DNA of 64,000 nucleotides. Source: Myxococcota bacterium. GTDB taxonomy: Bacteria > Myxococcota_A > UBA9160 > SZUA-336. Positions 1 to 64,000 of this stretch are shown here, in pieces (the stretch's first letter is position 1; each line of letters starts with the position of its first letter). The translations under genes were made by a program, and so were the position numbers. The notes below the pieces were generated by a model, which saw nothing but the letters and a program-made list of their open reading frames with translations, ran no database searches and was not told the origin of the DNA. Location of the stretch: positions 2,432,001 to 2,496,000 of the forward strand of contig CBDFGR010000003.1 in NCBI GenBank assembly GCA_965247115.1, given 5' to 3'.

Positions 1-2
1 GC

Positions 3-395
3 ACGTTCAACATCGATCAGCTCCAGAAATCGGACGACGCTGGTCCCGTCACCATGCTCAACCTGGTGAAGTACCGCGATCGCTCGCTCGACGGCGACGG
101 CAGCGGTCGTGAGGCCTACCAGCGCTACACGCAGCGAGCGCAGGACTTCGTGGAGTCACGAGGCGGACGCGTCCTATGGGCGGGGGTGGTCGCGGAGGCG
201 GCCCTTCAAGACGGGCTGACGGGCGACGAGGTCGACTGGGACTGGGCACTCTTGGTCTATTACCCGGACCGCGCGGCCTTCATCGACATGGTCACGAGCC
301 CCGAGTACCTGGCCGCGAACGAGCATCGCTCGAACGGCATCGCCAAGCATGCCATCCTCGCCTCCAGGACTCTGCTTCTGGAGTCCAGGAAGTAG
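3..395 (+). CDS. DUF1330 family protein (5'-partial; frame open from the window start)
   Basis: GPVTMLNLVKYR...GREAYQRY...GGRVLWAG...WDWALLVYYPDRAAFIDMVTSPEY pattern typical of DUF1330. Confidence 0.75.
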   Translation, partial: TFNIDQLQKSDDAGPVTMLNLVKYRDRSLDGDGSGREAYQRYTQRAQDFVESRGGRVLWAGVVAEAALQDGLTGDEVDWDWALLVYYPDRAAFIDMVTSPEYLAANEHRSNGIAKHAILASRTLLLESRK

Positions 396-399
396 GCGG

Positions 400-804
400 C
401 TAGTCGAGCTTCTCGCTCTTGAGGCTCTTCACCTTCCACTCGTCGCCGGCCTTCTCGATGACGGCGCGCTGGCGCGCCTTGGACACCTTCGGTCGTCCCG
501 CCGGATTCCCGAACGAGTCCCTGTACAGGCGCGTCACGTACTGGATCGCGACGATGCGGGTTCGCCCAGCCTCGTCCTGCTGGGACTCGAGCTCGTACTC
601 GATGCTCTGGATGTCCGGGGCGTTGCCGGCTGCGCCGAAGTTCGCGAGCGCTGCCCTGCTGGCCATGGTGGCGCCCGTGATCCGAGCGGTGGCGTGGTTC
701 TGGTACGCCAGGTACGCGCCTCCCGGGGCCCCGAGCTGCTGGTGGATGACGAAACCACCGTAGCCCAGACCCGCAAGAACCATCAGAAGGAATAGCGTCT
801 TCAC
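400..804 (-). CDS. Hypothetical exported/membrane-anchored protein
   Basis: GTG at 804 gives MKTLFLLMVLAGLGYGGF (signal/anchor); host-like codon usage. Confidence 0.6.
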   Translation of the reverse strand: MKTLFLLMVLAGLGYGGFVIHQQLGAPGGAYLAYQNHATARITGATMASRAALANFGAAGNAPDIQSIEYELESQQDEAGRTRIVAIQYVTRLYRDSFGNPAGRPKVSKARQRAVIEKAGDEWKVKSLKSEKLD

Positions 805-949
805 GTCTCTGCCCCCGTCTGTCAGGTTCTTCGGTACATTCACGTCGCGCCCCAAGGGACTCTGAGGTTCGCCTGCTAGACTCGGCCGCTGCGGTCCACG
901 CCGAACTGGCAATGGCTCGCTCGAGCCGCGGATCGAGGAAGGCTGAGTT

Positions 950-1639
950 ACGCCCCGCCTGTTCCGTCGCCGCCAGGTCTCGCTGCCCACGCTCTGGGGC
1001 ATGCTGACGTTCGCCGTGCCCAGCCTGCTTGTGCTCGTTCTCGTGTTCTGGCGGCTGCACGTGTTCCTGTCCCCGAGCGCACCGCTGGGCAGCGGGCTCC
1101 TCGTGGTCGAAGGGTGGGTGGGGAAGAGCGAGCTGCGCTCCGCGATCGAGGTATTTCGCGAGGGAGACTACGAGCTTCTCGTGACCAGCGGCGGGCCCAT
1201 GTTCGACTGGACCGAGCACTACTCGACCTACGCCGAGCGGGCCGGCGATTACCTTCGGCAGCGTGGCTTCCCCGACGAGAAGCTGGCTGTCGTTGCCGCG
1301 CCCGCCTCCGCCCAGGACCGCACCTACCTGAGTGCCGTCGTGGTGCGTGACTGGCTCGTGGAGTCCGGTCGCGACGTGGACTCTCTGGACCTCGTGTCCA
1401 GCGGACCGCATACCCGCCGCAGCTGGCAGCTCTATCGACTTGCGTTCGGGAATGGCGTGCGCATCGGCGCGATCGCAGCCGCATCGGCAGAGTACGACGC
1501 GTCCGCCTGGTGGAAGACCAGCATCGGCGCTCGCACCTTGGTCTCCGAGGCGGTGGCCTGGTTGTGGACGACCTGCTGCTTCTGGCCAGGCCCGCGCGGC
1601 TCGCATCAGGAGAAGTGGGGCCTTCCGGCACCCGGCTGA
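950..1639 (+). CDS. YdcF/ElyC/SanA (DUF218) family protein
   Basis: LVVEGW, LVTSGG, DRTYLSA, VSSGPHTRRS and WWKT motifs; ATG at 1001, but the conserved-looking N-terminus extends in frame to ACG at 950. Confidence 0.75.
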   Translation, partial: TPRLFRRRQVSLPTLWGMLTFAVPSLLVLVLVFWRLHVFLSPSAPLGSGLLVVEGWVGKSELRSAIEVFREGDYELLVTSGGPMFDWTEHYSTYAERAGDYLRQRGFPDEKLAVVAAPASAQDRTYLSAVVVRDWLVESGRDVDSLDLVSSGPHTRRSWQLYRLAFGNGVRIGAIAAASAEYDASAWWKTSIGARTLVSEAVAWLWTTCCFWPGPRGSHQEKWGLPAPG

Positions 1640-1703
1640 CGGTCCCCCTTGCGTGCCCCTGGTGGGCACTCCATCTTCCCACGCTCGCCGAGCTGGAGCG
1701 GAC

Positions 1704-3002
1704 ATGCGACGAGCGGTTGGCGTCGACTTCGGGACCACGAACAGCGCGCTCGCACTCGCGGTCGGTATGGAAGAGGCGCCGCGGCTGGCACACTTCGCGC
1801 GGGCGGGTGCGCCGCCAACCCCCACCTTCCGCTCGCTGCTCTACCTGGAGCGCGATCCCGATCTCGACGACCGGATCATCGAGCGGGCCGGCCCGCGCGC
1901 CATCGAGGCGTATCTCAACGCGGACGAGCCCGGCCGCTTGATCCAGTCGCTGAAGTCGTTCCTGGCGAACCGAGACTTCTCCTCGACCGGCGTGCTGGGC
2001 CGGAGCTACCGGCTCGAGGCGCTGATCTCGATCATGCTGCGCGAGGTGCGAGAGTCCGCAGAGGCCGAGTTCGGAGAGCTGCCCCGGCGCATCGTGGCGG
2101 GTCGTCCCGTGCGCTTCGCGGCCGCCAAGGACGAGAGCGATACAGAGCTGGCGCTGTCGCGGCTCGAAGCGTCCTTCCACAACGCGGGCTTCGAGGAGGT
2201 TGTCTTCGAGTTCGAGCCCGTCGCCGCGGCCTACCATTACGAGCGCGACCTGGACCACGACGAGCTGATCCTGATCGGCGACTTCGGCGGCGGCACGAGC
2301 GATTTCTCGTTGCTCCGCGTCGGTCCCTCGCTGCGCGGAACCACTGGGCGCGAGGAAGGAATCCTCGGGAACGCGGGCGTGCCGGTGGCGGGTGACGCCT
2401 TCGACGGCGCGATCGTGCGCTGGACGGTGGCTCCCCTGCTCGGGAAGGGCACGGACTACAAGACGATGTTCGGCCAGGTGCTGCGTGTCCCGGCGTGGAT
2501 CTACCGCCACCTGGAGCGCTGGCACCACCTCTCGTTCCTGAAGTCGCCCCAGACGCTGCACATCCTCCACGACCTGTGTCGCGACGGCCTGAAGCCCGAG
2601 CGCTTCGAAGCCCTCCTGCACCTGGTCCAGCACGAGCTCGGCTTCCAGCTCTACCGTGCCGTCGAGGGCGCCAAGGTCGAGCTCTCGAGCGCGCGGGAGA
2701 CCACCCTCCGCTTCACGCACCCCCCCGCCCTGATCGACGAGCAGCTCTACCGCGGCGACTTCGCAAGCTGGATCGCAGAAGACGTGGACTCGATCGCCAC
2801 CTGCGTCGACGACCTCCTCGCGTCAAGCTCCGTCACGCCAGATCAGGTAGACCGCGTATTCCTCACGGGCGGCAGCTCCCTCGTCCCCGAGATCCGCGGC
2901 GTCTTCGCCCAACGCTTCGGCCAAGACAAGCTCCGCACCGGCGAAGAGCTCACCAGCGTAGCCAGCGGCCTAGCCCTCCGCGCCCTCGAGCTCGAGACAT
3001 AA
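1704..3002 (+). CDS. Hsp70 family protein (YegD-like)
   Basis: GVDFGTTNS, EPVAAA, GDFGGGTSDFS and FLTGGSS Hsp70 ATPase motifs. Confidence 0.9.
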   Translation: MRRAVGVDFGTTNSALALAVGMEEAPRLAHFARAGAPPTPTFRSLLYLERDPDLDDRIIERAGPRAIEAYLNADEPGRLIQSLKSFLANRDFSSTGVLGRSYRLEALISIMLREVRESAEAEFGELPRRIVAGRPVRFAAAKDESDTELALSRLEASFHNAGFEEVVFEFEPVAAAYHYERDLDHDELILIGDFGGGTSDFSLLRVGPSLRGTTGREEGILGNAGVPVAGDAFDGAIVRWTVAPLLGKGTDYKTMFGQVLRVPAWIYRHLERWHHLSFLKSPQTLHILHDLCRDGLKPERFEALLHLVQHELGFQLYRAVEGAKVELSSARETTLRFTHPPALIDEQLYRGDFASWIAEDVDSIATCVDDLLASSSVTPDQVDRVFLTGGSSLVPEIRGVFAQRFGQDKLRTGEELTSVASGLALRALELET

Positions 3003-3102
3003 CTTAGGGACGGTCCTTAATCATAACTTTTCTGACTACCTGCGCGGTACGCGGTCACCGATCGAGAGAAGTTATGATTAAGGACCGTCCCTAAGTTATG
3101 TC
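2996..3102. repeat. Inverted-repeat element copy 1 (REPIN/MITE-like)
   Basis: Perfect 34-bp arms 2996-3029 / 3069-3102, core ATAACTTAGGGACGGTCCTTAATCATAACTT, 39-bp spacer. Confidence 0.95.
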
Positions 3103-3165
3103 CGTCAGGTTTTGGCCCTCGTATCTGGTATATGCTGCGGAGCGCATCAGGACAGGGAGAGGTCG

Positions 3166-4914
3166 ATGATCGGACGGGTCGCGGTTGTGGTGGCGCTTGT
3201 ACTCGGGGTTTCGGGGACTGTTTCGGGGCAGGAGCAGCAGCTCAGCGTCGAGATCGAGCTGCCGCCTCTACCGACGCACTGGCCGGCGAGCGAGCCGGTC
3301 GGGGAGGGTGCGGGACCGGTGAGCGATCGCATGCTGCGCGAGGCGCCGGGTCCGAGTCGCTGGCTGCTTTACGGTGGGAACTACCGGAACTACAGGCACT
3401 CGCCGCTCCAGAGCCTGAACCCGGAGAGCGTGAGGGATCTGCGCGTCGCCTGGGCGCTGCCGACCGGAACCAACGGACAGTTCGAGGTCTCTCCCGTCAT
3501 CTACGACGGCGTCATGTACGTGAGCACGTCCTACAACCGGCTGTTCGCCCTCGATGCGAAGACGGGCGAGCTCCTGTGGCGTTACGACCACCAGCAGCCC
3601 CCACGGCTGCGAATGTGCTGCGGCCCCGTGAACCGCGGGGTGGCCATTGCGGGCGACCTCGTGCTGATGGCAACGCTCGACGCGAAGCTGATCGCCTTCC
3701 ACCGAAGAACGGGCGAGATCGTCTGGTCCATCGAGATCGCGAATTTCGAGGATGGCTTCAGCGCTACGTCCGTTCCGCTCGTCGTGGGAGATCTCGCGGT
3801 GATCGGGATTGCCGGAGGGGAATACGGCGTGCGCGGCTTCTTCGACGCGTACGAGGTGTCCAGCGGACGGCGGGTCTGGCGCCACTACACCGTGCCCGGC
3901 GAGGGCGAGCCCGGCGCCGAGTCGTGGGCCGGCGACTCCTATAAGAATGGCGGCGCGCCCGCGTGGACGAGCGGCGCCTATGATGCCGACACCGACACGC
4001 TGTACTGGACTACCGGCAATCCCGCGCCGGACTGGAACGGCGACCTGCGCGCGGGGGACAACCTCTTCTCCAACTCGCTGCTCGCCGTCGAGATGAAGAG
4101 CGGCAAGCGCAAGTGGCACTTTCAGTACACGCCTCACGACGTCTGGGACTACGACGGGAACACGCAGATCTTCCTGGTGGACGTAGAGCGCAACGGGACG
4201 ATCGTAAAGGCCGTCGCTCAGGCAAACCGCAATGGCTACTTCTACCTGATCGACCGGGAGAACGGCGAGTTCTTGCTGGCGGAGCCCTACGTCGAGCAGG
4301 TCAACTGGGCCACCATCGACGACGCGGGCCGCCCCGTTGTGAACCCTGCCGCGCTCCCGAAGCTCGAGCCGACGGAGCGCGTCTGCCCGAGCAACTTCGG
4401 CGGGATGAACGGCGCGTGGACGGGCGCCTACAACCCGGATCTCGGCCTTGCCTACATCCCCTCGGTGGAGGCCTGCCAGCTGTTCGCGAAAGGCATCGTC
4501 ACCTTCATCAAGGGGATTCCCTATCTCGGCGGCCTGCCCGAGGCCGTAGATGCGATCGAGGGCAGGGCATACGGGCACATCTCGGCCATCGACGTCGCCA
4601 CGGGCAAAGTTCGGTGGCGACACCGGGATGCGTATCCCATGATGGGCGGTGTGCTCAGCACCGCGGGCGGTGTGGTGTTCACGGGCAACCTGACGGGCAG
4701 CGCCCTCGCGCTGGACGCGGCCACGGGCGAGCAGCTCTGGAGCTTCAGGATGGGAGGCGGCGTGCGGAGTCAGCCCGTCGCCTACGAGCTCGACGGCCAG
4801 ACCTACGTCGCGATCGGTTCGGGCAGCTTCGCCCCGATTGACGCGTTCGCGGGCGGTCTGGACAGGAACCCGGAGGGTGGGCACCTGTTCGTCTTCGCGC
4901 TCCCCAAGCGGTGA
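3166..4914 (+). CDS. PQQ-dependent alcohol dehydrogenase (methanol/ethanol family), candidate lanthanide-dependent
   Basis: Signal peptide, vicinal CC (MCCGPVNRG), GGEYGVRG, GNPAPDW and HDVWDYDG motifs; W-repeat beta-propeller. Confidence 0.9.
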   Translation: MIGRVAVVVALVLGVSGTVSGQEQQLSVEIELPPLPTHWPASEPVGEGAGPVSDRMLREAPGPSRWLLYGGNYRNYRHSPLQSLNPESVRDLRVAWALPTGTNGQFEVSPVIYDGVMYVSTSYNRLFALDAKTGELLWRYDHQQPPRLRMCCGPVNRGVAIAGDLVLMATLDAKLIAFHRRTGEIVWSIEIANFEDGFSATSVPLVVGDLAVIGIAGGEYGVRGFFDAYEVSSGRRVWRHYTVPGEGEPGAESWAGDSYKNGGAPAWTSGAYDADTDTLYWTTGNPAPDWNGDLRAGDNLFSNSLLAVEMKSGKRKWHFQYTPHDVWDYDGNTQIFLVDVERNGTIVKAVAQANRNGYFYLIDRENGEFLLAEPYVEQVNWATIDDAGRPVVNPAALPKLEPTERVCPSNFGGMNGAWTGAYNPDLGLAYIPSVEACQLFAKGIVTFIKGIPYLGGLPEAVDAIEGRAYGHISAIDVATGKVRWRHRDAYPMMGGVLSTAGGVVFTGNLTGSALALDAATGEQLWSFRMGGGVRSQPVAYELDGQTYVAIGSGSFAPIDAFAGGLDRNPEGGHLFVFALPKR

Positions 4915-5726
4915 CGCTCGGGCGGGCCGCGCTGCTCCTGGTTCTGGCGCTCGGCTGGCCGTCACACGTGCACGGCGCCGGGACGCTGAGGGTCTGCCTG
5001 CACGAAGACGACCCGCCCCGCTCGGAGCGGGCCGGAGACCGTGGCTTCGACGTCGCTGTGATGAGCCAGCTTGCCGGTCGGATCGAGCGGAGCTTCGAGC
5101 CTGTCTGGATCCAGACCCCACCCACGATGACAGAGGTCGAGGAGTCTGACCTGCCGCTCGCCGACCTGGTGCGGGGTCGCTGCGACGCGCTCGCCTCCGT
5201 TCCCGGCGAGCTGGCGCTCGGCTCCCACGCCAGGCGAATCGCGCTCTCGCGCCCGTACTACGGAGCCGGGTTCGAGCTCGTCGGCCCCGACAGCCTCCCG
5301 AACGACCTGCGTCAGCTCCAAAGCACGCGCATCGGCGTGCGCAGCGTGAGCGTTGCGCACTTGGTGCTCGTGTCCCTCGGCGTGGAGTGGTCGGGGCGCA
5401 AGACAGCCGCGGAGCTACTGGCTGCGCTCAAGGCAGGTGAGGTGGACGGTGCGCTGGTCTGGGGCCCCTCGCTGGCGACGCTTGGTGGACGCCCGAAGGA
5501 GGACTGGGTGCCTCCCGCCGCACTGCGCTGGAACCTGCACCTCGCCACTCGCAAGATGGACCCACTGACGGCCGAGCTCGACAACGTGCTCGGCCGGCTG
5601 ATCCGATCGGGTGAGGTCACGCGCTTGCTCGAGTCGCACGGCATCCCGCTGCACGCTCCCTTCACCACGGACTTCTCGCACGCCGAGCTCGAACTCTTCA
5701 TGAATCGGGAGGCCGACCTGCGGTGA
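4911..5726 (+). CDS. MxaJ/XoxJ-like periplasmic substrate-binding protein (SBP family 3)
   Basis: LRVCLHEDDPPRS...GFDVAV, LSRPYY and GEVDGALVWGP motifs; overlaps the dehydrogenase stop. Confidence 0.8.
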   Translation: MTLGRAALLLVLALGWPSHVHGAGTLRVCLHEDDPPRSERAGDRGFDVAVMSQLAGRIERSFEPVWIQTPPTMTEVEESDLPLADLVRGRCDALASVPGELALGSHARRIALSRPYYGAGFELVGPDSLPNDLRQLQSTRIGVRSVSVAHLVLVSLGVEWSGRKTAAELLAALKAGEVDGALVWGPSLATLGGRPKEDWVPPAALRWNLHLATRKMDPLTAELDNVLGRLIRSGEVTRLLESHGIPLHAPFTTDFSHAELELFMNREADLR

Positions 5727-6100
5727 GCCGACTCCCGCTCGCAGCCCTTGCACTCTGCCTGCTGGGCCTGGCTTGCGGGACGACTCCCGACGCGGAACCC
5801 ACTCCCCTCGATACCTTCACTGCCGACCCGGAGGCCCTCCTGCGCGGCAAGGGCCTCTTCATCGGGATGTGCGGCGGCTACTGTCACGCTCGCAAGCCCG
5901 GCACCCGCCCCGCCCCGGACCTTTTCGACTGCATCTGGAAGCACGGCGGCAGCCCCGACGAGATCTACACGACCATCTCGAACGGCGTCCCAAACACCCA
6001 GATGATGAGCTACGGCGGCCTGCTCCCCGAAGGCGACGACGACATCTGGAAGATCATCGCCTTCCTAAAAACCGACTCCCGCTGCGAAACCGGAACCTAG
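5723..6100 (+). CDS. c-type cytochrome lipoprotein (XoxG/cytochrome cL-like) with CX3CH motif
   Basis: Lipobox LGLAC; CGGYCH; APDLFDCIWKHGGS..IYTTISNGVPNTQM (distal Met). Confidence 0.8.
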   Translation: MSRLPLAALALCLLGLACGTTPDAEPTPLDTFTADPEALLRGKGLFIGMCGGYCHARKPGTRPAPDLFDCIWKHGGSPDEIYTTISNGVPNTQMMSYGGLLPEGDDDIWKIIAFLKTDSRCETGT

Positions 6101-6102
6101 GG

Positions 6103-6209
6103 GGGATAACTTGGGGACGGTCCTTAATCATAACTTGTCGCGACCAGTAGCTGCGAACCGCATACGCGAGCTGACAAGTTATGATTAAGGACCGTCCCCA
6201 AGTTATCCC
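6103..6209. repeat. Inverted-repeat element copy 2 (REPIN/MITE-like)
   Basis: Perfect 37-bp arms 6103-6139 / 6173-6209; same 31-bp core as copy 1 with one compensated change. Confidence 0.95.
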
Positions 6210-6255
6210 GTGGTATCACCGAGCGAGCGGCGGGCTTGCTGTGGGAGGAGGCGGC

Positions 6256-6705
6256 ATGGGCATCGAGATCAGCGCGTTGTACGTGCGGCGGAGCAGTCTG
6301 ATCCAGGCGACGCCGGAGCGCGTATGGCAGGAGTTCACGTCGTTCGATCGGCTCGCCGCCTGGTTTGGTCGGGGACATCAGCTCGAGGCTTATGAGCCCG
6401 AGCTGGGGGGGCAGGTCCGGCTCAGCGTGGAGATCGACGGAGCCAAGCGCCCTTTCGGCGGACCGATCCTGAGCTTTGAGCCGGCCCGCGAGCTCACGTT
6501 CTCGAACAACTGGGAAGCGGACGGCTGGCCGGTTCCGACGCTCATCACCCTCCGCCTCACGCCGCTCTACGACGCTTGCCACGGCGAGCTCTTCCACCAC
6601 GGCTTCGAACGCCTCGGCAGCGACGCGGGCGCCGAGCTCCAGGGCTACGAGGCGGGCTGGGACGCCCATCACCTGGAAGCCCTCAAGGCGCTCGTCGAAG
6701 GGTAG
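6256..6705 (+). CDS. SRPBCC/AHSA1 (START-like) domain protein
   Basis: RSSLIQATPERVW, FEPARELTF and GYEAGW motifs; GGAGGAGG RBS before ATG 6256. Confidence 0.85.
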   Translation: MGIEISALYVRRSSLIQATPERVWQEFTSFDRLAAWFGRGHQLEAYEPELGGQVRLSVEIDGAKRPFGGPILSFEPARELTFSNNWEADGWPVPTLITLRLTPLYDACHGELFHHGFERLGSDAGAELQGYEAGWDAHHLEALKALVEG

Positions 6706-6715
6706 ATACGGAACG

Positions 6716-7618
6716 CTAGCTACCGGGGAGCAGCTCACCCAGGTTCAGGTTCCTGTGTCCGCCGAACTTCTCGAGCAACGGGAAGTCGCGCGGGCGAACG
6801 TCGAGCCGGGCCAGGGGTCGCACGGGCTTCGAGCTCTGGAACTCGAGCGAGTTCAGTCCGATCGGGTCCCGCGCCATCCGATCGAACGACTCCGGCCTCA
6901 GCACGTACACCGATCCGTCGATGAAGATCGACGGATCGGCGCTGAGGAAGTCCTGTCCGATCGAGAACTGGTAGAGCCGCACCTCTCCTCTGGTGGAGGG
7001 CAGCGGGATCACCTCGTTGTGGAAGCTCCCCCGATAGCGGGACCGATCCAGGATCGCGAAGGCCATGGCCCACAGACCGTCGGCGCAGGCGGAGACGGCC
7101 GGCCCGCTCTGCTGCTGGGTCGGTCCGAGCGTCTGGCCGCGCGACTCGAACGCCAGGATGTCTCGCTCGTTCGAGCCGTGAAAGAGCAGCCCCTTCTCCT
7201 CGGAGAGATAGGACAGGAACTGGTGACGTGGGTAGGCGAGCCTGTACTCGATCCGTTCCCCGTTGGCGTCGCGCATGTCCTCGTAGAGCGTCTCGAACGC
7301 AAAGTCGCGCGCGGCGTCATGCGCTCGCGCGGGAGCGAGCGTATAGGTGGGCGGATCCGCGTCCGGGTGCGGCGGGAATGCGAGCGCTTCCCCGAGCCGC
7401 AGCCTTGCTACGCGGCCGGCGGAGTCCCGTTCGAAGTGGATCCGCGCGCCGGCCAGCGGTCCGGTCTCGATGCAAAACGCGTCCTCACCGTCGCTGGTGA
7501 GCGTCCCGTCGAGCCACTGCGGTGCGCCAGGGAACCGAAACACGAGCCCGACGTCGCGCTCGTCGATCTGGAGCCCTGGAGCGCCGTACTCCCCGTAGCG
7601 GCCCACGTAGTCAGACAT
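6716..7618 (-). CDS. Hypothetical two-domain protein; C-terminal domain possibly ADP-ribosyltransferase-like
   Basis: N-terminal YVGRY beta module; C-terminal LLFHGSN..I..FE and GSVYVL motifs. Confidence 0.6.
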   Translation of the reverse strand: MSDYVGRYGEYGAPGLQIDERDVGLVFRFPGAPQWLDGTLTSDGEDAFCIETGPLAGARIHFERDSAGRVARLRLGEALAFPPHPDADPPTYTLAPARAHDAARDFAFETLYEDMRDANGERIEYRLAYPRHQFLSYLSEEKGLLFHGSNERDILAFESRGQTLGPTQQQSGPAVSACADGLWAMAFAILDRSRYRGSFHNEVIPLPSTRGEVRLYQFSIGQDFLSADPSIFIDGSVYVLRPESFDRMARDPIGLNSLEFQSSKPVRPLARLDVRPRDFPLLEKFGGHRNLNLGELLPGS

Positions 7619-7657
7619 GCCCCACCCCCCGCGGGCGCGGAGCATAGCACCTCGGCC

Positions 7658-8845
7658 TCAGAGGATCGGCGACTGAGAGTCCAGACCCAGGAGCACGCGC
7701 CCGCCGGCCTCGATCCACTGAGGCGACACCATGAGTTGTTGGGGCACCACCCGCACGTTGCGCATGTAGCGCTCGAGCGGACTGCTCAGGAAGTTTGCGG
7801 ACGCGCCCGCCGCGCTGTGGACCAGGTTGACGGCGCGGATCGAAGCAGCCGCCGCGTTCGAGCACGCGAGCTGCAGCAGCGCCCGCTGCTTCTGGCTCAC
7901 TTGTCCACTCGCCAGCGCGATCTCCCAGATCTCTGCCACGCTCTCGAACACCCAGGCGCGCGCAGAGCGCAGCTGGATCTCCGCCTCTGCGACCGCGAGC
8001 TGAGCGGTGGCGCGTTCCCGCAGCAGGTTCCGAGAGGCACGCGGTGTCTTGGCAGACGCGAGCTCTACGAAGTGGTCGACAGCCGCGCGAGCGATCCCGG
8101 TCGACACCCCGACCTTGTTGTAGGCGAGCCGGCTGAAGACCGGCAAGCGGAAGAGCGGCCCGCTCGCGAGGAGCCCGCGCGAGCCCAGCGCTGTGGTCAT
8201 GCGCTCTGGCACGAACACGTCCTGCACACGCACGTCGTGGCTGCCCGAGCCCCGCAGGCCTGCGACATGCCAGGTATCGAGCACCTCGAAATACCGCGCA
8301 GGGACCAGCACTTCGCGCAGAACTACCTGCCCGTGCTCGTTGCGGGCGTTCTGGTCCCCGTCCTGGATAATGCATGCACCCCAGAAGTACTGGGCGTTCT
8401 GACAGCCGCTGGCAAAGGGCCACTGCCCCGTCACCCGGAAGCCCCCGTCGACCGGGATGGCCTTGCCCAGCGGGTTCAGGGCTGCCGCGATGACCAGCGC
8501 GGGATCCGCAAAGACCTCCTTCGCGACCTCGGTGGACAGAGCCGCGCCGACGAAGCCGACAGCCTCGATGCCGATCATCAGGTTCCAGCCGGTCGCGCCG
8601 TCGGCTTCGGAGACCGCCTCGATCACCCGGATCTGCGTGAACGGATCGGTCTCCAGACCGCCCACCTCGCGTGGCGCCGCGACCCGATACAGCTCGGCAG
8701 CCGTCATGGCGTCGACCACGGGCTTCGGCAGCCTGCGCTCTCGCTCCGCCTGGTCCGCGTGCTCCCGTATCAGAGGCGTCAGGGCCCGCGCCCGGGCCAG
8801 GACATCGTCGGCGGGCGCAAACGGGGATTCGCTTGTGGCAGGCAC
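7658..8845 (-). CDS. Acyl-CoA-dehydrogenase-fold flavin-dependent monooxygenase (HsaA/C2-type)
   Basis: ADQAERERRLP, GQWPFASG, DTWHVAGLRGSGSHD and PLERYMRN motifs. Confidence 0.85.
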   Translation of the reverse strand: MPATSESPFAPADDVLARARALTPLIREHADQAERERRLPKPVVDAMTAAELYRVAAPREVGGLETDPFTQIRVIEAVSEADGATGWNLMIGIEAVGFVGAALSTEVAKEVFADPALVIAAALNPLGKAIPVDGGFRVTGQWPFASGCQNAQYFWGACIIQDGDQNARNEHGQVVLREVLVPARYFEVLDTWHVAGLRGSGSHDVRVQDVFVPERMTTALGSRGLLASGPLFRLPVFSRLAYNKVGVSTGIARAAVDHFVELASAKTPRASRNLLRERATAQLAVAEAEIQLRSARAWVFESVAEIWEIALASGQVSQKQRALLQLACSNAAAASIRAVNLVHSAAGASANFLSSPLERYMRNVRVVPQQLMVSPQWIEAGGRVLLGLDSQSPIL

Positions 8846-8851
8846 CGGGAG

Positions 8852-8857
8852 AGTATA
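8852..8857 (-). promoter_or_regulatory. Putative -10 box (TATACT) 6 nt upstream of GTG 8845
   Basis: Minus strand reads TATACT-ctcccg-GTG with no Shine-Dalgarno. Confidence 0.45.
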
Positions 8858-8897
8858 AACGGAATGCGCGACCTGCCGCGGATGGGGAAGGGACTCG

Positions 8898-9890
8898 ATG
8901 AAAGTGCTGGTAGCCGGGGGAGCGGGATACATCGGGAGCCACTGCGTCCGTCAGCTGATCTCTCACGGGCACGAGCCAGTCGTCGTGGACAACCTGGCGT
9001 ACGGCCATCGAGCGACCGTCCCTTCCGGCGTGCCGTACTACGAAGCGAGCCTCGGCGATCGCGAGCGCGTGTCTGCAATCCTGAACGACGAGGCGATCGA
9101 GGCCGTCATGCACTTCGCGGCCTTCTGCTACACGGGCGAGTCGGTTCGGGAGCCACTCTTGTACTACGAGAACAACGTGGTGGAGACGGTGCGACTGCTG
9201 AGCGCCATGCTCGAGCGTGGCGTGCACAGGTTCGTCTTCTCCTCCAGCTGCGCGACGTACGGCGAGCCGGAGACCATGCCGATCACGGAAGATGCGCCAC
9301 AACGTCCCATCAACCCCTACGGGCAGACCAAGCTCGACGTCGAGAACTTGCTGCGCAGTCTGGCGCGCGCGCACGGCCTGGCCTCGGCCTCGTTCCGCTA
9401 CTTCAACGCCGCGGGCGCGGCCGAGGACGGCAGCATCGGGGAGGACCACGATCCCGAAACGCATCTGATTCCCCTTGCAATCGCGGCGGCCTGCAAGAGG
9501 GGCCCCGAGCTCTCCATCTTCGGCAGCGACTACGACACACCGGACGGCACCTGCTTGCGCGACTACACGCACGTCGACGATCTGTGTCGAGCCCACGTCC
9601 GGGTGCTCTCCGAGCTCGACCACGAAGGAAGCTGCCTCTTCTACAACCTGGGCACGGGACGGCCCAGCTCCGTGCGCGAGGTCATCGAGTCGGTCGCGAG
9701 AGTCACGAGCAAGCAGGTCCCCACGCGGGAGGCGGCGCGCCGCCCAGGCGACCCCCCCATCCTGTACGCCGATCCCGCAAAAGCCCAGCGCGAGCTCAGC
9801 TGGCAGCTCCGCTATCCAGAGCTGGACACCATCGTAGAAACCGCATGGCGCTGGCACCGCGATCACCCCGAAGGCTACGCCTCGGGCTGA
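8898..9890 (+). CDS. galE: UDP-glucose 4-epimerase
   Basis: GGAGYIGSH, HFAA, NPYGQTK, FRYFNAAGA, GEDHDPETHLIP and DGTCLRDY motifs. Confidence 0.93.
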   Translation: MKVLVAGGAGYIGSHCVRQLISHGHEPVVVDNLAYGHRATVPSGVPYYEASLGDRERVSAILNDEAIEAVMHFAAFCYTGESVREPLLYYENNVVETVRLLSAMLERGVHRFVFSSSCATYGEPETMPITEDAPQRPINPYGQTKLDVENLLRSLARAHGLASASFRYFNAAGAAEDGSIGEDHDPETHLIPLAIAAACKRGPELSIFGSDYDTPDGTCLRDYTHVDDLCRAHVRVLSELDHEGSCLFYNLGTGRPSSVREVIESVARVTSKQVPTREAARRPGDPPILYADPAKAQRELSWQLRYPELDTIVETAWRWHRDHPEGYASG

Positions 9891-9950
9891 TCCCCACAAA
9901 CCCGACGACCCTCCGCCTGCGCGCGCGGCAACAATGCGTCTCGACTAACC

Positions 9951-9972
9951 CAACTCTCCCCGGGGAGAGTTG
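9951..9972. repeat. 22-bp perfect palindrome upstream of the HNH gene
   Basis: CAACTCTCCCC|GGGGAGAGTTG. Confidence 0.9.
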
Positions 9973-10019
9973 AATGGAAGAACGGCTCTCCGTGCGGAAC
10001 GGTGTCCGGCGCCCAATCG

Positions 10020-10047
10020 TTGACACCGAACTGCGTTATGCTATGTT
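10020..10047 (+). promoter_or_regulatory. Putative sigma70 promoter of the HNH gene
   Basis: TTGACA-16 nt-TATGTT with an extended -10 TG. Confidence 0.6.
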
Positions 10048-10083
10048 TTGGTCTTCATCCCACTCGGTCCCGTCGAGAGGTTG

Positions 10084-11073
10084 ATGACCATGCTCGCGAC
10101 TCTTGCGAACTCGGAGCTACTCCGAGCACTTCGCCAGCTCGTGGCCAAGGACCGGGTCGTCGAGGCGGACATTCTCACTCATCTGGGCGAGGTCGACGCG
10201 CGTCGGCTCTACCTCGCCGAGGGCTGTCCCTCCATGTTCCGCTTCTGTACAGACGTCCTTCACTTCTCGGAGGCTACGGCCTTTCACCGGATCCGCGCAG
10301 CCAGGGTCGGTCGCGCGTATCCGATCGTGCTGGAGCGGGTCCGCCGAGGAGAGATCCACCTGGCTGGAATCACGCTGCTCGCACCTCATCTCACTCCGGA
10401 GAATCAAACGCAGCTGCTGGACTTGGCGAGGCACAAGAGCAAACGGGCGATCGAGGAGCTTTTGGCCGCTCGGGCTCCGAGGCCCGAGGTCAGAGCGCTT
10501 GTGCGGAAACTACCGGAGACGAGGACTCGTCGATTTCCGAACTCGCCGGGTCGACCCGCGCAGGTGGCTTCCGCAGCCCGCACGAAGACCCCCGCGCCAG
10601 AGCCGCTGGGGGAGAGACGGTTCAAGATCCAGTTCACGGCAAGCCAGGCGCTGTACGAGAAGCTCCGCGACGTGCAGGCGCTGCTGCGGCATCAGATTCC
10701 GAACGGAGAGCTTGCGGAGGTCTTCGATCGGGCACTCACTCTGCTGCGGGACGATGCACGGCGAAAGAAGTTCGCGGAGACCTCGAGGCCGCAACGGCAG
10801 TCTGCGATGCCAGTCAAGAAGAGAGGCGCGACGCGACACATTCCGGCTGAGATCAAGAGGGCCGTGGCCTCCAGGGATGGCGGACGGTGCGGTTTCGTGA
10901 GTCGGAATGGGCGCCGCTGCGATTCAGTCGACTTCGTCGAGTACCACCACATCAGCCGTTGGTCGGGGTCCAGGTGTCACTCGGTGGCGGGGATCGAGCT
11001 GCGGTGTCGCCCCCACAACCAGTACGCGGAGCACCAGCGTCAGCCAGCTCTCCCCGGGGAGAGCTGGAGCTAG
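10084..11073 (+). CDS. DUF222-like/HNH endonuclease signature protein
   Basis: N-terminal HLGEVDARRLY..CPSMF.FCT; C-terminal RHIPAEIKRAV..RDGGRC..C..EYHH..CRPHN. Confidence 0.8.
   Translation: MTMLATLANSELLRALRQLVAKDRVVEADILTHLGEVDARRLYLAEGCPSMFRFCTDVLHFSEATAFHRIRAARVGRAYPIVLERVRRGEIHLAGITLLAPHLTPENQTQLLDLARHKSKRAIEELLAARAPRPEVRALVRKLPETRTRRFPNSPGRPAQVASAARTKTPAPEPLGERRFKIQFTASQALYEKLRDVQALLRHQIPNGELAEVFDRALTLLRDDARRKKFAETSRPQRQSAMPVKKRGATRHIPAEIKRAVASRDGGRCGFVSRNGRRCDSVDFVEYHHISRWSGSRCHSVAGIELRCRPHNQYAEHQRQPALPGESWS
11044..11067. repeat. 24-bp perfect palindrome at the 3' end of the HNH gene
   Basis: CCAGCTCTCCCC|GGGGAGAGCTGG. Confidence 0.9.
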
Positions 11074-11906
11074 CGGGAGTCGGAGCCCAGGGCTACTCGG
11101 CGGACGCCTTTGGTGTCGGTGGGTTGGTGGCCGACCTGGTGGGATGGGGCCGGGCGTTCTGCGACGTTGTTGCGGAGGCGGCCCAGGCCGGTGACTTCGA
11201 CGTCGACGGTGTCGCCGAGCTTCATGGGGCGGGAGTTGGCGGGGGTGCCGGTGAGGATGATGTCGCCTGGGAGGAGGGTGATGTGGCGGCAGAGGTCAGC
11301 CAGCTGGTAGTCGATGCCGAAGACCATCTCCGAGACCGGGGCCTCCTGGACGATCTCGCCGTTGATGTAGGTGCGGACGGTCGAGGCGCGCACGTCGACC
11401 CCGCGCACGATGCCGGGACCGATGGGGCAGAAGCCGTCCATGCCCTTTACGCGGAGCATGGAGCCGGCGTCGGTGTCACGGTAGTCGTGACAGCCCACAT
11501 CGTTCGCAGGGGCGAAGCCGGCCAGGTAGGACCAGGTGTCCTCGCGGGCGACGTTGCGCATGGGCTTGCCAACGATGGCGGCGATCTCGCCCTCGTAGTT
11601 CAGGTACTGGCAGTCCACCGGACGGAACAGCGTTCCGCGATGCGCGTTCAGCGCGCTGAGCGGCTTCTGGAAGTACGTCGGGGTGAGGAGCTCGGGCGCA
11701 CGGAACTCGACCCGCCGCGACTCGTAGTTCAGGTGGATGCAGAGGATCTTCGTCGGCTGGCAGGGTGGAAGGTAGATGGCCTCCGACTCCTCGACCTCGC
11801 GCCCATCTGCGAGCACCAGCCGGTCTGCGTCGACGCTCACCCACTCCTCGCTCCCACCGTAGAGAATACGGCGCTGCTCCTCGCGTGGTCCTTCCAGTAC
11901 GTTCAC
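11070..11906 (-). CDS. Fumarylacetoacetate hydrolase family protein (HpaG-like)
   Basis: PTKILCIHLNY, NYEGEIA, ANDV, KGMDGFCPIGP and LLPGDIILTGTP motifs. Confidence 0.9.
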   Translation of the reverse strand: MNVLEGPREEQRRILYGGSEEWVSVDADRLVLADGREVEESEAIYLPPCQPTKILCIHLNYESRRVEFRAPELLTPTYFQKPLSALNAHRGTLFRPVDCQYLNYEGEIAAIVGKPMRNVAREDTWSYLAGFAPANDVGCHDYRDTDAGSMLRVKGMDGFCPIGPGIVRGVDVRASTVRTYINGEIVQEAPVSEMVFGIDYQLADLCRHITLLPGDIILTGTPANSRPMKLGDTVDVEVTGLGRLRNNVAERPAPSHQVGHQPTDTKGVRRVALGSDSR

Positions 11907-11942
11907 GATGTCCTCCTGGCTCGCCAGCTCGTCTCGCCCAGC

Positions 11943-13385
11943 TCAGCTCACCTTCTCGTTCAAGAACCGGTCCACGAGCCTCTGCGCGCGCTCCTTGCGC
12001 GAGATCACGTGCGCGAGCGAGAGGTTCCTGCCCCGGGACGCCAGGTAGAAGCGCTCGTACTGCTCGTTGCGACTCCCCAGTGCGGACGCTGCAAAGTCCC
12101 AGCCCAGGCGAAACACGCGGATGCGTTCCTCGGCATCCACGTCGCCCGCCCCCGACAGGTACGTATCGATCAACGGCCGCAGCTCGGGGTCGGCGAGCTG
12201 GCTCGTGGTCGGCGTTGCGAGCAGGTTGTGCGAGCCGAGCAGCCGGATGATCTCGTTCACCCGAGGGAACCACATGGGAAGCGTCGTGCGCAGCGCGGCC
12301 GTGGGCGCACCGGCCGGGAACCAGACCCCGTTTCCCCACTCGTGCGCCTCCGCCTCGGCGGCCAGCACCGCTGCACGCGTCAGCTCGGCGTAGCTCCAGA
12401 TCTCACCCAGCATCTCGATCGTGGCGGGTTTGCTGTCGCCGATCACCTGGGCCATGCGCGTAGCCAGCCCCCAGGCGAACTCGAGCTTGGTCTGAGCGCG
12501 GATCATGGTCTGCTGCGTGACGTTCGGATACCAGCCCGTGCTCATCACGGAGTTGTAGAGCTCCAGCCGACCGTCGATGAAGACCCGCTCGCGCGGAACC
12601 TCGACGTTGTCGAAGATCACGAACGCGTCCTGCTCGTCGAAGCGGCTCGACAGCGGAGCGTCGAACACGTTCCCTGGTCGCGAGTAGCTCTCCCGACACA
12701 GGAGCTTTAGCCCGGGAGTTGCGATCGGGATCGAGAACGAGAGCGCATACGCCTCCGCGTTCTCGGGCAGCGGCACGGCCGGGTAGACCGCGATCTCGTC
12801 CGCGAACGGTGCCAGCGTCGCGAGGATCCGCGCGCCGCGGACCACGATGCCGCGCTCCGTCTCCCCCACCTTGTGCAGCGCGACCTCACCGCCGCCTGCC
12901 TCGGTGTCCGGCAGACTCTTGTCGATCGTGGGGTGGATGATCGTGTGCGTGAGCGACAGGTCCTTGCGCCTGAGCTCCTTCTGAAACTCGACCAGGTGGG
13001 CGGCGCCCTCCTCGTTGCCAAACGCGCCCCACTCGTCGTTGCGCCCCGCGAAGCCGGCATACGTCACGTTCATGTAGTCCGGCGTCCGGCCCATCAGACC
13101 CACGCTGTACTCCGCGGTCCGCTCCAGGGCGGCGTGGCGGCGCACCAGGTCCTCGCGCGAGCGCGGGATCATGTGACTCACGTTGATCTTCTCGCCCGTT
13201 TCGGGATCGGGCAGCAGGAGCACCTCTGCCTCCTCGTGCTGCAGATCGAAGAGCCCCGCCAGCGCGTTCGCCGCCCCAGCCAGCGAGGGGTGCGCGGTTA
13301 CGTCGGTGACGCGCTCGTTCTCCAGCCAGACTTCCCGAGAGTCCAGCAATCCCTTCAGAAATTCGTCACCAGTGCGTGCCGGCAT
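11943..13385 (-). CDS. hpaB: 4-hydroxyphenylacetate 3-monooxygenase oxygenase component-like
   Basis: RTGDEFLKGL, GLMGRTPDY, GIVVRGARILAT, PLSSRFDEQDA and YERFY motifs. Confidence 0.85.
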   Translation of the reverse strand: MPARTGDEFLKGLLDSREVWLENERVTDVTAHPSLAGAANALAGLFDLQHEEAEVLLLPDPETGEKINVSHMIPRSREDLVRRHAALERTAEYSVGLMGRTPDYMNVTYAGFAGRNDEWGAFGNEEGAAHLVEFQKELRRKDLSLTHTIIHPTIDKSLPDTEAGGGEVALHKVGETERGIVVRGARILATLAPFADEIAVYPAVPLPENAEAYALSFSIPIATPGLKLLCRESYSRPGNVFDAPLSSRFDEQDAFVIFDNVEVPRERVFIDGRLELYNSVMSTGWYPNVTQQTMIRAQTKLEFAWGLATRMAQVIGDSKPATIEMLGEIWSYAELTRAAVLAAEAEAHEWGNGVWFPAGAPTAALRTTLPMWFPRVNEIIRLLGSHNLLATPTTSQLADPELRPLIDTYLSGAGDVDAEERIRVFRLGWDFAASALGSRNEQYERFYLASRGRNLSLAHVISRKERAQRLVDRFLNEKVS

Positions 13386-13399
13386 GCACTCCCTCGGGT

Positions 13400-13501
13400 T
13401 CAGGGATCCAGTCGGTAGAGTCGGAAGAGGTCATTGCGCTCCCGCGCGACGTCTTCGCGCTCCCGCGCGACGTTCTCGCCATCCAGCTCGGGGCTACTCA
13501 T
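13400..13501 (-). CDS. Putative 33-aa upstream ORF (MSSPELDGENVAREREDVARERNDLFRLYRLDP)
   Basis: ATG 13501 to TGA 13400; TAGAAT at 13525-13530; GC3-biased codons; ends just before the hpaB RBS. Confidence 0.4.
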   Translation of the reverse strand: MSSPELDGENVAREREDVARERNDLFRLYRLDP

Positions 13502-13657
13502 GCGATCTTCGCTGCCACCAGCCCATTCTACCGTAGCTCTGACGACTCCTGAGGCTCCAGCCCCTTGGGGGCTGACCGATACGCTCGATGAGGCTCGTGA
13601 GGGACCTCAGCCAGGGGCCGATGTCCGGCCCGGGACGCAGCTAACTCGAGGGTTCGC

Positions 13658-14137
13658 ATGCCAACGAAGGAATGTCCGCACTGCGGCGCCATCCTCTCGC
13701 ATGACGAGATCATCTGCAGCTGCGGCTTCAACTTTCCTCTTGCTGGCAGCGCGGGACGCGGCGCGAAGGCGGCGCGCGACGTGGCCGCGCGGATTACCGG
13801 CACTCGACACGCGCCCCGGGGAAAGAAGTCCAAGAAGCCCCCGCGCAAGGTCAGCGCAAAGGTCATCGAGCCCGGCACTCCACCCCGGGGCACGCCACAC
13901 CCAGTTACGCCACCGCGCGGCACGTCACTTCCAGGCATACGATCGCGCGGTTCGTCACAGCCGGGCGGTAAGCTCATCGATTGTCCCACCTGTCTGGCGA
14001 AGATCTCCAAGCGCGCCGAGCGCTGCCCCAAGTGTGGCAAGACGCCCTTCGACGAGTGTCAGATATGCGGCTCGAAGATCCGCATCCACAGCTCGGTGTG
14101 TCCTGGCTGCGGCGACCCCGATCCGTTCAACCCCTGA
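13658..14137 (+). CDS. Double zinc ribbon protein
   Basis: CPHC..CSC at the N-terminus; CPTC, CPKC, CQIC and CPGC at the C-terminus; basic/Pro-rich linker. Confidence 0.7.
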   Translation: MPTKECPHCGAILSHDEIICSCGFNFPLAGSAGRGAKAARDVAARITGTRHAPRGKKSKKPPRKVSAKVIEPGTPPRGTPHPVTPPRGTSLPGIRSRGSSQPGGKLIDCPTCLAKISKRAERCPKCGKTPFDECQICGSKIRIHSSVCPGCGDPDPFNP

Positions 14138-14208
14138 GCGACGGGCTACACCGACGACGTCTGGCGGCGTAGAATCGACCGCGCAATGACGCGCTCGAAA
14201 GGGGTGAC

Positions 14209-15618
14209 GTGGTCGGGTTTCGGCGTGCCAGTCTGATCGCGCTCGTGGGGCTCTGGCTCGGCGACACTGCCTCTGGCCAGTCGCTCGACCTGGAGGCGCT
14301 CCAGAGCCAGGGCGTGGATCATCTTCAGAGCTACCTGCAGATCGACACCACGAACCCGCCGGGGAACGAGAGTCTCGCGGTCGAGTTCTTCGGGGCGATT
14401 CTGGCCGCCGAGGGAATACCCTTCGAGCAGGCCGAATCGGCTCCGGGACGCGGGAACATCTGGGCGCGACTCGAGGGCGGCTCCGAGCCCGCGCTGGTGC
14501 TGCTGCACCATACCGACGTCGTGTCGGCGGACCCGAGATTCTGGGACGTCCCCCCCTTCGAGGGCCGGATCGAGAACGGCTGGATTCACGGCCGTGGCGC
14601 GATCGACGACAAGACGCTCGGCATCCTCCACCTGGAGACCTTCGTGGCGCTGCACCGGCTGGGTCTGCCGTTGAAGCGCGACGTGATCTTCATGGCGACC
14701 GCAGACGAAGAGGCCGGCGGGCTGTACGGCGCCGGCTGGCTCGTCCGTGAGAAGCCGGAGCTCTTCGAAGGCGTGGGGCTGCTGCTCAACGAGGGAGGGG
14801 GCGGCTCGGAGCAGGGCGGTCGCAGGATCTGCAGTATCGAAGTCACCCAGAAGGTCCCCATGTGGGTGCGGCTGGTCTCGCGGGGCGAACCCGGTCACGG
14901 CTCTGCACCCCGCGCCGAGACCGCTGTCACGCGGCTGATCCGCGCGCTCGCGAACGTGCACGCGCAGCCCTTCGAGCAGCGCATCGTCCCGGCCGTCGCT
15001 GCCTACTTCCAGGGTCTCTCCGAGCTGCAGAGCGGTCTGCGCCGCGAGCAGTTCGCGGACCTGTCGAGCGCGGTCCTGGATCCCGAAGTGACCGAGTGGT
15101 TGCAGGTCGAGGTCCCCGCCCTGCACGCGCTCACGCGCAACACCTGCTCCATCACCCGGCTCGACGCGAGCGACAAGATCAACGTCGTCCCTCCGGAGGC
15201 CTCGGCGGAGCTCGACTGCCGCTTGCTCCCGGATCAGGATCCGGCGGACTTCCTCGGACTCCTGAGTACAGTGATCGACGACCCGGCGATCGAGATCGAG
15301 CAGATCCTGAGCTTTACCCCTGCGGTGTCCACGACGGACACCGAGCTCTACCGCGCGATCGGCGAAGTCTGCAGGCGCAACTTCGGCGATGCGCTCGTCC
15401 TTCCCGCCGTCGCAGCGGGCTTTACCGACAGCCACTTCTTCCGGGACCTCGGCATCACGAGCTACGGCTTCGCCCCGCTCCTGGTGCCCGGCGAGGATCG
15501 GGCCGGCGTGCACGGGAACAACGAGCGCATCTCGGTCGAGAACGTCAAGCGCGGCGTGCGCATGAACCTGGAGATCGTGAGCCAGGTCGTGCACGAGACG
15601 CCGGCCTCGTTCGACTAG
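14209..15618 (+). CDS. M20/M25/M40 family metallo-hydrolase (exported)
   Basis: TTNPPGNE, LLHHTDVV, HGRGAIDDK, ADEEAGG, GHGS, FTDSHF and HGNNE motifs. Confidence 0.92.
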   Translation: MVGFRRASLIALVGLWLGDTASGQSLDLEALQSQGVDHLQSYLQIDTTNPPGNESLAVEFFGAILAAEGIPFEQAESAPGRGNIWARLEGGSEPALVLLHHTDVVSADPRFWDVPPFEGRIENGWIHGRGAIDDKTLGILHLETFVALHRLGLPLKRDVIFMATADEEAGGLYGAGWLVREKPELFEGVGLLLNEGGGGSEQGGRRICSIEVTQKVPMWVRLVSRGEPGHGSAPRAETAVTRLIRALANVHAQPFEQRIVPAVAAYFQGLSELQSGLRREQFADLSSAVLDPEVTEWLQVEVPALHALTRNTCSITRLDASDKINVVPPEASAELDCRLLPDQDPADFLGLLSTVIDDPAIEIEQILSFTPAVSTTDTELYRAIGEVCRRNFGDALVLPAVAAGFTDSHFFRDLGITSYGFAPLLVPGEDRAGVHGNNERISVENVKRGVRMNLEIVSQVVHETPASFD

Positions 15619-15696
15619 CAGTCCACCGAGAGTTCTGATCCCTCAACTGCATCGGGACCCAACGTTCCAGAGCGAAGACTGCCGAAATCATCCAGG

Positions 15697-15965
15697 CTAC
15701 TCGCTCCACTTTTTCCTGAGCCGTTCAGGGAGGTCCTCTCCGGCGTACGGAATGGTCAAGACGGATAAGGTCGTCTCGTTGTGCTGGAAGAAGATGAGGT
15801 ACGGGTAGTCTCCGATCGGGAACCACTGTACCGACGCAAAATCAGGCGGTCTGCGGTCGCCGGCCCGAAGTTATCGCGAGCTTGCCGAGCCGCTTCGCGG
15901 AGGTCTCTTTCGGCTTCTTGCTCAAGCTGAATGTGTAATGGCACAGACCCCCGGGGAGTATCCAA
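15697..15965 (-). pseudogene. ParE/RelE-family toxin, internally deleted and frameshifted
   Basis: Frame A: LEQEAERDLREAA...ADRL; frame B from ~15847: PDFASVQWFPIGDYPYLIFFQHNETTLSVLTIPYAGEDL..*. Confidence 0.7.
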
Positions 15966-16235
15966 TCAGCCTTCATCAAGTACGGCCGCCCGGAATTTTT
16001 CCCAGAATTCCGGGGTCGCGTCCTCATAGCTCCCGCGTTTCATCGCCCGAACGAGCTTCGCTTCAAGCGCCTCCTGAGCAGCGTGCTCGACGTCAGCACG
16101 CATGAGCGCTCGAACGTACTCAGCCTTCGAGTTGAAGCCCTTCGCGGCCATCCGCTCCTGGACAGCGCGGTGGAGTTCACCGGGAACTGGGGTGCTGTAC
16201 GGGATCGTCTTGGTGTCCTTTTCGAGCTTAGACAT
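15966..16235 (-). CDS. ParD-like ribbon-helix-helix antitoxin
   Basis: VQERMAAKGFNSKAEYVRALMR..LEAKL...TPEFWE pattern. Confidence 0.8.
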   Translation of the reverse strand: MSKLEKDTKTIPYSTPVPGELHRAVQERMAAKGFNSKAEYVRALMRADVEHAAQEALEAKLVRAMKRGSYEDATPEFWEKFRAAVLDEG

Positions 16236-16255
16236 AAGTCTCACCCTAGCGCCTC

Positions 16256-16280
16256 TAACATCTATTGCGAATAGATGTTA
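16256..16280. promoter_or_regulatory. Palindromic operator upstream of the antitoxin
   Basis: TAACATCTATT-gcg-AATAGATGTTA (11-bp perfect arms). Confidence 0.65.
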
Positions 16281-16451
16281 TCGCCCAAGTCGCAGGAGTT
16301 GAGCGAGTGCGCAGATCTTGGCCTAAGTGAGCGACTCTTGGTCGCTTCTTCGAGGTTCTCCACGAGCTGAAGTCGAGTGGAGGAGGTTGGCCATGGCCAG
16401 TTCTAGGCCTACGCCTGGCCCGAGTGACCGGGCCTGGCGCTCAGAACTCTG

Positions 16452-17063
16452 TCAGCTCCGCGCCTTCTGGATGTAGTGGCGCACGCACTCGAACAGGTCG
16501 TTGCCCCAGAACATCTCGTCCCCGACGAACAACGTGGGAGCTCCGAACACTCCGCGCTCGACCGCGGCGCGTGAATCTGCGTCCAGGCGCTCCTTCAGCT
16601 CGTCGGACTGCGCCCGTGCGAGCGCCTTGTCTGCATCCAGCCCGGCTCCCGCGAGAAGACCGCGCACGACCTCCGGGTCGGCGATGTCGACCGGGTCGGC
16701 CCAGCGGGCCCGGAACGCGGGGTAGTGGAACTCGCGGAAGCGCCCCTCGTCCTTCGCGACCAGCGCCGCGCACGTCATCAGACGCGGATCCGGGCGATTG
16801 TCGCGGGCTTTCGGAGAGAGCTCCGCGCCGCATACCTCTGCCCAGTGACGCAGCGTGGCCTGAGCGTTCGCCTTCTTGCGAGGTCCTAGGCCCGGCGGCT
16901 TCACGCCTTCGGGCAGCGGGTTGGGCGGTCGCTCCACGATGATCGAGAGCAGGGCGGGCCGGAAATCGAGCTCGACCTCGAGGTCTGCGAAGTAGGACTC
17001 CGCTCGGCAACTGCCGAGGTAGGCCCAGGGTCAGGCGTAATCGAAGTAGAAGGGAATCTGCAT
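16452..17063 (-). CDS. DsbA/2-hydroxychromene-2-carboxylate isomerase family protein with in-frame UGA (probable selenocysteine)
   Basis: AGGAGA RBS and ATG 17063: MQIPFYFDYA-U-PWAYLG...; continues in frame to ERGVFGAPTLFVGDEMFWGND. Confidence 0.85.
17003..17018 (-). promoter_or_regulatory. Putative bacterial SECIS hairpin
   Basis: CUCGGC-AGUU-GCCGAG beginning 12 nt after the UGA (17031-17033), with G in the apical loop. Confidence 0.7.
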
Positions 17064-17099
17064 CGATGGTTCTCCTGGCTTGGTGGCGGAAAGTCTAGC

Positions 17100-17843
17100 C
17101 TACGAGCCGACTCGTTTCGCTCCAACGGCAGCGGGCTGCTTGGGATCCATGATCCAGCGCACGGGTCGGAGCTCCACGCTGCCGCGCATGTAGGTGGCGG
17201 GGAGCGGGTTCGTGAGCTTGATCCGGTCGTCGCCGAAGGCTGCAGCGTCGAACACGTTCACGCGCGGGGTGCCGCGCTCCGCTTCCTTTGGCGTGTAGTG
17301 TGGCTCAGCTTGGACCAGTCGGAGCTCGGAGTCGACCTGTGCCAGGTGAAAGCTCACCTGGTACACGATCGCGTCGGACGTGGTCGGCTCCGAGTGCTCC
17401 ATGGCCGCGGCCAGCACCGTCCTGCCGTCGCTGCGCACGGTAGCGAGCGTGGCGTAGTGCCTGCGCTCGATCCGGACCTCGCCCAGCTTCCCCGGCCAGC
17501 CGTAGCTGTCGCGCAGCAGCTCCACCGCCTCGGGCGTGCTCGCGAAGCCACCCAGGACGAAGCCGCCCTGATGAACGCCGGCCCGACCCATGACGCGGAG
17601 CTCCGCCATACCGAATGGTCCGACCGGGCTCGTGTCGTGCGCGCGCAGCATGATGGCGCCATACACCGGGATGGTGGGGTGCAGGGCCGGCGGTAGCAGC
17701 TCCTGGTAGCGGGTGTCGTCGAACTCGTACGTCAGGTTCAGGACCTCCGCGTCCTCCGACTCCCAGCCCTCGCTGGCGAGCGCCGTCACGACGGGAAGCT
17801 CACTCCGCTCCGCGTCCACGTCGCGTGTTCCGAACAGTGGCAT
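17100..17843 (-). CDS. Acetoacetate decarboxylase family protein
   Basis: LLPPALHP, SPVGPF..AEL, YGWPGKLG (Schiff-base Lys region). Confidence 0.75.
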   Translation of the reverse strand: MPLFGTRDVDAERSELPVVTALASEGWESEDAEVLNLTYEFDDTRYQELLPPALHPTIPVYGAIMLRAHDTSPVGPFGMAELRVMGRAGVHQGGFVLGGFASTPEAVELLRDSYGWPGKLGEVRIERRHYATLATVRSDGRTVLAAAMEHSEPTTSDAIVYQVSFHLAQVDSELRLVQAEPHYTPKEAERGTPRVNVFDAAAFGDDRIKLTNPLPATYMRGSVELRPVRWIMDPKQPAAVGAKRVGS

Positions 17844-17853
17844 CGATTCGCTC

Positions 17854-18930
17854 CTAATCCTGGAAGTGCGGCATGACTTCTTTGCCGAAGAGCCGCAGAC
17901 TGTCGAGCACCTGCTGCTGCGGAATCGTCTCTCCGGCGTTCAGCAGGAAGTTGATGCCGTCGACGCCCGTCGCCTCCCAGCCCTTGAGCATCTTGATGAG
18001 GCGGTCCGGATTGCCGATGCAGAGGTTCGGCGGAAGCGCCGCCTCCTGGTTCGGATCCGGCGCCGGTCGTCGGAGCTGCGGTAGCAGTCCGAAGCTCGCG
18101 TAGCCGCGGCCGGGGTAGTTCTCGCGCGCCGACACGAGCTGTGCGGCGAGATACCCGAAGGTGCCCGCCATGCGCTGCCCCGTCTTCACGCCCTCCTCGT
18201 CGTCCTCGTGGCAGAACAGGAAGTTCACGGCTGCAACCTGGTCGGTCACCATTCCACCTACCGGATTGCAGTTCTGGATGTGCTTGCGGTACGCCTTCGT
18301 CTTCTGCTCCTGCACGTCGAACTCCACGAAGGTCAGGCCGAGCGCGCCCATGCCGCGATCCGCAGCGTCGAGCTCGGTGCCGGGGCTCGTGACCGCGACC
18401 CACATGGGCGGGTGCGGCTTCTGCAGCGGCTTTGGCAGCACGGTGCGCGAGGGCATCGAGAAGGCGACACCGTCGTGTGCATAGCGCTCGTTCATCCACA
18501 TCTGCGGGATGGCCGAGACGAACTCGTCCCAGGTGGCCTTGGTCGTGTCCGGGTTCGCGCGGAAGCCGCCGAGCTCGGTCCACGTCGCGCTGCGACCGGT
18601 TCCGAAGTCGTACCGGCCGTTCGACACGATGTCCATCGCCGCGGCGCGCTCCGCCACCCGGATGGGGTGGTTCATCTCCGGCACGCAGACCACGATGCCC
18701 TGGCCAATGCGGATCTGCTCCGTCTTCATGGCGCAGGCGGTCAGGAAGATCTCCGGCGCAGAGCAGTGCGAGTACTCCTCCAGGAAGTGGTGCTCCACCG
18801 CCCACACGTAATCGAAGCCGGCCTGGTCCGCGACCACGGTCTGCTCCATGCAGTTGTCGTAGACCTGCTTCTCCACCCCCTCGTCCCAGGGCCGCGGAAT
18901 GCTGATCTCGAAGAAGATTCCGAACTTCAT
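17854..18930 (-). CDS. LLM class flavin-dependent oxidoreductase
   Basis: MKFGIF, WAVEHHF, HPIRVAERAA, SNGRYDFGTGRS and PKPLQKPHPPMW motifs. Confidence 0.92.
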   Translation of the reverse strand: MKFGIFFEISIPRPWDEGVEKQVYDNCMEQTVVADQAGFDYVWAVEHHFLEEYSHCSAPEIFLTACAMKTEQIRIGQGIVVCVPEMNHPIRVAERAAAMDIVSNGRYDFGTGRSATWTELGGFRANPDTTKATWDEFVSAIPQMWMNERYAHDGVAFSMPSRTVLPKPLQKPHPPMWVAVTSPGTELDAADRGMGALGLTFVEFDVQEQKTKAYRKHIQNCNPVGGMVTDQVAAVNFLFCHEDDEEGVKTGQRMAGTFGYLAAQLVSARENYPGRGYASFGLLPQLRRPAPDPNQEAALPPNLCIGNPDRLIKMLKGWEATGVDGINFLLNAGETIPQQQVLDSLRLFGKEVMPHFQD

Positions 18931-19706
18931 GTGTCCTCCTGCGGCGGCCCCATCCCGCTGATCGGGTTGAAGACGTACTCCTCGTGGTCGCGCCCGAGCT
19001 GGCAGAGATAGGCCTGACCGGTCTTCCCCGAGGAGACCGCGTGGACCACGGCGTCGGCGATCTGCGCGGGCTCCATGATCGGAAAGCCTGACGCCCGGGC
19101 AGCCTCGGACATGCGGCCCGCTCCCATGATGTTGGTAGCCACGACACCCGGGCAGATCGCGTTGATGGTGATGCCGCGCGGCTCGAGCGAGGGCGCGAGG
19201 GCGCGCACCAGTCCGATCACCGCGTGCTTCGTCAGCGTGTAGACCGGGTCGGCTGCGAAGCCCATCAGCCCGGCGCCAGATGCCGTCGCCACGATGGCCC
19301 CTCCTTCGCGCGCCTCGATCACGGGCACGACGGCGCGAGCGCCGTAGACCACGCCGTCGACGTTGACGCTCATGATCCTGCGGTAGTCGGCCTCCGAGAG
19401 CGCCGCAATGTCGGGTCCCGTCCCGGTCAGGTTGTCTGGGGTCTGCAGGAGCGTGATGCCGGCATTCAGAAAGGCGATGTCCAGGCCTCCCGACGCTCCG
19501 ACCGCCTCCGCCCAGCTGTCCGGATCTCCCACGTCCAGGCGCTGGAACTCGCCCTTCACCTCATCCGCGACCTGCTTGCCGCTGGCCTCGTCGATGTCCG
19601 CCACGATCACGCGAGCCCCCTCGGCGCCGAGCCGGACCGCGGTGGCCCGACCGATTCCCGATGCACCCCCCGTGATCAGTGCCACCTTGCCTTCAAGCGC
19701 GCCCAT
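18927..19706 (-). CDS. SDR family oxidoreductase
   Basis: TGGASGIG, NAG, YTLTK and NAICPG motifs. Confidence 0.92.
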   Translation of the reverse strand: MGALEGKVALITGGASGIGRATAVRLGAEGARVIVADIDEASGKQVADEVKGEFQRLDVGDPDSWAEAVGASGGLDIAFLNAGITLLQTPDNLTGTGPDIAALSEADYRRIMSVNVDGVVYGARAVVPVIEAREGGAIVATASGAGLMGFAADPVYTLTKHAVIGLVRALAPSLEPRGITINAICPGVVATNIMGAGRMSEAARASGFPIMEPAQIADAVVHAVSSGKTGQAYLCQLGRDHEEYVFNPISGMGPPQEDT

Positions 19707-19899
19707 AATGGCCCTCCCGAGCTCGATTCCTGCTCATAGTCTACGCCGCGGGAAGGATCCAAAGCGACTCGGGTAGCGGCTCCGGAGTTAGCCTTCGACC
19801 AGCAGTGACGCCGCTACATCACCCAGTGTGGGACAATCGAATCACTGTCCGGGACTGAACCCACCCGAACCCAGCTGAGGAATCGGACTGCCCCCCTCT

Positions 19900-20565
19900 T
19901 TGCCAAAAGTTGCTCTCGGGCGCCTCGCTCTCACTGGATTTCTGTGCCTGCTCCCTGGCCTCTCCGCATACGCCCATGACAGATTCGAGACCCTGCGCTG
20001 GCAACAATCCGATCTCACCAACGTGGCAGGCTTCAACGTGTACGTGCGTCAGGCATCCGAGAGCTACGATGTACCCGTCGATGTTGGTACGGCGACCCTC
20101 GAGGGCGGCGACATCTACTTCTACGATCTCTTGGTCCCGGACGATGGATCGGTGTACGTCGTCGTCACAGCGTACTCGAGCATTGGCTTGGAGAGTGTCT
20201 TCTCGAACGAGAAGTTCCTACCCGGTCCGGCGCCCTCGCCCCCTGGTTCCCTCACCGAGGCGGACTGCGGACGGATTTATGTGTGCTGGCAACAGTCGGA
20301 CCTCACCCACCTTGCAGGTTTCAACATCTATGTGGGTCAGACATCTGGGAGCTACGGACCTGCCATCGATATTGGAGTGCCGACTCTCGAGGATGGCATC
20401 TACGTCTACGACCTCAGGGGTGCGGTCGGTGGAGGGGCATACGTTGTCGTCACCGCATACTCGATCGCTGGCGTCGAGAGCGTCTTCTCGAACGAGAGGT
20501 TCTTCGCACCGGTCTTCCCCTCAGTTCTTCCAGCCCTCCTCTACCTATTCGAAGTTGACGAATGA
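19900..20565 (+). CDS. Exported protein with two fibronectin type III-like repeats
   Basis: Signal peptide; twice WQQSDL..AGFN.YV...Y..DVG/DIG...YVVVTAYS..G.ESVFSNE. Confidence 0.7.
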   Translation: MPKVALGRLALTGFLCLLPGLSAYAHDRFETLRWQQSDLTNVAGFNVYVRQASESYDVPVDVGTATLEGGDIYFYDLLVPDDGSVYVVVTAYSSIGLESVFSNEKFLPGPAPSPPGSLTEADCGRIYVCWQQSDLTHLAGFNIYVGQTSGSYGPAIDIGVPTLEDGIYVYDLRGAVGGGAYVVVTAYSIAGVESVFSNERFFAPVFPSVLPALLYLFEVDE

Positions 20566-20578
20566 GACGAGGTCTGGA

Positions 20579-21169
20579 CTAGAAGCGGTACTCGAGACCT
20601 CCGCGCACGGTCCAGAAGTCGAGGTTCTCGACCCCGCCCAGGGGGAGCGCGTAGGCGCTCTCCAGGTTCAGCACGAAGTGCCGGGTCAGGTAGATATCCA
20701 CTCCCAGGCCAGCTTGCGTGACGGAGCCGCTGCTGTCCTCGGACAGACCGAGGCCCAGCTGGTCAGAGAGATCGACCTCCATGTATCCCCCGCCGCCGAG
20801 CAGGTACGGCTGGATGCGGCCCGTGAAGGGATAGAACTTCCCGATCAGGCTCGCGGACCAGCCGCCGAGCTCGGCAGCATCGACGCCGAGCAGCTCGATG
20901 TTGTAGTCGCCGTAGTAGTCGCCGTGCAGCTCCAGGGCCAGCCATGGGAACACGCGGTAGCCGAAGCGCGCGTTGAAGCCCTTGCTGTCGTCCACCCGGA
21001 GATCGACGCCAGGCAGCGAGTCCTCGATCTCGCTCTCGAAGAGCTCCCCCATGTACATGCTGTGGAATCCGAAATACACACCTGTCCGGGTGTAGCCCTC
21101 GTCAGCCCGAGCTGAAGCCGGGGCAGCGATCAGCAGGGCCAGACAGAGCAGGAGCAACTTGGGCCGCAT
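20579..21169 (-). CDS. Outer-membrane beta-barrel (porin/OmpA-like) protein
   Basis: Signal peptide, GFNARFGYR, IQPYLLGGGG, C-terminal GGLEYRF. Confidence 0.85.
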   Translation of the reverse strand: MRPKLLLLCLALLIAAPASARADEGYTRTGVYFGFHSMYMGELFESEIEDSLPGVDLRVDDSKGFNARFGYRVFPWLALELHGDYYGDYNIELLGVDAAELGGWSASLIGKFYPFTGRIQPYLLGGGGYMEVDLSDQLGLGLSEDSSGSVTQAGLGVDIYLTRHFVLNLESAYALPLGGVENLDFWTVRGGLEYRF

Positions 21170-21374
21170 CAGGGACCTCCCCTGTTATCAGCGGCAGGAG
21201 CTCTTCGAGTCATAAGCAGGGTCGCCGGCGCCCGTTGTCGATGTTGCCGACCACCTCCGACAGCATCTTGGTCAGCTCGCACCAGAAGTCGCCGTCCTCG
21301 CACACGACCTCCGAGCACTGAGTCCCCATCCGCGACCTTGGCGATGCGAACAAGGTCAGCATCGGGTGCTGCGG

Positions 21375-21634
21375 GCCTGGGTTCGGACGACGCGGTGCTG
21401 CTCGTAAGCTCAAGTGGCAACTCGGCCAACGTAGTGAATGCGTGCAAATACGCGATGGAGCGCGGAGTGCCTACGATCGCGTTCGTGGGATTCACTGGCG
21501 GTGAATTGTCCCGACTAGCCGATCACGTAGTTCATGTCCCCATCGAAAACTACGGAATGGCCGAGGATGCGCATCAGAGCGTCATGCACGTTATCACCCA
21601 GTATCTCAAGCTGTACGCCACAGGTTCTCAGTGA
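21375..21634 (+). pseudogene. gmhA: 3' fragment of a phosphoheptose isomerase (SIS domain)
   Basis: DAVLLVSSSGNSANVVNA..TIAFVGFTGGEL..YGMAEDAH..MH; the N-terminal half is missing. Confidence 0.75.
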
Positions 21635-22635
21635 GACGACTCAGGCTCGTAGCCCTGAGGATGCGTCTTGTGCCATCTCCAGGCAGTTTTGACGATCTGC
21701 TCGATCTCCGGGAGCTGAGCTTTCCAACCGAGCACGTCGCTCAACCGATCTGGGCAAGCCACCAGCTCCGCGGGGTCACCGGGACGTCGCGGCGCGATCC
21801 GATACGGGACGCTCTTGCCAGTGACTGCTTCGACGGCTCGAATGACCTCGAAGACAGTGGTGCCCCGCCCCGTTCCGACGTTCATGATGTGCCCTCTCGG
21901 TATTGATCCGGGCTTCGGCGAGTGAGTGACAGCGAGCTCGTGTGCTCGTGCCAGGTCCTCGACATGGACGTAATCGCGAATGCACGTGCCATCGCGTGTC
22001 TCCCAATCGTCTCCGTAGATCTCCACAGCTTCCCGCCTCCCCTGGACGGCTTGGATGATCAGAGGGATCAGGTGAGTTTCTGGGCGGTGGTCCTCCCCAT
22101 GGGCTCCGTCTTGCGACGCGCCCGCTGCATTGAAGTAGCGCAAGATCACGTAACTCAGACCGTGAGCACGGGACAGGTCTTGAATCATCCATTCTATGGC
22201 AAGCTTGGAGAAACCATACGGGCAGGCGGGCTCCTTGGGAGAGTCCTCGACTAGGGGAGTGTCCCCCGCTGTGCCATACGTCGCTGCCGTGCTGGAGAAG
22301 ATGATCTTTCTCACATTGTTGTCCAGCATAGTCTCGAGAAGGACGAGCGAATTTACGGTGTTGTTCCTCCAGTGATACTCGGGACGATCGACTGATTCTG
22401 CAACGTTCGTCGCTGCCGCGAAGTGCATCACGACTTCGGTCTGCTGCTCCCTCATAAGCCGCGCAAGCAGGGCGCGATCGTCGAGATCACCCACCACGAG
22501 CATCTCCTCTGGCAGTGTGCCAGAGTGCCCTTGGCGTAGATTGTCGATCACGACTACTTCGTGTCCGCAACGGACCAGGTACCGCGTCGCGAAGCTCCCT
22601 ACGTATCCTGCTCCACCGGTAACTAGGATTCGCAC
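21628..22635 (-). CDS. galE: UDP-glucose 4-epimerase (second copy)
   Basis: VTGGAGYVGS, YGFSK, LRYFNAAGA, GEDHRPETHLIP and DGTCIRDY motifs. Confidence 0.88.
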   Translation of the reverse strand: MRILVTGGAGYVGSFATRYLVRCGHEVVVIDNLRQGHSGTLPEEMLVVGDLDDRALLARLMREQQTEVVMHFAAATNVAESVDRPEYHWRNNTVNSLVLLETMLDNNVRKIIFSSTAATYGTAGDTPLVEDSPKEPACPYGFSKLAIEWMIQDLSRAHGLSYVILRYFNAAGASQDGAHGEDHRPETHLIPLIIQAVQGRREAVEIYGDDWETRDGTCIRDYVHVEDLARAHELAVTHSPKPGSIPRGHIMNVGTGRGTTVFEVIRAVEAVTGKSVPYRIAPRRPGDPAELVACPDRLSDVLGWKAQLPEIEQIVKTAWRWHKTHPQGYEPESSH

Positions 22636-23390
22636 GGCGACTTCGACTCTTCCCATCCCGCACGTCCGCTGGAGAGGTCGTCCTCGATATCCGCGAGCGC
22701 CGCTGGACTCCCCACGTCGCGGTGGTAGCCGCGGATCCGCCATCCGTGCATCCTCCCAACAAGGCGGGGGAGCACGTCGAAACCAAGGTCGAAGGTGTCC
22801 TCGCCGAGGAATGGCCCTATGACACCAGAGGAGATCACGTAGATACCTGCGTTTGCGAGGTTGGACGCCGGTTGAGGAGGCTTCTCGATGAAGGACGAGA
22901 TGCGGCCGTCAGGACCGAGTGTTGCGATGCCACACGACGATGGATCCGGCGTCTCAAAGAGTGCCATGGTGAACTCGGCCCGGCGTTGGCGGTGGGTGTC
23001 AACCAGTTCTCCAAGGTTTGCCGTACTGAGGTTGTCAGCATATATCAGTAAGTAATCGGGTCCACGTTCGAGACAGTCCAGGGTCTCGTGAAGTGTGCCT
23101 GCGGAGCCGAGGAGCTCTGTCTCGTGGAACGCCGTCCAGCTCATGGAGCTGCTCCGCTGACTGTCGACGTAACGCTGTACCTGCTCCGCATGCGCGTGGA
23201 CGTTAACTAGGACGTTCTGGATTCTGTGGCGCTCGAACAGTCCTCGCCAGTATTCGATTAGTGGTTTGCCCGCGACTGGGATCAGACACTTCGGCAGCCG
23301 CTGAGTGAGGGGTAGCATGCGTGTTCCTAGGCCTGCGGCCAGGAGAAGTACCGGCGGCATCTCTCTGGGGCCCTTGGGTGGGGACTTCAT
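22623..23390 (-). CDS. Sugar-1-phosphate nucleotidyltransferase (HddC-like)
   Basis: LLAAGLGTRM.PLT..PKCL, ELLGSAG, EKP and NAGIY motifs; next to hddA. Confidence 0.85.
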   Translation of the reverse strand: MKSPPKGPREMPPVLLLAAGLGTRMLPLTQRLPKCLIPVAGKPLIEYWRGLFERHRIQNVLVNVHAHAEQVQRYVDSQRSSSMSWTAFHETELLGSAGTLHETLDCLERGPDYLLIYADNLSTANLGELVDTHRQRRAEFTMALFETPDPSSCGIATLGPDGRISSFIEKPPQPASNLANAGIYVISSGVIGPFLGEDTFDLGFDVLPRLVGRMHGWRIRGYHRDVGSPAALADIEDDLSSGRAGWEESKSPCES

Positions 23391-24373
23391 CTGCGCGTTC
23401 CGATGAAGACGATCCGAGAGCCGCGGGGATCCAGGCCTACAGGAAGCTCACGGGGGTGGCCTAGTGCACGGCGGATTCCGTCATGGCGGTCGGGTGCGGC
23501 GAATAGCAGGAGGAATCCGCCTCCCCCAGCACCGAGAATCTTCCCTCCGCGAGCGCCAGCGGACCTCGCCCGCTCATACCAGTCATCTACCGTCGCGGTA
23601 CTGATTCCAGACACAAGGGATCTCTTAGCTTCCCAGCCTTCGTGAAGTAGATCCGCGAAGAGGTCGAGGTCGGGGCTGCGCTCGCCCGCCAGAGCGTCTC
23701 GCATCACGAAGGCAAGGTCACGCATGCGCTGAAGAGTGGGGAAGTTTGCTTCGGTCTTCCTGGCTTGTATCTCCAGAGTATCGTTCGCGTTTCTAGTCTG
23801 GCCGGTGTAGAAGAGCAGGAGATGTCGCTCCAGCTCCCGGAGCGTATCGGCTGTACAGGGAACCGGCTCCACATGAACGCTATCGTCCGGATTAAACCGG
23901 ATCAACTGGAGGCCGCCAAAGGCAGCGATGTACTGGTCTTGGCGGCCGATCGGGGCCCGAAGTCTGCTGATCTCGATTTCGCACGCCTCTCTGGCCAGCG
24001 TTCCTGGGCTAGCGGCGTGTCCCTTGTAGGCATGTAGAGCCATCAAGAGCCCGACGGTCAGGGAGCTAGATGAACCCATACCGGTCCCCGCTGGGACGTC
24101 TCCGATTGTCGTGATTTCGAGTGAGCCATCAAGTCCAGTAACCTCGAGCGCTTCACGTACGATCGTGTGTTTGAGTTGCGACGGGTGATCCACGATCTCA
24201 GTCGTTGAGTACGCGACTCGAACCGTCGACTCGAAACGGGGGCCGACAGTGACGTAGATGTGATGGTCGAGAGCGGCAGAAAGGACTGCACCGGGCTCCT
24301 TAGAGAAGAACTCCTGGCGATCCGTTCCACCGCCCGCGAAGCTCATCCTATACGGAGTTTCGGAGATGATCAC
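23387..24373 (-). CDS. hddA: GHMP kinase, D-glycero-alpha-D-manno-heptose 7-phosphate kinase-like
   Basis: PYRMSFAGGGTD, PAGTGMGSSSS, IGRQDQY and GGKILGAGGGGF motifs. Confidence 0.85.
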   Translation of the reverse strand: MIISETPYRMSFAGGGTDRQEFFSKEPGAVLSAALDHHIYVTVGPRFESTVRVAYSTTEIVDHPSQLKHTIVREALEVTGLDGSLEITTIGDVPAGTGMGSSSSLTVGLLMALHAYKGHAASPGTLAREACEIEISRLRAPIGRQDQYIAAFGGLQLIRFNPDDSVHVEPVPCTADTLRELERHLLLFYTGQTRNANDTLEIQARKTEANFPTLQRMRDLAFVMRDALAGERSPDLDLFADLLHEGWEAKRSLVSGISTATVDDWYERARSAGARGGKILGAGGGGFLLLFAAPDRHDGIRRALGHPRELPVGLDPRGSRIVFIGTRR

Positions 24374-24575
24374 AAAGGCTTCCTAAGGGACGAAGTGAAC
24401 ATCGAAGTGTACCTCGAGCAGAGGGCGATTGATCCCTACCCGCTCTTGGCCGGCGCAGCACCGGCGACTGCAAGTGGCGGCTAGGTCTCAGAACGCTCCA
24501 ATTTGCGCGGCTCTGAGGGATCCCCTGCGTGCCTAGGATGCTGCTGGTCGGACTGACTCGAATGTCAATTCTGAC

Positions 24576-24591
24576 TGGCGCGCGATTAGCA
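24576..24591 (+). promoter_or_regulatory. Putative sigma-54 promoter
   Basis: TGGCGCGCGATTAGCA = GG-N10-GC, about 35 nt before the GT2 start. Confidence 0.45.
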
Positions 24592-24625
24592 GACACTTGC
24601 CTGGTATCCTGGGGACCTGGGAGAG

Positions 24626-25624
24626 ATGGCTACACACATGCATGCTCAAGACGGGATTCGGTCTGGCAGAAGGGCTCACCAGGGAGGCGGAGGTCCCCCT
24701 GGTGATGTGCCTCGCCTGAGCTTCGGCCTGCCTGTCTACAATGGGGCTGAAAGCATCCGCCGCTGCTTGGACTCCTTATTGTCGCAGGATTTCCTAGATC
24801 TGGAGGTGGTGGTCTGTGATAACGCTTCCACTGATGGTACAGCCAGCATCATCCGGGAGTACGCAGAACGGGATTCGCGCGTGCGACCCTTCTTCAACGA
24901 GGCAAACATCGGACAAATCGAGAACTGCAATCGTGTTGCTCGACTATCTCGTGGGACGTACTTTCGTTGGATTGGTGTAGAGGATTGGATTGAGCCGAAC
25001 TATGCATCTCGCTCAGTAGATGCGCTGGACGCCGATCAAGGTGCCATCGTCGCGACTACATATGTGATGATCCACAGGAGCGACGGCCAGATTCGCCATG
25101 CAGCGTACAAAGGTGAGTTGCTTGAGTCTGAGCGGCCTGAGCGTCGCTTTGCAAGGATGATCTGGACTTTCCATGCGGGTGATGCAGTGTACGAGCCGCT
25201 GTACAGCACAATGCGTCGGAGCACCCTACTTGGTACCGGACTGCTTCGCGTGATGGTAAAGGCCGATCGCGTTCTCGCCGCAGATCTGGGTCTTCGGGGA
25301 CGATTTGTTCATCTACCGGAAGCTCTCGCTCACCGCTGGAAGCCGACCGACCTAGATGTGCAATCTGAGCCGATACGCCGTCGGTATCATCCGACTGGAT
25401 TTGACGAGCTGCCTATGGGGGCCTGGGTTCAGCTGGGAGCGCTCCTCTCTGTAATTCGAAAGGCTCCGCTAACGCGGTCCCAGGAACTCCGATGTCTGAT
25501 CTCGGCCATGCGTTTCTATGCGAAAGAGGCTTTTAAGATGGGACGCCGCTCGGTTCAACTGTTTCGGAGGCAGAGGCTCGGGTTGACTAGGGAGAGGCTT
25601 TTTCGTTGTCGTGATTGGCGGTGA
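24626..25624 (+). CDS. Glycosyltransferase family 2
   Basis: SFGLPVYNG, VVCDNASTDGT, NIG..N.N and YFRW..EDW motifs. Confidence 0.9.
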   Translation: MATHMHAQDGIRSGRRAHQGGGGPPGDVPRLSFGLPVYNGAESIRRCLDSLLSQDFLDLEVVVCDNASTDGTASIIREYAERDSRVRPFFNEANIGQIENCNRVARLSRGTYFRWIGVEDWIEPNYASRSVDALDADQGAIVATTYVMIHRSDGQIRHAAYKGELLESERPERRFARMIWTFHAGDAVYEPLYSTMRRSTLLGTGLLRVMVKADRVLAADLGLRGRFVHLPEALAHRWKPTDLDVQSEPIRRRYHPTGFDELPMGAWVQLGALLSVIRKAPLTRSQELRCLISAMRFYAKEAFKMGRRSVQLFRRQRLGLTRERLFRCRDWR

Positions 25625-25764
25625 GCCCCAGAAGTGCCACGCTATCGACGCGATGGATGAGAACGTCGACCTCGGCGATTACACCCCGTTCGGTGATTCG
25701 AGCTTCTCTACGAGTGAGGAGACAACCGTCTAGTGGGTGGACTACCAAAGGGAGTTCCCCGAAG

Positions 25765-26760
25765 GTGAGGGTAGGCGTGACCGGAGCGAACGGCTTCCTT
25801 GGCCGCCACGTCGTCACCTCGCTGCGTCGAGCTGGTCACGAGGTACGCGCGTTGATACGCCCGGCTGCCTCCATTCAGGACCTCGGGTGGGACGCAGGAG
25901 TCGAGGTCTGCCGGGTCGACTTGCAAACCAATGCAGACCTGGCAAACAGTTTGGCTGATCTGGTTGCGGTCGTTCACTTGGCAGCCACGATGTCGGGGGC
26001 GGACCTGGCGCGTTTTAGTGCCACTGTAATCGGGACCGAGCGCCTGCTCGAGGCCGTTGCCCAGAGCGAGGTGAGGCGCCTGCTTCTTTGCAGCAGCTTC
26101 TCGGTGTACGACTGGACGCGAGCTTTCGGGACAGTCGATGAGAGCCTTCCGCTGCTCGAGGGGCCCGGCGTCTATTCGAGATGCGACTACGCCGCGGCCA
26201 AACTCTGGCAGGAGCGCCTGGCCCGAGAGATGGCTGCGGCGCACTCCACGGAGCTTACCGTTCTGCGACCGGGTTTCGTTTGGGGCCCGGGCAATGAGTG
26301 TCCGCGCGGGAGCCTCGGAATCAGGCTCGGTGCGGTACACTTCATATTATCCGCCGGACGGCAGCTCCCGTTCACATACGTCGAGAACGCTGCGGACTGT
26401 GTCCGCGTGGCACTTGAGAAACCGGCAGCTGCCGGCGAGACGCTGAATGTTGTAGACGGCTTCGACCTCTCGGCTTGGCGTTTTGCGGGAGAGTGGCTGA
26501 CGCGTACGCACCAGAGGGGATTCCGAATTCAATTGCCCCACGCGTTGCTATGGCCGGCGGTTTCCGCCTGCTACTGGCTTGCCCGTCGGATCTTCGGAAC
26601 CAACGTGAAATTGCCAAGCAAGCTAATCCCTACTCGCTTCGCGCAAGGGTACCGACCGCTGCGCTACAGCACAGGGCGGCTACGCGAGGTTCTAGGCTGG
26701 TACCCGCCGCTCGATCTCGAGACGTGTTTGCAGCGTACCTTCTCGCCGACAGGGGAATGA
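25765..26760 (+). CDS. NAD-dependent epimerase/dehydratase
   Basis: VTGANGFLG, VVHLAA, YAAAK and LRPGFVWGPG motifs. Confidence 0.85.
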   Translation: MRVGVTGANGFLGRHVVTSLRRAGHEVRALIRPAASIQDLGWDAGVEVCRVDLQTNADLANSLADLVAVVHLAATMSGADLARFSATVIGTERLLEAVAQSEVRRLLLCSSFSVYDWTRAFGTVDESLPLLEGPGVYSRCDYAAAKLWQERLAREMAAAHSTELTVLRPGFVWGPGNECPRGSLGIRLGAVHFILSAGRQLPFTYVENAADCVRVALEKPAAAGETLNVVDGFDLSAWRFAGEWLTRTHQRGFRIQLPHALLWPAVSACYWLARRIFGTNVKLPSKLIPTRFAQGYRPLRYSTGRLREVLGWYPPLDLETCLQRTFSPTGE

Positions 26761-28043
26761 GCGTGATAGCGCGGCGGATCGGCTACCTCGCGAGCAGCTA
26801 CCCCCGGGCCGTAGATACAGCCGTGCGCAATGAGGTGGTCGGACTCCGCGAGCTCGGCCATTACGTCGACACATTCGCGATTCGACGTGCTGATGCTGAT
26901 CAGCTTACCAGTGATCTTCACCGTCGCGAGCACGAACGTACAACCTACATTCTATCCGATCATTGGCTTGTGACTCCCCTAGCGGCACTTGAGCTGATGG
27001 TACGAAAACCGGCGCGTGTGCTGAGCGCACTTCGGTTGGCTATGCGGACGCGTCCGCGCGGCGTCCGCGGAGCGATCTGGCAGGCGGCCTACTTCCTGGA
27101 GGCAGCCTTTCTCGCCAAGCAGCTCCTCGACCGCCGCATCCAGCACCTTCACGTCCACATCGGTGAGAGCCCGGCGTCTGTCGCACTTCTAGCATCCGAG
27201 CTCTCGGGGATAGCGTACAGCATGACAATTCACGGCCCGTATATCTTCCGCGCCCCGGAGTACTGGGCCCTGGGTACGAAGATCGAGCGCGCGGCCTTTA
27301 CTGTCTGCATCACAGAGTTCACCAAGAGCCAGTGCATGATGTATGTTCCCTACACATGCTGGGAGCGGCTAGAGGTGATTCGTTGCGGGCCGGAGTTGTC
27401 GTTCCTCAGGCGCAATCCTCCTCCGCTTCGGGACAGCGCGCGAATCGTCTGGGTTGGGAGGATCTGCGAGGAGAAGGCCATCCCGATCCTGCTTGACGCT
27501 ACCGAACGGCTCTCCAGGGAGGGTGTGAAGTTCGAACTGGTAATGGTCGGCGACGGACCGCTACGCGGCCAGGTCGAGGCGCGTCTGCAGAGCAGTGGTC
27601 TCTCAGATCGCGTACGCATTACGGGCTGGGCAGACGTGGAGTGTGTTCGCCGAGAGATCGAGGAGGCGCGCGCGTTGGTGTTGCCGAGTTTCGCCGAGGG
27701 GTTACCTGCGGTGCTGATGGAGGCGCTTGCACTCGGGCGCCCCGCGATCAGCACATACGTCGCCGGGATACCGGAGCTGATTGAGCCCGGTGTTAACGGC
27801 TGGCTCGTGCCCGCAGGCTCAGAAGTGCACCTCGCTGCAGCGGTGCGACAAGCGCTTGAACTCCCGCTCAACGAGCTAGCGCGGATGGGCCGCGCTGGCC
27901 GCGCCTCTGTGCTTGAGCACCACGATCCGCGTGTTGAGGTCGGCAAGCTGGCCCGCCGTATCGAGCAGTGCATCGCCGAGGGAATCAACCCGGTCGCTAC
28001 CACGGAGTCGGGACAACCGGCCAGCGCCCATGATGGAGGGTGA
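26757..28043 (+). CDS. Glycosyltransferase family 4 (WcaL-like)
   Basis: YLASSYP, HLHVH, VGRICEEK, LPSFAEGLPAVLMEA and GIPELI motifs. Confidence 0.9.
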   Translation: MSVIARRIGYLASSYPRAVDTAVRNEVVGLRELGHYVDTFAIRRADADQLTSDLHRREHERTTYILSDHWLVTPLAALELMVRKPARVLSALRLAMRTRPRGVRGAIWQAAYFLEAAFLAKQLLDRRIQHLHVHIGESPASVALLASELSGIAYSMTIHGPYIFRAPEYWALGTKIERAAFTVCITEFTKSQCMMYVPYTCWERLEVIRCGPELSFLRRNPPPLRDSARIVWVGRICEEKAIPILLDATERLSREGVKFELVMVGDGPLRGQVEARLQSSGLSDRVRITGWADVECVRREIEEARALVLPSFAEGLPAVLMEALALGRPAISTYVAGIPELIEPGVNGWLVPAGSEVHLAAAVRQALELPLNELARMGRAGRASVLEHHDPRVEVGKLARRIEQCIAEGINPVATTESGQPASAHDGG

Positions 28044-28085
28044 CCGGCGAGTACCCGAAGCAGCGGGAGTGTGTGGAGGGTCGAA

Positions 28086-28877
28086 TTGAAGGTAGTTCTC
28101 TTTTGCGGTGGCTTAGGTATGCGCCTCCGAGAGTATTCGGAGCAGATCCCGAAGCCAATGGTGCCAATTGGATATCGCCCAATCCTATGGCATTTGATGA
28201 AATACTACGCACACTTCGGGCACACTGACTTCATCCTGTGCCTGGGATACCGAGCAGACGTCATCAAGCAATATTTCACCAGCTATGACGAGACGATGTC
28301 CAACGATTTTATCCTCTCCCACGGTGGCGAACGTGTCGAACTTCTAAACCGTGACATCTCGGACTGGAGGATTACCTTCGTCGACACCGGGACTCACATG
28401 AATATCGCTGGGCGGCTGACTGCGATTCGGGAACACCTCGGCGGAGAGGAGGTTTTCCTCGCAAACTACGCAGATGGTCTGTGCGACCTCCCGCTAGACT
28501 CCCACATCTCCCGGTTCATCGAGACCGGCAAGGTTGCGTCCTTTGCAACCGTCAGACCGACAACCACTTTCCACATCGTCTCTCTCGGGGAAGACGGTCT
28601 GGTGAGCGAAGTGACCGAGCTTGGTCATTCGGGAATCTGGATGAACGGCGGGTTCTTCGTCTTCAGAAGCGAGATCTTCAACTACATCAGACCGGGAGAG
28701 GATCTCGTCGACCAAGCGTTTGCTCGACTCATACGTGAACAGCAGCTCGTCAGCCAGAAGTACGATGGGTTCTGGAAGAGCATGGACACGTTCAAGGACA
28801 AGCAGGAACTCGACGACCTCTACTGGCGCGGAGAGGCACCGTGGGAGGTCTGGAGGGGGCGTGACGAGGCTGACTAG
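28086..28877 (+). CDS. rfbF: Glucose-1-phosphate cytidylyltransferase
   Basis: KVVLFCGGLGMRLRE..IPKPMV, NYADG, NGGFFV and FWKSMDTFKD motifs; TTG start with GGAGG. Confidence 0.9.
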   Translation: MKVVLFCGGLGMRLREYSEQIPKPMVPIGYRPILWHLMKYYAHFGHTDFILCLGYRADVIKQYFTSYDETMSNDFILSHGGERVELLNRDISDWRITFVDTGTHMNIAGRLTAIREHLGGEEVFLANYADGLCDLPLDSHISRFIETGKVASFATVRPTTTFHIVSLGEDGLVSEVTELGHSGIWMNGGFFVFRSEIFNYIRPGEDLVDQAFARLIREQQLVSQKYDGFWKSMDTFKDKQELDDLYWRGEAPWEVWRGRDEAD

Positions 28878-28960
28878 CCCGTCACGATGGCAAGAATCTC
28901 TTTCTCTTCTCGGCGGTTACAGCCGACGGGGAAGGTTGAGAAACGATGTCAGCGGCTCGC

Positions 28961-31144
28961 TCAGTTGAGCAGGATTGGGGGAGAAGGTGGCCTGAATAGC
29001 AGCGTGCATTCCCCGCCCTCCGCGAGGATCTGTGCCGGCAACTTGCACAGTGCCCCACCAAAGTCGTCCCCCCACGCTCCAATGCCGTCGTGGACGTCAT
29101 CCCAGTTGCACGCCTCCTCACACCACCAGATCGGCGCGGTTTTACTCGATCGGTAAAGCGAGTGCGGTATGTCGCTATCATTGACATGGTCCGCAGATGG
29201 AGAGTCACCGCCGTAGTTGTTCCCTAGAACACCGTTTGGGCCAGTACCGGTGATGCAGTCACCACTTACCGTGCCGCACGACGTAGTAGCTTCAGGCGTG
29301 TCTTGATGGAAGCCGCAACGGCTGGAACTGGGATCACCCGTGCATGTGTTTGTGTTGCGGAACACGTTCTTCTCTACCCACAGGTTTGTCGTCCAGCTAT
29401 CTAGATCATGATCTCCGGTCAACGCATCGTCGTTGCTGTTACCCAACCAATTAGAGTAGAAAAACTCCGCAGTGTTGCCGATCACAAAGAACTCGTCGCC
29501 CGCAAAGATGTCGTTCGACGACTGAGCCCATCGGCTTTGTCCGTCTATATTCCCGCCAAATGACGAATCCCGCTGGGTCGGAGACGCGACAGTTCGGTTA
29601 CGGTAGTACCCGAGCCGCGGACCGTGCGACCCCCACCATATGTCCCAACTAGTGTTCGTATCCGAGTCGTTCCCTTCGACCAGGTTTTCCCCATCGTATA
29701 GACCGTGGCTGAAGAATCCTCTCTCATGGCTGTTAGGCGGGCTTCCCTGGCGGAGGTAGTTGTACGCCCAGACATTGCCGCGGGCACCCTGATGGGTGTA
29801 GATGCCCACGACGAAGTCCACTAGATAGTTGTTCTCGAAGACATTGTCGGTAGTGACCTTGTTAATCCGTACTGCTGAGGTCGAAAACGTCGAGTCGAGA
29901 TAGCCCCAGTTCCTAAATGTGTTGCCTTGTATCCAATTTCGCGCGGCGAACGTTAGGCGCAGGACCTCTCGCTCCGCACGTTCGACAACGTTATCTACAA
30001 CCCAGGACTCAATGACTCCGCTCATGGCAACAAAGGGGCTAGCCCCGCCTGCATCGATGTCGATCTGTGCAACAGACGAGTCAGACGTAAGCCTACAATT
30101 CTCGAGACCCACGTGTTCAAGTGGGGAATCAAAAGGCGATGCTACGCCCTCGTCAGAACAGGTGGCGCCATCAAGAGTGAAGTCCATACGATGTCCGCGC
30201 TCCAAAGTAATAGTGTTCCCATCAATCGTGGCGATCTTCTCAAGGGCGTAGAGAGAGAGATCTGTTGCCTTCTGTGCCCCAGGGATGTCCAAGTACGTAG
30301 GACACTTGGTCACCTGGGATCTATTGGCAGTCCAGCCAGTGTCCGCGATATTGAGAAACGCCCATTGTCCAACAGAGAATCCGCTTGAATCAGCCACACC
30401 GACTTCCGTTTCATGGTACGTATAGCCGCTTGTCCATGCGGTGGCAGGGCGCACCGCATCCTTTCCAATACTTACAATGTGAGCGCTACAGGCCTCGTTA
30501 GAAGTGAGCGTTCCGTTCGCGCAACTAGTCGCCCCCCTAATACCAGCAGTTGTCATTTCCAGAGTCGTAGCGGTGTTACTCTCGCAGCGGAGAACAATGT
30601 TGCTTCGCGGGATCCGTATTACTTCTCCAGTCGCATCCCCCATGTCATAGCTGCCGTTGGGCAGATAGATCACAGACTTGTCGTTGGCAGCGGCGATTTG
30701 GCAGTTTATGTCGCTGAAGTCGGAAGTGGCCGATCCAGATTCGTCTGCCGCGTTGGCTGGCGAGCATCCCCAGCTATTAGGGAACGCAGCTGTGCCCGAA
30801 GCTGGCGCGCAACCGTCTCCACCACCTCCGTCCACGGTGCAGGGATCGGAGGCGCATTCGCACGTCGCGTCGTACTGCATCCAGTTCTGAGCCGAGAGAT
30901 AGTTTGTCTCGGCGTCAGTGGGGGGATGCCACTGCGGAACGCGAGCAGGGGAGATGTTGAGGTCCCCTAGATCAATCGCCGTCTGCGCGGTTGCTACGAT
31001 TGGTACCAGCAGCAGGATGAAGATGGCAACTAGGAGGCAGGGCTCCGGCCTCACGCGCCAACGTGCTGCGGTAGGCCGCTCGGTCTCCGGCGACCTTCGG
31101 GACGGCTCCAGAACAAGCACTAGAGTCAATGTTGCAAGCCACAC
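28961..31144 (-). CDS. Secreted right-handed beta-helix protein (pectate-lyase/GH55-like fold), Cys-rich
   Basis: INCQIAAA..VIYLPNGSY, SNIVLR and repeated N-x-V/F-E-x-N stacks; signal-like N-terminus; start uncertain. Confidence 0.7.
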   Translation of the reverse strand: MWLATLTLVLVLEPSRRSPETERPTAARWRVRPEPCLLVAIFILLLVPIVATAQTAIDLGDLNISPARVPQWHPPTDAETNYLSAQNWMQYDATCECASDPCTVDGGGGDGCAPASGTAAFPNSWGCSPANAADESGSATSDFSDINCQIAAANDKSVIYLPNGSYDMGDATGEVIRIPRSNIVLRCESNTATTLEMTTAGIRGATSCANGTLTSNEACSAHIVSIGKDAVRPATAWTSGYTYHETEVGVADSSGFSVGQWAFLNIADTGWTANRSQVTKCPTYLDIPGAQKATDLSLYALEKIATIDGNTITLERGHRMDFTLDGATCSDEGVASPFDSPLEHVGLENCRLTSDSSVAQIDIDAGGASPFVAMSGVIESWVVDNVVERAEREVLRLTFAARNWIQGNTFRNWGYLDSTFSTSAVRINKVTTDNVFENNYLVDFVVGIYTHQGARGNVWAYNYLRQGSPPNSHERGFFSHGLYDGENLVEGNDSDTNTSWDIWWGSHGPRLGYYRNRTVASPTQRDSSFGGNIDGQSRWAQSSNDIFAGDEFFVIGNTAEFFYSNWLGNSNDDALTGDHDLDSWTTNLWVEKNVFRNTNTCTGDPSSSRCGFHQDTPEATTSCGTVSGDCITGTGPNGVLGNNYGGDSPSADHVNDSDIPHSLYRSSKTAPIWWCEEACNWDDVHDGIGAWGDDFGGALCKLPAQILAEGGECTLLFRPPSPPILLN

Positions 31145-32278
31145 TGTTCGTTACTCCCTAGGTCGCAATCGCACGACTGGATCCGACCCCAGCTCCTTCC
31201 GAGACATCGTTATGGGCGTGACGCATCTACTCTGAACTGGCAGATCGCAGGCCTGTCGTGGACAGTACGCTCACCGATTCCTAGAAACCCGAAGGCCTGT
31301 GTCTGAATTCCAAGTCTAGCCTCCGGCAAGTTAGCGGGTATACCGTACCAGTTGAGGCCGCCGATACCAGCAACTCAGCCTCGAAGCAAGGGAAGGCCGA
31401 TACTAGTAGCGGAGCCAGCTACCGAATGGCTCGCTCAGCTCACACCCTGGGCTCAGTTGCCCTAGCGGGGTCATCGGCTCATTGCCCCGGGAGCTTTAGA
31501 GCTCTCTCTATCGCGTGGCTTAAGTGACATCGGTGGACGTGACTCTGAGTAGCCATTAGTGCGACTGCTCGAGCTCTGGAGCTACTCCGCCTCGGCCGAC
31601 GTATTGTCGCCAACGGGGATCTCCACGGGTATCTAGCTAACTTCTCTCAGGAACTGAAGGTAACCGGTCGGCAGCTCTGGGTTCGGGTAGTTGACGATGG
31701 CAGCGCGCGGCCAAGGCGCTGCGCTTGTCGTCGCCTCGGATTGCGTTGGTTCCGGGAAATGGTTCCGCTACGCTAGTACGGGTTTCGGCACAGATCATAC
31801 AGATCGGCGATCGCACCTCGATATCCATTGTGAACAGGACCGGAGGCGACAGGGTGAGAGAGACAGCATCTCGGCTCTCTCTATACTTGCTCACGCACTC
31901 ATCCGCCTTTGGTAACTATTCCGTCGGCGACGACATACTGCGAGGTTCGCCTTTGCTCGCCGAGGAGAGCGGGATCTATGTCCATCTCGTCGATCTGCTC
32001 TGAATTCAGGGCGCGGCAGTCGGCCGCTCTTGTTGCTCGTTCACGAGTTGGCAAGAACCAGGACACCAGCAGCAAGATCAGAGAGTTTTCCCGCACGGAA
32101 GCGACGAGACCGGACAGAACGCGCTCGGAGATCAAGAAGGAAGGTGCCAGCGGCTTCCGCAGCCTGAGTAGGGTCCGCACGAACGACTGGAGGTACTTGA
32201 ACGAGATTGGAGGGCGCGCGTCGGCGGCAGAGTTGATTCGAGTCGTAAGCTGCCCGCTGCAGAGGACGAACTAGGAGT

Positions 32279-33439
32279 ATGGCGATGCGGATCGCCTTCG
32301 TCGGGTGCGGCTACGCCGCCGACTTCTACGCAAATACTCTGCCCAACCATCCACACTTGGAGCTTGCCGGCGTCATGGACCGCGACGCCGCTCGTGCAAC
32401 GCGATTCGCGGCGCACTACTCGTTTCCCGTCATGGAATCGCTCGACCAGCTGCTGGCCGACCAGAGCATCGATATCGTCGTCAATCTGACCAATCCCTCG
32501 AGTCACTACGAGATCTCTAAGGCCGCTCTACTGGCGGGCAAGCACGTCTACAGCGAGAAGCCCCTGGCGATGTCGATGGAGGGGGCAGAGGAGCTGGTCG
32601 AAATCGCCGAACGGCAAGGTCTCCTTCTGACCGCGGCTCCGTGCAACGTTCTCGGTGAGTCGGCGCAGACCGTATGGAAGGCATTGCGCGAGCGGCAGAT
32701 AGGCGAGGCGCGCCTCATCTATGCCGAGCTGGACAACGGCCTTCTTCACCGACTGTCCTACCTCAACTGGATGAGCGAGTCCGGCACCCCCTGGCCGTAC
32801 AAGGACGAGTTCGAGGTCGGGTGCACGCTGGAGCATGCCGGCTACTACTTGACCTGGCTGGCAGCGTTCTTCGGCCCTGCGACTTCGGTTACGTCCCATT
32901 CCTCGATCGTGGTACCCGATAAGAAATTGGTCGAGGGCCGCGACGTCCACACGCCAGACTTCTCGGTGGCCTGCATTCAGTTTGAATCGGGTCCCGTCGC
33001 GCGGCTCAGCTGCAGCATCGTTGCACCGCGGGACCACTCGCTGAGGATCTTCGGCGACGATGGGATCCTCACCACTCCCAACTGCTGGGACTACGGGTCC
33101 CCCGTCCATGTCCAGCGCCGGACGCCCCTTCGCCTGCGCGCGGAGAAGTACCCCAGAGCTGCAAGGCTCCTGAGGCTCGGACCAAGGAAATATCCGCTGG
33201 TGAGGAAGCCCAGGTTTGTGTACCGGTGCAAGGGGGCAGAGAGGATGGACTACTGCCGGGGCATCGACGAGCTGGCAGGCTCCATCCGGGAGGAACGTCC
33301 GTGTCGGCTCCCCGCCCGGTTCTGTTTACACGTGAACGAGCTCGCCCTAGCGATCCAGCACCCGCCAAAGGCAGGTGCTCCGCGCCCCCTGCGAACTACC
33401 TTCGAGCCCGTGGAACCGATGTCGTGGGCGGATTCGTAG
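32279..33439 (+). CDS. Gfo/Idh/MocA family oxidoreductase
   Basis: IAFVGCG, NLTNPSSHY and GKHVYSEKPLA motifs. Confidence 0.9.
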   Translation: MAMRIAFVGCGYAADFYANTLPNHPHLELAGVMDRDAARATRFAAHYSFPVMESLDQLLADQSIDIVVNLTNPSSHYEISKAALLAGKHVYSEKPLAMSMEGAEELVEIAERQGLLLTAAPCNVLGESAQTVWKALRERQIGEARLIYAELDNGLLHRLSYLNWMSESGTPWPYKDEFEVGCTLEHAGYYLTWLAAFFGPATSVTSHSSIVVPDKKLVEGRDVHTPDFSVACIQFESGPVARLSCSIVAPRDHSLRIFGDDGILTTPNCWDYGSPVHVQRRTPLRLRAEKYPRAARLLRLGPRKYPLVRKPRFVYRCKGAERMDYCRGIDELAGSIREERPCRLPARFCLHVNELALAIQHPPKAGAPRPLRTTFEPVEPMSWADS

Positions 33440-33762
33440 TCTGAGCGTCGTGCGCCGTTTCCGAATCCAAGTGCTGGTAGTAGGTGTAGCCATCACCCGA
33501 ATTGAGATTCGCGCCAGGAGCGCTCGGCCCGAGCAATCGCCCGAGTTAAGGAGAAGCTCATACGCGGGGTGCTTGGAACCGGCTGCCCCTCATATGCAGT
33601 TCCTGGCCCCACGAGCACAAACGCGACAAGCGAGATGATGTGCGAGTTCCTCCAAATCAACGCGATGAGATGAGTGGGGTGGCCATTGCCCAACGGGCGA
33701 CCAGGGCCCCGCCACTCCATTTTGCCACTGTGCTCTACACTTCGCGTAGCCCGTAGCCGGGC

Positions 33763-34992
33763 CTAGCGGCCAATCAGCAAGTCGTCGATCAGCCGGGTGA
33801 GTTCACGAGCGAAGATCCTGTTGCCGAGCGGGGAAAAGTGGGCATTGCTGAAGAGGGGATCTTGGTCTCCACCAAGACGATCGGCTTCCCTTGCAAAGAC
33901 GGGCATGAGGTCGAGAACCTCGAGCCCAGCTTCGCGAAGCTGCCGCGTTAACGGCATCGAACTCACTCCGCGCCACCTGAAGATGAAATCAGGAGCGGGA
34001 AGCACAACGATCACCGGAATTGAACCGGCCGCGCTCGCCTCTTCGGCGAACGCTTTGGAGATGGCCACAGCCAACTCGTTCGCGATATTGAGCTCGCCCG
34101 AGTAGATATCCCGGTGGAGATTCCTTCGCCGCCAGCGATCGTGGACCGTGGCAACGACCCGAAGGGTTCGGATGTGGTACCACCATTTGAATTTCAGATC
34201 ACCCTGACGAATCCAGAATTCATAGTTGGGTTCCGGCAGAGTCTCGCTCGACATTTCCGCGATCATCTGCTCTCTGCCTCGAATCGGGGTATTGACGGCG
34301 CGCAGTTCCCCATCTTCCAATACGAAGCGCGGTTTCTCGCGTGGCAGCTCTCCGAATGTCAAGTAGTAGCGATTGATAGACAGAAGGCGGAAGAGATTGT
34401 CGGGCCAGATCCCAAAGATGGCCAGGTCTGCTTTGAATCTCTCTGCGTCGCGGCGCCAGCGCAGAAGAGCCTGGGAGGGCCCGTATCCTGGCACTCCGAA
34501 GTTCATGACCTCGACGTCAGGCCGCGATTCCTCCAATATGAAAGGCCAGGTGTCTTCGAAATCGACACGGGTAGCCCAGATCACGGAGTCCCCAACCGCT
34601 AGAAGTCGCAACTTGCCTTGGGGAACCTCCTCCTCGTAGATTCGGTCGCGTCTCGCATGCAAGAACTGCTTACTGACGTTGTTGTCTGGATCTTTGTTAA
34701 TCGGTATCCAGCCGAGGTCCTGATCACGCGCGAGAAAGGATGCTGCAGAAATGTGGTCCCAGGCTGCGGCTAATTGCTCCCGACTCGGACGATGCGGAAG
34801 AAGTTCCATCCTGGGTATGCTGGCTACCCCGCCAGTGCACAGCGTGCCGACAGGCGTGGTGCAGGTCATCAACCGCAGGAGCGCCTCCACTGATGTAGAT
34901 GCGACCATTAGCGAAAGCAAGGCTACAAGCAATTTGACTCGAGTTCGAGCCTTGCGTCTAGGAGTGGTAGCGTTTGAAAACTCGGTAGGCAT
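33763..34992 (-). CDS. Membrane-anchored SGNH/GDSL hydrolase-like protein
   Basis: TM + EALLR; AVGDS, NFGVPGYG..Q and AHFSPLGN motifs. Confidence 0.8.
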   Translation of the reverse strand: MPTEFSNATTPRRKARTRVKLLVALLSLMVASTSVEALLRLMTCTTPVGTLCTGGVASIPRMELLPHRPSREQLAAAWDHISAASFLARDQDLGWIPINKDPDNNVSKQFLHARRDRIYEEEVPQGKLRLLAVGDSVIWATRVDFEDTWPFILEESRPDVEVMNFGVPGYGPSQALLRWRRDAERFKADLAIFGIWPDNLFRLLSINRYYLTFGELPREKPRFVLEDGELRAVNTPIRGREQMIAEMSSETLPEPNYEFWIRQGDLKFKWWYHIRTLRVVATVHDRWRRRNLHRDIYSGELNIANELAVAISKAFAEEASAAGSIPVIVVLPAPDFIFRWRGVSSMPLTRQLREAGLEVLDLMPVFAREADRLGGDQDPLFSNAHFSPLGNRIFARELTRLIDDLLIGR

Positions 34993-35634
34993 GTTGCGTT
35001 TTAGATCCCATCGGGTCTACCCGAATGATAAGCGATGTTAAGCAGCATCCGAAACCGGAGGGCTCTACGACTGCGCACGCTCCGGCTCCCTAGCGGGAGG
35101 CGAATGGATCGTGAGTGGCCAGAGATTGCCGCCCCCGAGTCAAACCTAGTCCTCTGCCGCAGACGCAGTACCTGCGGACGAGGATGGGACTCGAGGCCCG
35201 ATCTTTGGCTTGACTTCTCGCAGTTGCTGACTTGGGCTAGACTCTATGAAGCGACCGGCTCCGTTCGCAACCTCCGTGCTCAGTGAGAAGCGGCCCTGGT
35301 CGCCGGCTCAAGAAGCTCCTCCTGCGTCGTGGCATCTGCTGTACAGCAGAGGTGCGCATGGACCTAGGCCCACCGCCAGTGGCTGCGAGGGTTAAGTTGG
35401 AGACGGGACGATCTGTCAGGAGGAGCCGGACTGAGCGAGCGTCGGAGCGCTGCATGCTTCCGCGGGATCGACACGCGGCGATCACGGTCGTGGCCGAGTT
35501 CCATGCCCGGCGACGCTATCTCGTCTGCGCGTGAGCGTCTGCCGTCTCCCTCTCCAACCTCAAGGATGCCCCATGAGCACGAAGCCTCGGCGGCTTGCCA
35601 GAAGGTCACTCCACATCAGCTAGCTAGAGACACC

Positions 35635-37173
35635 TTACTCGACAGCGCTCGTGATCTCGAAGAGGTCGTAGATCTGCTCCGTGTTGGGGAACGCGTAGAC
35701 CCGGTCGGGAAGGAGGGGAAGCGAAGTACCAAAATACTCGTTGAAGATGATCCGGAAGGTGTTGACGGGCGTCAGACTTGGGTGAAGTCCCTCCGCCTCG
35801 ACGCCAGGCAGGAGGAGGGCATTCAGGATCCCTGTCTTCTCGCGCAGTTCGTCTGGCGTTGTATCGCGCCAATCAATCAGCTTCTCGTCTGCAAAGATCC
35901 GGGCTGGGAAGGGCCCCTCGTCGGCTTGAATGATGATGATCGGTGCGACCTCGGACCTTCGGAGCAGAGTGTCGACGAGTTTGAGGATCTCGCCGTTGAG
36001 GAACTCGACTTGTCCGACGTAGTTGGTACGTCGATCCCGAAGCCGTTCCTCGGCCTTGCTCATGCAGTTTCCTTGTGCATCGACCACATAGGGCCAATGC
36101 GGGCTCAGTATGTGGGCGAAGACGAACAAGACTTCCTCGCTGGAGGCGATCTCCTTGAGCCGCTCAAACTTGAGCTTCACCCTCCTACACTGAACATCCC
36201 GATTGTTGACACCGGCCAAGATTCTGGTCCTTCGTGTGATGGGCCAGAACAAGGAGGATCGCAGCAGCGTCCTCGTAAACTCGTTCAGGTGCGCGTGTAT
36301 TTGGAGGTTCTCGTCGGCGTTCCGGTTCATGCGGGTGGGGTCCCACCAGGAACCCAGGTGTACGTAGCGATAGCCAGCACCGTGCAGGAGGCGCCCGACC
36401 TCGTGGTCCTGCATCAGGGCTCTCAACGGCTGCGTGTCGCTAGAATCCGGCCCCATCTCAGCCGCAAGTCGATCCAGATATTGCATATTGAGAGAAGAGG
36501 CCAGAGAGTGACCTGTTCTCAGGTAGTTCGACGCACTCCTAGAAGCGACGTAGAATCCTCTTGCTCGAAGTTGATCGAGAAATGGGGAGTTGTCGAAGCC
36601 GTAGCTCTCGGAGAGGACTCTCTGTGAGCCGTATCGGTCGAAGACCAGGAAGTAGACGCTCCGGGCCGGGCCGACGGGTATCAGTTCCGAGATAGGGAGC
36701 GCGAATTGCTCGGCGACATCGTACTCGTGGGTTCGTGCGAAGTGCGCCGCGAGCGAGACGGCCGGCATAATCACGAGGACCGCCGCGGCAATGTTTAAGA
36801 TGCGTGTGGCATCGACGAGAGTGGAGTTGCTCCGAGCGATCCACACGATGACCGTTGCAGAAGCGAGGACCCAAAGGGGGATTACGTAGCGGCCTTTGAG
36901 ACCGATCTCGATGACCGCATCGACCAGCTCGAAGACGTGGCCGTATGAGAACCAGGAGATGATCACGACGGAGGTGATCAATCCAGCCTTCCGCGCGCTC
37001 CTGAAGACCGCGTACACAACGGCGAAAGTAGCGACACCGAAGCCGAGAGAAAGGGAAAACCCAACCCAAGACTCCTCTGGCAGGAGAAGATCCGCTCCAC
37101 TTGCATAAAGCGCTAGCGGGGGATAAAGCGCCAGAAGAAACGGATGCGCGACGGGCGTGCGACGTCCAGACAT
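35635..37173 (-). CDS. Multi-TM sulfatase-like/LTA-synthase-fold protein (NoeB-like)
   Basis: Five TM segments, then VYFLVFDRY, SNYLRT.HSLASSLN, FAHILSPHWPY and IQADEGP motifs. Confidence 0.8.
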   Translation of the reverse strand: MSGRRTPVAHPFLLALYPPLALYASGADLLLPEESWVGFSLSLGFGVATFAVVYAVFRSARKAGLITSVVIISWFSYGHVFELVDAVIEIGLKGRYVIPLWVLASATVIVWIARSNSTLVDATRILNIAAAVLVIMPAVSLAAHFARTHEYDVAEQFALPISELIPVGPARSVYFLVFDRYGSQRVLSESYGFDNSPFLDQLRARGFYVASRSASNYLRTGHSLASSLNMQYLDRLAAEMGPDSSDTQPLRALMQDHEVGRLLHGAGYRYVHLGSWWDPTRMNRNADENLQIHAHLNEFTRTLLRSSLFWPITRRTRILAGVNNRDVQCRRVKLKFERLKEIASSEEVLFVFAHILSPHWPYVVDAQGNCMSKAEERLRDRRTNYVGQVEFLNGEILKLVDTLLRRSEVAPIIIIQADEGPFPARIFADEKLIDWRDTTPDELREKTGILNALLLPGVEAEGLHPSLTPVNTFRIIFNEYFGTSLPLLPDRVYAFPNTEQIYDLFEITSAVE

Positions 37174-37174
37174 C

Positions 37175-38554
37175 TCAACGACACCCGTAGAGGTAGACTG
37201 TACGCGACGTGCCTTCGAGTGGGGATCGTTCCTTTAGATCGAAGTGGGCACCGAATGCCTTCTCGAACGCTTCCTGAGTGTAGTGGGGGAAGATGTCGTC
37301 TCTACTGGCGAGTAGGCGCTGCGTCTGAGAATCCTCTTTCGGGACGAACTCGACGATCAGGTTCTCACAGAGGCCCCGCAGCCAGGCGGCGATGTTCGCC
37401 AGCGGCAAGTTGTTCCCGATCGCCAGGTGGTGGACCAGCGCTAGAGCCATCACGAGATCCGGCGGGCCGCGATCCTGCAGCGACATGCGCTCTGCGCCGG
37501 CCCAACCCAGTCCCGGACTCGGATTCGAGAGATCCATCACCAGCGGGAGGAGCCGCTGCTCTCTGCTTTGGCGCGCCTCTCGGTAATTCTGGTCAACCGC
37601 GCTCGGGTCGTAATCGAAGGAGACGGTATAGGCGCCGAAGTCGGCAGCGAGCCGGCTGAATACTCCCGTGTTGGCTCCTAGGTCCCAGACGGACGCGGGA
37701 CGGGTCTTGTCGATATAGCTCCGTACAACGGACTTCTTCTCGCTGAAAGAGCTATCCGAGTAGCTCGTCGCCCCGTAATAGTCGCCCCACTCCGTGGCTC
37801 CGGGGCTCCACTCCATTCGGCCAACGGCCGATTCGAGATTGTCAATGAGGCCCCGGAGAGCAGTGGGAGAGACCCCCCTGGTCCTCGCCTTCTGGGCGAC
37901 CTCGGGCGATCCCGCATAGCGGCCAAGTGAGCGCGCGTGAATGTGGATGTGTGTAAGAAGGGAGAACGAGAGGCGGCTCCGGAGAGGGAGCAGACGACTG
38001 GCCAGATCCAAAGGAACTCCATCTATGTTGGTGCGCATGAGCTTGAGCGCGTCGTGATGGCAGAGGCTCACGAGTGCGAGTGGAGCCAAGAAGTGGCGGC
38101 AGAACTGCTGGTAGGCCACCCACGGCTGTCCCTCTGGATAGATCTCGAACGAGAGGGTGTCGATGAAAACCGGCTTCGACCCCAAGAACTGAACGTTGTA
38201 GGCGCTTGCATCCTTCAGCCACATCCCCGCTTCGAGCGCCCTCTTCTGGAGGGCCAATGTGAGCAGAGCGGCTTCCTTGAGCTGGCTAAACGTCCACTCG
38301 TAGGGATACGAGATGAATGGAATGGGCTCGGGCCTCAGGAGCCTGTACGCGCCTTCCGTCCCCGGGACACTCGCCGGATCGACCTCCGAATGAGACACGA
38401 CGAGTCCAGCCTCGACGTTCGCTTGATGAAGACCTGACTCCATGAGGTGATCAAAATGGCGGCGATGGGCAGGCGCAACATATCGGTAGAGGAGCCCCCC
38501 GTGATGGAACAGGAAGCCGCTGGGATCCCGAAAGGAGCTAGTGATCCGCTCCAC
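37175..38554 (-). CDS. SAM-dependent methyltransferase, NoeA-like
   Basis: SFRDPSGF, ISYPYEW, LKDASAYNVQF, WDLGANTG and ALALVHHLAI motifs. Confidence 0.85.
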   Translation of the reverse strand: MERITSSFRDPSGFLFHHGGLLYRYVAPAHRRHFDHLMESGLHQANVEAGLVVSHSEVDPASVPGTEGAYRLLRPEPIPFISYPYEWTFSQLKEAALLTLALQKRALEAGMWLKDASAYNVQFLGSKPVFIDTLSFEIYPEGQPWVAYQQFCRHFLAPLALVSLCHHDALKLMRTNIDGVPLDLASRLLPLRSRLSFSLLTHIHIHARSLGRYAGSPEVAQKARTRGVSPTALRGLIDNLESAVGRMEWSPGATEWGDYYGATSYSDSSFSEKKSVVRSYIDKTRPASVWDLGANTGVFSRLAADFGAYTVSFDYDPSAVDQNYREARQSREQRLLPLVMDLSNPSPGLGWAGAERMSLQDRGPPDLVMALALVHHLAIGNNLPLANIAAWLRGLCENLIVEFVPKEDSQTQRLLASRDDIFPHYTQEAFEKAFGAHFDLKERSPLEGTSRTVYLYGCR

Positions 38555-38795
38555 GGTCGACTTCGGAAGCGGAACCGTCGTCCCGATGCGGTGGCGGATC
38601 GCTCGAGCCGAAACCAAGGCGCCCTCGGAGCTTGCGCCAGTAGATCTTGAGCGTGAAGAGGCCCGCCATCAGGCTTGCAAATGCCACTTGGAGCACCATG
38701 CTCCCGGTGCCGAGGTCGAGATAGGCGTGCGCGGACATCGGCCAAACCAACACCAAGACGCCACTTGCGCTCGCGAGTCGCAGTGCCTTACTCAT
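38538..38795 (-). CDS. Small membrane protein of the AYLDPGTGS type
   Basis: AHAYLDLGTGSMVLQ + TM + KIYWRK. Confidence 0.7.
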   Translation of the reverse strand: MSKALRLASASGVLVLVWPMSAHAYLDLGTGSMVLQVAFASLMAGLFTLKIYWRKLRGRLGFGSSDPPPHRDDGSASEVDRGADH

Positions 38796-38967
38796 CCTGC
38801 AGAGGCTAACTCGATTTCCCCAGACGAGTCAAAGTCGGCGCGCAGCTCCGGGATCCAACTCTGGGGATCGGTTGCCCTTACACAGCATCTCGCCGCCCCG
38901 GTCCTTTTCCAGCCTCAGGAGAACACCCCCCCCGAGCTGGCCCATCTTGCCGCCCAAGCACCCGCAA

Positions 38968-39687
38968 CTAGCCTCTCAGAACCGTCCTGTATCGTTGGTA
39001 CTCGGAATCTGGAAGCGATTCGACCATGACGCGTGCGGGCGTCCCAGAAGCTATTGACCGCGGGGGAATCGAATCTAGGACTACGGAGTTTGCCGCGATA
39101 ACGCTCTCGTGGCCTACCTCAACCGGTCCGAGAATCGCTGAGCCCGCGCAAACTATGACCCCGTCGCCGAGAGTCGGGCGGTGTAGGTTCCCGCTCCCAA
39201 CGCCAAGTGCGTCACCTACAGTGACACCCTGGTAGATCGTGACGTCCCGGCCAATCACGCAGCCTGAACCGATCACTGTTGAAAGGCCATGAATCAGCTT
39301 CAGCCCTGGTCCAATCTCGGCGGAGTAGTAGATCTCAGATCCAGTCATCGTTCGACCGAGGGCTGCGATGACATCTGGGATCTCGGGGACTTGGGCACGA
39401 TGTAGCTCGTGACTGAGTCGATAGAGATAGGTGGCGAGCAAGTTGGGAGCGAGCAGGAGCCGCTCAAAGAGATGCTCCGCGCTATCGAAGTTGGCCTGCC
39501 AGCGAGCCAAATCGGATTCGAATGCGGCAGCACTTGCAGCCACAGCTCCAACCCACTCCGGGTTTGCCCGAATTCTTCTCGGCGCGAGGAGACGCGTAAA
39601 CCGCTGGTAGGGCCCTGTAGCCAAGCACCCTCGGAGAAACCGACGAACCTTCCCGGGAAAGGCTGGCTTGTTCCACGATGACGGCAC
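38968..39687 (-). CDS. Serine O-acetyltransferase-like hexapeptide-repeat acyltransferase
   Basis: TGSEIYYSAEIGPGL.LIHG, IYQGVTVG, PTLGDGV and ANSVVL motifs. Confidence 0.85.
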   Translation of the reverse strand: MPSSWNKPAFPGKVRRFLRGCLATGPYQRFTRLLAPRRIRANPEWVGAVAASAAAFESDLARWQANFDSAEHLFERLLLAPNLLATYLYRLSHELHRAQVPEIPDVIAALGRTMTGSEIYYSAEIGPGLKLIHGLSTVIGSGCVIGRDVTIYQGVTVGDALGVGSGNLHRPTLGDGVIVCAGSAILGPVEVGHESVIAANSVVLDSIPPRSIASGTPARVMVESLPDSEYQRYRTVLRG

Positions 39688-39910
39688 GCTCTCTCCTCAG
39701 TTGGGGGCATCGTTTCACACTCTGGGCAACAAACGAGGTCGTCGCTTCGGCCCCCGGGACGGGAAGAGTGGATCGGACTATAGGCTGCCTGGGGGTGGAT
39801 TTCCGCAGTTCCTTCACTCCATGATACACTGAGACAGGAGTTTTCTTGCTGGGCTGTGACTCCATCCCGCGTACCAAGGTGACCCTCCTGGGGGCCCATC
39901 CAGACCTGGC

Positions 39911-41867
39911 ATGACAGAGACCATCCCAGAGATAGCCGACGACCTGTTCGCACAGGCAACGCTCATTCGCACGGTAGAACTTCGCCTGCTGGACCTGTTC
40001 TCCGAGGGAAAGCTCTCCGGCACCGTCCACACCTGCATAGGCCAGGAGTTCACTGGAATAGCCGTGTGCAGTTTCCTGGGGAACGACGATCTCATCTTCA
40101 GCAACCACCGGTGTCACGGGCACTTCCTTGCCCGCACCGGCGATGTAGACGGGCTGGTGGCGGAGGTCATGGGCAAGGAGTCCGGCGTCTGCGGGGGGCG
40201 GGGGGGCAGCCAGCATCTCTGCTCTTCGGGATTCTTCTCGAACGGTGTTCAGGGAAGCATCGTGCCTGTCGCGGCAGGTCTCGCATTGGCCAAGAAGCGA
40301 GACGGCGTAGGAGGAGTCGTAGTTGCCTTTATCGGAGATGGGACACTCGGTGAGGGCGTTCTCTATGAGACGCTCAACATAGCTTCCAAATGGCAACTGC
40401 CGCTTCTGATCGTCCTCGAGGACAACGGATACGCCCAGAGCACCCCGCAGAAGCAGTACATCTCGGGAGAGATACCTCTACGTGCGCGGGCGTTTGGGAT
40501 CGAGACTGGCACTACCGATACATGGGATCTCGAAGGTCTCTTCAACGACAGCAGAAAGGCGGTCGAGTTCGTCCGGCTCGAGGCAAGGCCGTATTTTCTC
40601 AAGATCCGATACGTATCGCCTTATGGCGCACTCGAAGGGCGATGACGATCGCGATCCCGGTGAGGTCCAAGGCTTCTGGGCAAGGGACCCCCTGACGCAG
40701 TTCCGTAGTCGTTCTCTAGATAAGGCTGACTCGTTTGAAGCGATCGCAACAAGTCGTGTTGAGGACGCTGTTGCTAGGGCGGAGAGCGCCTCGCACGCGA
40801 CGCTTCCCAAAGATCTGATACCCGTCGCATCCCGGAGTGTGGAGTGGCTACGAACTGACTTTGATTCACGCGACCGCGTGGTCAACAGGATCCACGCGGC
40901 CCTCAGGGCACGCCTGGAAGCGGACGAACGTGTATTCATCCTCGGCGAAGACATCGAGGGCCCGTATGGTGGGGCGTTCAAGGTAACCAAGGACTTGAGC
41001 TTGGAGTTTCCTGGGCGGCTCCGGAATACACCGATAAGCGAGGCCGCGATAGTCGGAATCGGCGCCGGCCTTGCCCTCGCCGGAAAGCTCCCCGTGTGCG
41101 AAGTGATGTTTGGTGACTTCCTGGCGCTCGCCTTTGACCAGATTCTCAACTCGGCCGCCAAGTTCAACTTCATGTACAACGAGCAGGTGGAGACTCCGCT
41201 CGTTATTCGCGCACCGATGGGGGGGAGGCGTGGGTACGGCCCAACCCACAGTCAGTCGATCGAAAAGCACTTCATGGGGATACCCGGAACGGTCGTTGTT
41301 GCGCCACATCACCGGTACGACCCAGCTCTGCTGTACGAGAGGATCCTGACGACCTGCAAGCGGCCCACGCTCGTAATCGAGAACAAGCTCCTCTACGGAG
41401 AGCGTATATCACCGGAGGTCGAGGACCAGTTCACCCTCGAGCACTCGAACGAGGGCCTCCCAACAACACGCATCCGCCCCGGAGTCGACCCCGATCTGAC
41501 GATAGTCTGCTACGGGGGAATGCTCCGCCAGGTAGAAGCCGCATTGGCGCCGCTCTTCGAGGACTACGAGATCCTTTGCGAAGTGCTGTGCCCGACCCAG
41601 CTTTACCCCTTGAACGCCGGCCCGATCCTCGACTCGGTGCGGCAGACGAGGCGTCTCCTGGTGGTGGAAGAGGGGATCGGTTTCGCCGCTTTTGGCTCCG
41701 AGGTGATTGCCCAGCTATGTGAGCTTCTAGGTCCGCTCCCGTTCAATGTGCGAAGACTCGCCAGTGCACCTGTGCCAATTCCCAGCTCCCCTCCTCTGGA
41801 AAGAGCTGTACTTCCGGGGACCGAGGACGTCGTCGAGGCAGCCCGCGCGACGGTCGGCGATGCCTAG
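39911..41867 (+). pseudogene. 2-oxoacid dehydrogenase E1 alpha+beta fusion with a +1 frameshift (lesion or sequencing error)
   Basis: GTVHTCIGQE, SNHRCHGH, GDGTLGEG..EDN; extra C at ~40607 (AAG ATC C GAT ACG TAT CGC) restores KIDTYRLMAHSKGDD; beta part has GEDI, NTPISE and GPTHSQ. Confidence 0.85.
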
Positions 41868-43149
41868 TTCGGTCGAAGTAAGAGCGCCTCGTGAGAATGT
41901 GAATGACGAGTTTATAACTGTAGTGAAGTGGTACGTAAGGAGCGGAGATCACGTAGAGAAGGACCAGCTCATTGTGGAGGTGGAAAGCAGCAAAGCGATC
42001 CTAGAGCTGACGTCCCCTGCTGCTGGCTTTGTTCTGGTCCACTGCGAAGAGGATGTCGATGTGGCCATCGGAACCGTATTGTGCGAGATCGGCGAGTCGC
42101 GATACTCGTCCGTCGACTCGGCGGTAGGGGCGAAGGAGAGCTCGGAAGAGCGACATCCCCGTTTCAGCAAGAAGGCAAGTGAGCTGATCGCTGCGCGCTG
42201 TATAGGATCTGAGGCGTTTGAAGGGCTCCAGTTCGTTCGCGAACGGGACGTGTTCGCTGCGGTAGGGGAGGCACCTGATCCAGGGTCTCGAGTGGAACGG
42301 GGAGGGCGCTCGCGGAAGGCGAGGGCGTCCGACGAGTGCGGGGGAGTTCCCTACACCACTCAAAGACTCTCGCCGAGCAAACGAGCTGAGGGGCGACTTC
42401 TCCGCACGGCGCGAGACCAGAGCGTCCAAGCGGGAGTCACGACTTCGATCCGAGTGCCCGGTCTGATGGAGGGTGCCCGCGCTCATCCTCACATGGGCGG
42501 CAGCATCACCCCGCTCTTGGTCTATGAGGTTGCTCGCCTCTTGCGAAAGTACCCGATCTTGAATGCATTCTGCGACGGTGATTCCGCATGCTTGTATGAG
42601 GATGTGAACGTGGGCGTCGCCGTTGACTCTGGTGAGAGCCTGAGAGTTCCTGTGATTCATCGCGCCGACGCCAGGGGCCTTGCTGCGATCTCGCAGGATG
42701 TACGGGAGGCGCTGGTCGACTATGTAGAGGGTCGGTTGACGCCTGAGCAGGTGACTGGAGGTACGTTCACGATCGCGGATTTATCTGGCGAAGGAGTCTT
42801 GCTGAATCACCCAGTTCTCAATCAGGATCAGTCGGCAATCCTTGGAGTGGGAAGCGATCGAGGACGGGATGACGTGGATATCCTCAACTTCACACTTGCC
42901 TACGACCACCGGCTTACAGAGGGGGTTACGGCAACCCGTTTCCTCAGAGACCTCGAACACCGTCTGGTCGGTCACCAAGAAGCGCTTCGACAGATCGCAG
43001 GTGACGAGTTCGCAAGCGGTGAACCCACGTGTCAACGTTGTTTCCGGGGCGTTGCAGAGCTCGAACGCCAAAATCACTTCGTGGTTCAGACACTGGGTCG
43101 AGACGGCCAGACGGTGCCCATTTGCTCCTCTTGCCTGCAGGGCTGGTGA
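41860..43149 (+). CDS. Dihydrolipoamide acyltransferase (E2)-like with C-terminal CxxC...CxxC
   Basis: Lipoyl domain VEVESSKA; subunit-binding-like PRFSKKA..VRERDV; GGTFTI, YDHRLTEG; CQRC..CSSC. Confidence 0.85.
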   Translation: MPSSVEVRAPRENVNDEFITVVKWYVRSGDHVEKDQLIVEVESSKAILELTSPAAGFVLVHCEEDVDVAIGTVLCEIGESRYSSVDSAVGAKESSEERHPRFSKKASELIAARCIGSEAFEGLQFVRERDVFAAVGEAPDPGSRVERGGRSRKARASDECGGVPYTTQRLSPSKRAEGRLLRTARDQSVQAGVTTSIRVPGLMEGARAHPHMGGSITPLLVYEVARLLRKYPILNAFCDGDSACLYEDVNVGVAVDSGESLRVPVIHRADARGLAAISQDVREALVDYVEGRLTPEQVTGGTFTIADLSGEGVLLNHPVLNQDQSAILGVGSDRGRDDVDILNFTLAYDHRLTEGVTATRFLRDLEHRLVGHQEALRQIAGDEFASGEPTCQRCFRGVAELERQNHFVVQTLGRDGQTVPICSSCLQGW

Positions 43150-43970
43150 TGAGCGTCCCCGACTCACTCCGCGCCGCGGTTGCCGAATTCTTCAACGTTG
43201 ATTCGGAATTGATCACGGACGACTTCCCTCTCTCAGGCCCTCGGCTCGTCAACTCGATTGCGCGCGCGAAACTTGATGCTGTGATTCGACGCCGGACAGG
43301 CCTCCGATCCGATGCCGCCTATGTCGCTCACACCTATGGAGAACTGGAGGGTCGTCTCCTTCGCCCTCATGCAGTTCAGGTGCCCGGAGATTCTGAAGCA
43401 AGCGTTGCTCGGCATACCGGCGTCTCGGTTCCAGTCTTCCAGGCAGGTCTCTCGTGCGGCATCGACATCGAGGACATCGAGAACCTTCCCGAGGCCAGTG
43501 ACTACTGGGAAGATGACTTCTACAAAGCCAACTTCTCTCCGGCCGAGATCGCCTACTGCGTGGCCCAAGATGATCCACGTGAACACTTCGCAGTGAGGTG
43601 GGCAGCGAAGGAAGCGCTGGCTAAATGCGATCGGCAGCTGGTCGCCGCAGGCTTCGCGGGGGTTGAGATGGTGTCGTCATCTCAGGCAGCACCAACTATG
43701 CGAAATAGCGCGACTAAGCAGTCTCTGCCGGTAGCCGTCAGCGTCTCTCACAGTGCTCGTGCCGCGGTTGCCATCGTAGTTTGGGGAGGTGGGACCACCA
43801 AGGTAGAGACGATCAGTGGACCGCCCGACGAAGGCGAGTCTACCGATCTGAGTAAAGAGGATGACGGCAGGGCGGGCCTGATCTCTTGTCAACGGAAAAC
43901 TAGGTGGCCTGTTGCAGCCGTTGTCGCGGTCGTTGGAGTCTCGATCTACGCTCTCTGGCTGGCCCGCTAG
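43149..43970 (+). CDS. Acyl-carrier-like domain fused to a holo-ACP synthase (AcpS-type PPTase) with C-terminal TM
   Basis: ACP-like N-terminus (LVNSIARAKL); GIDIE, FSPAEIAYC, RWAAKEA and VSVSHS motifs; hydrophobic tail; TGATG overlap with E2. Confidence 0.8.
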   Translation: MSVPDSLRAAVAEFFNVDSELITDDFPLSGPRLVNSIARAKLDAVIRRRTGLRSDAAYVAHTYGELEGRLLRPHAVQVPGDSEASVARHTGVSVPVFQAGLSCGIDIEDIENLPEASDYWEDDFYKANFSPAEIAYCVAQDDPREHFAVRWAAKEALAKCDRQLVAAGFAGVEMVSSSQAAPTMRNSATKQSLPVAVSVSHSARAAVAIVVWGGGTTKVETISGPPDEGESTDLSKEDDGRAGLISCQRKTRWPVAAVVAVVGVSIYALWLAR

Positions 43971-43995
43971 GCCGCCACCAGTTTAATGCGTTGTC

Positions 43996-45042
43996 TCATA
44001 GGTTAGTCCTCATGCGCTCCGCGTCGGCATCGAGATCTCCAGTAAGTCTCGAGAGCCAGGCGAGCCGATTGCGAAGCCACACGCGCAGCTCGATCCTGCG
44101 CCTCAGTCCCGAACTCGACGCGAGCTGGGCCGACTTCCGCATGCGCTCGAGAAGGAAGTATAGGTAGGCGAGGAGCGCAAAGGACGCCGAGCTCCCATGC
44201 AGCGTGTACTCGTCCCAGAATGTTTGCCAGAGCTCCGATGCGCGGCGGCCGGCGGCTGCGGTGCGAACGCCGTCGTATTCGAGCGCATGGTGCATGCACG
44301 AGACGTCGTGCTCCATAGGGCCGAAACCGAAGCCCTCCATGTCGAGCGCATAGAGAACGCCGTCGACTCCCATTAGGAAGTTCTTCGGCCTCGCGTCCCC
44401 GCGGGTCGGGTATTCGCGGTGCATGCGAGCGACGTCTGCGTCTCCGAGTCGTCGCACGTACCTCTCCACGTGGCGCACGAGGTGCTCCAATTCATCGGCC
44501 GCCCCCAGAGCGGACTTCAACGCCCCGGCGCGCTCCCGGATCTTGTCAAGGTAAGTGAAGGGATCGAGGCCCCCGTCTGCGCGAGCACCCCGGGCGCGAA
44601 ACACTCCGAGCCAACGAGCGATGTGTCTCGCTTGGCCGCGAGCCTCCTCGACGGGGCGCGAGCGATGCCAGCCGAGCACGGCTCGATCGATGATCGTTCG
44701 GGTGAGCTCTCCAGGTTGGTATCGGGTGACCAGGAAATTGGGACCGGTCCCCCACCCGAGGGGCTGCACGACCCCCAGATCGGCGGTCGAATCTGAAGTG
44801 ATCTCACTGAGAAGCCCCGTGGCGAACTCCAAGGCTTTCTGCTCGTGCGCCGGCGAGTAAGGGTCGGAGTCCACTTTCACCACGTAGAGAGGATCGGGGG
44901 CTCCCCGCGTCGCGACGTAGAAGATCATGCTCTTGTAGTGCCGTGTCTTGAATCTTCGGGGAAGAACCTGCATGTCGGCCTCCCTGCAATCGAGATCGGC
45001 GGCGCAGATCTCGATTGCCTCGGGCGGTAGTCGTGTGGTCAT
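43996..45042 (-). CDS. Protein-kinase-like (APH family) phosphotransferase
   Basis: YVVKV, RGDARPKNFL and LDME motifs. Confidence 0.7.
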   Translation of the reverse strand: MTTRLPPEAIEICAADLDCREADMQVLPRRFKTRHYKSMIFYVATRGAPDPLYVVKVDSDPYSPAHEQKALEFATGLLSEITSDSTADLGVVQPLGWGTGPNFLVTRYQPGELTRTIIDRAVLGWHRSRPVEEARGQARHIARWLGVFRARGARADGGLDPFTYLDKIRERAGALKSALGAADELEHLVRHVERYVRRLGDADVARMHREYPTRGDARPKNFLMGVDGVLYALDMEGFGFGPMEHDVSCMHHALEYDGVRTAAAGRRASELWQTFWDEYTLHGSSASFALLAYLYFLLERMRKSAQLASSSGLRRRIELRVWLRNRLAWLSRLTGDLDADAERMRTNL

Positions 45043-45397
45043 CCCATTCCTTGTCCGCGCAACTTCCTATCCGACCTCCGAGCCAACAATATCCCGTACT
45101 CATCTGAGTCTCTACACGGCTCCTAGGACGCTCAGCCATCCTGCATTCTGATGGACTCTAGTCTAGGCTACCGGCAAGCTGTTGGTGATTCTGTGAAGGC
45201 TCAGGAGCTTTCGGAGAGCATCCTGCTAGCCGACGGATCAAGATGTCTATGAATCGTGCCGAGGTGGGCGAGCTATTGATTCCCCGCAGACCGGAATCGC
45301 TTCGGACGCCCGATCGCACGGGAAGCGAGAGGGTCTCTGAGGCAAGGTCGAACTCTCGCAATGGATCCAACCGGATGAAAACCCTCGGTTTGGGCGA

Positions 45398-46780
45398 ATG
45401 AGGTCGAACGAGTGCATTCCGGGGCACAACTCTCCGCCGAGGTACACCGCTCGAGAAGTCGGCAGCCTTCTCGTCCTTCTGATCGGGATCGCGATAGTCG
45501 GATCCAGCCTCGTACTCAACCCGTGGATCGCTCGACTGTGGCAAGGTCCCTTCGTAGTCGACAAGATTGACGTTCTCTGGAAATACTTCGTTTCGAGCCT
45601 CACCCTTGGCTCCGCGACTGTAGTTCTAAGCTGGGCGCTCCGACGATCCCTGGCGAGGCGGATCGACAAGCTTACAGTGCTCTTTGTGATCTGCACGGCG
45701 ATCTTTCTCGGAGATCGACTTCTGCTGGTTAGGTCCGGCTTACCACTCTGGACCTACGACTCGCAGCTCCACTTCCGCCACCGTCCAGGTGCGGTGCGAA
45801 CCTTGAAGCAATCGAGGCCACCGGGAGATCTGATCCGTATAAACTCTCATGGCTTCCACGACGAAGAATTCGATGAAGAGAAGGGTCGGCGTGAGTTGCG
45901 GGGACTCGTGATCGGGGACTCAGTGACGATGGCATACGGCCTTACCTATAGAGAGACGTTTAGTTCGCACCTCGAGCGACTCCTTGAGACTAATATCGAG
46001 TTCTATTCCTCGTTTCAGATAATCAACACAGGAGTCCATGGCTACGGAACCTCGCAGGAAGTACAAGTACTTCGAGATGCGATGCGATTTGATCCGGACT
46101 TCATCGTCGTTGGTTTCTGCATGAATGACGTGACTGAACCGTTCGTAGTTCGACGCGGGCTCGGAGGTGTTGGCTTCGACTACCATGGAATTCGAGAGGC
46201 CGCAAATCCTTTGTACGGTTATCTCGTCAACGAGACGGGACTGGGCCGGTTCACTCTGCAACTAAAGTGGCGTGCACGGAGGCTCGAGGCAGCCAAACTG
46301 CAAGAGGTCTGGGATGTTAGACAGATGTCCCAGAGCTCTCGACTAGATCCGCCATTCGACAGAGCGTGGGAACTCGTACTGTCGGATCTGGAAGAGATGT
46401 ATGAACTCGCCCAGATCCACGACATCCCAATCGTTCTGTTGATCTTTCCGCTCAGCTTTCAGCTGGTTGACGATCAGCTCCGAATGCCCCAGGAGGTCCT
46501 CAAGGGTCATGCGGCAGATCAAGGAGTCGAGGTTATCGACCTCACCGATAGGTTCAGCGAGCTTGTGTTCTCGGATACGGAGACACTTACTTTCTTACGT
46601 CGGAGGGGCTACGGAGCGGAGGAGATCGAGCAGTTCTTTCAGTGGAGAATCAGTACCTACTTCCTTGACGCTGACCACTTCACCGACGTAGGGCACCAGG
46701 TCATCGCGGAAGCTGTCTTTAACTACCTAAGTACGGATCTGCTGAGTTCGAAACGAGAACCAGTAGGCCCTGCATCTTGA
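45398..46780 (+). CDS. Membrane-bound SGNH/GDSL hydrolase family protein
   Basis: Three TMs; INSHGF.D, IGDSVT, NTGVHGYGT.QE, CMND and DADHFT..GH motifs. Confidence 0.85.
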   Translation: MRSNECIPGHNSPPRYTAREVGSLLVLLIGIAIVGSSLVLNPWIARLWQGPFVVDKIDVLWKYFVSSLTLGSATVVLSWALRRSLARRIDKLTVLFVICTAIFLGDRLLLVRSGLPLWTYDSQLHFRHRPGAVRTLKQSRPPGDLIRINSHGFHDEEFDEEKGRRELRGLVIGDSVTMAYGLTYRETFSSHLERLLETNIEFYSSFQIINTGVHGYGTSQEVQVLRDAMRFDPDFIVVGFCMNDVTEPFVVRRGLGGVGFDYHGIREAANPLYGYLVNETGLGRFTLQLKWRARRLEAAKLQEVWDVRQMSQSSRLDPPFDRAWELVLSDLEEMYELAQIHDIPIVLLIFPLSFQLVDDQLRMPQEVLKGHAADQGVEVIDLTDRFSELVFSDTETLTFLRRRGYGAEEIEQFFQWRISTYFLDADHFTDVGHQVIAEAVFNYLSTDLLSSKREPVGPAS

Positions 46781-47331
46781 TAATGATTCGGTCGCACGGT
46801 CAGTGATATGCCTGTAGAAGACTCGCCGATATCCGTTCCCGTTCGCAGGTTTCTCGGCGGTTGCGTGCATGCCGCTACCATGGAACAGGCGGTGGAGATC
46901 TGCCGTGGCGCGATAGCCGGCAAAGGCGGTCTTACGATAGCTGTTGTCAATGCTGCGAAGCTCGTCAACATGCGACATGACCCCGCTCTGCGGGAGGCTG
47001 TTCGCTCGGCCGGGCTGATTCTGGCCGATGGAATCGGCGTGGTCTGGGCGAGTCGCCTATTGGGCGCGCCACTCCCTGAGCGCGTAACTGGAATCGATCT
47101 CTTCCTCGAACTCCTGGAGCTCGCTGATCGCGAGCGGTTGTCAGTCTACTTCTTGGGTGCCAAGACGCTAGTCCTCGAAGACATGCTTCGGCGAGTGCGC
47201 GAACGTCACGTGGGCCTCCGCGTGGCCGGCCATCGCGATGGCTACTTCGGGGCCGAAGAGGCAGAAGAGGTGGCGCATGAGATCAGTGCGGCGGACGCCG
47301 ACATCCTATTCGTAGGCATCTCCACCCCTAA

Positions 47332-48606
47332 CAGGCTGCGGAGAAAGTGACTGGTTGAGGGGTGGTCCTTCCGACGAGGGGGTTCACCGGCCGAGGGGCG
47401 GGGCGCGATTCCCGGTTCGAACCGGTCTTGGGCTCCGCTGATCGCGGGGCGGTTTCGCACATGACCTACGTGGCCTCCAGCAGCTTGCGGATCCGGATCA
47501 GGTTGTAGGCTGCGGCCGTGAAGGTGAAGACCCAGCCGACCCGATCCGTGCCGCGGTGTCGGGTCTTGCGCATCAGCCCCACGGTCTTCATCCAGCCGAA
47601 GACCTCTTCCACCCGTTTGCGAAAACGCTGACTCAGTTCGTAGCCCCGGTGGCGCGTCGTCCGCCCGTCGATCGCGCTGCGTCGATTCGTCGTGTTCTGC
47701 GCCACGTGTGGGGTCACGCCCAACTCTCGAAGCTCTTCCACGAACCCCTTCGTGTCGAAGCCCTTGTCTCCGCCCAATGTCCTCCGACGCCCGCCTCCCA
47801 GACCTTCCACCATCTCGAGCGCCGCTTCGCGCTCCGCATATCCCGACGCCTGCGTGAGCTTCGCCGCGACCACCAAGCCGTTCCGGTTCTCCGTCACCAC
47901 GTGTCCCTGGTACGCGAGTCGGGCGCCTTGGCCTCTCATACCGGCGAGTCGTGCGTCGGGATCCGTCGTCGACGCATGCGTCTGGTTGCTCCGCTTCTCG
48001 CCTCGGAAGTTCACCGTCGGGTTGCCCGGGTCATCGTCGTCTCTCCGTTCCTCGTCCTTCCGTACGAAGCTCTTCTGGCTCGCCCACGCCTCGATCAGCG
48101 TCCCGTCTACCGTGAAGTGCTCCAACGACACCCATCCCTCGGTCTCGGCCTGCTCCAGCACTGCGTCGAAGAAGTGCTCGGCAATCTCGCCCTTGAGCAG
48201 CCGGTCTCGGTTCTTCGTGAACACCGTGGCGCTGAACACCACCTCGTCAAGCTCCAGACCCACGAACCAGCGATACAGCAGGTTGTACTCCAGCTGCTCC
48301 ACCAGCTGCCGCTCGCTCCGGATGGTGTAGAGCACCTGCAGCAGCAGGGCGCGCAGCAGCTGCTCCGGGGGCACGGACGGGCGCCCTACGCCTCTGGCGT
48401 AGATCGCGTCGAAGCGCGGCGATAGCCGCTGCAGCGCCGTGTCGACCATGCGCCGCATCGCTCGAAGCGGATGATCATCCGGAATCCGCGACTCCAGCGA
48501 CACGTAGCTGAACATCCCGCCCTGAAGCGTCCCCTGTCCTCTCACGCCTCCCCCTTTGGGGCTCGCTCCCAAGGTACCCTTCGATGAGGAGTTTTTCAGC
48601 AGCCTG
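47332..48606 (-). mobile_element. IS5-family (DUF772/DDE) insertion sequence, 1275 bp
   Basis: TIRs CAGGCTGCGGAGAAAGT / CAGGCTGCTGAAAAACT (14/17 match); CTAA target duplication at 47328-47331 and 48607-48610. Confidence 0.93.
47466..48545 (-). CDS. IS5-family transposase
   Basis: MFSYVSLE.RIP.DHPLR, GRPSVPPE, VDGT, GDKGFD, RKRVEEVFGW and YNL motifs; GGGAGG RBS before GTG. Confidence 0.93.
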   Translation of the reverse strand: MRGQGTLQGGMFSYVSLESRIPDDHPLRAMRRMVDTALQRLSPRFDAIYARGVGRPSVPPEQLLRALLLQVLYTIRSERQLVEQLEYNLLYRWFVGLELDEVVFSATVFTKNRDRLLKGEIAEHFFDAVLEQAETEGWVSLEHFTVDGTLIEAWASQKSFVRKDEERRDDDDPGNPTVNFRGEKRSNQTHASTTDPDARLAGMRGQGARLAYQGHVVTENRNGLVVAAKLTQASGYAEREAALEMVEGLGGGRRRTLGGDKGFDTKGFVEELRELGVTPHVAQNTTNRRSAIDGRTTRHRGYELSQRFRKRVEEVFGWMKTVGLMRKTRHRGTDRVGWVFTFTAAAYNLIRIRKLLEAT

Positions 48607-48963
48607 CTAAGAAGGAGCTGTTTCTGAGGCGGTACGGCGCGCGCATGGGGGTCGGAGTTTCGCATGGTGTGGGGGGTGCCTTCGACATCCTTGCCGGAAA
48701 GACTCGCCGTGCTCCAGTTGCTTGGCAACAGCTTGGTCTCGAGTGGCTCTATCGCCTGTGGCAAGAGCCGCGCCGTATGTTGAAACGGTACGCCATCACC
48801 AACACCCGCTTTATCGCGATGGTGGCGGCAGAGTGGATTCGCCGGAGATTGCAACACTAGTCATGAGATACGTTGAGGAACTGTGGATGGTCGGCCGCGC
48901 GCAGGCGCGACTGTGGTCAGCTTCGACCTCCGTTGGTGCGAGCGCGCTGTAACGTGGAACGTC

Positions 48964-50154
48964 TTAGACGGAGAGGACCTGGGGTGTGAGCCCCATTCTG
49001 TCGAGCTCGATTGTTATCTCGTTACGATAGATTGGATTCATGAGGATCACTGCGTCGGGCTGGTAGCTACGAAGGGCGCCGGGGGCTACGATTTCCTGCC
49101 CCGTACCTGCCTGGAATTTGCCTTGCTTTCGCTCGTTTATGTCGACGACGTACTCGATCTCGTCATGGACACGGAGAGTCGCGAGGAAGCCGGCCGCTTT
49201 CGAACCCGATCCCCATACGGCCATGCGTTTCCCCTGGGCGCTTAAGTCGTCGAGCTTTTGCCGCCAGCGCTTCACCTCCTGGGAGACGTTCCGAGAGAAC
49301 CTCTCAACGCTTGCGAGCACCTCTTCGAGGTCGTCTTCTCCGGGTAGAGGAGCGGCCCTCGGCTCTGGGCCAGAAGTTGCAACGATAGTCAGGTACTGAT
49401 CGTCATAAACTCTGTCGAGCTCCAGAATCTGATGGTCGCAGGAGCGAAACAGACGCGCCAACGATCCCAAGCTGAAGTAGCTACAGTGCTCGTAATAGAG
49501 GTCCCAGAATGCGTTCTCGGAAAGAATGCGGGTGACGTCGGGAACCTCGAAGAATATTCGCGCGCCAGGCCTGGCGCTAGCGGAACCCCGGATCATCTGT
49601 ATGAACGCTCTTGGATGCGCTACGTGCTCTAGCGTGTGACGGCACGCGAAGAAGTCACCGAGCGTGCCCAAGTCCTGTCCGCCATAGAGTTCTCTCACGA
49701 GGGTCACGCGATTGTCTTGCCGGGCTTGCTGATTTGGGGGAGTTAGCGGGTCAAACCCTAATCCGAGATTATCTCCGAGTTCGCAGATCGCTCGCAGGAA
49801 CTCACCGCTGCCGGATCCGATCTCGATGATGGTCTTTTCCCGCAGTCCATGGCGCTCGATGAGTCCATCGCACAGCCCGCGTAGGTACCTGGAGAAGTGC
49901 GGCGAGAATGCTTGGGAGGTCTCGTAGGCCGACTCAGGGACTTGAGTGGGTTCCTGGAAGAGTGAGTTGGCGATGAACCCGCAGACCTCGCAGATCACCA
50001 GCTGCAGGTCCATCCTCGGGAAGGCTAGCGCAGCCTCTCGTGAATCCAGCAGCACAGTGCTCTCGACGGGAATGTCGGACACTTCGTAGAAGACCCGCAG
50101 CCGATCCGCGCCGCAAGCACGGCAGAGGTCAGATGCGATCACACCGCCTCCCAT
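48964..50154 (-). CDS. NDP-sugar C-methyltransferase-like (Zn-binding N-terminus), copy 1
   Basis: CRAC..CEVC, EIGSGSG, RHTLEH, YYEHCSYFS, WGSGSK and DINERKQGK motifs. Confidence 0.85.
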   Translation of the reverse strand: MGGGVIASDLCRACGADRLRVFYEVSDIPVESTVLLDSREAALAFPRMDLQLVICEVCGFIANSLFQEPTQVPESAYETSQAFSPHFSRYLRGLCDGLIERHGLREKTIIEIGSGSGEFLRAICELGDNLGLGFDPLTPPNQQARQDNRVTLVRELYGGQDLGTLGDFFACRHTLEHVAHPRAFIQMIRGSASARPGARIFFEVPDVTRILSENAFWDLYYEHCSYFSLGSLARLFRSCDHQILELDRVYDDQYLTIVATSGPEPRAAPLPGEDDLEEVLASVERFSRNVSQEVKRWRQKLDDLSAQGKRMAVWGSGSKAAGFLATLRVHDEIEYVVDINERKQGKFQAGTGQEIVAPGALRSYQPDAVILMNPIYRNEITIELDRMGLTPQVLSV

Positions 50155-50193
50155 CGTACGCCGATCTTGCCAACGCGATGGCCTGAAGGTGTC

Positions 50194-50856
50194 TTAGTTG
50201 GTGGGACGAAGTACACCGAGTTTGAGCTTCGGGGCGTAGAAGGCTTCCGCGTATCTGCTGGGCGAGCGACATTCCATTCCCCTCAGCCGCAGTAAAGAGT
50301 AGAAGGTGTCCTCGGTAAACCAGTCCCGTCCGTGTTGGCTCTCAAAGCACGTGTAGAGAGCTTCGAATTTTCGCTGGCAGATCTCCTGGGATAGCGGGAC
50401 AAAGACGTTTGGTGCTCCGAGATCTCCGTCCCACTTCGGGATTTCGTACTCGAGAATCAGATGATCGCGGAAGCTGCTCCAGGTCAGCTCCGAGATGAGA
50501 CGGTGATCCTGGTGGAGGTCGCCACGCTGGTGGGTGAGGATGAGATCGGGCGAGAACTCGCGCTTGAGCCTCTCGAAGTACTCCTTGATGGCGGTACCAC
50601 AGTAGGGAAAGAAGCTCTCCCGAAACTCCTCAACGGCGATGTGCCTGGACCGGGCCTGTGAAAGAAAGATCTCCGCGGACTTCAGGGCCTCTCTCTTTCG
50701 TTGCTCATCCGATGCAAAGACGACCCAGTAGACCTCTGCGCTGGGGACCTGCTCGAGGATTGTGAGAATGGTCCCCCCACAGCCGATCTCGATATCGTCA
50801 CAGTGTGCGCCCAGGCACAGGATCCGATCCACACCCGTGGGATGGAGCTCAATCAT
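50194..50856 (-). CDS. PIG-L/LmbE family deacetylase
   Basis: GAHCDDIEIGCGG, DLHQDH and YAEAF motifs. Confidence 0.9.
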   Translation of the reverse strand: MIELHPTGVDRILCLGAHCDDIEIGCGGTILTILEQVPSAEVYWVVFASDEQRKREALKSAEIFLSQARSRHIAVEEFRESFFPYCGTAIKEYFERLKREFSPDLILTHQRGDLHQDHRLISELTWSSFRDHLILEYEIPKWDGDLGAPNVFVPLSQEICQRKFEALYTCFESQHGRDWFTEDTFYSLLRLRGMECRSPSRYAEAFYAPKLKLGVLRPTN

Positions 50857-52129
50857 CCTCAGGATCAATCACTTCCAGCTTGGGAATCGGGATCACAATC
50901 TTGGCTCCCCAAGCTTTTGTGTACTGCAGCTGCTCCAAGACTTCGTCTCGCAGGTTCCATGGCAGAATCAGGATATAGTCGGGTCGAGTCTGCTCGAGAC
51001 GGTCTGGTGGGAAGATCGGGATGTGCGTGCCTGGCAGGAATTTTCCCTGCTTGTGCGGGTTGCGGTCAACTGTGTAGTCGATGAAGTCCGTTCGAACCCC
51101 GCAGTAGTTCAGAAGCGTGTTTCCCTTTCCTGGCGCTCCGTATCCGGCGATCGTCTTCCCTGCGGTCTTTGCGTCGACCAGGAACGAGAGGAGATCTCGT
51201 TTCGTCTGCTCAACATGCGGCGCGAAACCGGCGTAGCCCTCGAGCGAATCCAGCTGCGCATCTCGCTCGAGCGTTCGCAAGGCCTCGAGTCGATCTTGGA
51301 CTGAATTCGAATCATCTTCGGCGTGTCTCGCCCATATCCGGAGCGAGCCGCCGTGCGTAGGCAGCTCCTCGACGTCGAATAGCGCGAGTCCCTGGTCGGC
51401 AAAAATGCGCTCCGTCGTTACAAGCGAGAAGTATGAGAAATGCTCATGATAGATGGTGTCGAACTGGTTCCCGCGAATTAGCCGCAAGAGGTGCGGAAAC
51501 TCCATCGTCACCGTACCGCCTGGCCTGAGGAGGGTTTTCACGCCCCCCACGAAGTCGGTGAGGTCGGGAACCTGAGCCAGCACGTTGTTCCCTATGATGA
51601 GATCTGCGCATCTCCCCTCCGCCGCGAGTTCGCGGGCCGTCTCCTGACCGAAGAACTTCACAAGAGTCGGTACGCCCTTCTGGTTAGCTGCTGCCGCGAT
51701 GTTGGTAGCAGGTTCGATGCCGAGACAGGGGATGCCGTTCTCAACAAAGTTGCAGAGCAAGTATCCGTCGTTGCTCGCGAGTTCAACCACAAAGCTCTGA
51801 TCTGTGAGGCCGAGTCGGCCCACAACCTCCCGAGAGTAATCTGCTGCGTGCGCGAGCCAGCTGCTGGAATATGACGAGAAATACGCGTAGTCGGAGAAGA
51901 TCTCCTCCGGGTGAACGTACTCGCTTAGCTGAACGAGAAGGCAATCTGCGCAGACAAAGGCCGAGAGAGGGTAGAAGGGTTCCATCCGGTCCAACTCGTG
52001 CGCCGCGAGGTAGCTCTCGCACAGGGGGGACATCCCGAGATCTACGAAGGTCTCGGTGCGGGAGGAGCCGCAAAAGCGACAGGTACGTCGGGGGGCTTGA
52101 GTCTCCTCGCGCATCTCGCTCTCCGGCAC
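50849..52129 (-). CDS. NDP-hexose C-methyltransferase, copy 2
   Basis: CRFC..CADC, ELASNDGYLL, FDTIYHEHFSY, THGGSLR and YGAPGKGNTLLNY motifs. Confidence 0.9.
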   Translation of the reverse strand: MPESEMREETQAPRRTCRFCGSSRTETFVDLGMSPLCESYLAAHELDRMEPFYPLSAFVCADCLLVQLSEYVHPEEIFSDYAYFSSYSSSWLAHAADYSREVVGRLGLTDQSFVVELASNDGYLLCNFVENGIPCLGIEPATNIAAAANQKGVPTLVKFFGQETARELAAEGRCADLIIGNNVLAQVPDLTDFVGGVKTLLRPGGTVTMEFPHLLRLIRGNQFDTIYHEHFSYFSLVTTERIFADQGLALFDVEELPTHGGSLRIWARHAEDDSNSVQDRLEALRTLERDAQLDSLEGYAGFAPHVEQTKRDLLSFLVDAKTAGKTIAGYGAPGKGNTLLNYCGVRTDFIDYTVDRNPHKQGKFLPGTHIPIFPPDRLEQTRPDYILILPWNLRDEVLEQLQYTKAWGAKIVIPIPKLEVIDPEDD

Positions 52130-52131
52130 TA

Positions 52132-53361
52132 CTAGACGATCTCTGGGGCCGGGAGGGGAATTATGAACTTGCCACCCCGTTCCCGGTACGCTTGCTGCTG
52201 GGCGAGGATCTCGTCCTTGTAGTTCCAGGCCAGAAGCAGCACGTAGTCTGGCATCTCTCGCAGGAGCTTGGCGGGAGGGTGGATCCTGAGGCGGCTTCCC
52301 GGAGTGTAGCGACCGTGCTTGTGCGAGTTCGCATCTACGGCGAACTCCAGCGCACCTTGCTCTAGATGGAGGTAGCTGAGCAACGTCGTGGCCATGCCAC
52401 CGGCCGCTCCGTAGGCTGCGATCTTCTTGCCCTTCCTCTTGAGGTCCGCGATGAGATCCACCAACCGGCTGCGAGTCTCTTTGGTCCTGGCGGCGAATGT
52501 CGCGTAGTAGTCGGACCGCGCAATACCTTTAGCGGCTTCCTCGGCCAAGAGCTTACTCACTGAGTCCTGGACCCTTTCGCTGGGCTCGAGGAAGAGTCGC
52601 AGGGAGCCTCCGAAGGTCGGAAGGTGCTTGAACTCGTTGAGGTAGAGGCCGTGGCGGCGGAAAAGTCGGTCCAGCGCTGTCGCGGAGAAGTAGCAGACAT
52701 TCTGGTGGAAGATCATGTCGAACTGGCCCTGATCCAGTAGCGTGACTGCGTAGGGCACCTCGAGGACGCAGGCCCCGTCATCCTTGAGTAGGATTTTGAC
52801 CCCCTCCGCGAAGTCATCCAGATCAGAGACCAGGTTGAGTACATTGTTGCCGAGCACCAGATCTGCGCTGGAGCCCTGACTGACGAGTTCTCTGGCCAGA
52901 TCCGCGCTGAAGAACTCACATAAGGTCGGGACACCGGCCTCCCTGGCCACATGGGCGGGTCCACTGGCAGGGTCGATGCCGACGACCTCTATACCCTGTT
53001 CGGAAAACACTCGAAGCATGTAGCCATCGTTGCTCGCGATTTCTATAGCGCGATGGCCGGAGCCCAGCGCGAGGCGCTCGATCAGTTCGTCTGCGCTAGT
53101 GGCGAAGTGGCGAGTTAGGGATGGCAGACTCGAGGTGTAGTAGGGGTACTCACCGCGGTAGAGCAGATCCTGCGGCAACGTGTCCATCAGCTGCACCAGC
53201 GTGCACGTCGGACAGAAGCTCAGGTTGAGGGGAAAGATCGGATCGGGCTCGGAGAGTTGCTCATCGGTCAGGATCAGATCGGCGACCGGTGTGGGGCCAA
53301 ACGACAGAATCAGCTCGAGATCGGAGCGGCAGGCTCGGCAGGTTCGTCTCTGCTCGGCCAT
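52132..53361 (-). CDS. NDP-hexose C-methyltransferase-like, copy 3 (divergent active site)
   Basis: [29 protein letters not shown] and LLAWNY motifs. Confidence 0.85.
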
Positions 53362-53378
53362 GTGCGATCCGCATTTGG

Positions 53379-54383
53379 TCAACAGGTTTCCAGGAGGCTG
53401 AATCGTTTTGTAAGCGCTCTTAGCCTGACGAAGCGATCGGATTCAAAGTGCTGCTTTGAGAAGCCGTAGTCGACCATCTTCGAGTGGAGCTCTTCCAGCC
53501 CGGAGTCCAAGGTGTACGCCAGCTTGAAGTTGGGCAGAATCTCGTTCAATAGGTCGAATCTCACGCGATAGTCTCGGGGATCGGCGCCAGTTTCGCCGGT
53601 GAATACAACAGCTGCACTGGGAATGAGCCTCTTGACGCTCTCCGCAACGTCCTTGACCTGGTAGTTCTCATCGTTGCCGCCTACGTTGACGGCCTTGTTG
53701 TGGATCATGTCGCGAGGTGCGCTGGCAAAGGCGCAGAACGCCCGCGCGATGTCCCGGCAGTGGATCAAAGGCCTCCACGGAGTGCCGTCGCTCATGATGC
53801 GGATCTCCCCGTAGGACATGGCCGAAGCGAGCAGGTTATTGACTACCAGGTCTACCCGGAGCATGGGCGAGTAGCCGTAGGCCGTTGCGTTCCGCAGGTA
53901 TGTCGGCGTGAATTCGTCATCCGCCAGTTCGGACACGCCGGTTTCGGTCTCGATCTTCGAACGTGCGTACGCGCTAAGGGGTGCAAGGGGATCTCCCTCT
54001 TCCAGGTCGAGCTTCTCGCCCGCTCCGTATACCGAACAGCTTCCCGAGAAGAGAAATCGCGCAACCCCCGCCTGCTTGGCGAGCTTTGCAATGCGAATCG
54101 AGGCATCCCGGTTGACGCTGTACGTAATCTCTTCGTTGAGGTCTCCCATCGGATCATTGGAGATCGCGGCCAAGTGCATCACGCAGTCGTAGCCCTCGAG
54201 ATCTCCTATGGAGAGAGTTCGGATATCTCGCGGGAGCTCCTCGTCCGGCTGAGGTAGCTCAGCGAATTCGCATCCGTCGAAGAGGCCGAGATCGCACCCC
54301 GTTACCGAGTGCCCCTCGGCTTTCAAGAGCTCGACTAGGTGAGTCCCGATATAGCCTCTATGACCGGTGACTAGCGTCTTCAT
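53379..54383 (-). CDS. NAD-dependent epimerase/dehydratase (extended SDR)
   Basis: [23 protein letters not shown] and LRNATAYG motifs. Confidence 0.88.
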
Positions 54384-54418
54384 GCGGGAAGTGGAATGTT
54401 GACGTCGGTCTTCGATCA

Positions 54419-55402
54419 ATGCAAGACTGCTCTGAAGGAGCTGGCGGGAGAACGGTCGACGCGATGGAGCCCGCGCTTACGACGGTTGTCATCGTGACGT
54501 ATCAGTCCAGTGTGACTGTGCGGGATGCACTCAACTCTCTGCGTGAGCCGTGCTCGAATAGGCAACTCCGGTGCATCGTCGTTGATAACGCGAGCTCGGA
54601 TGGAACGCTCGAGCTTTTGAGGCAAGAGACGGACTGGCTGGAGCTGATCGAGTTTCCCGTCAATGTAGGGTACGGCAGGGCCTGCAATCGAGCCTGGGGG
54701 GAATCCAGGACTCCGTACGTGCTCTTTCTGAATCCCGACGCCAGGCTAGAGATGTCGGCACTCAGCATGCTCGTCGACTTCATGGAGGAGCATCCAAAGG
54801 CGGGAATCGTAGCCCCTGCTCTGATCGACGCGGAGGGGAACTCTCATCTAGTGGGGGGTCTCCCGACACCGTGGGGGGTCGTGGGGGCTAGCCTGCGCTT
54901 GCGACGGCCTCACCGACAGTGTATCGCCCCAGGTAGCGCTCCGTTCGAGACAGACTGGCTGTGCGGGGCGGTCCAGTTGGTGCGTGGCGAGCTCTGGAGG
55001 CACCTCGGTGGCTTTGATCCCCGTTTCTTTCTGTACTTTGAGGAGACGGACCTGTGTGTTCGTGCACGGCAGGCGGGTTACGAGCTCTGGGCGGTTGGAG
55101 AGGCCGTCGGATTCCATGCGCGGGGTCGGAGTGCCGTTGGTTCAGGACTTCCGCTCAGCGGTAGCATGATCTCGACTCATTTCTATCGCAGCCGCATGTA
55201 CTACCTTGCGAAGCATCACGGATGGCCACAAGCCATTGCCGCCGAGCTCGCGGACGTACTTGGATGTGGTGCCCGGGCGCTGGCTCGCAAGGTCCTTGGC
55301 CGAGATGCTTCTGATCTCGTTGCTCGCTTGCGGGCGCCGATTCTGCGGACTCCCGCAAGGGTGGGGTCTCTCCGCGAACTAGAGCCCTCTCAGTCGAACT
55401 AG
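54419..55402 (+). CDS. Glycosyltransferase family 2
   Basis: VIVTY, VDNASSDGT, NVGYGRACN, FLNPD and GGFDPRFFLYFEETDL motifs; start may be 54464. Confidence 0.9.
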   Translation: MQDCSEGAGGRTVDAMEPALTTVVIVTYQSSVTVRDALNSLREPCSNRQLRCIVVDNASSDGTLELLRQETDWLELIEFPVNVGYGRACNRAWGESRTPYVLFLNPDARLEMSALSMLVDFMEEHPKAGIVAPALIDAEGNSHLVGGLPTPWGVVGASLRLRRPHRQCIAPGSAPFETDWLCGAVQLVRGELWRHLGGFDPRFFLYFEETDLCVRARQAGYELWAVGEAVGFHARGRSAVGSGLPLSGSMISTHFYRSRMYYLAKHHGWPQAIAAELADVLGCGARALARKVLGRDASDLVARLRAPILRTPARVGSLRELEPSQSN

Positions 55403-56208
55403 TGGCCGGCCTGCTCAACCCCCTTGACCTGGACGCATTGCGAGAGAGCTTCTCTGCTGCAAGGCCATTTCCGTTCGTCCTGATCGAGCAGCTTCTTGAT
55501 CCTGAGTTCGCTCTCGAAGTTGCGGAGTGTTATCCGACCTTCCAGGATTCCGCAGAGCAAGGGTTCCACTTCAATCGTGTGAACGAACAGAAGAAGGTCC
55601 AGATCACGAACGCTGAGGTGTTCCCCGAGCCCGTGAGGCGTCTCAACGACGCACTCGCCGCACCTGAGTTTCTCCGAGACATTGAGTACATCACCAACAC
55701 TCCAAAGCTCCTCGCAGACGAATCCCTGGCCGGAGGTGGGATGCATGTGACCGGGTCCGGTGGACGACTGGACGTTCACGTTGACTTCAACTACGTGGCT
55801 GACAGGCAACTCCATCGCCGACTAAACATCCTGCTCTATCTCAACCCCGAGTGGCAGGACGAGTGGGGAGGCGCGGTGGAGCTCTGGGATCGGCGGGTGA
55901 AGATCTGCCACCACTCGATCAAACCACTGCTGAACCGTTGCGTCCTCTTCGCGACCAGCGAGATCAGCTTCCATGGTGTCGAGCCCGTGGCGTGCCCGAG
56001 TGGCCTGGTTCGGCGGTCATTCGCTGCCTACTACTACACCAAGGAGCCGCCTCCCGAGTTCGATGGACGCCAGCACAGCACGGTGTTCGTTGCACGCCCG
56101 GAAGAGCGCCTACGCAGATACCTGCTGATGCCCGCGGAGAGGCTCCAGCGCAACCTGAGCGGCGGCTTGGAAGCCGCGAAGAAGGTCCTGAAGACATGGC
56201 TGCCCTAG
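55402..56208 (+). CDS. 2OG-Fe(II) oxygenase (prolyl-hydroxylase-like)
   Basis: PFPF, GGGMH, HVD, RRLNILLYLN, SFHG and RRS.A.YYY motifs. Confidence 0.88.
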   Translation: MAGLLNPLDLDALRESFSAARPFPFVLIEQLLDPEFALEVAECYPTFQDSAEQGFHFNRVNEQKKVQITNAEVFPEPVRRLNDALAAPEFLRDIEYITNTPKLLADESLAGGGMHVTGSGGRLDVHVDFNYVADRQLHRRLNILLYLNPEWQDEWGGAVELWDRRVKICHHSIKPLLNRCVLFATSEISFHGVEPVACPSGLVRRSFAAYYYTKEPPPEFDGRQHSTVFVARPEERLRRYLLMPAERLQRNLSGGLEAAKKVLKTWLP

Positions 56209-56306
56209 GGCCTGTGAAGCGGTTTCGTCTTCCTATCGCCACGTGCGCCCCAAGCTGCAACTCCCCGTTCTCGGCTGGCCAGACCCAAGAGCCATTGCGT
56301 TCCGGC

Positions 56307-58400
56307 CTACTCCGGGGGTGAGCTGTCGAGGGTGAGGCCTTGGATCTGGGCGGGACTCAGGGCCCGCTCGTAGATCCGCACGTCGTCGATCAGGCCGTCG
56401 AACGATTTCGTGCCGGCCCCCTGTGGCTGGTTCCCGATTGCGGCGAGCACGCCGGGATTGGTGTCCAGCGGACCCAACTTCGGCATGTTGCCTACTTCCA
56501 TGCCGTCCTTGTAGATCCGCATCGAGCCGCCGTCGTACACCGCTGCTACGTGCGTCCACACTCCGGGCGACAGATCCCCCGAGGACGCGATCAGTGTCGT
56601 CGTCGCTCCGAGCGTGCGCAGGCGGAAGCGCAGCCGCGTGAGGCCGCCCGACTCAATCGTGCTCACCATCCAGTAGTGGGCGGCCGACGCGGCCCCCGTC
56701 GCCTTGGAGATCAGGCGCCCGTCCTGAGATCCGCCCCCGAAGCCGTTCGCTTTGAACCACAGCGCGATCGTGAGAGGCTCGCCCAGGATGTCGAGACCGC
56801 CGAGATCGATGAGATCGTTGGTATCGAACTCGAGCGCGGAACCGCCTCCGTCCGGAGTGTCCGCCACCCACTGTGGGCCCACCAGGTTGCCCGCGTTCCC
56901 GTTCCCGCTGTCGTCCGAGGCTACCGCGCCAAACCCCTCGTCGAAGCGCCAGTGGGCGATCAGAGCGGGGTCCCCCGGCGGAATCACCTGGACCGCCACC
57001 AACTTGCGAATCCAACCATCCTGCTTCGTGGTGACGTGAAGCTCCCCAGCAAGGTCGATGGCAAACCGGAGATCCGTCCGGCCGATACCGGGGTCTCCCA
57101 GCGCGATCCGCACGATCTCCAAGAGCGTCTTATGCTCTCCTTCGTGCAAAAGACTCAGTTCATACACAGGCGCGGTGGTAGATGGATCGTCGTCATCCGC
57201 AGCGACGAGATCGCTCACAGCTGAGTAGAAGATTCGACCGTTCACAATATCGCCGAATACGAACTTCCCGCGTAGCTCGGCAATGGATCCGCGATACACA
57301 AACCCCCCTGCTATCGCTCGGCCCTCATCATGGTCATACTGGGCGACCGGGTATCTGAACCCGAAACCGGCATCGTTGCCGGGCAAGCCGAATACAGTCT
57401 GCGGATCCGTGGCCACGTCAATCGCGAAGGTCCCCTCGCGCAGCGGCCAGCCATAGTTCCCGCCCTCTGTGAGAAGGTTGACCTCCTCGATGTTCGCCTC
57501 CCCGATGTCGCTGACGATTGCGGCAAGCAGGCCGTCTGGGTCCCAAGAGATGCGATGCGCGTTGCGGAACCCGTGCGCATAGATCTCACCGAGCGTGTCG
57601 GGGTCTCCGTCGTTAGCGTAGGGGTTGGTGCTCGGAATTCCGTAGAAGTAGGTCGTGCCGTTCCTCATGAACGGTCCGCCTAGTGGATCGATTCGCATTA
57701 GCGCACCAAAGGGAGTATCGAGCCGCTGTAGTTGCTCTGGCTGACCCGTCTGCACGGAGCCAAAGTCGCCCGCAGCGACGTATAGGAGTCCGTAGTCGGA
57801 GTCCGCGGGTGTCGCAGTGGGATTGAAGGCGATCTCGCCCAGGTTGTGAAAGTGGTGCGGGGCTGCAATCCGCATCAGCTCTCGAGATGTTCCCGAGAAG
57901 GTGTTGGCTCCTGGATCGCTGGCCTGCCACTCGGTCAACACCGAATGCTGGACGATCGGCGCAGGTACCGCGGGCCCAAGGTTCGCCAGAGTCGATCCCA
58001 CGAACTCTGAGTGGACCGTATAGAACAGGCCGTTGATCCCAAACTCGGGATCCAAGGCGAAGCTGACGAACCCAGACGCGAGCCCAGGATTGATCTTCAG
58101 AAGTGAGAAATCCGCGCTTAAGTCTAGATATGTCTCGGGGATGCCAAATTCGATCACGTATAGCGGACCGTTCAAGTCGTTCACAAAGAGTCGGCCGCTT
58201 CCGTCTGGCGCTTCCCTCAGAACGTTGACTCGTGCGTGTGGTGGTGACGGGGAGCTGAACGGAACCTGGACAACGTCCTCGATGACTACAGTCAGCCCGT
58301 CATCGAGTATCGGGCCGGAAAGCATGCCGGCGAGTGCCGTCGAGCCCGAACAGAGAACGAGCGAGATCGCCACAAGCCAACCAGAATGTAGCCGTATCAT
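56307..58400 (-). CDS. Exported PQQ-dependent sugar-dehydrogenase-like beta-propeller with a C-terminal LamG domain
   Basis: HNLGEIAF, EIYAHGFRN, GGNYGWP.REG; C-terminal AHWRFDEG, WTHVAAVYDG, FDGLIDDVRIY.RALS. Confidence 0.85.
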   Translation of the reverse strand: MIRLHSGWLVAISLVLCSGSTALAGMLSGPILDDGLTVVIEDVVQVPFSSPSPPHARVNVLREAPDGSGRLFVNDLNGPLYVIEFGIPETYLDLSADFSLLKINPGLASGFVSFALDPEFGINGLFYTVHSEFVGSTLANLGPAVPAPIVQHSVLTEWQASDPGANTFSGTSRELMRIAAPHHFHNLGEIAFNPTATPADSDYGLLYVAAGDFGSVQTGQPEQLQRLDTPFGALMRIDPLGGPFMRNGTTYFYGIPSTNPYANDGDPDTLGEIYAHGFRNAHRISWDPDGLLAAIVSDIGEANIEEVNLLTEGGNYGWPLREGTFAIDVATDPQTVFGLPGNDAGFGFRYPVAQYDHDEGRAIAGGFVYRGSIAELRGKFVFGDIVNGRIFYSAVSDLVAADDDDPSTTAPVYELSLLHEGEHKTLLEIVRIALGDPGIGRTDLRFAIDLAGELHVTTKQDGWIRKLVAVQVIPPGDPALIAHWRFDEGFGAVASDDSGNGNAGNLVGPQWVADTPDGGGSALEFDTNDLIDLGGLDILGEPLTIALWFKANGFGGGSQDGRLISKATGAASAAHYWMVSTIESGGLTRLRFRLRTLGATTTLIASSGDLSPGVWTHVAAVYDGGSMRIYKDGMEVGNMPKLGPLDTNPGVLAAIGNQPQGAGTKSFDGLIDDVRIYERALSPAQIQGLTLDSSPPE

Positions 58401-59052
58401 TTCCGGCTCCTGGCGTACCCTATCGGCACGTGGTCCTCTAGGATGATAGCCGTGACCTCCGACGAGACCGCTTGCCCGCGCCTTCCGTTGAACATCCCGG
58501 CTCTGTGGCAGGAGCCGCGGGCGCGGATAGGCACTGCTCCGCGAACGGCCGTGACTGAAAGCTAGATCGGTAGGTTACGGCTCTTCTGTCTCTTTATCGG
58601 GGCTTGCCAACGTGGTTGTCGCCGGTTCGAGTCCACCACAAGCGCGGGTCTCGGGGGCGAACTCATCGAGTGGCTCAACCGCTTCTGACGAGCTCAAATT
58701 GGCCCACAGTGGTCTGCACCAGCCTTTCGATGCGCCTGGTGATCTCTTCGCCGGTCATAGCAGCCCCACTGAGTGGGAGCGCCTCTTCCGAGAAGGAGCA
58801 GGAGCGCGACGGTCGTCGGCTCAGCCCTTTATGGAGGAGCTCGCGCGCGATGCCCATCCCGTCACCGAGGCGAAGACCGTCCGTCTGCAGCGCCGCGAGA
58901 GCATCGAGGTCCTGAATGGCGCCTGCCTCCAGGCGTCGGAGCAGCCCGGCGGCTACTGACTTCGTTCTCAAGACGAATCTGCCCCCACCGATCCGAAGCC
59001 GTGACGCCGTAGCGCCCATGCCACCAGGAGATATAGTCCGGACGGAAGGAGC

Positions 59053-60045
59053 GTGATGCCGAACGCAGCATTCTGGGACGGGAGGACTGTCCTCGTAACC
59101 GGCGCCACAGGGTTTCTGGGCGGCTGGGTTGTGAGGCGACTTCTCGAGTACCAATGTCGAGTGGTCGCCCTCGTGCGGCGTCCCCGTCCCGAGTCGCAGT
59201 TCTATCTAGAGGGATTCGACAGTCTCGTACTGATGGAATCGGGTTCTGCGGACGACGCCGCAAAGATCGATTCGATCATCGACCGTCATCCGATAGAAGC
59301 CGTGTTCCATATCGCAGCCTTTTGCGACGTGACGAAGGTCATCGACAATCCGGTCGAGTGCTTCCGTTCGACCATCCAAAGCACCTGGAACATCCTCGAG
59401 AGCGTGCGGTGCAAGAATCCCGAGTGTGTCGTGGTCGTGAGCTCCTCCGACAAAGCCTACGGCGTCCAAGAGATGCCGCTACGAGAAACCCAGTGCCTCA
59501 ACCCCCTGCACGCCTACGACACGGCAAAGGCCTCGCAAGACCATATCGCCCAAACATACGGCCGAGCCTACGGGCTCCCTGTGGCCATCACGCGCTGCGG
59601 AAACTACTTTGGTGGGTACGACTTCACCTTCACTCGGATCATCCCCGGTACAATCCGAAGTGTCGCTAGCGGCGAACGGCCGGTTCTTCGCTCCGATGGC
59701 CGCTTTACTCGAGACTTCCTCCACATCGATGACGCCGTCGACGTTCAACTCCTCGTAGCTGAACAACTCATCGAAGGAGCCAAAATTCGGGGGGAACCGT
59801 TCAACTTCTCCTACGGGGTCGAGCTCGAAGTGATCGATATCGTCCACCGCATCTTGCAGATCATGAAGTCTGACCTCGAACCCATCGTGAGGGACGAGGT
59901 TCAGTCAGAGCTCCGATTCCTCGCGCTGTCGACTGAAAAAGCCCGCGCCGTCTTGGGCTGGGAACCCGAGCTGGGCTTTGACGCGGGGCTTGAGCGCACT
60001 GTCGAGTGGTACACCGACTATTTTGCCGAGCCCTCCCCCACCTGA
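59053..60045 (+). CDS. CDP-glucose 4,6-dehydratase-like (RfbG-like)
   Basis: FWDGRTVLVTGATGFLG.W, SSDKAYG, YDTAK, RCGNYFGG and RDF motifs. Confidence 0.8.
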   Translation: MMPNAAFWDGRTVLVTGATGFLGGWVVRRLLEYQCRVVALVRRPRPESQFYLEGFDSLVLMESGSADDAAKIDSIIDRHPIEAVFHIAAFCDVTKVIDNPVECFRSTIQSTWNILESVRCKNPECVVVVSSSDKAYGVQEMPLRETQCLNPLHAYDTAKASQDHIAQTYGRAYGLPVAITRCGNYFGGYDFTFTRIIPGTIRSVASGERPVLRSDGRFTRDFLHIDDAVDVQLLVAEQLIEGAKIRGEPFNFSYGVELEVIDIVHRILQIMKSDLEPIVRDEVQSELRFLALSTEKARAVLGWEPELGFDAGLERTVEWYTDYFAEPSPT

Positions 60046-60442
60046 ACCTGTCCATTCTGTTCCAGACCCCAATCTGGCCCGGCTCGCATCTTGGCGGAGG
60101 AACCGGCCGAGCGAGTGCCGTGGTGTCCGAAGGCCGGCTCTTCCCATCCTGCGGTTCAGTAGAGACCATCGGGTCCGGAGAAGTGTAAGTCTCTAGGTAT
60201 TACCGATAGTTACAGAGTCAGCTGCGAAGCAGAGTCCGGCGCTCGCAAGCTATCTTCTGGTTCTCGCAACAGAGAAGCACGGCTTGTTCGGGGACTCTTC
60301 CAGCGGTTGAGGAGCCGCGGTCGGGACCATTCCTCTAAGCCCGATTGGCGAATCTGCAGAGTTTCCTCACACGTCCGCTGCCGCGATAGGTGTAGAATTT
60401 CACCTCTGGCCCGGTTGGCTTGGTCATCCGGTAGGACCCCAC

Positions 60443-61756
60443 GTGGATACTCGCCTCGAGAACCTGGAACACTTGATCGACCATCGCGAGGCCGAGATGG
60501 GCGTCGTCGGGCTTGGCTACGCTGGACTCCCTCTGGCCGTGGCGTTCGCACAGGCGGGTTTTCGCGTCACCGGGATCGACAGGGATGGGTTCCGGGTCGG
60601 TGAGATCAATGCGGCTCGCTCCTATGTAGGAGACGTCTCTGCTGCAGATCTCCGGCGGCTCGTAGACGATGGGCGCTTGAGAGCTACCTCCAGCTTTCGG
60701 GAGATGGGGAGGCTCGATTGCATCCACATCTGCGTGCCTACGCCGCTGACCCGCACTCGGGAGCCTGACATCTCTCAGCTGCTCTCCGTGATCGAGGAGA
60801 TGCGCAGAACTCTTCGGTCCGGCCAGCTCGTCATTCTTGGCAGTACGACGTATCCCGGCACGACCAGCGAGCTGTTTCTCCCCTTGCTCGAGGAGTGCGG
60901 GCTCAGGGTGGGTGAGGACTTCGCCCTCGCCTTTGCTCCGGAGCGAATCGATCCTGGGAACACCGACTTTGCCCTGCAGCAGATTCCCAAGGTCGTTGGG
61001 GGCGTTACTGAGGCGTGCACTCGGTTAGCCGTCCGTATGTTCCGGACGGTCTTCGACGAAGTCGTGCCGGTCTCGGGTTCGAGCTCAGCCGAGATGGTGA
61101 AGCTACTCGAGAACACTTTTCGCATGATCAACGTCGGCCTCGCCAACGAGGTGGCGATGATCTGCGATCGGCTCGGGCTCGACGTCTGGGAGGTGACGGA
61201 GGCCGCGGCGACGAAACCATACGGCTTCATGAAGTTCGAGCCGGGACCGGGCCTTGGCGGACACTGCATCCCGGTGGATCCAAACTACCTCGCCTGGAAG
61301 CTCCGGAGTCTCAACTACAATGCGCGGTTCATCGAGCTCGCGGGTGAGATTAACGGCGCTATGCCCGGATGGGTCGTGGAGAGGATTGTTCGGCTTCTCA
61401 ACCGCGACAAGCTGGCGGTGAATGGAGCACGGGTCTTGCTCCTGGGTGTCGCATACAAGGCCGACGTGGCGGACACGAGGGAGTCACCTGCGCTCGACAT
61501 CATGGCGCAACTTGGGGAGCTGGGAGCCGACGTGCGATTCCACGACCCCTGGATCCAAGAGGTGGAGGTCGCCGGAACAGCTCATAAGTCCGTGGCTCTC
61601 AGCGACGAGGAACTCGGTGCGGCTCATGTGGCCGTGATCTGTGCCGGGCATCGTGATGTCGACTACGGCCGCGTCGTGCGCCTTGCTCCAAGGGTGTTGG
61701 ACACGCGGAACGCCACGGCGTTGCTTGGACCGAGCCCAAAGGTCGAGAAGCTCTAG
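60443..61756 (+). CDS. UDP-N-acetylhexosamine 6-dehydrogenase (WecC/WbpA-like)
   Basis: GLGYAGLP, CVPTP, PERIDPGN, KLLENTFR, GPGLGGHCIPVDP and D.RESP motifs. Confidence 0.9.
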   Translation: MDTRLENLEHLIDHREAEMGVVGLGYAGLPLAVAFAQAGFRVTGIDRDGFRVGEINAARSYVGDVSAADLRRLVDDGRLRATSSFREMGRLDCIHICVPTPLTRTREPDISQLLSVIEEMRRTLRSGQLVILGSTTYPGTTSELFLPLLEECGLRVGEDFALAFAPERIDPGNTDFALQQIPKVVGGVTEACTRLAVRMFRTVFDEVVPVSGSSSAEMVKLLENTFRMINVGLANEVAMICDRLGLDVWEVTEAAATKPYGFMKFEPGPGLGGHCIPVDPNYLAWKLRSLNYNARFIELAGEINGAMPGWVVERIVRLLNRDKLAVNGARVLLLGVAYKADVADTRESPALDIMAQLGELGADVRFHDPWIQEVEVAGTAHKSVALSDEELGAAHVAVICAGHRDVDYGRVVRLAPRVLDTRNATALLGPSPKVEKL

Positions 61757-62856
61757 AGGTCCCGGGACTCTCGTACGAGACTCTCGACGATACGATCGGC
61801 GGCTCTCCCGTCCCATAGTTCGGGTGTACCGCCTCCTCCCCAGGTGCCGCGCGATAGCTCCCTCCACGCGGCCAGAATCGAACGCTCGTTGGGGTCGACG
61901 AGCCGATTGGTACCCTGCTCTACGGTCACGGGGCGTTCAGTGTTCCTACGCAACGTCATGCAGGGGACTCGCAAAATCGTAGTCTCCTCCTGCATACCAC
62001 CTGAGTCCGTCATCACGAGGCGTGCATGGCTCATCAGTTTCAGGAAGTCCAGGTACCCGAGTGGATCGATGAGCCAGAGTCCCGACGCACCCCCGAGTCG
62101 TTCCGTCAGGTCGTAATCGCTAAGTCTCTGCCTTGTCCGAGGGTGGATCGCGAAGACCACGGGCGACTCCTGGCTTATCCGAATCAGTCCTTCCATGATC
62201 GACGCAAGAACGGCCGAGTCGTCGACGTTGCTTGGGCGGTGAAGCGTGACCAATGTATAGCTGCCTTGCTCGAGCTCTAGCTCGCTAAGGATTGTGGACT
62301 GCTCGGCGATGTCCTTGTGGCGGAGGAGCGTGTCGATCATCACGTTCCCGACGAAACGAATCCTGGCTTCATCGATCCCCTCTTTTCGGAGGTTCTCAAC
62401 GCCAGAGCGTTCCGTGACGAAGAGCAGATCGCTGATGCGATCGGTCAGGACGCGATTGATCTCCTCCGGCATGGAGCGGTCGAAGCTGCGGAGGCCAGCC
62501 TCCACGTGGCCTATGCGGCCCCCCAACTTTGCTCCTACAAGTGAGCAGGCGATGGTGCTGTTGACGTCGCCTACGACGATGATCCAGTCCGGCCGCTGGT
62601 CGATCAGGAGTGGCTCGAAGCGGCGCATGATCTCTGCGGTCTGGACAGCGTGAGTAGCAGATCCGACCTCGAGATTGACATTCGGCTCCGGAATATCCAG
62701 GTCGCGGAAGAACAGCGCCGACATGTTCTCGTCGTAGTGCTGCCCCGTATGGACCAGAAACGGATCGATCTCGGGGTGCCGGGAACAGGAGCGGAAGAGC
62801 GCCGCAATCTTGATGAAGTTGGGCCGAGCCCCGCAGACGTTCATTACCTTGATCAT
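61753..62856 (-). CDS. wecB: UDP-N-acetylglucosamine 2-epimerase (non-hydrolysing)
   Basis: GARPNFIK, HTGQHYD, HVEAGLRS, TLHRPSNVD, TDSGGMQEE and TERP motifs. Confidence 0.93.
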   Translation of the reverse strand: MIKVMNVCGARPNFIKIAALFRSCSRHPEIDPFLVHTGQHYDENMSALFFRDLDIPEPNVNLEVGSATHAVQTAEIMRRFEPLLIDQRPDWIIVVGDVNSTIACSLVGAKLGGRIGHVEAGLRSFDRSMPEEINRVLTDRISDLLFVTERSGVENLRKEGIDEARIRFVGNVMIDTLLRHKDIAEQSTILSELELEQGSYTLVTLHRPSNVDDSAVLASIMEGLIRISQESPVVFAIHPRTRQRLSDYDLTERLGGASGLWLIDPLGYLDFLKLMSHARLVMTDSGGMQEETTILRVPCMTLRRNTERPVTVEQGTNRLVDPNERSILAAWRELSRGTWGGGGTPELWDGRAADRIVESLVRESRDL

Positions 62857-63203
62857 CGATCCGCTCCTCGCAGGGAGAATAAGCGAGCCAGAGCACGGGC
62901 GGCAGTAGCAGGCACCCTGATCCCCTCGTTGCGAACCGCTGATGATTCGAGAGTTCGCGTCTGTCTTCGGCGCGCGCTAGCGCGGATCAGCCAAACGCGA
63001 AGGCACTCTCAGACGGCTGCTTGAAGGCGGTCTGAATCACATCGACACATGCCGCGTCCTAACCTCGAGCCGTCCTCGCAGATGCTGAGCGCGGCGCAGT
63101 CGTTCGAGAATCAGCCCTCCGAGAGCGGGATCGAGGAGCACAGTAAGCGAGCCGCCGTCGAGTCGCTGTTCGTTAGGGGATCGCTCCCCTTCGAACGTGG
63201 GCG

Positions 63204-63872
63204 TCAGCTGGCGCGGCGAGACCTCTTCCGGACGCTGGCACCGACGATCGTGGAGCCGACCGCAAAGAGAACCAATGACGTTGGCTCCGGCATGGGAGAT
63301 GCGGCAGATAGAGCGTAGCTGATGCTCCCATTCCAGACGCGCGGGCTAAAGAAACGATCGGGGTACAGGAACGGGACGTTGCTCGCTGACCCGAGCAGGA
63401 GGCTCAGGTCAGAGTTTGCGTAGAACCGGTTGTCCTCGGTGCCGTTCGTGTAGTAGTGACGCGCCTCTCCCGCGGGGCCGTCCAGGACGAGCGCGAAGCC
63501 GTAGGTCGTGTTGGCCTCGACTGTGAAGAAGTTGTCGAGCGTGATCTGGCTCAGATTGTCGATCCCGCTGCCAATGCCGGTTCCGGTAGCGGCAGAGGTC
63601 CACAAGCTCCCGTCCAGCTCGTTTCCGACACTGGTGCTCTCCATGAGGAAGACTTCGAAGCCGAAGGGATCATCGCTGCTCGTGTTGGTCTCGAAGCCCG
63701 TGATCGTGAGCGCGCTATCAGCAGTCACGAGGTCGAAGTACACCGCGCCCCCGCTGTTCCCGTGGTTGTTGCTGTCAGACAGCGTCATGATGCGGGCTGC
63801 ACCCGCCGTGTCGGGTGCAAATAGCAACATCAAGGAGATAACTGCGCCCGTTAGGACTCCCGTTCTGCTCAT
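63204..63872 (-). CDS. PEP-CTERM sorting domain protein
   Basis: Signal peptide; C-terminal MPEPTSLVLFAVG..GASVRKRSRR. Confidence 0.88.
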   Translation of the reverse strand: MSRTGVLTGAVISLMLLFAPDTAGAARIMTLSDSNNHGNSGGAVYFDLVTADSALTITGFETNTSSDDPFGFEVFLMESTSVGNELDGSLWTSAATGTGIGSGIDNLSQITLDNFFTVEANTTYGFALVLDGPAGEARHYYTNGTEDNRFYANSDLSLLLGSASNVPFLYPDRFFSPRVWNGSISYALSAASPMPEPTSLVLFAVGSTIVGASVRKRSRRAS

Positions 63873-64000
63873 TTCTCAGATCCTAGATGCCAGGTGCGGC
63901 AACCGGTCATTTGACACCCAAAACCAACAATAGGGGATTATATCGCTGTTTACCCAGATTCCCTTGACGCCGCCCTGCTAGTTGGGTAAACTGTCGCCAT

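Follow-up and report, generated by a model that had tools for sequence, protein, structure and literature searches.

Glycolyl-ACP for NRPS pathways is supplied by QncN/QncL/QncM, NapB/NapD/NapC, RenH/RenI and SclQ1-4 with SclP (excerpts of PMC6335953, PMC7570522 and PMC13249901). The E1/E2/ACP-AcpS gene cassette analysed here has in common with these systems, as the excerpts present them, a ThDP-dependent E1, lipoyl and acyltransferase domains and a dedicated ACP; the scl system, like the cassette, has a dedicated PPTase too. RenH is likewise a fused alpha-beta protein, with RenI directly after it. The cassette differs from all four systems in that its ACP is fused to the PPTase, usually together with a membrane helix, and in that it is usually paired, within a glycan locus, with a hexapeptide acyltransferase, whereas their partner is an NRPS condensation domain; the E2 of the cassette family also carries a four-cysteine (Cys4) tail that RenI lacks. 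On the glycan side, WfpD and WfpG of Flavobacterium psychrophilum are an O-polysaccharide-specific ACP and a PglD homologue, and here too a hexapeptide-type transferase is predicted to N-acylate a UDP-amino sugar from a dedicated ACP, but the acyl group is made by FAS-II-like enzymes and not by a ThDP/lipoyl pair (PMC6519341, in excerpt). The literature searched, with most subscription journals and all supplements lying outside it, yielded no paper that describes a polysaccharide locus with an E1/E2/ACP cassette, and the excerpt of PMC13721041 contained nothing relevant.

The cassette consists of three genes on the plus strand, within a surface-glycan region of a 64-kb stretch of DNA (the window, meaning the whole stretch analysed). 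Its features and neighbours are as follows.

21628..62856, no strand: glycan region around the cassette (lower GC, Pfam)
38968..39687, minus strand: hexapeptide-repeat (left-handed beta-helix) acyltransferase, EpsC/CysE/WcaB-like (PF00132)
39911..40645, plus strand: E1 alpha part, a 244-aa ORF shortened by a frameshift (PF00676, E 6e-35)
40606..40607, plus strand: extra C shifting the E1 frame (sequence, homologue spacing, contigs of three runs of one sample)
40608..41867, plus strand: E1 remainder with the alpha active-site loop, linker and whole beta part (PF02779, PF02780)
41860..43149, plus strand: E2, 429 aa (PF00364, PF00198, conservation, RenI match)
43149..43970, plus strand: ACP-AcpS fusion, 273 aa (alignments, models, fold searches, PDB profile search, PF01648)
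43996..45042, minus strand: APH-family phosphotransferase, convergent with the cassette (ESM Atlas feature matches 0.99, PF01636 clusters)
47332..48606, minus strand: IS5-type element with a CTAA duplication, within wecG (Pfam DUF772/DDE)

The reading frames overlap at both junctions. The E2 ATG at 41860 precedes the E1 stop at 41865-41867, and base 43149 is common to the E2 TGA and the ACP-AcpS ATG, which bears out the translational coupling of the three genes claimed in the original prediction. At 0.56-0.63, the GC content of the glycan region is below that of the window's first 20 kb (0.65-0.68), and the region encodes GT2 and GT4 glycosyltransferases, NDP-sugar epimerases, nucleotidyltransferases, a GHMP kinase, three C-methyltransferases and WecB/WecC/WecG-like proteins; NDP-sugar dehydratase-like genes are also present in the window. 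By Pfam, the neighbours are those that had been predicted, namely a hexapeptide protein, two SGNH proteins and NDP-sugar enzymes. The hexapeptide gene is divergent from the cassette, with EpsC as its best NCBIfam match (132 bits, below the 150 cut-off), and its product is likely the acceptor enzyme. The APH-family gene is not a recurring neighbour, giving no tblastn match in 80 related loci. The IS5-type element, which has 28 copies >1 kb in the genome, interrupts wecG (46808-47331, resuming at 48609), a split that the original prediction had not noticed. Pfam scanning of 33 ORFs of the window revealed no NRPS domain and no MBOAT. Since an NRPS condensation domain is lacking in the window (among relatives only L135 has one), the cassette would work like the Qnc/Ren systems without being a plain member of them.

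E1 had been predicted to be a fused alpha-beta protein with a ThDP motif. Both domains and the motif (GDGTLGEG, in the alpha part) are present, but they do not form a single ORF here: the frame from 39911 ends at 40645 and the remaining E1 lies in a different frame. The spacing in 115 of 119 homologues points to one surplus C at 40606-40607, directly 5′ of the code for a conserved DTYRLxAHSKGDD loop. Contigs of three of the four runs cross this site without a gap and with the same extra base, which argues against a one-off assembly error, although these contigs come from one sample, probably the source DNA, at depth 3-4 and are not independent. A programmed frameshift was rejected, as alpha and beta are fused in frame in all 56 related loci and the site offers only a TTT-C run and a small stem-loop, at chance level. 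The first ATG of the remainder, at 40623, would yield 414 aa, and a 414-aa protein is predicted for it in a public collection; judged by sequence, a split yet active E1 starting there may exist. No second intact copy was found in the genome, whose four other E1 alpha/beta pairs all fall outside the cassette clade. A promoter scan gave nothing exceeding shuffled sequences. E1 is frameshifted in the present strain, and this copy of the cassette is probably inactive.

The alpha part of E1 is 56% identical to RenH of the renieramycin cluster over 225 aa, and the remainder 43% over 420 aa. When a family E1 was searched, RenH was its best plasmid match (48% over 98%), as it was for the alpha part in the window, and the family E1's matches outside NRPS/PKS clusters reached 34-37%. 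In a careful 30-sequence tree of the alpha part, from which 28 family sequences were left out for speed, 15 cassette sequences, RenH and two NRPS/PKS-cluster E1s separated from 12 others with support of 100/100, RenH nesting within the cassette clade (99/95). The clade had SH-aLRT support of 100 both in a quick 56-sequence E1 tree and in the beta tree, and the cassette E2s joined RenI at 99 (SH-aLRT), with a long-branch warning for RenI with L013. Five motifs (GTxHTCxGQE, GGSQH, GDGTxGEG, PYGGAFK and RGYG(P/A)THSQ) are common to the family, RenH and the Streptomyces NRPS/PKS E1 and were not found in the 9-10 other E1s compared. On these sequence comparisons we place both the alpha and the beta part of E1 in the QncN/L-RenH/I clade, with RenH as a proxy for QncN and NapB. 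The QncN/QncL/QncM analogy drawn originally was the right one, and E1 groups with RenH, not with the housekeeping dehydrogenases, whose NCBIfam cut-offs are missed by the beta part (189 of 321 bits) and by E2 (133 of 722); both of these are whole, whereas the alpha part is shortened and its score is no fair test.

E2 comprises a lipoyl domain (K45), a subunit-binding-like segment, an acyltransferase domain (D349-H350) and a CxxC...CxxC tail (C391, C394, C422, C425). Among 120 aligned homologues, K45 is kept in 117, D349 and H350 in all and the four tail cysteines in 116, in line with the predicted lipoyl-E2 with an intact catalytic His and an extra tail. RenI is its top match in a 39-protein reference set (E 1.7e-45). 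The tail has no Pfam match and no usable Atlas match; going by correlation, it would probably bind Zn and help to dock the ACP-AcpS protein. The latter consists of an ACP domain (residues 1-75, with Ser36), a linker, an AcpS-type PPTase and a C-terminal membrane helix. Its N-terminal 75 residues have no Pfam match, yet they model as a carrier protein (VIA Z 9.2, rmsd 2.2 over 71 residues, E. coli ACP) and the domain profile matches ACPs in the PDB (best E 2.9e-4). Ser36 is invariant in the alignments, and Ser is present in 147 of 150 carrier profile matches. The PPTase domain scores 55 bits with PF01648 (cut-off 25), has fold matches to AcpS and fungal FAS PPT domains, and retains G104, D106, E108, W151, K154 and E155 (G-x-D-x-E and W-x-x-K-E-A) in all 45 sequences compared. 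As modelled, then, the gene encodes a true ACP fold and an intact AcpS. The hydrophobic C-terminal helix (mean hydropathy 2.17) agrees with the predicted membrane tail; such a tail is not universal, being found in 41 of the 45 sequences of set A1 but in 34 of 50 in loci.

Across relatives, 55 of 62 complete loci have the ACP-AcpS gene behind E2, and the Cys4 tail is present in 52 of 63 locus E2s. Glycan genes lie within 5 kb in 29 of 41 non-redundant cassette loci, compared with 10 of 66 stand-alone AcpS controls, and a hexapeptide acyltransferase gene within 1.2 kb in 26 of 41, compared with none of the 66, the local profiles having been built on genes that flank the cassette, a bias in favour of the cassette loci; 12 of the 41 have no such glycan gene and 14 no hexapeptide gene. 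Of 24 loci, 20 have the hexapeptide gene immediately beside the cassette (mean after shuffling 7.1; none of 2000 shuffles as high), whereas glycosyltransferases are adjacent in 10 of 24, compared with 10.9 in shuffled loci; the loci are not independent of one another. Association with glycan loci is strong in the homologues, and especially so for hexapeptide acyltransferases. These partners comprise at least six types and not a single dedicated clade; several of the types belong to acetyltransferase-annotated families (WcaF-like, EpsC-like). WcaF-like and EpsC-like acetyltransferases use acetyl-CoA as far as known, and LpxA/LpxD use acyl-ACP. Some loci join the parts differently: L119 encodes a carrier-AcpS-PglD_N-hexapeptide fusion (NeuD/PglB model, 199 bits; cut-off 160.8) beside an initiating sugar transferase, L125 a hexapeptide-like protein with a C-terminal ACP directly after E2, and L135 an E2-ACP-C-A-PCP-TE fusion feeding an NRPS. 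Besides a 76-aa ACP, L157 has a DltB-like MBOAT (183 bits, below the 375 cut-off), which is reminiscent of the Dlt system (DltC carrier, DltB MBOAT), which also brings a carrier-bound small acyl group to a surface polymer. Dlt loads its carrier via an adenylating ligase. Named genomes with the cassette include members of Planctomycetota, Verrucomicrobiota, Nitrospirota, Elusimicrobiota, Bacteroidota and Actinomycetota.

We consider it probable that an acyl-ACP supply of the QncN/L-RenH/I type has been redeployed to surface-glycan acylation. The AcpS domain would attach phosphopantetheine to Ser36 of its fused ACP, and the C-terminal helix would hold the protein at the inner membrane. The fused E1 with ThDP would remove a two-carbon unit from its donor, which the RenH/Qcn literature suggests is most likely a ketose phosphate; the unit would be oxidised onto lipoyl-K45 of E2, and H350 would pass the acyl group on to the thiol of the ACP rather than to CoA (compare the E2-ACP fusion of L135). 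As predicted, no E3 (lpdA-like) gene was found in the window, nor in 91 related loci, many of them short; a housekeeping E3 could act in trans to reoxidise the lipoyl arm, the genome having lpdA-like genes and lipA. The neighbouring hexapeptide enzyme, as its association and fusions suggest, would then N- or O-acylate an NDP-sugar or a lipid-linked glycan. The dedicated carrier-bound acyl module for glycan decoration proposed originally is supported, for the family more than for the present copy with its frameshifted E1; of its refuting conditions, the two that sequence data can address (homologues that group with housekeeping dehydrogenases, and homologues with no tie to glycan loci) both turned out in favour of the proposal.

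That the acyl group is glycolyl we regard as quite possible and prefer tentatively. A role in ketose-to-glycolyl supply was given to RenH and RenI on the strength of their homology to Qcn7/Qcn9 (PMC13249901, in excerpt), so that the role of RenH itself rests on homology, which counts against the assignment, as does a survey of a bacterial glycan database in which, in the excerpt, N-glycolyl substitution is mainly mammalian (PMC2543016). Against the redeployment reading as a whole count the opposite strand of the hexapeptide gene and the broken E1 in the window, the loci lacking glycan or hexapeptide genes and the acetyltransferase-type annotation of several partners. Nor is glycolyl forced, because E3-less E1/E2-to-carrier systems can also load from 2-oxo acids (PMC5384830, in excerpt). 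In the pepteridine pathway of Photorhabdus, an E1-like subunit and the E2-T-C fusion Plu2796 are proposed to prime a carrier instead of CoA with alpha-keto acid acyl groups, using the host E3, a C domain passing these groups to a pterin; the E1s are likened here by description (same excerpt). The same carrier and glycan route with a 2-oxo acid donor (pyruvate, 2-oxobutyrate or another), resulting in a short acyl group such as acetyl or propionyl, would accord with the resemblance of the L135 E2-carrier-C fusion to Plu2796 and with partner transferases that look like acetyltransferases. We nevertheless think it unlikely: RenH lies inside the family and has its active-site motifs in common with it, and a private acetyl supply would gain little, acetyl-CoA being abundant and the genome having four other E1 alpha/beta pairs. 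It is a variant inside the redeployment reading, whose probability is made up of a larger share for glycolyl and a smaller one for 2-oxo acids.

Alternatively, the cassette could make an unusual acyl-CoA such as glycolyl-CoA for ordinary CoA-using hexapeptide transferases; ACP-AcpS would then not be the direct donor but serve for storage, editing or relay. So many unrelated hexapeptide types would be served more easily if the donor diffused freely as a CoA ester, and the E2s of L138 and L140 have no carrier gene directly behind; but the usual position of ACP-AcpS after E2, the conserved carrier Ser, the carrier-transferase fusions of L119 and L125 and an E2 motif TxxDL as in RenI, unlike the TxS/N of 11 other E2s, make this improbable. 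A mobile acyl-ACP supply for the making of small molecules or lipids, inserted into glycan islands with no role in them, would explain the patchy spread (the full fusion in none of 40 relatives, one weak match in 300 phylum genomes), the loci without glycan genes and the NRPS of L135. It would not explain why adjacency is specific to hexapeptide genes and not to glycosyltransferases in the same loci, or why the carrier of L119 is joined to a sugar N-acyltransferase, and we hold it to be decidedly improbable. AviB1/AviB2 (Pau11/Pau12) and YerE likewise belong to sugar pathways and act on a two-carbon unit with the help of ThDP, the former an alpha/beta pair (with AviO2) and the latter a single flavoprotein, and form a C-C branch; they are set apart here by their description, in excerpt, without E2 or carrier (PMC4425429). 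An E1 adding such a branch to a 4-keto sugar would suit the dehydratase-like and C-methyltransferase genes of the window, but a conserved operon with a catalytically intact lipoyl-E2 and a carrier would be superfluous for a carboligase; this analogy, part of the original prediction, fits poorly and is highly improbable. That the cassette is simply a central-metabolic 2-oxoacid or acetoin dehydrogenase, as suggested by automatic names of homologues (2-oxoisovalerate dehydrogenase E1) and by an E3-binding Pfam in 13 of 119 E2 homologues among the matches listed, is largely refuted by the NCBIfam scores, far short of all cut-offs, the separate clade and the lack of E3 in the 91 loci.

Carrier-dependent glycan acylation being the preferred reading, its most specific form, taken as a whole, is possible but held more tentatively than glycolyl itself: a widespread, undescribed glycolyl route in which a ketose-splitting E1/E2 loads a self-priming, membrane-anchored ACP-AcpS, and in which WcaF-, EpsC- and NeuD/PglD-like 'acetyltransferases' are glycolyl-ACP-dependent transferases. 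Many unusual acyl groups on bacterial glycans have enzymes yet to be assigned; N-glycolyl legionaminic acid, which Tannerella may possess, was said to have no earlier description in bacteria (PMC5378307, in excerpt). If true, this reading would provide a non-oxidative bacterial way to N- and O-glycolyl sugars, including glycolylated nonulosonic acids where NeuB and cytidylyltransferase genes share the locus (L111, L130), and RenH and other enzymes of antibiotic clusters may then derive from this glycan family by recruitment. A supply of glycolyl-ACP by the cassette would correct the names of at least 745 public proteins of the family, many now of housekeeping type, and re-open the donor specificity of hexapeptide 'acetyltransferases'. 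The self-priming ACP-PPTase fusion would be a compact tool for sugar glycolylation. If the cassette supplies glycolyl-ACP, it would be a gene signature predicting glycolyl modification in poorly cultured phyla, and glycan tailoring would be linked with the biosynthesis of tetrahydroisoquinoline antibiotics.

The cassette and the adjacent gene for a left-handed beta-helix (hexapeptide) acyltransferase are arranged as follows.

38968-39687, minus strand: hexapeptide acyltransferase gene
39911-41867: E1 gene
41860-43149: E2 gene
43149-43970: ACP-AcpS fusion gene

The positions of the three cassette genes are as originally predicted, and their stop and start codons overlap. Pfam recognized E1 alpha and beta domains, lipoyl and acyltransferase E2 domains and an ACPS domain, and found no match for residues 1-75 of the third protein. 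The predicted model of these residues (pLDDT 86) resembles Escherichia coli ACP (Z 9.2, rmsd 2.2 over 71 residues), and the best 50 matches of the fold search were almost all carrier domains. Foldseek agreed, with weak E-values, and a profile search reached ACPs in the PDB (best E 2.9e-4). Ser36, at the start of the second helix, is the sole invariant column of 37; a serine occupies this attachment position in 147 of 150 carrier-profile matches, and 101 of the 105 matches of at least 200 aa also carry AcpS motifs. The PPTase motifs do not vary among the 45 aligned homologues, and a fold search with the predicted model identified this domain as AcpS. A hydrophobic C-terminal tail is present in the window protein, in 41 of the 45 homologues in the PPTase alignment and in 34 of 50 proteins in the loci.

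Among 120 aligned E2 homologues, K45 is retained in 117, D349-H350 in all and the four tail cysteines in 116; the inter-domain segment is also conserved. Among the matches listed, an E3-binding Pfam domain occurs in 13 of 119 E2 homologues. The Cys4 tail and the ACP-AcpS gene are both present in 51 of 62 complete non-redundant loci and both absent in six, with the fusion found without the tail in four and the tail without the fusion in one. The E2 tail of a related locus, L009 (8722-10001), appears frameshifted, its last CxxC lying in another frame. No E3 gene was found in any cassette locus; the genome of the window strain carries several lpdA-like genes and lipA.

The original prediction set the cassette apart from central metabolism, and the phylogeny agrees. 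A careful tree of the alpha part separated 15 cassette rows, RenH (the E1 of the renieramycin cluster) and two NRPS/PKS-cluster E1s from 12 other E1s (100/100), with RenH placed inside the cassette group (99/95). Quick trees were concordant (beta, 100; E2, 99), with a long-branch warning for the renieramycin E2, RenI. The alpha part of the window E1 shares 56% identity with RenH and no more than 40% with catabolic and own-genome E1s, and the active-site motifs of the cassette E1s are shared with RenH and absent from the outgroups. When 72,556 plasmid records were searched with a family E1, RenH ranked first (48% over 98% of the length), followed by a Streptomyces NRPS/PKS cluster with the order ACP-E1-E1-E2 (42%); the remaining 34 matches listed were at 34-37%. 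Outside the clade, Ralstonia and Leisingera plasmids (L176, 2175-7368; L179, 3289-8375) carry a distinct acsA-E1-E2-ACP cassette without E3. A PKS cluster of the sister clade, on a Paenibacillus plasmid (L182, 4453-13327), encodes an E1, an E2, a pair of ACPs and a methyltransferase, and its product might be a methylated two-carbon unit.

The cassette was absent from 40 relatives, and a search of 300 genomes of the phylum gave one weak match. Of 80 genome loci examined, 11 contained it, and these represent six named phyla. Gene order was the same in the 80 metagenome loci that ranked best for E2. The resulting set of 91 loci plus the window forms 70 groups at 85% identity. The E1 beta half matched at least 745 proteins at E 1e-120, and the ACP profile matched 183 clusters (50% identity) at E 1e-10. 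An Elusimicrobia-like branch (L007, L138, L143, L145) carries a convergent uncharacterised protein of 318-359 aa and a polysaccharide deacetylase; the E2 tail is absent in the first three.

Association with glycan loci, the other element of the original prediction, was borne out by the neighbourhood survey. Of 295 neighbours called within 5 kb of cassette loci, two batches were scanned with Pfam (143 and 109 proteins, the second omitting about 50 more distant neighbours and including a few extras); local profiles made from the labelled neighbours were then run on all loci. Counts refer to 41 non-redundant loci, the window among them, that include at least 4 kb of flanking sequence, and to 66 stand-alone AcpS loci that came out of the same search and served as controls. 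Glycan genes lay within 5 kb in 29 of 41 cassette loci, one of which (L126) depends on an epimerase-profile match that may be an ordinary dehydrogenase, versus 10 of 66 controls; the other 12 cassette loci had no glycan gene nearby. A hexapeptide gene lay within 5 kb in 27 of 41 versus 2 of 66, and within 1.2 kb in 26 of 41 versus 0 of 66. To allow for the frequent occurrence of hexapeptide genes in glycan loci, gene order was shuffled within loci. The hexapeptide gene directly adjoined the cassette in 20 of 24 loci, a count inflated by kinship among loci, compared with an average of 7.1 and at most 15 across 2000 shuffles, whereas a glycosyltransferase was adjacent in 10 of 24 loci versus 10.9 when shuffled. 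The partners comprise at least six types (WcaF-like, EpsC-like, an unnamed group, Vat/phn-like, NeuD/PglD-like and a hexapeptide-ACP fusion), so the pairing has formed, or been re-formed, several times. Cassettes adjoining NeuB and cytidylyltransferase genes (L111, 14266-15255; L130, 3209-6054; L094, 2889-3596) are candidates for producing acylated nonulosonic acids. Exosortase genes flank the cassette in L112, L114, L150 and L156.

Fusions in related loci indicate the direction of acyl flow, from E2 to the carrier to an acyl-transferring enzyme, the carrier always lying between the other two in L119, L125, L135 and L157. In L119, next to the gene for an initiating sugar transferase, a single protein combines the carrier and AcpS with PglD_N and hexapeptide domains that score above the cut-off of the NeuD/PglB model. 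This protein is followed by a 1403-aa fusion of FAD/NAD-binding, adenylation, carrier and PglD domains, and the two (8121-13884) may form a tandem pair of carrier-fed sugar N-acyltransferases. In L125 the protein directly behind E2 is hexapeptide-like and carries an ACP at its C-terminus. L135 has an E2-ACP-C-A-PCP-TE fusion: behind a family E1, one 1856-aa protein (9995-15562) contains lipoyl, E2 catalytic, ACP, condensation, adenylation, PCP and thioesterase domains, a putative, uncharacterised one-module acyl-amino-acid assembly line. L157 (6371-11490) has a small canonical ACP after E2 and a DltB-like MBOAT upstream. L157, L162 and L169 represent a variant that lacks the Cys4 tail and the AcpS fusion and has the small canonical ACP behind E2.

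The E1 of the window strain had been described as a fused alpha-beta protein, which is incorrect for this copy: the frame starting at 39911 stops at 40645, and the remainder (DTYRLMAHSKGDD, the linker and the beta part) lies in another frame up to 41867. The spacing between Pro and the Arg of the DTYRLMAHSKGDD loop is nine residues in 115 of 119 homologues, which locates one extra C at 40606-40607. Contigs of three of four sequencing runs, from one sample and probably the same source DNA and therefore not independent, span the site without difference, which argues against a one-off assembly slip. It is possible that the split E1 still works, with its second part begun at the ATG at 40623; alpha and beta are fused in all 56 related loci in which the alpha start is present. 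The His of this type of loop serves reductive acylation in E1 enzymes. Since the frameshift cuts the ThDP domain off from the His-loop, the window E1, and with it this copy of the cassette, is probably inactive. Decay in the region extends beyond E1: wecG is interrupted by an IS5-type element (47332-48606, CTAA duplication) present in 28 copies of more than 1 kb in the genome, and the 100% identity among the copies listed indicates recent expansion. Elsewhere in the window are an APH-family phosphotransferase without a Pfam match, recognized by Atlas features (43996-45042); minus-strand genes for an 85-aa protein with a signal-like start, a methyltransferase-like protein and a membrane sulfatase-like protein (35635-38795); a row of three NDP-sugar C-methyltransferase-like genes and a PIG-L deacetylase gene (48964-53382), which suggests methyl-branched sugars; and a protein ending in a PEP-CTERM-like sorting motif (63204-63872).

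Both halves of the system have precedents. Loading of an ACP by an E1/E2 pair occurs in NRPS clusters: RenH/RenI supply a two-carbon glycolic unit from ketoses, as assigned by homology with Qcn7/Qcn9 (PMC13249901); SclQ1-4 with the PPTase SclP (PMC6335953) and NapB/NapD, using xylulose-5-phosphate (PMC7570522), follow the same scheme; and an ACP-fed PglD homologue is predicted for an O-polysaccharide (PMC6519341). Like QncN/L/M, the cassette probably works as an E1/E2-to-ACP loading system, but its acceptor involves no NRPS, which places it outside that group, and it adds the ACP-AcpS-membrane fusion and the E2 Cys4 tail. We found no published description of the E1/E2/ACP combination in glycan loci in the literature searched, which excluded subscription journals and supplements.

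Glycolyl is the likeliest acyl group, although we put it forward only tentatively. It is favoured by the position of RenH within the family and because a dedicated source of acetyl would be redundant beside acetyl-CoA. This reading is weakened by the acetyltransferase-like partners, by the pepteridine pathway, in which a similar E1/E2 pair, lacking an E3, primes a carrier using alpha-keto acids (PMC5384830), and by the rarity of glycolyl in bacterial glycans as reported in PMC2543016 and PMC5378307. From the observed domains, residues, clade and gene associations we infer the reactions of a route that, taken as a whole, seems to us probable. The AcpS domain would prime Ser36 of its fused carrier; E1 would bind a two-carbon unit on ThDP, and the lipoyl-E2 would oxidise it and hand it to the carrier instead of CoA, the lipoyl arm being reset by a borrowed E3. 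The hexapeptide enzyme would then transfer the acyl group, on the inner side of the membrane, to an NDP-sugar or a lipid-linked glycan. The window copy is a poor choice for tests of this route, and the finding is the cassette family itself.
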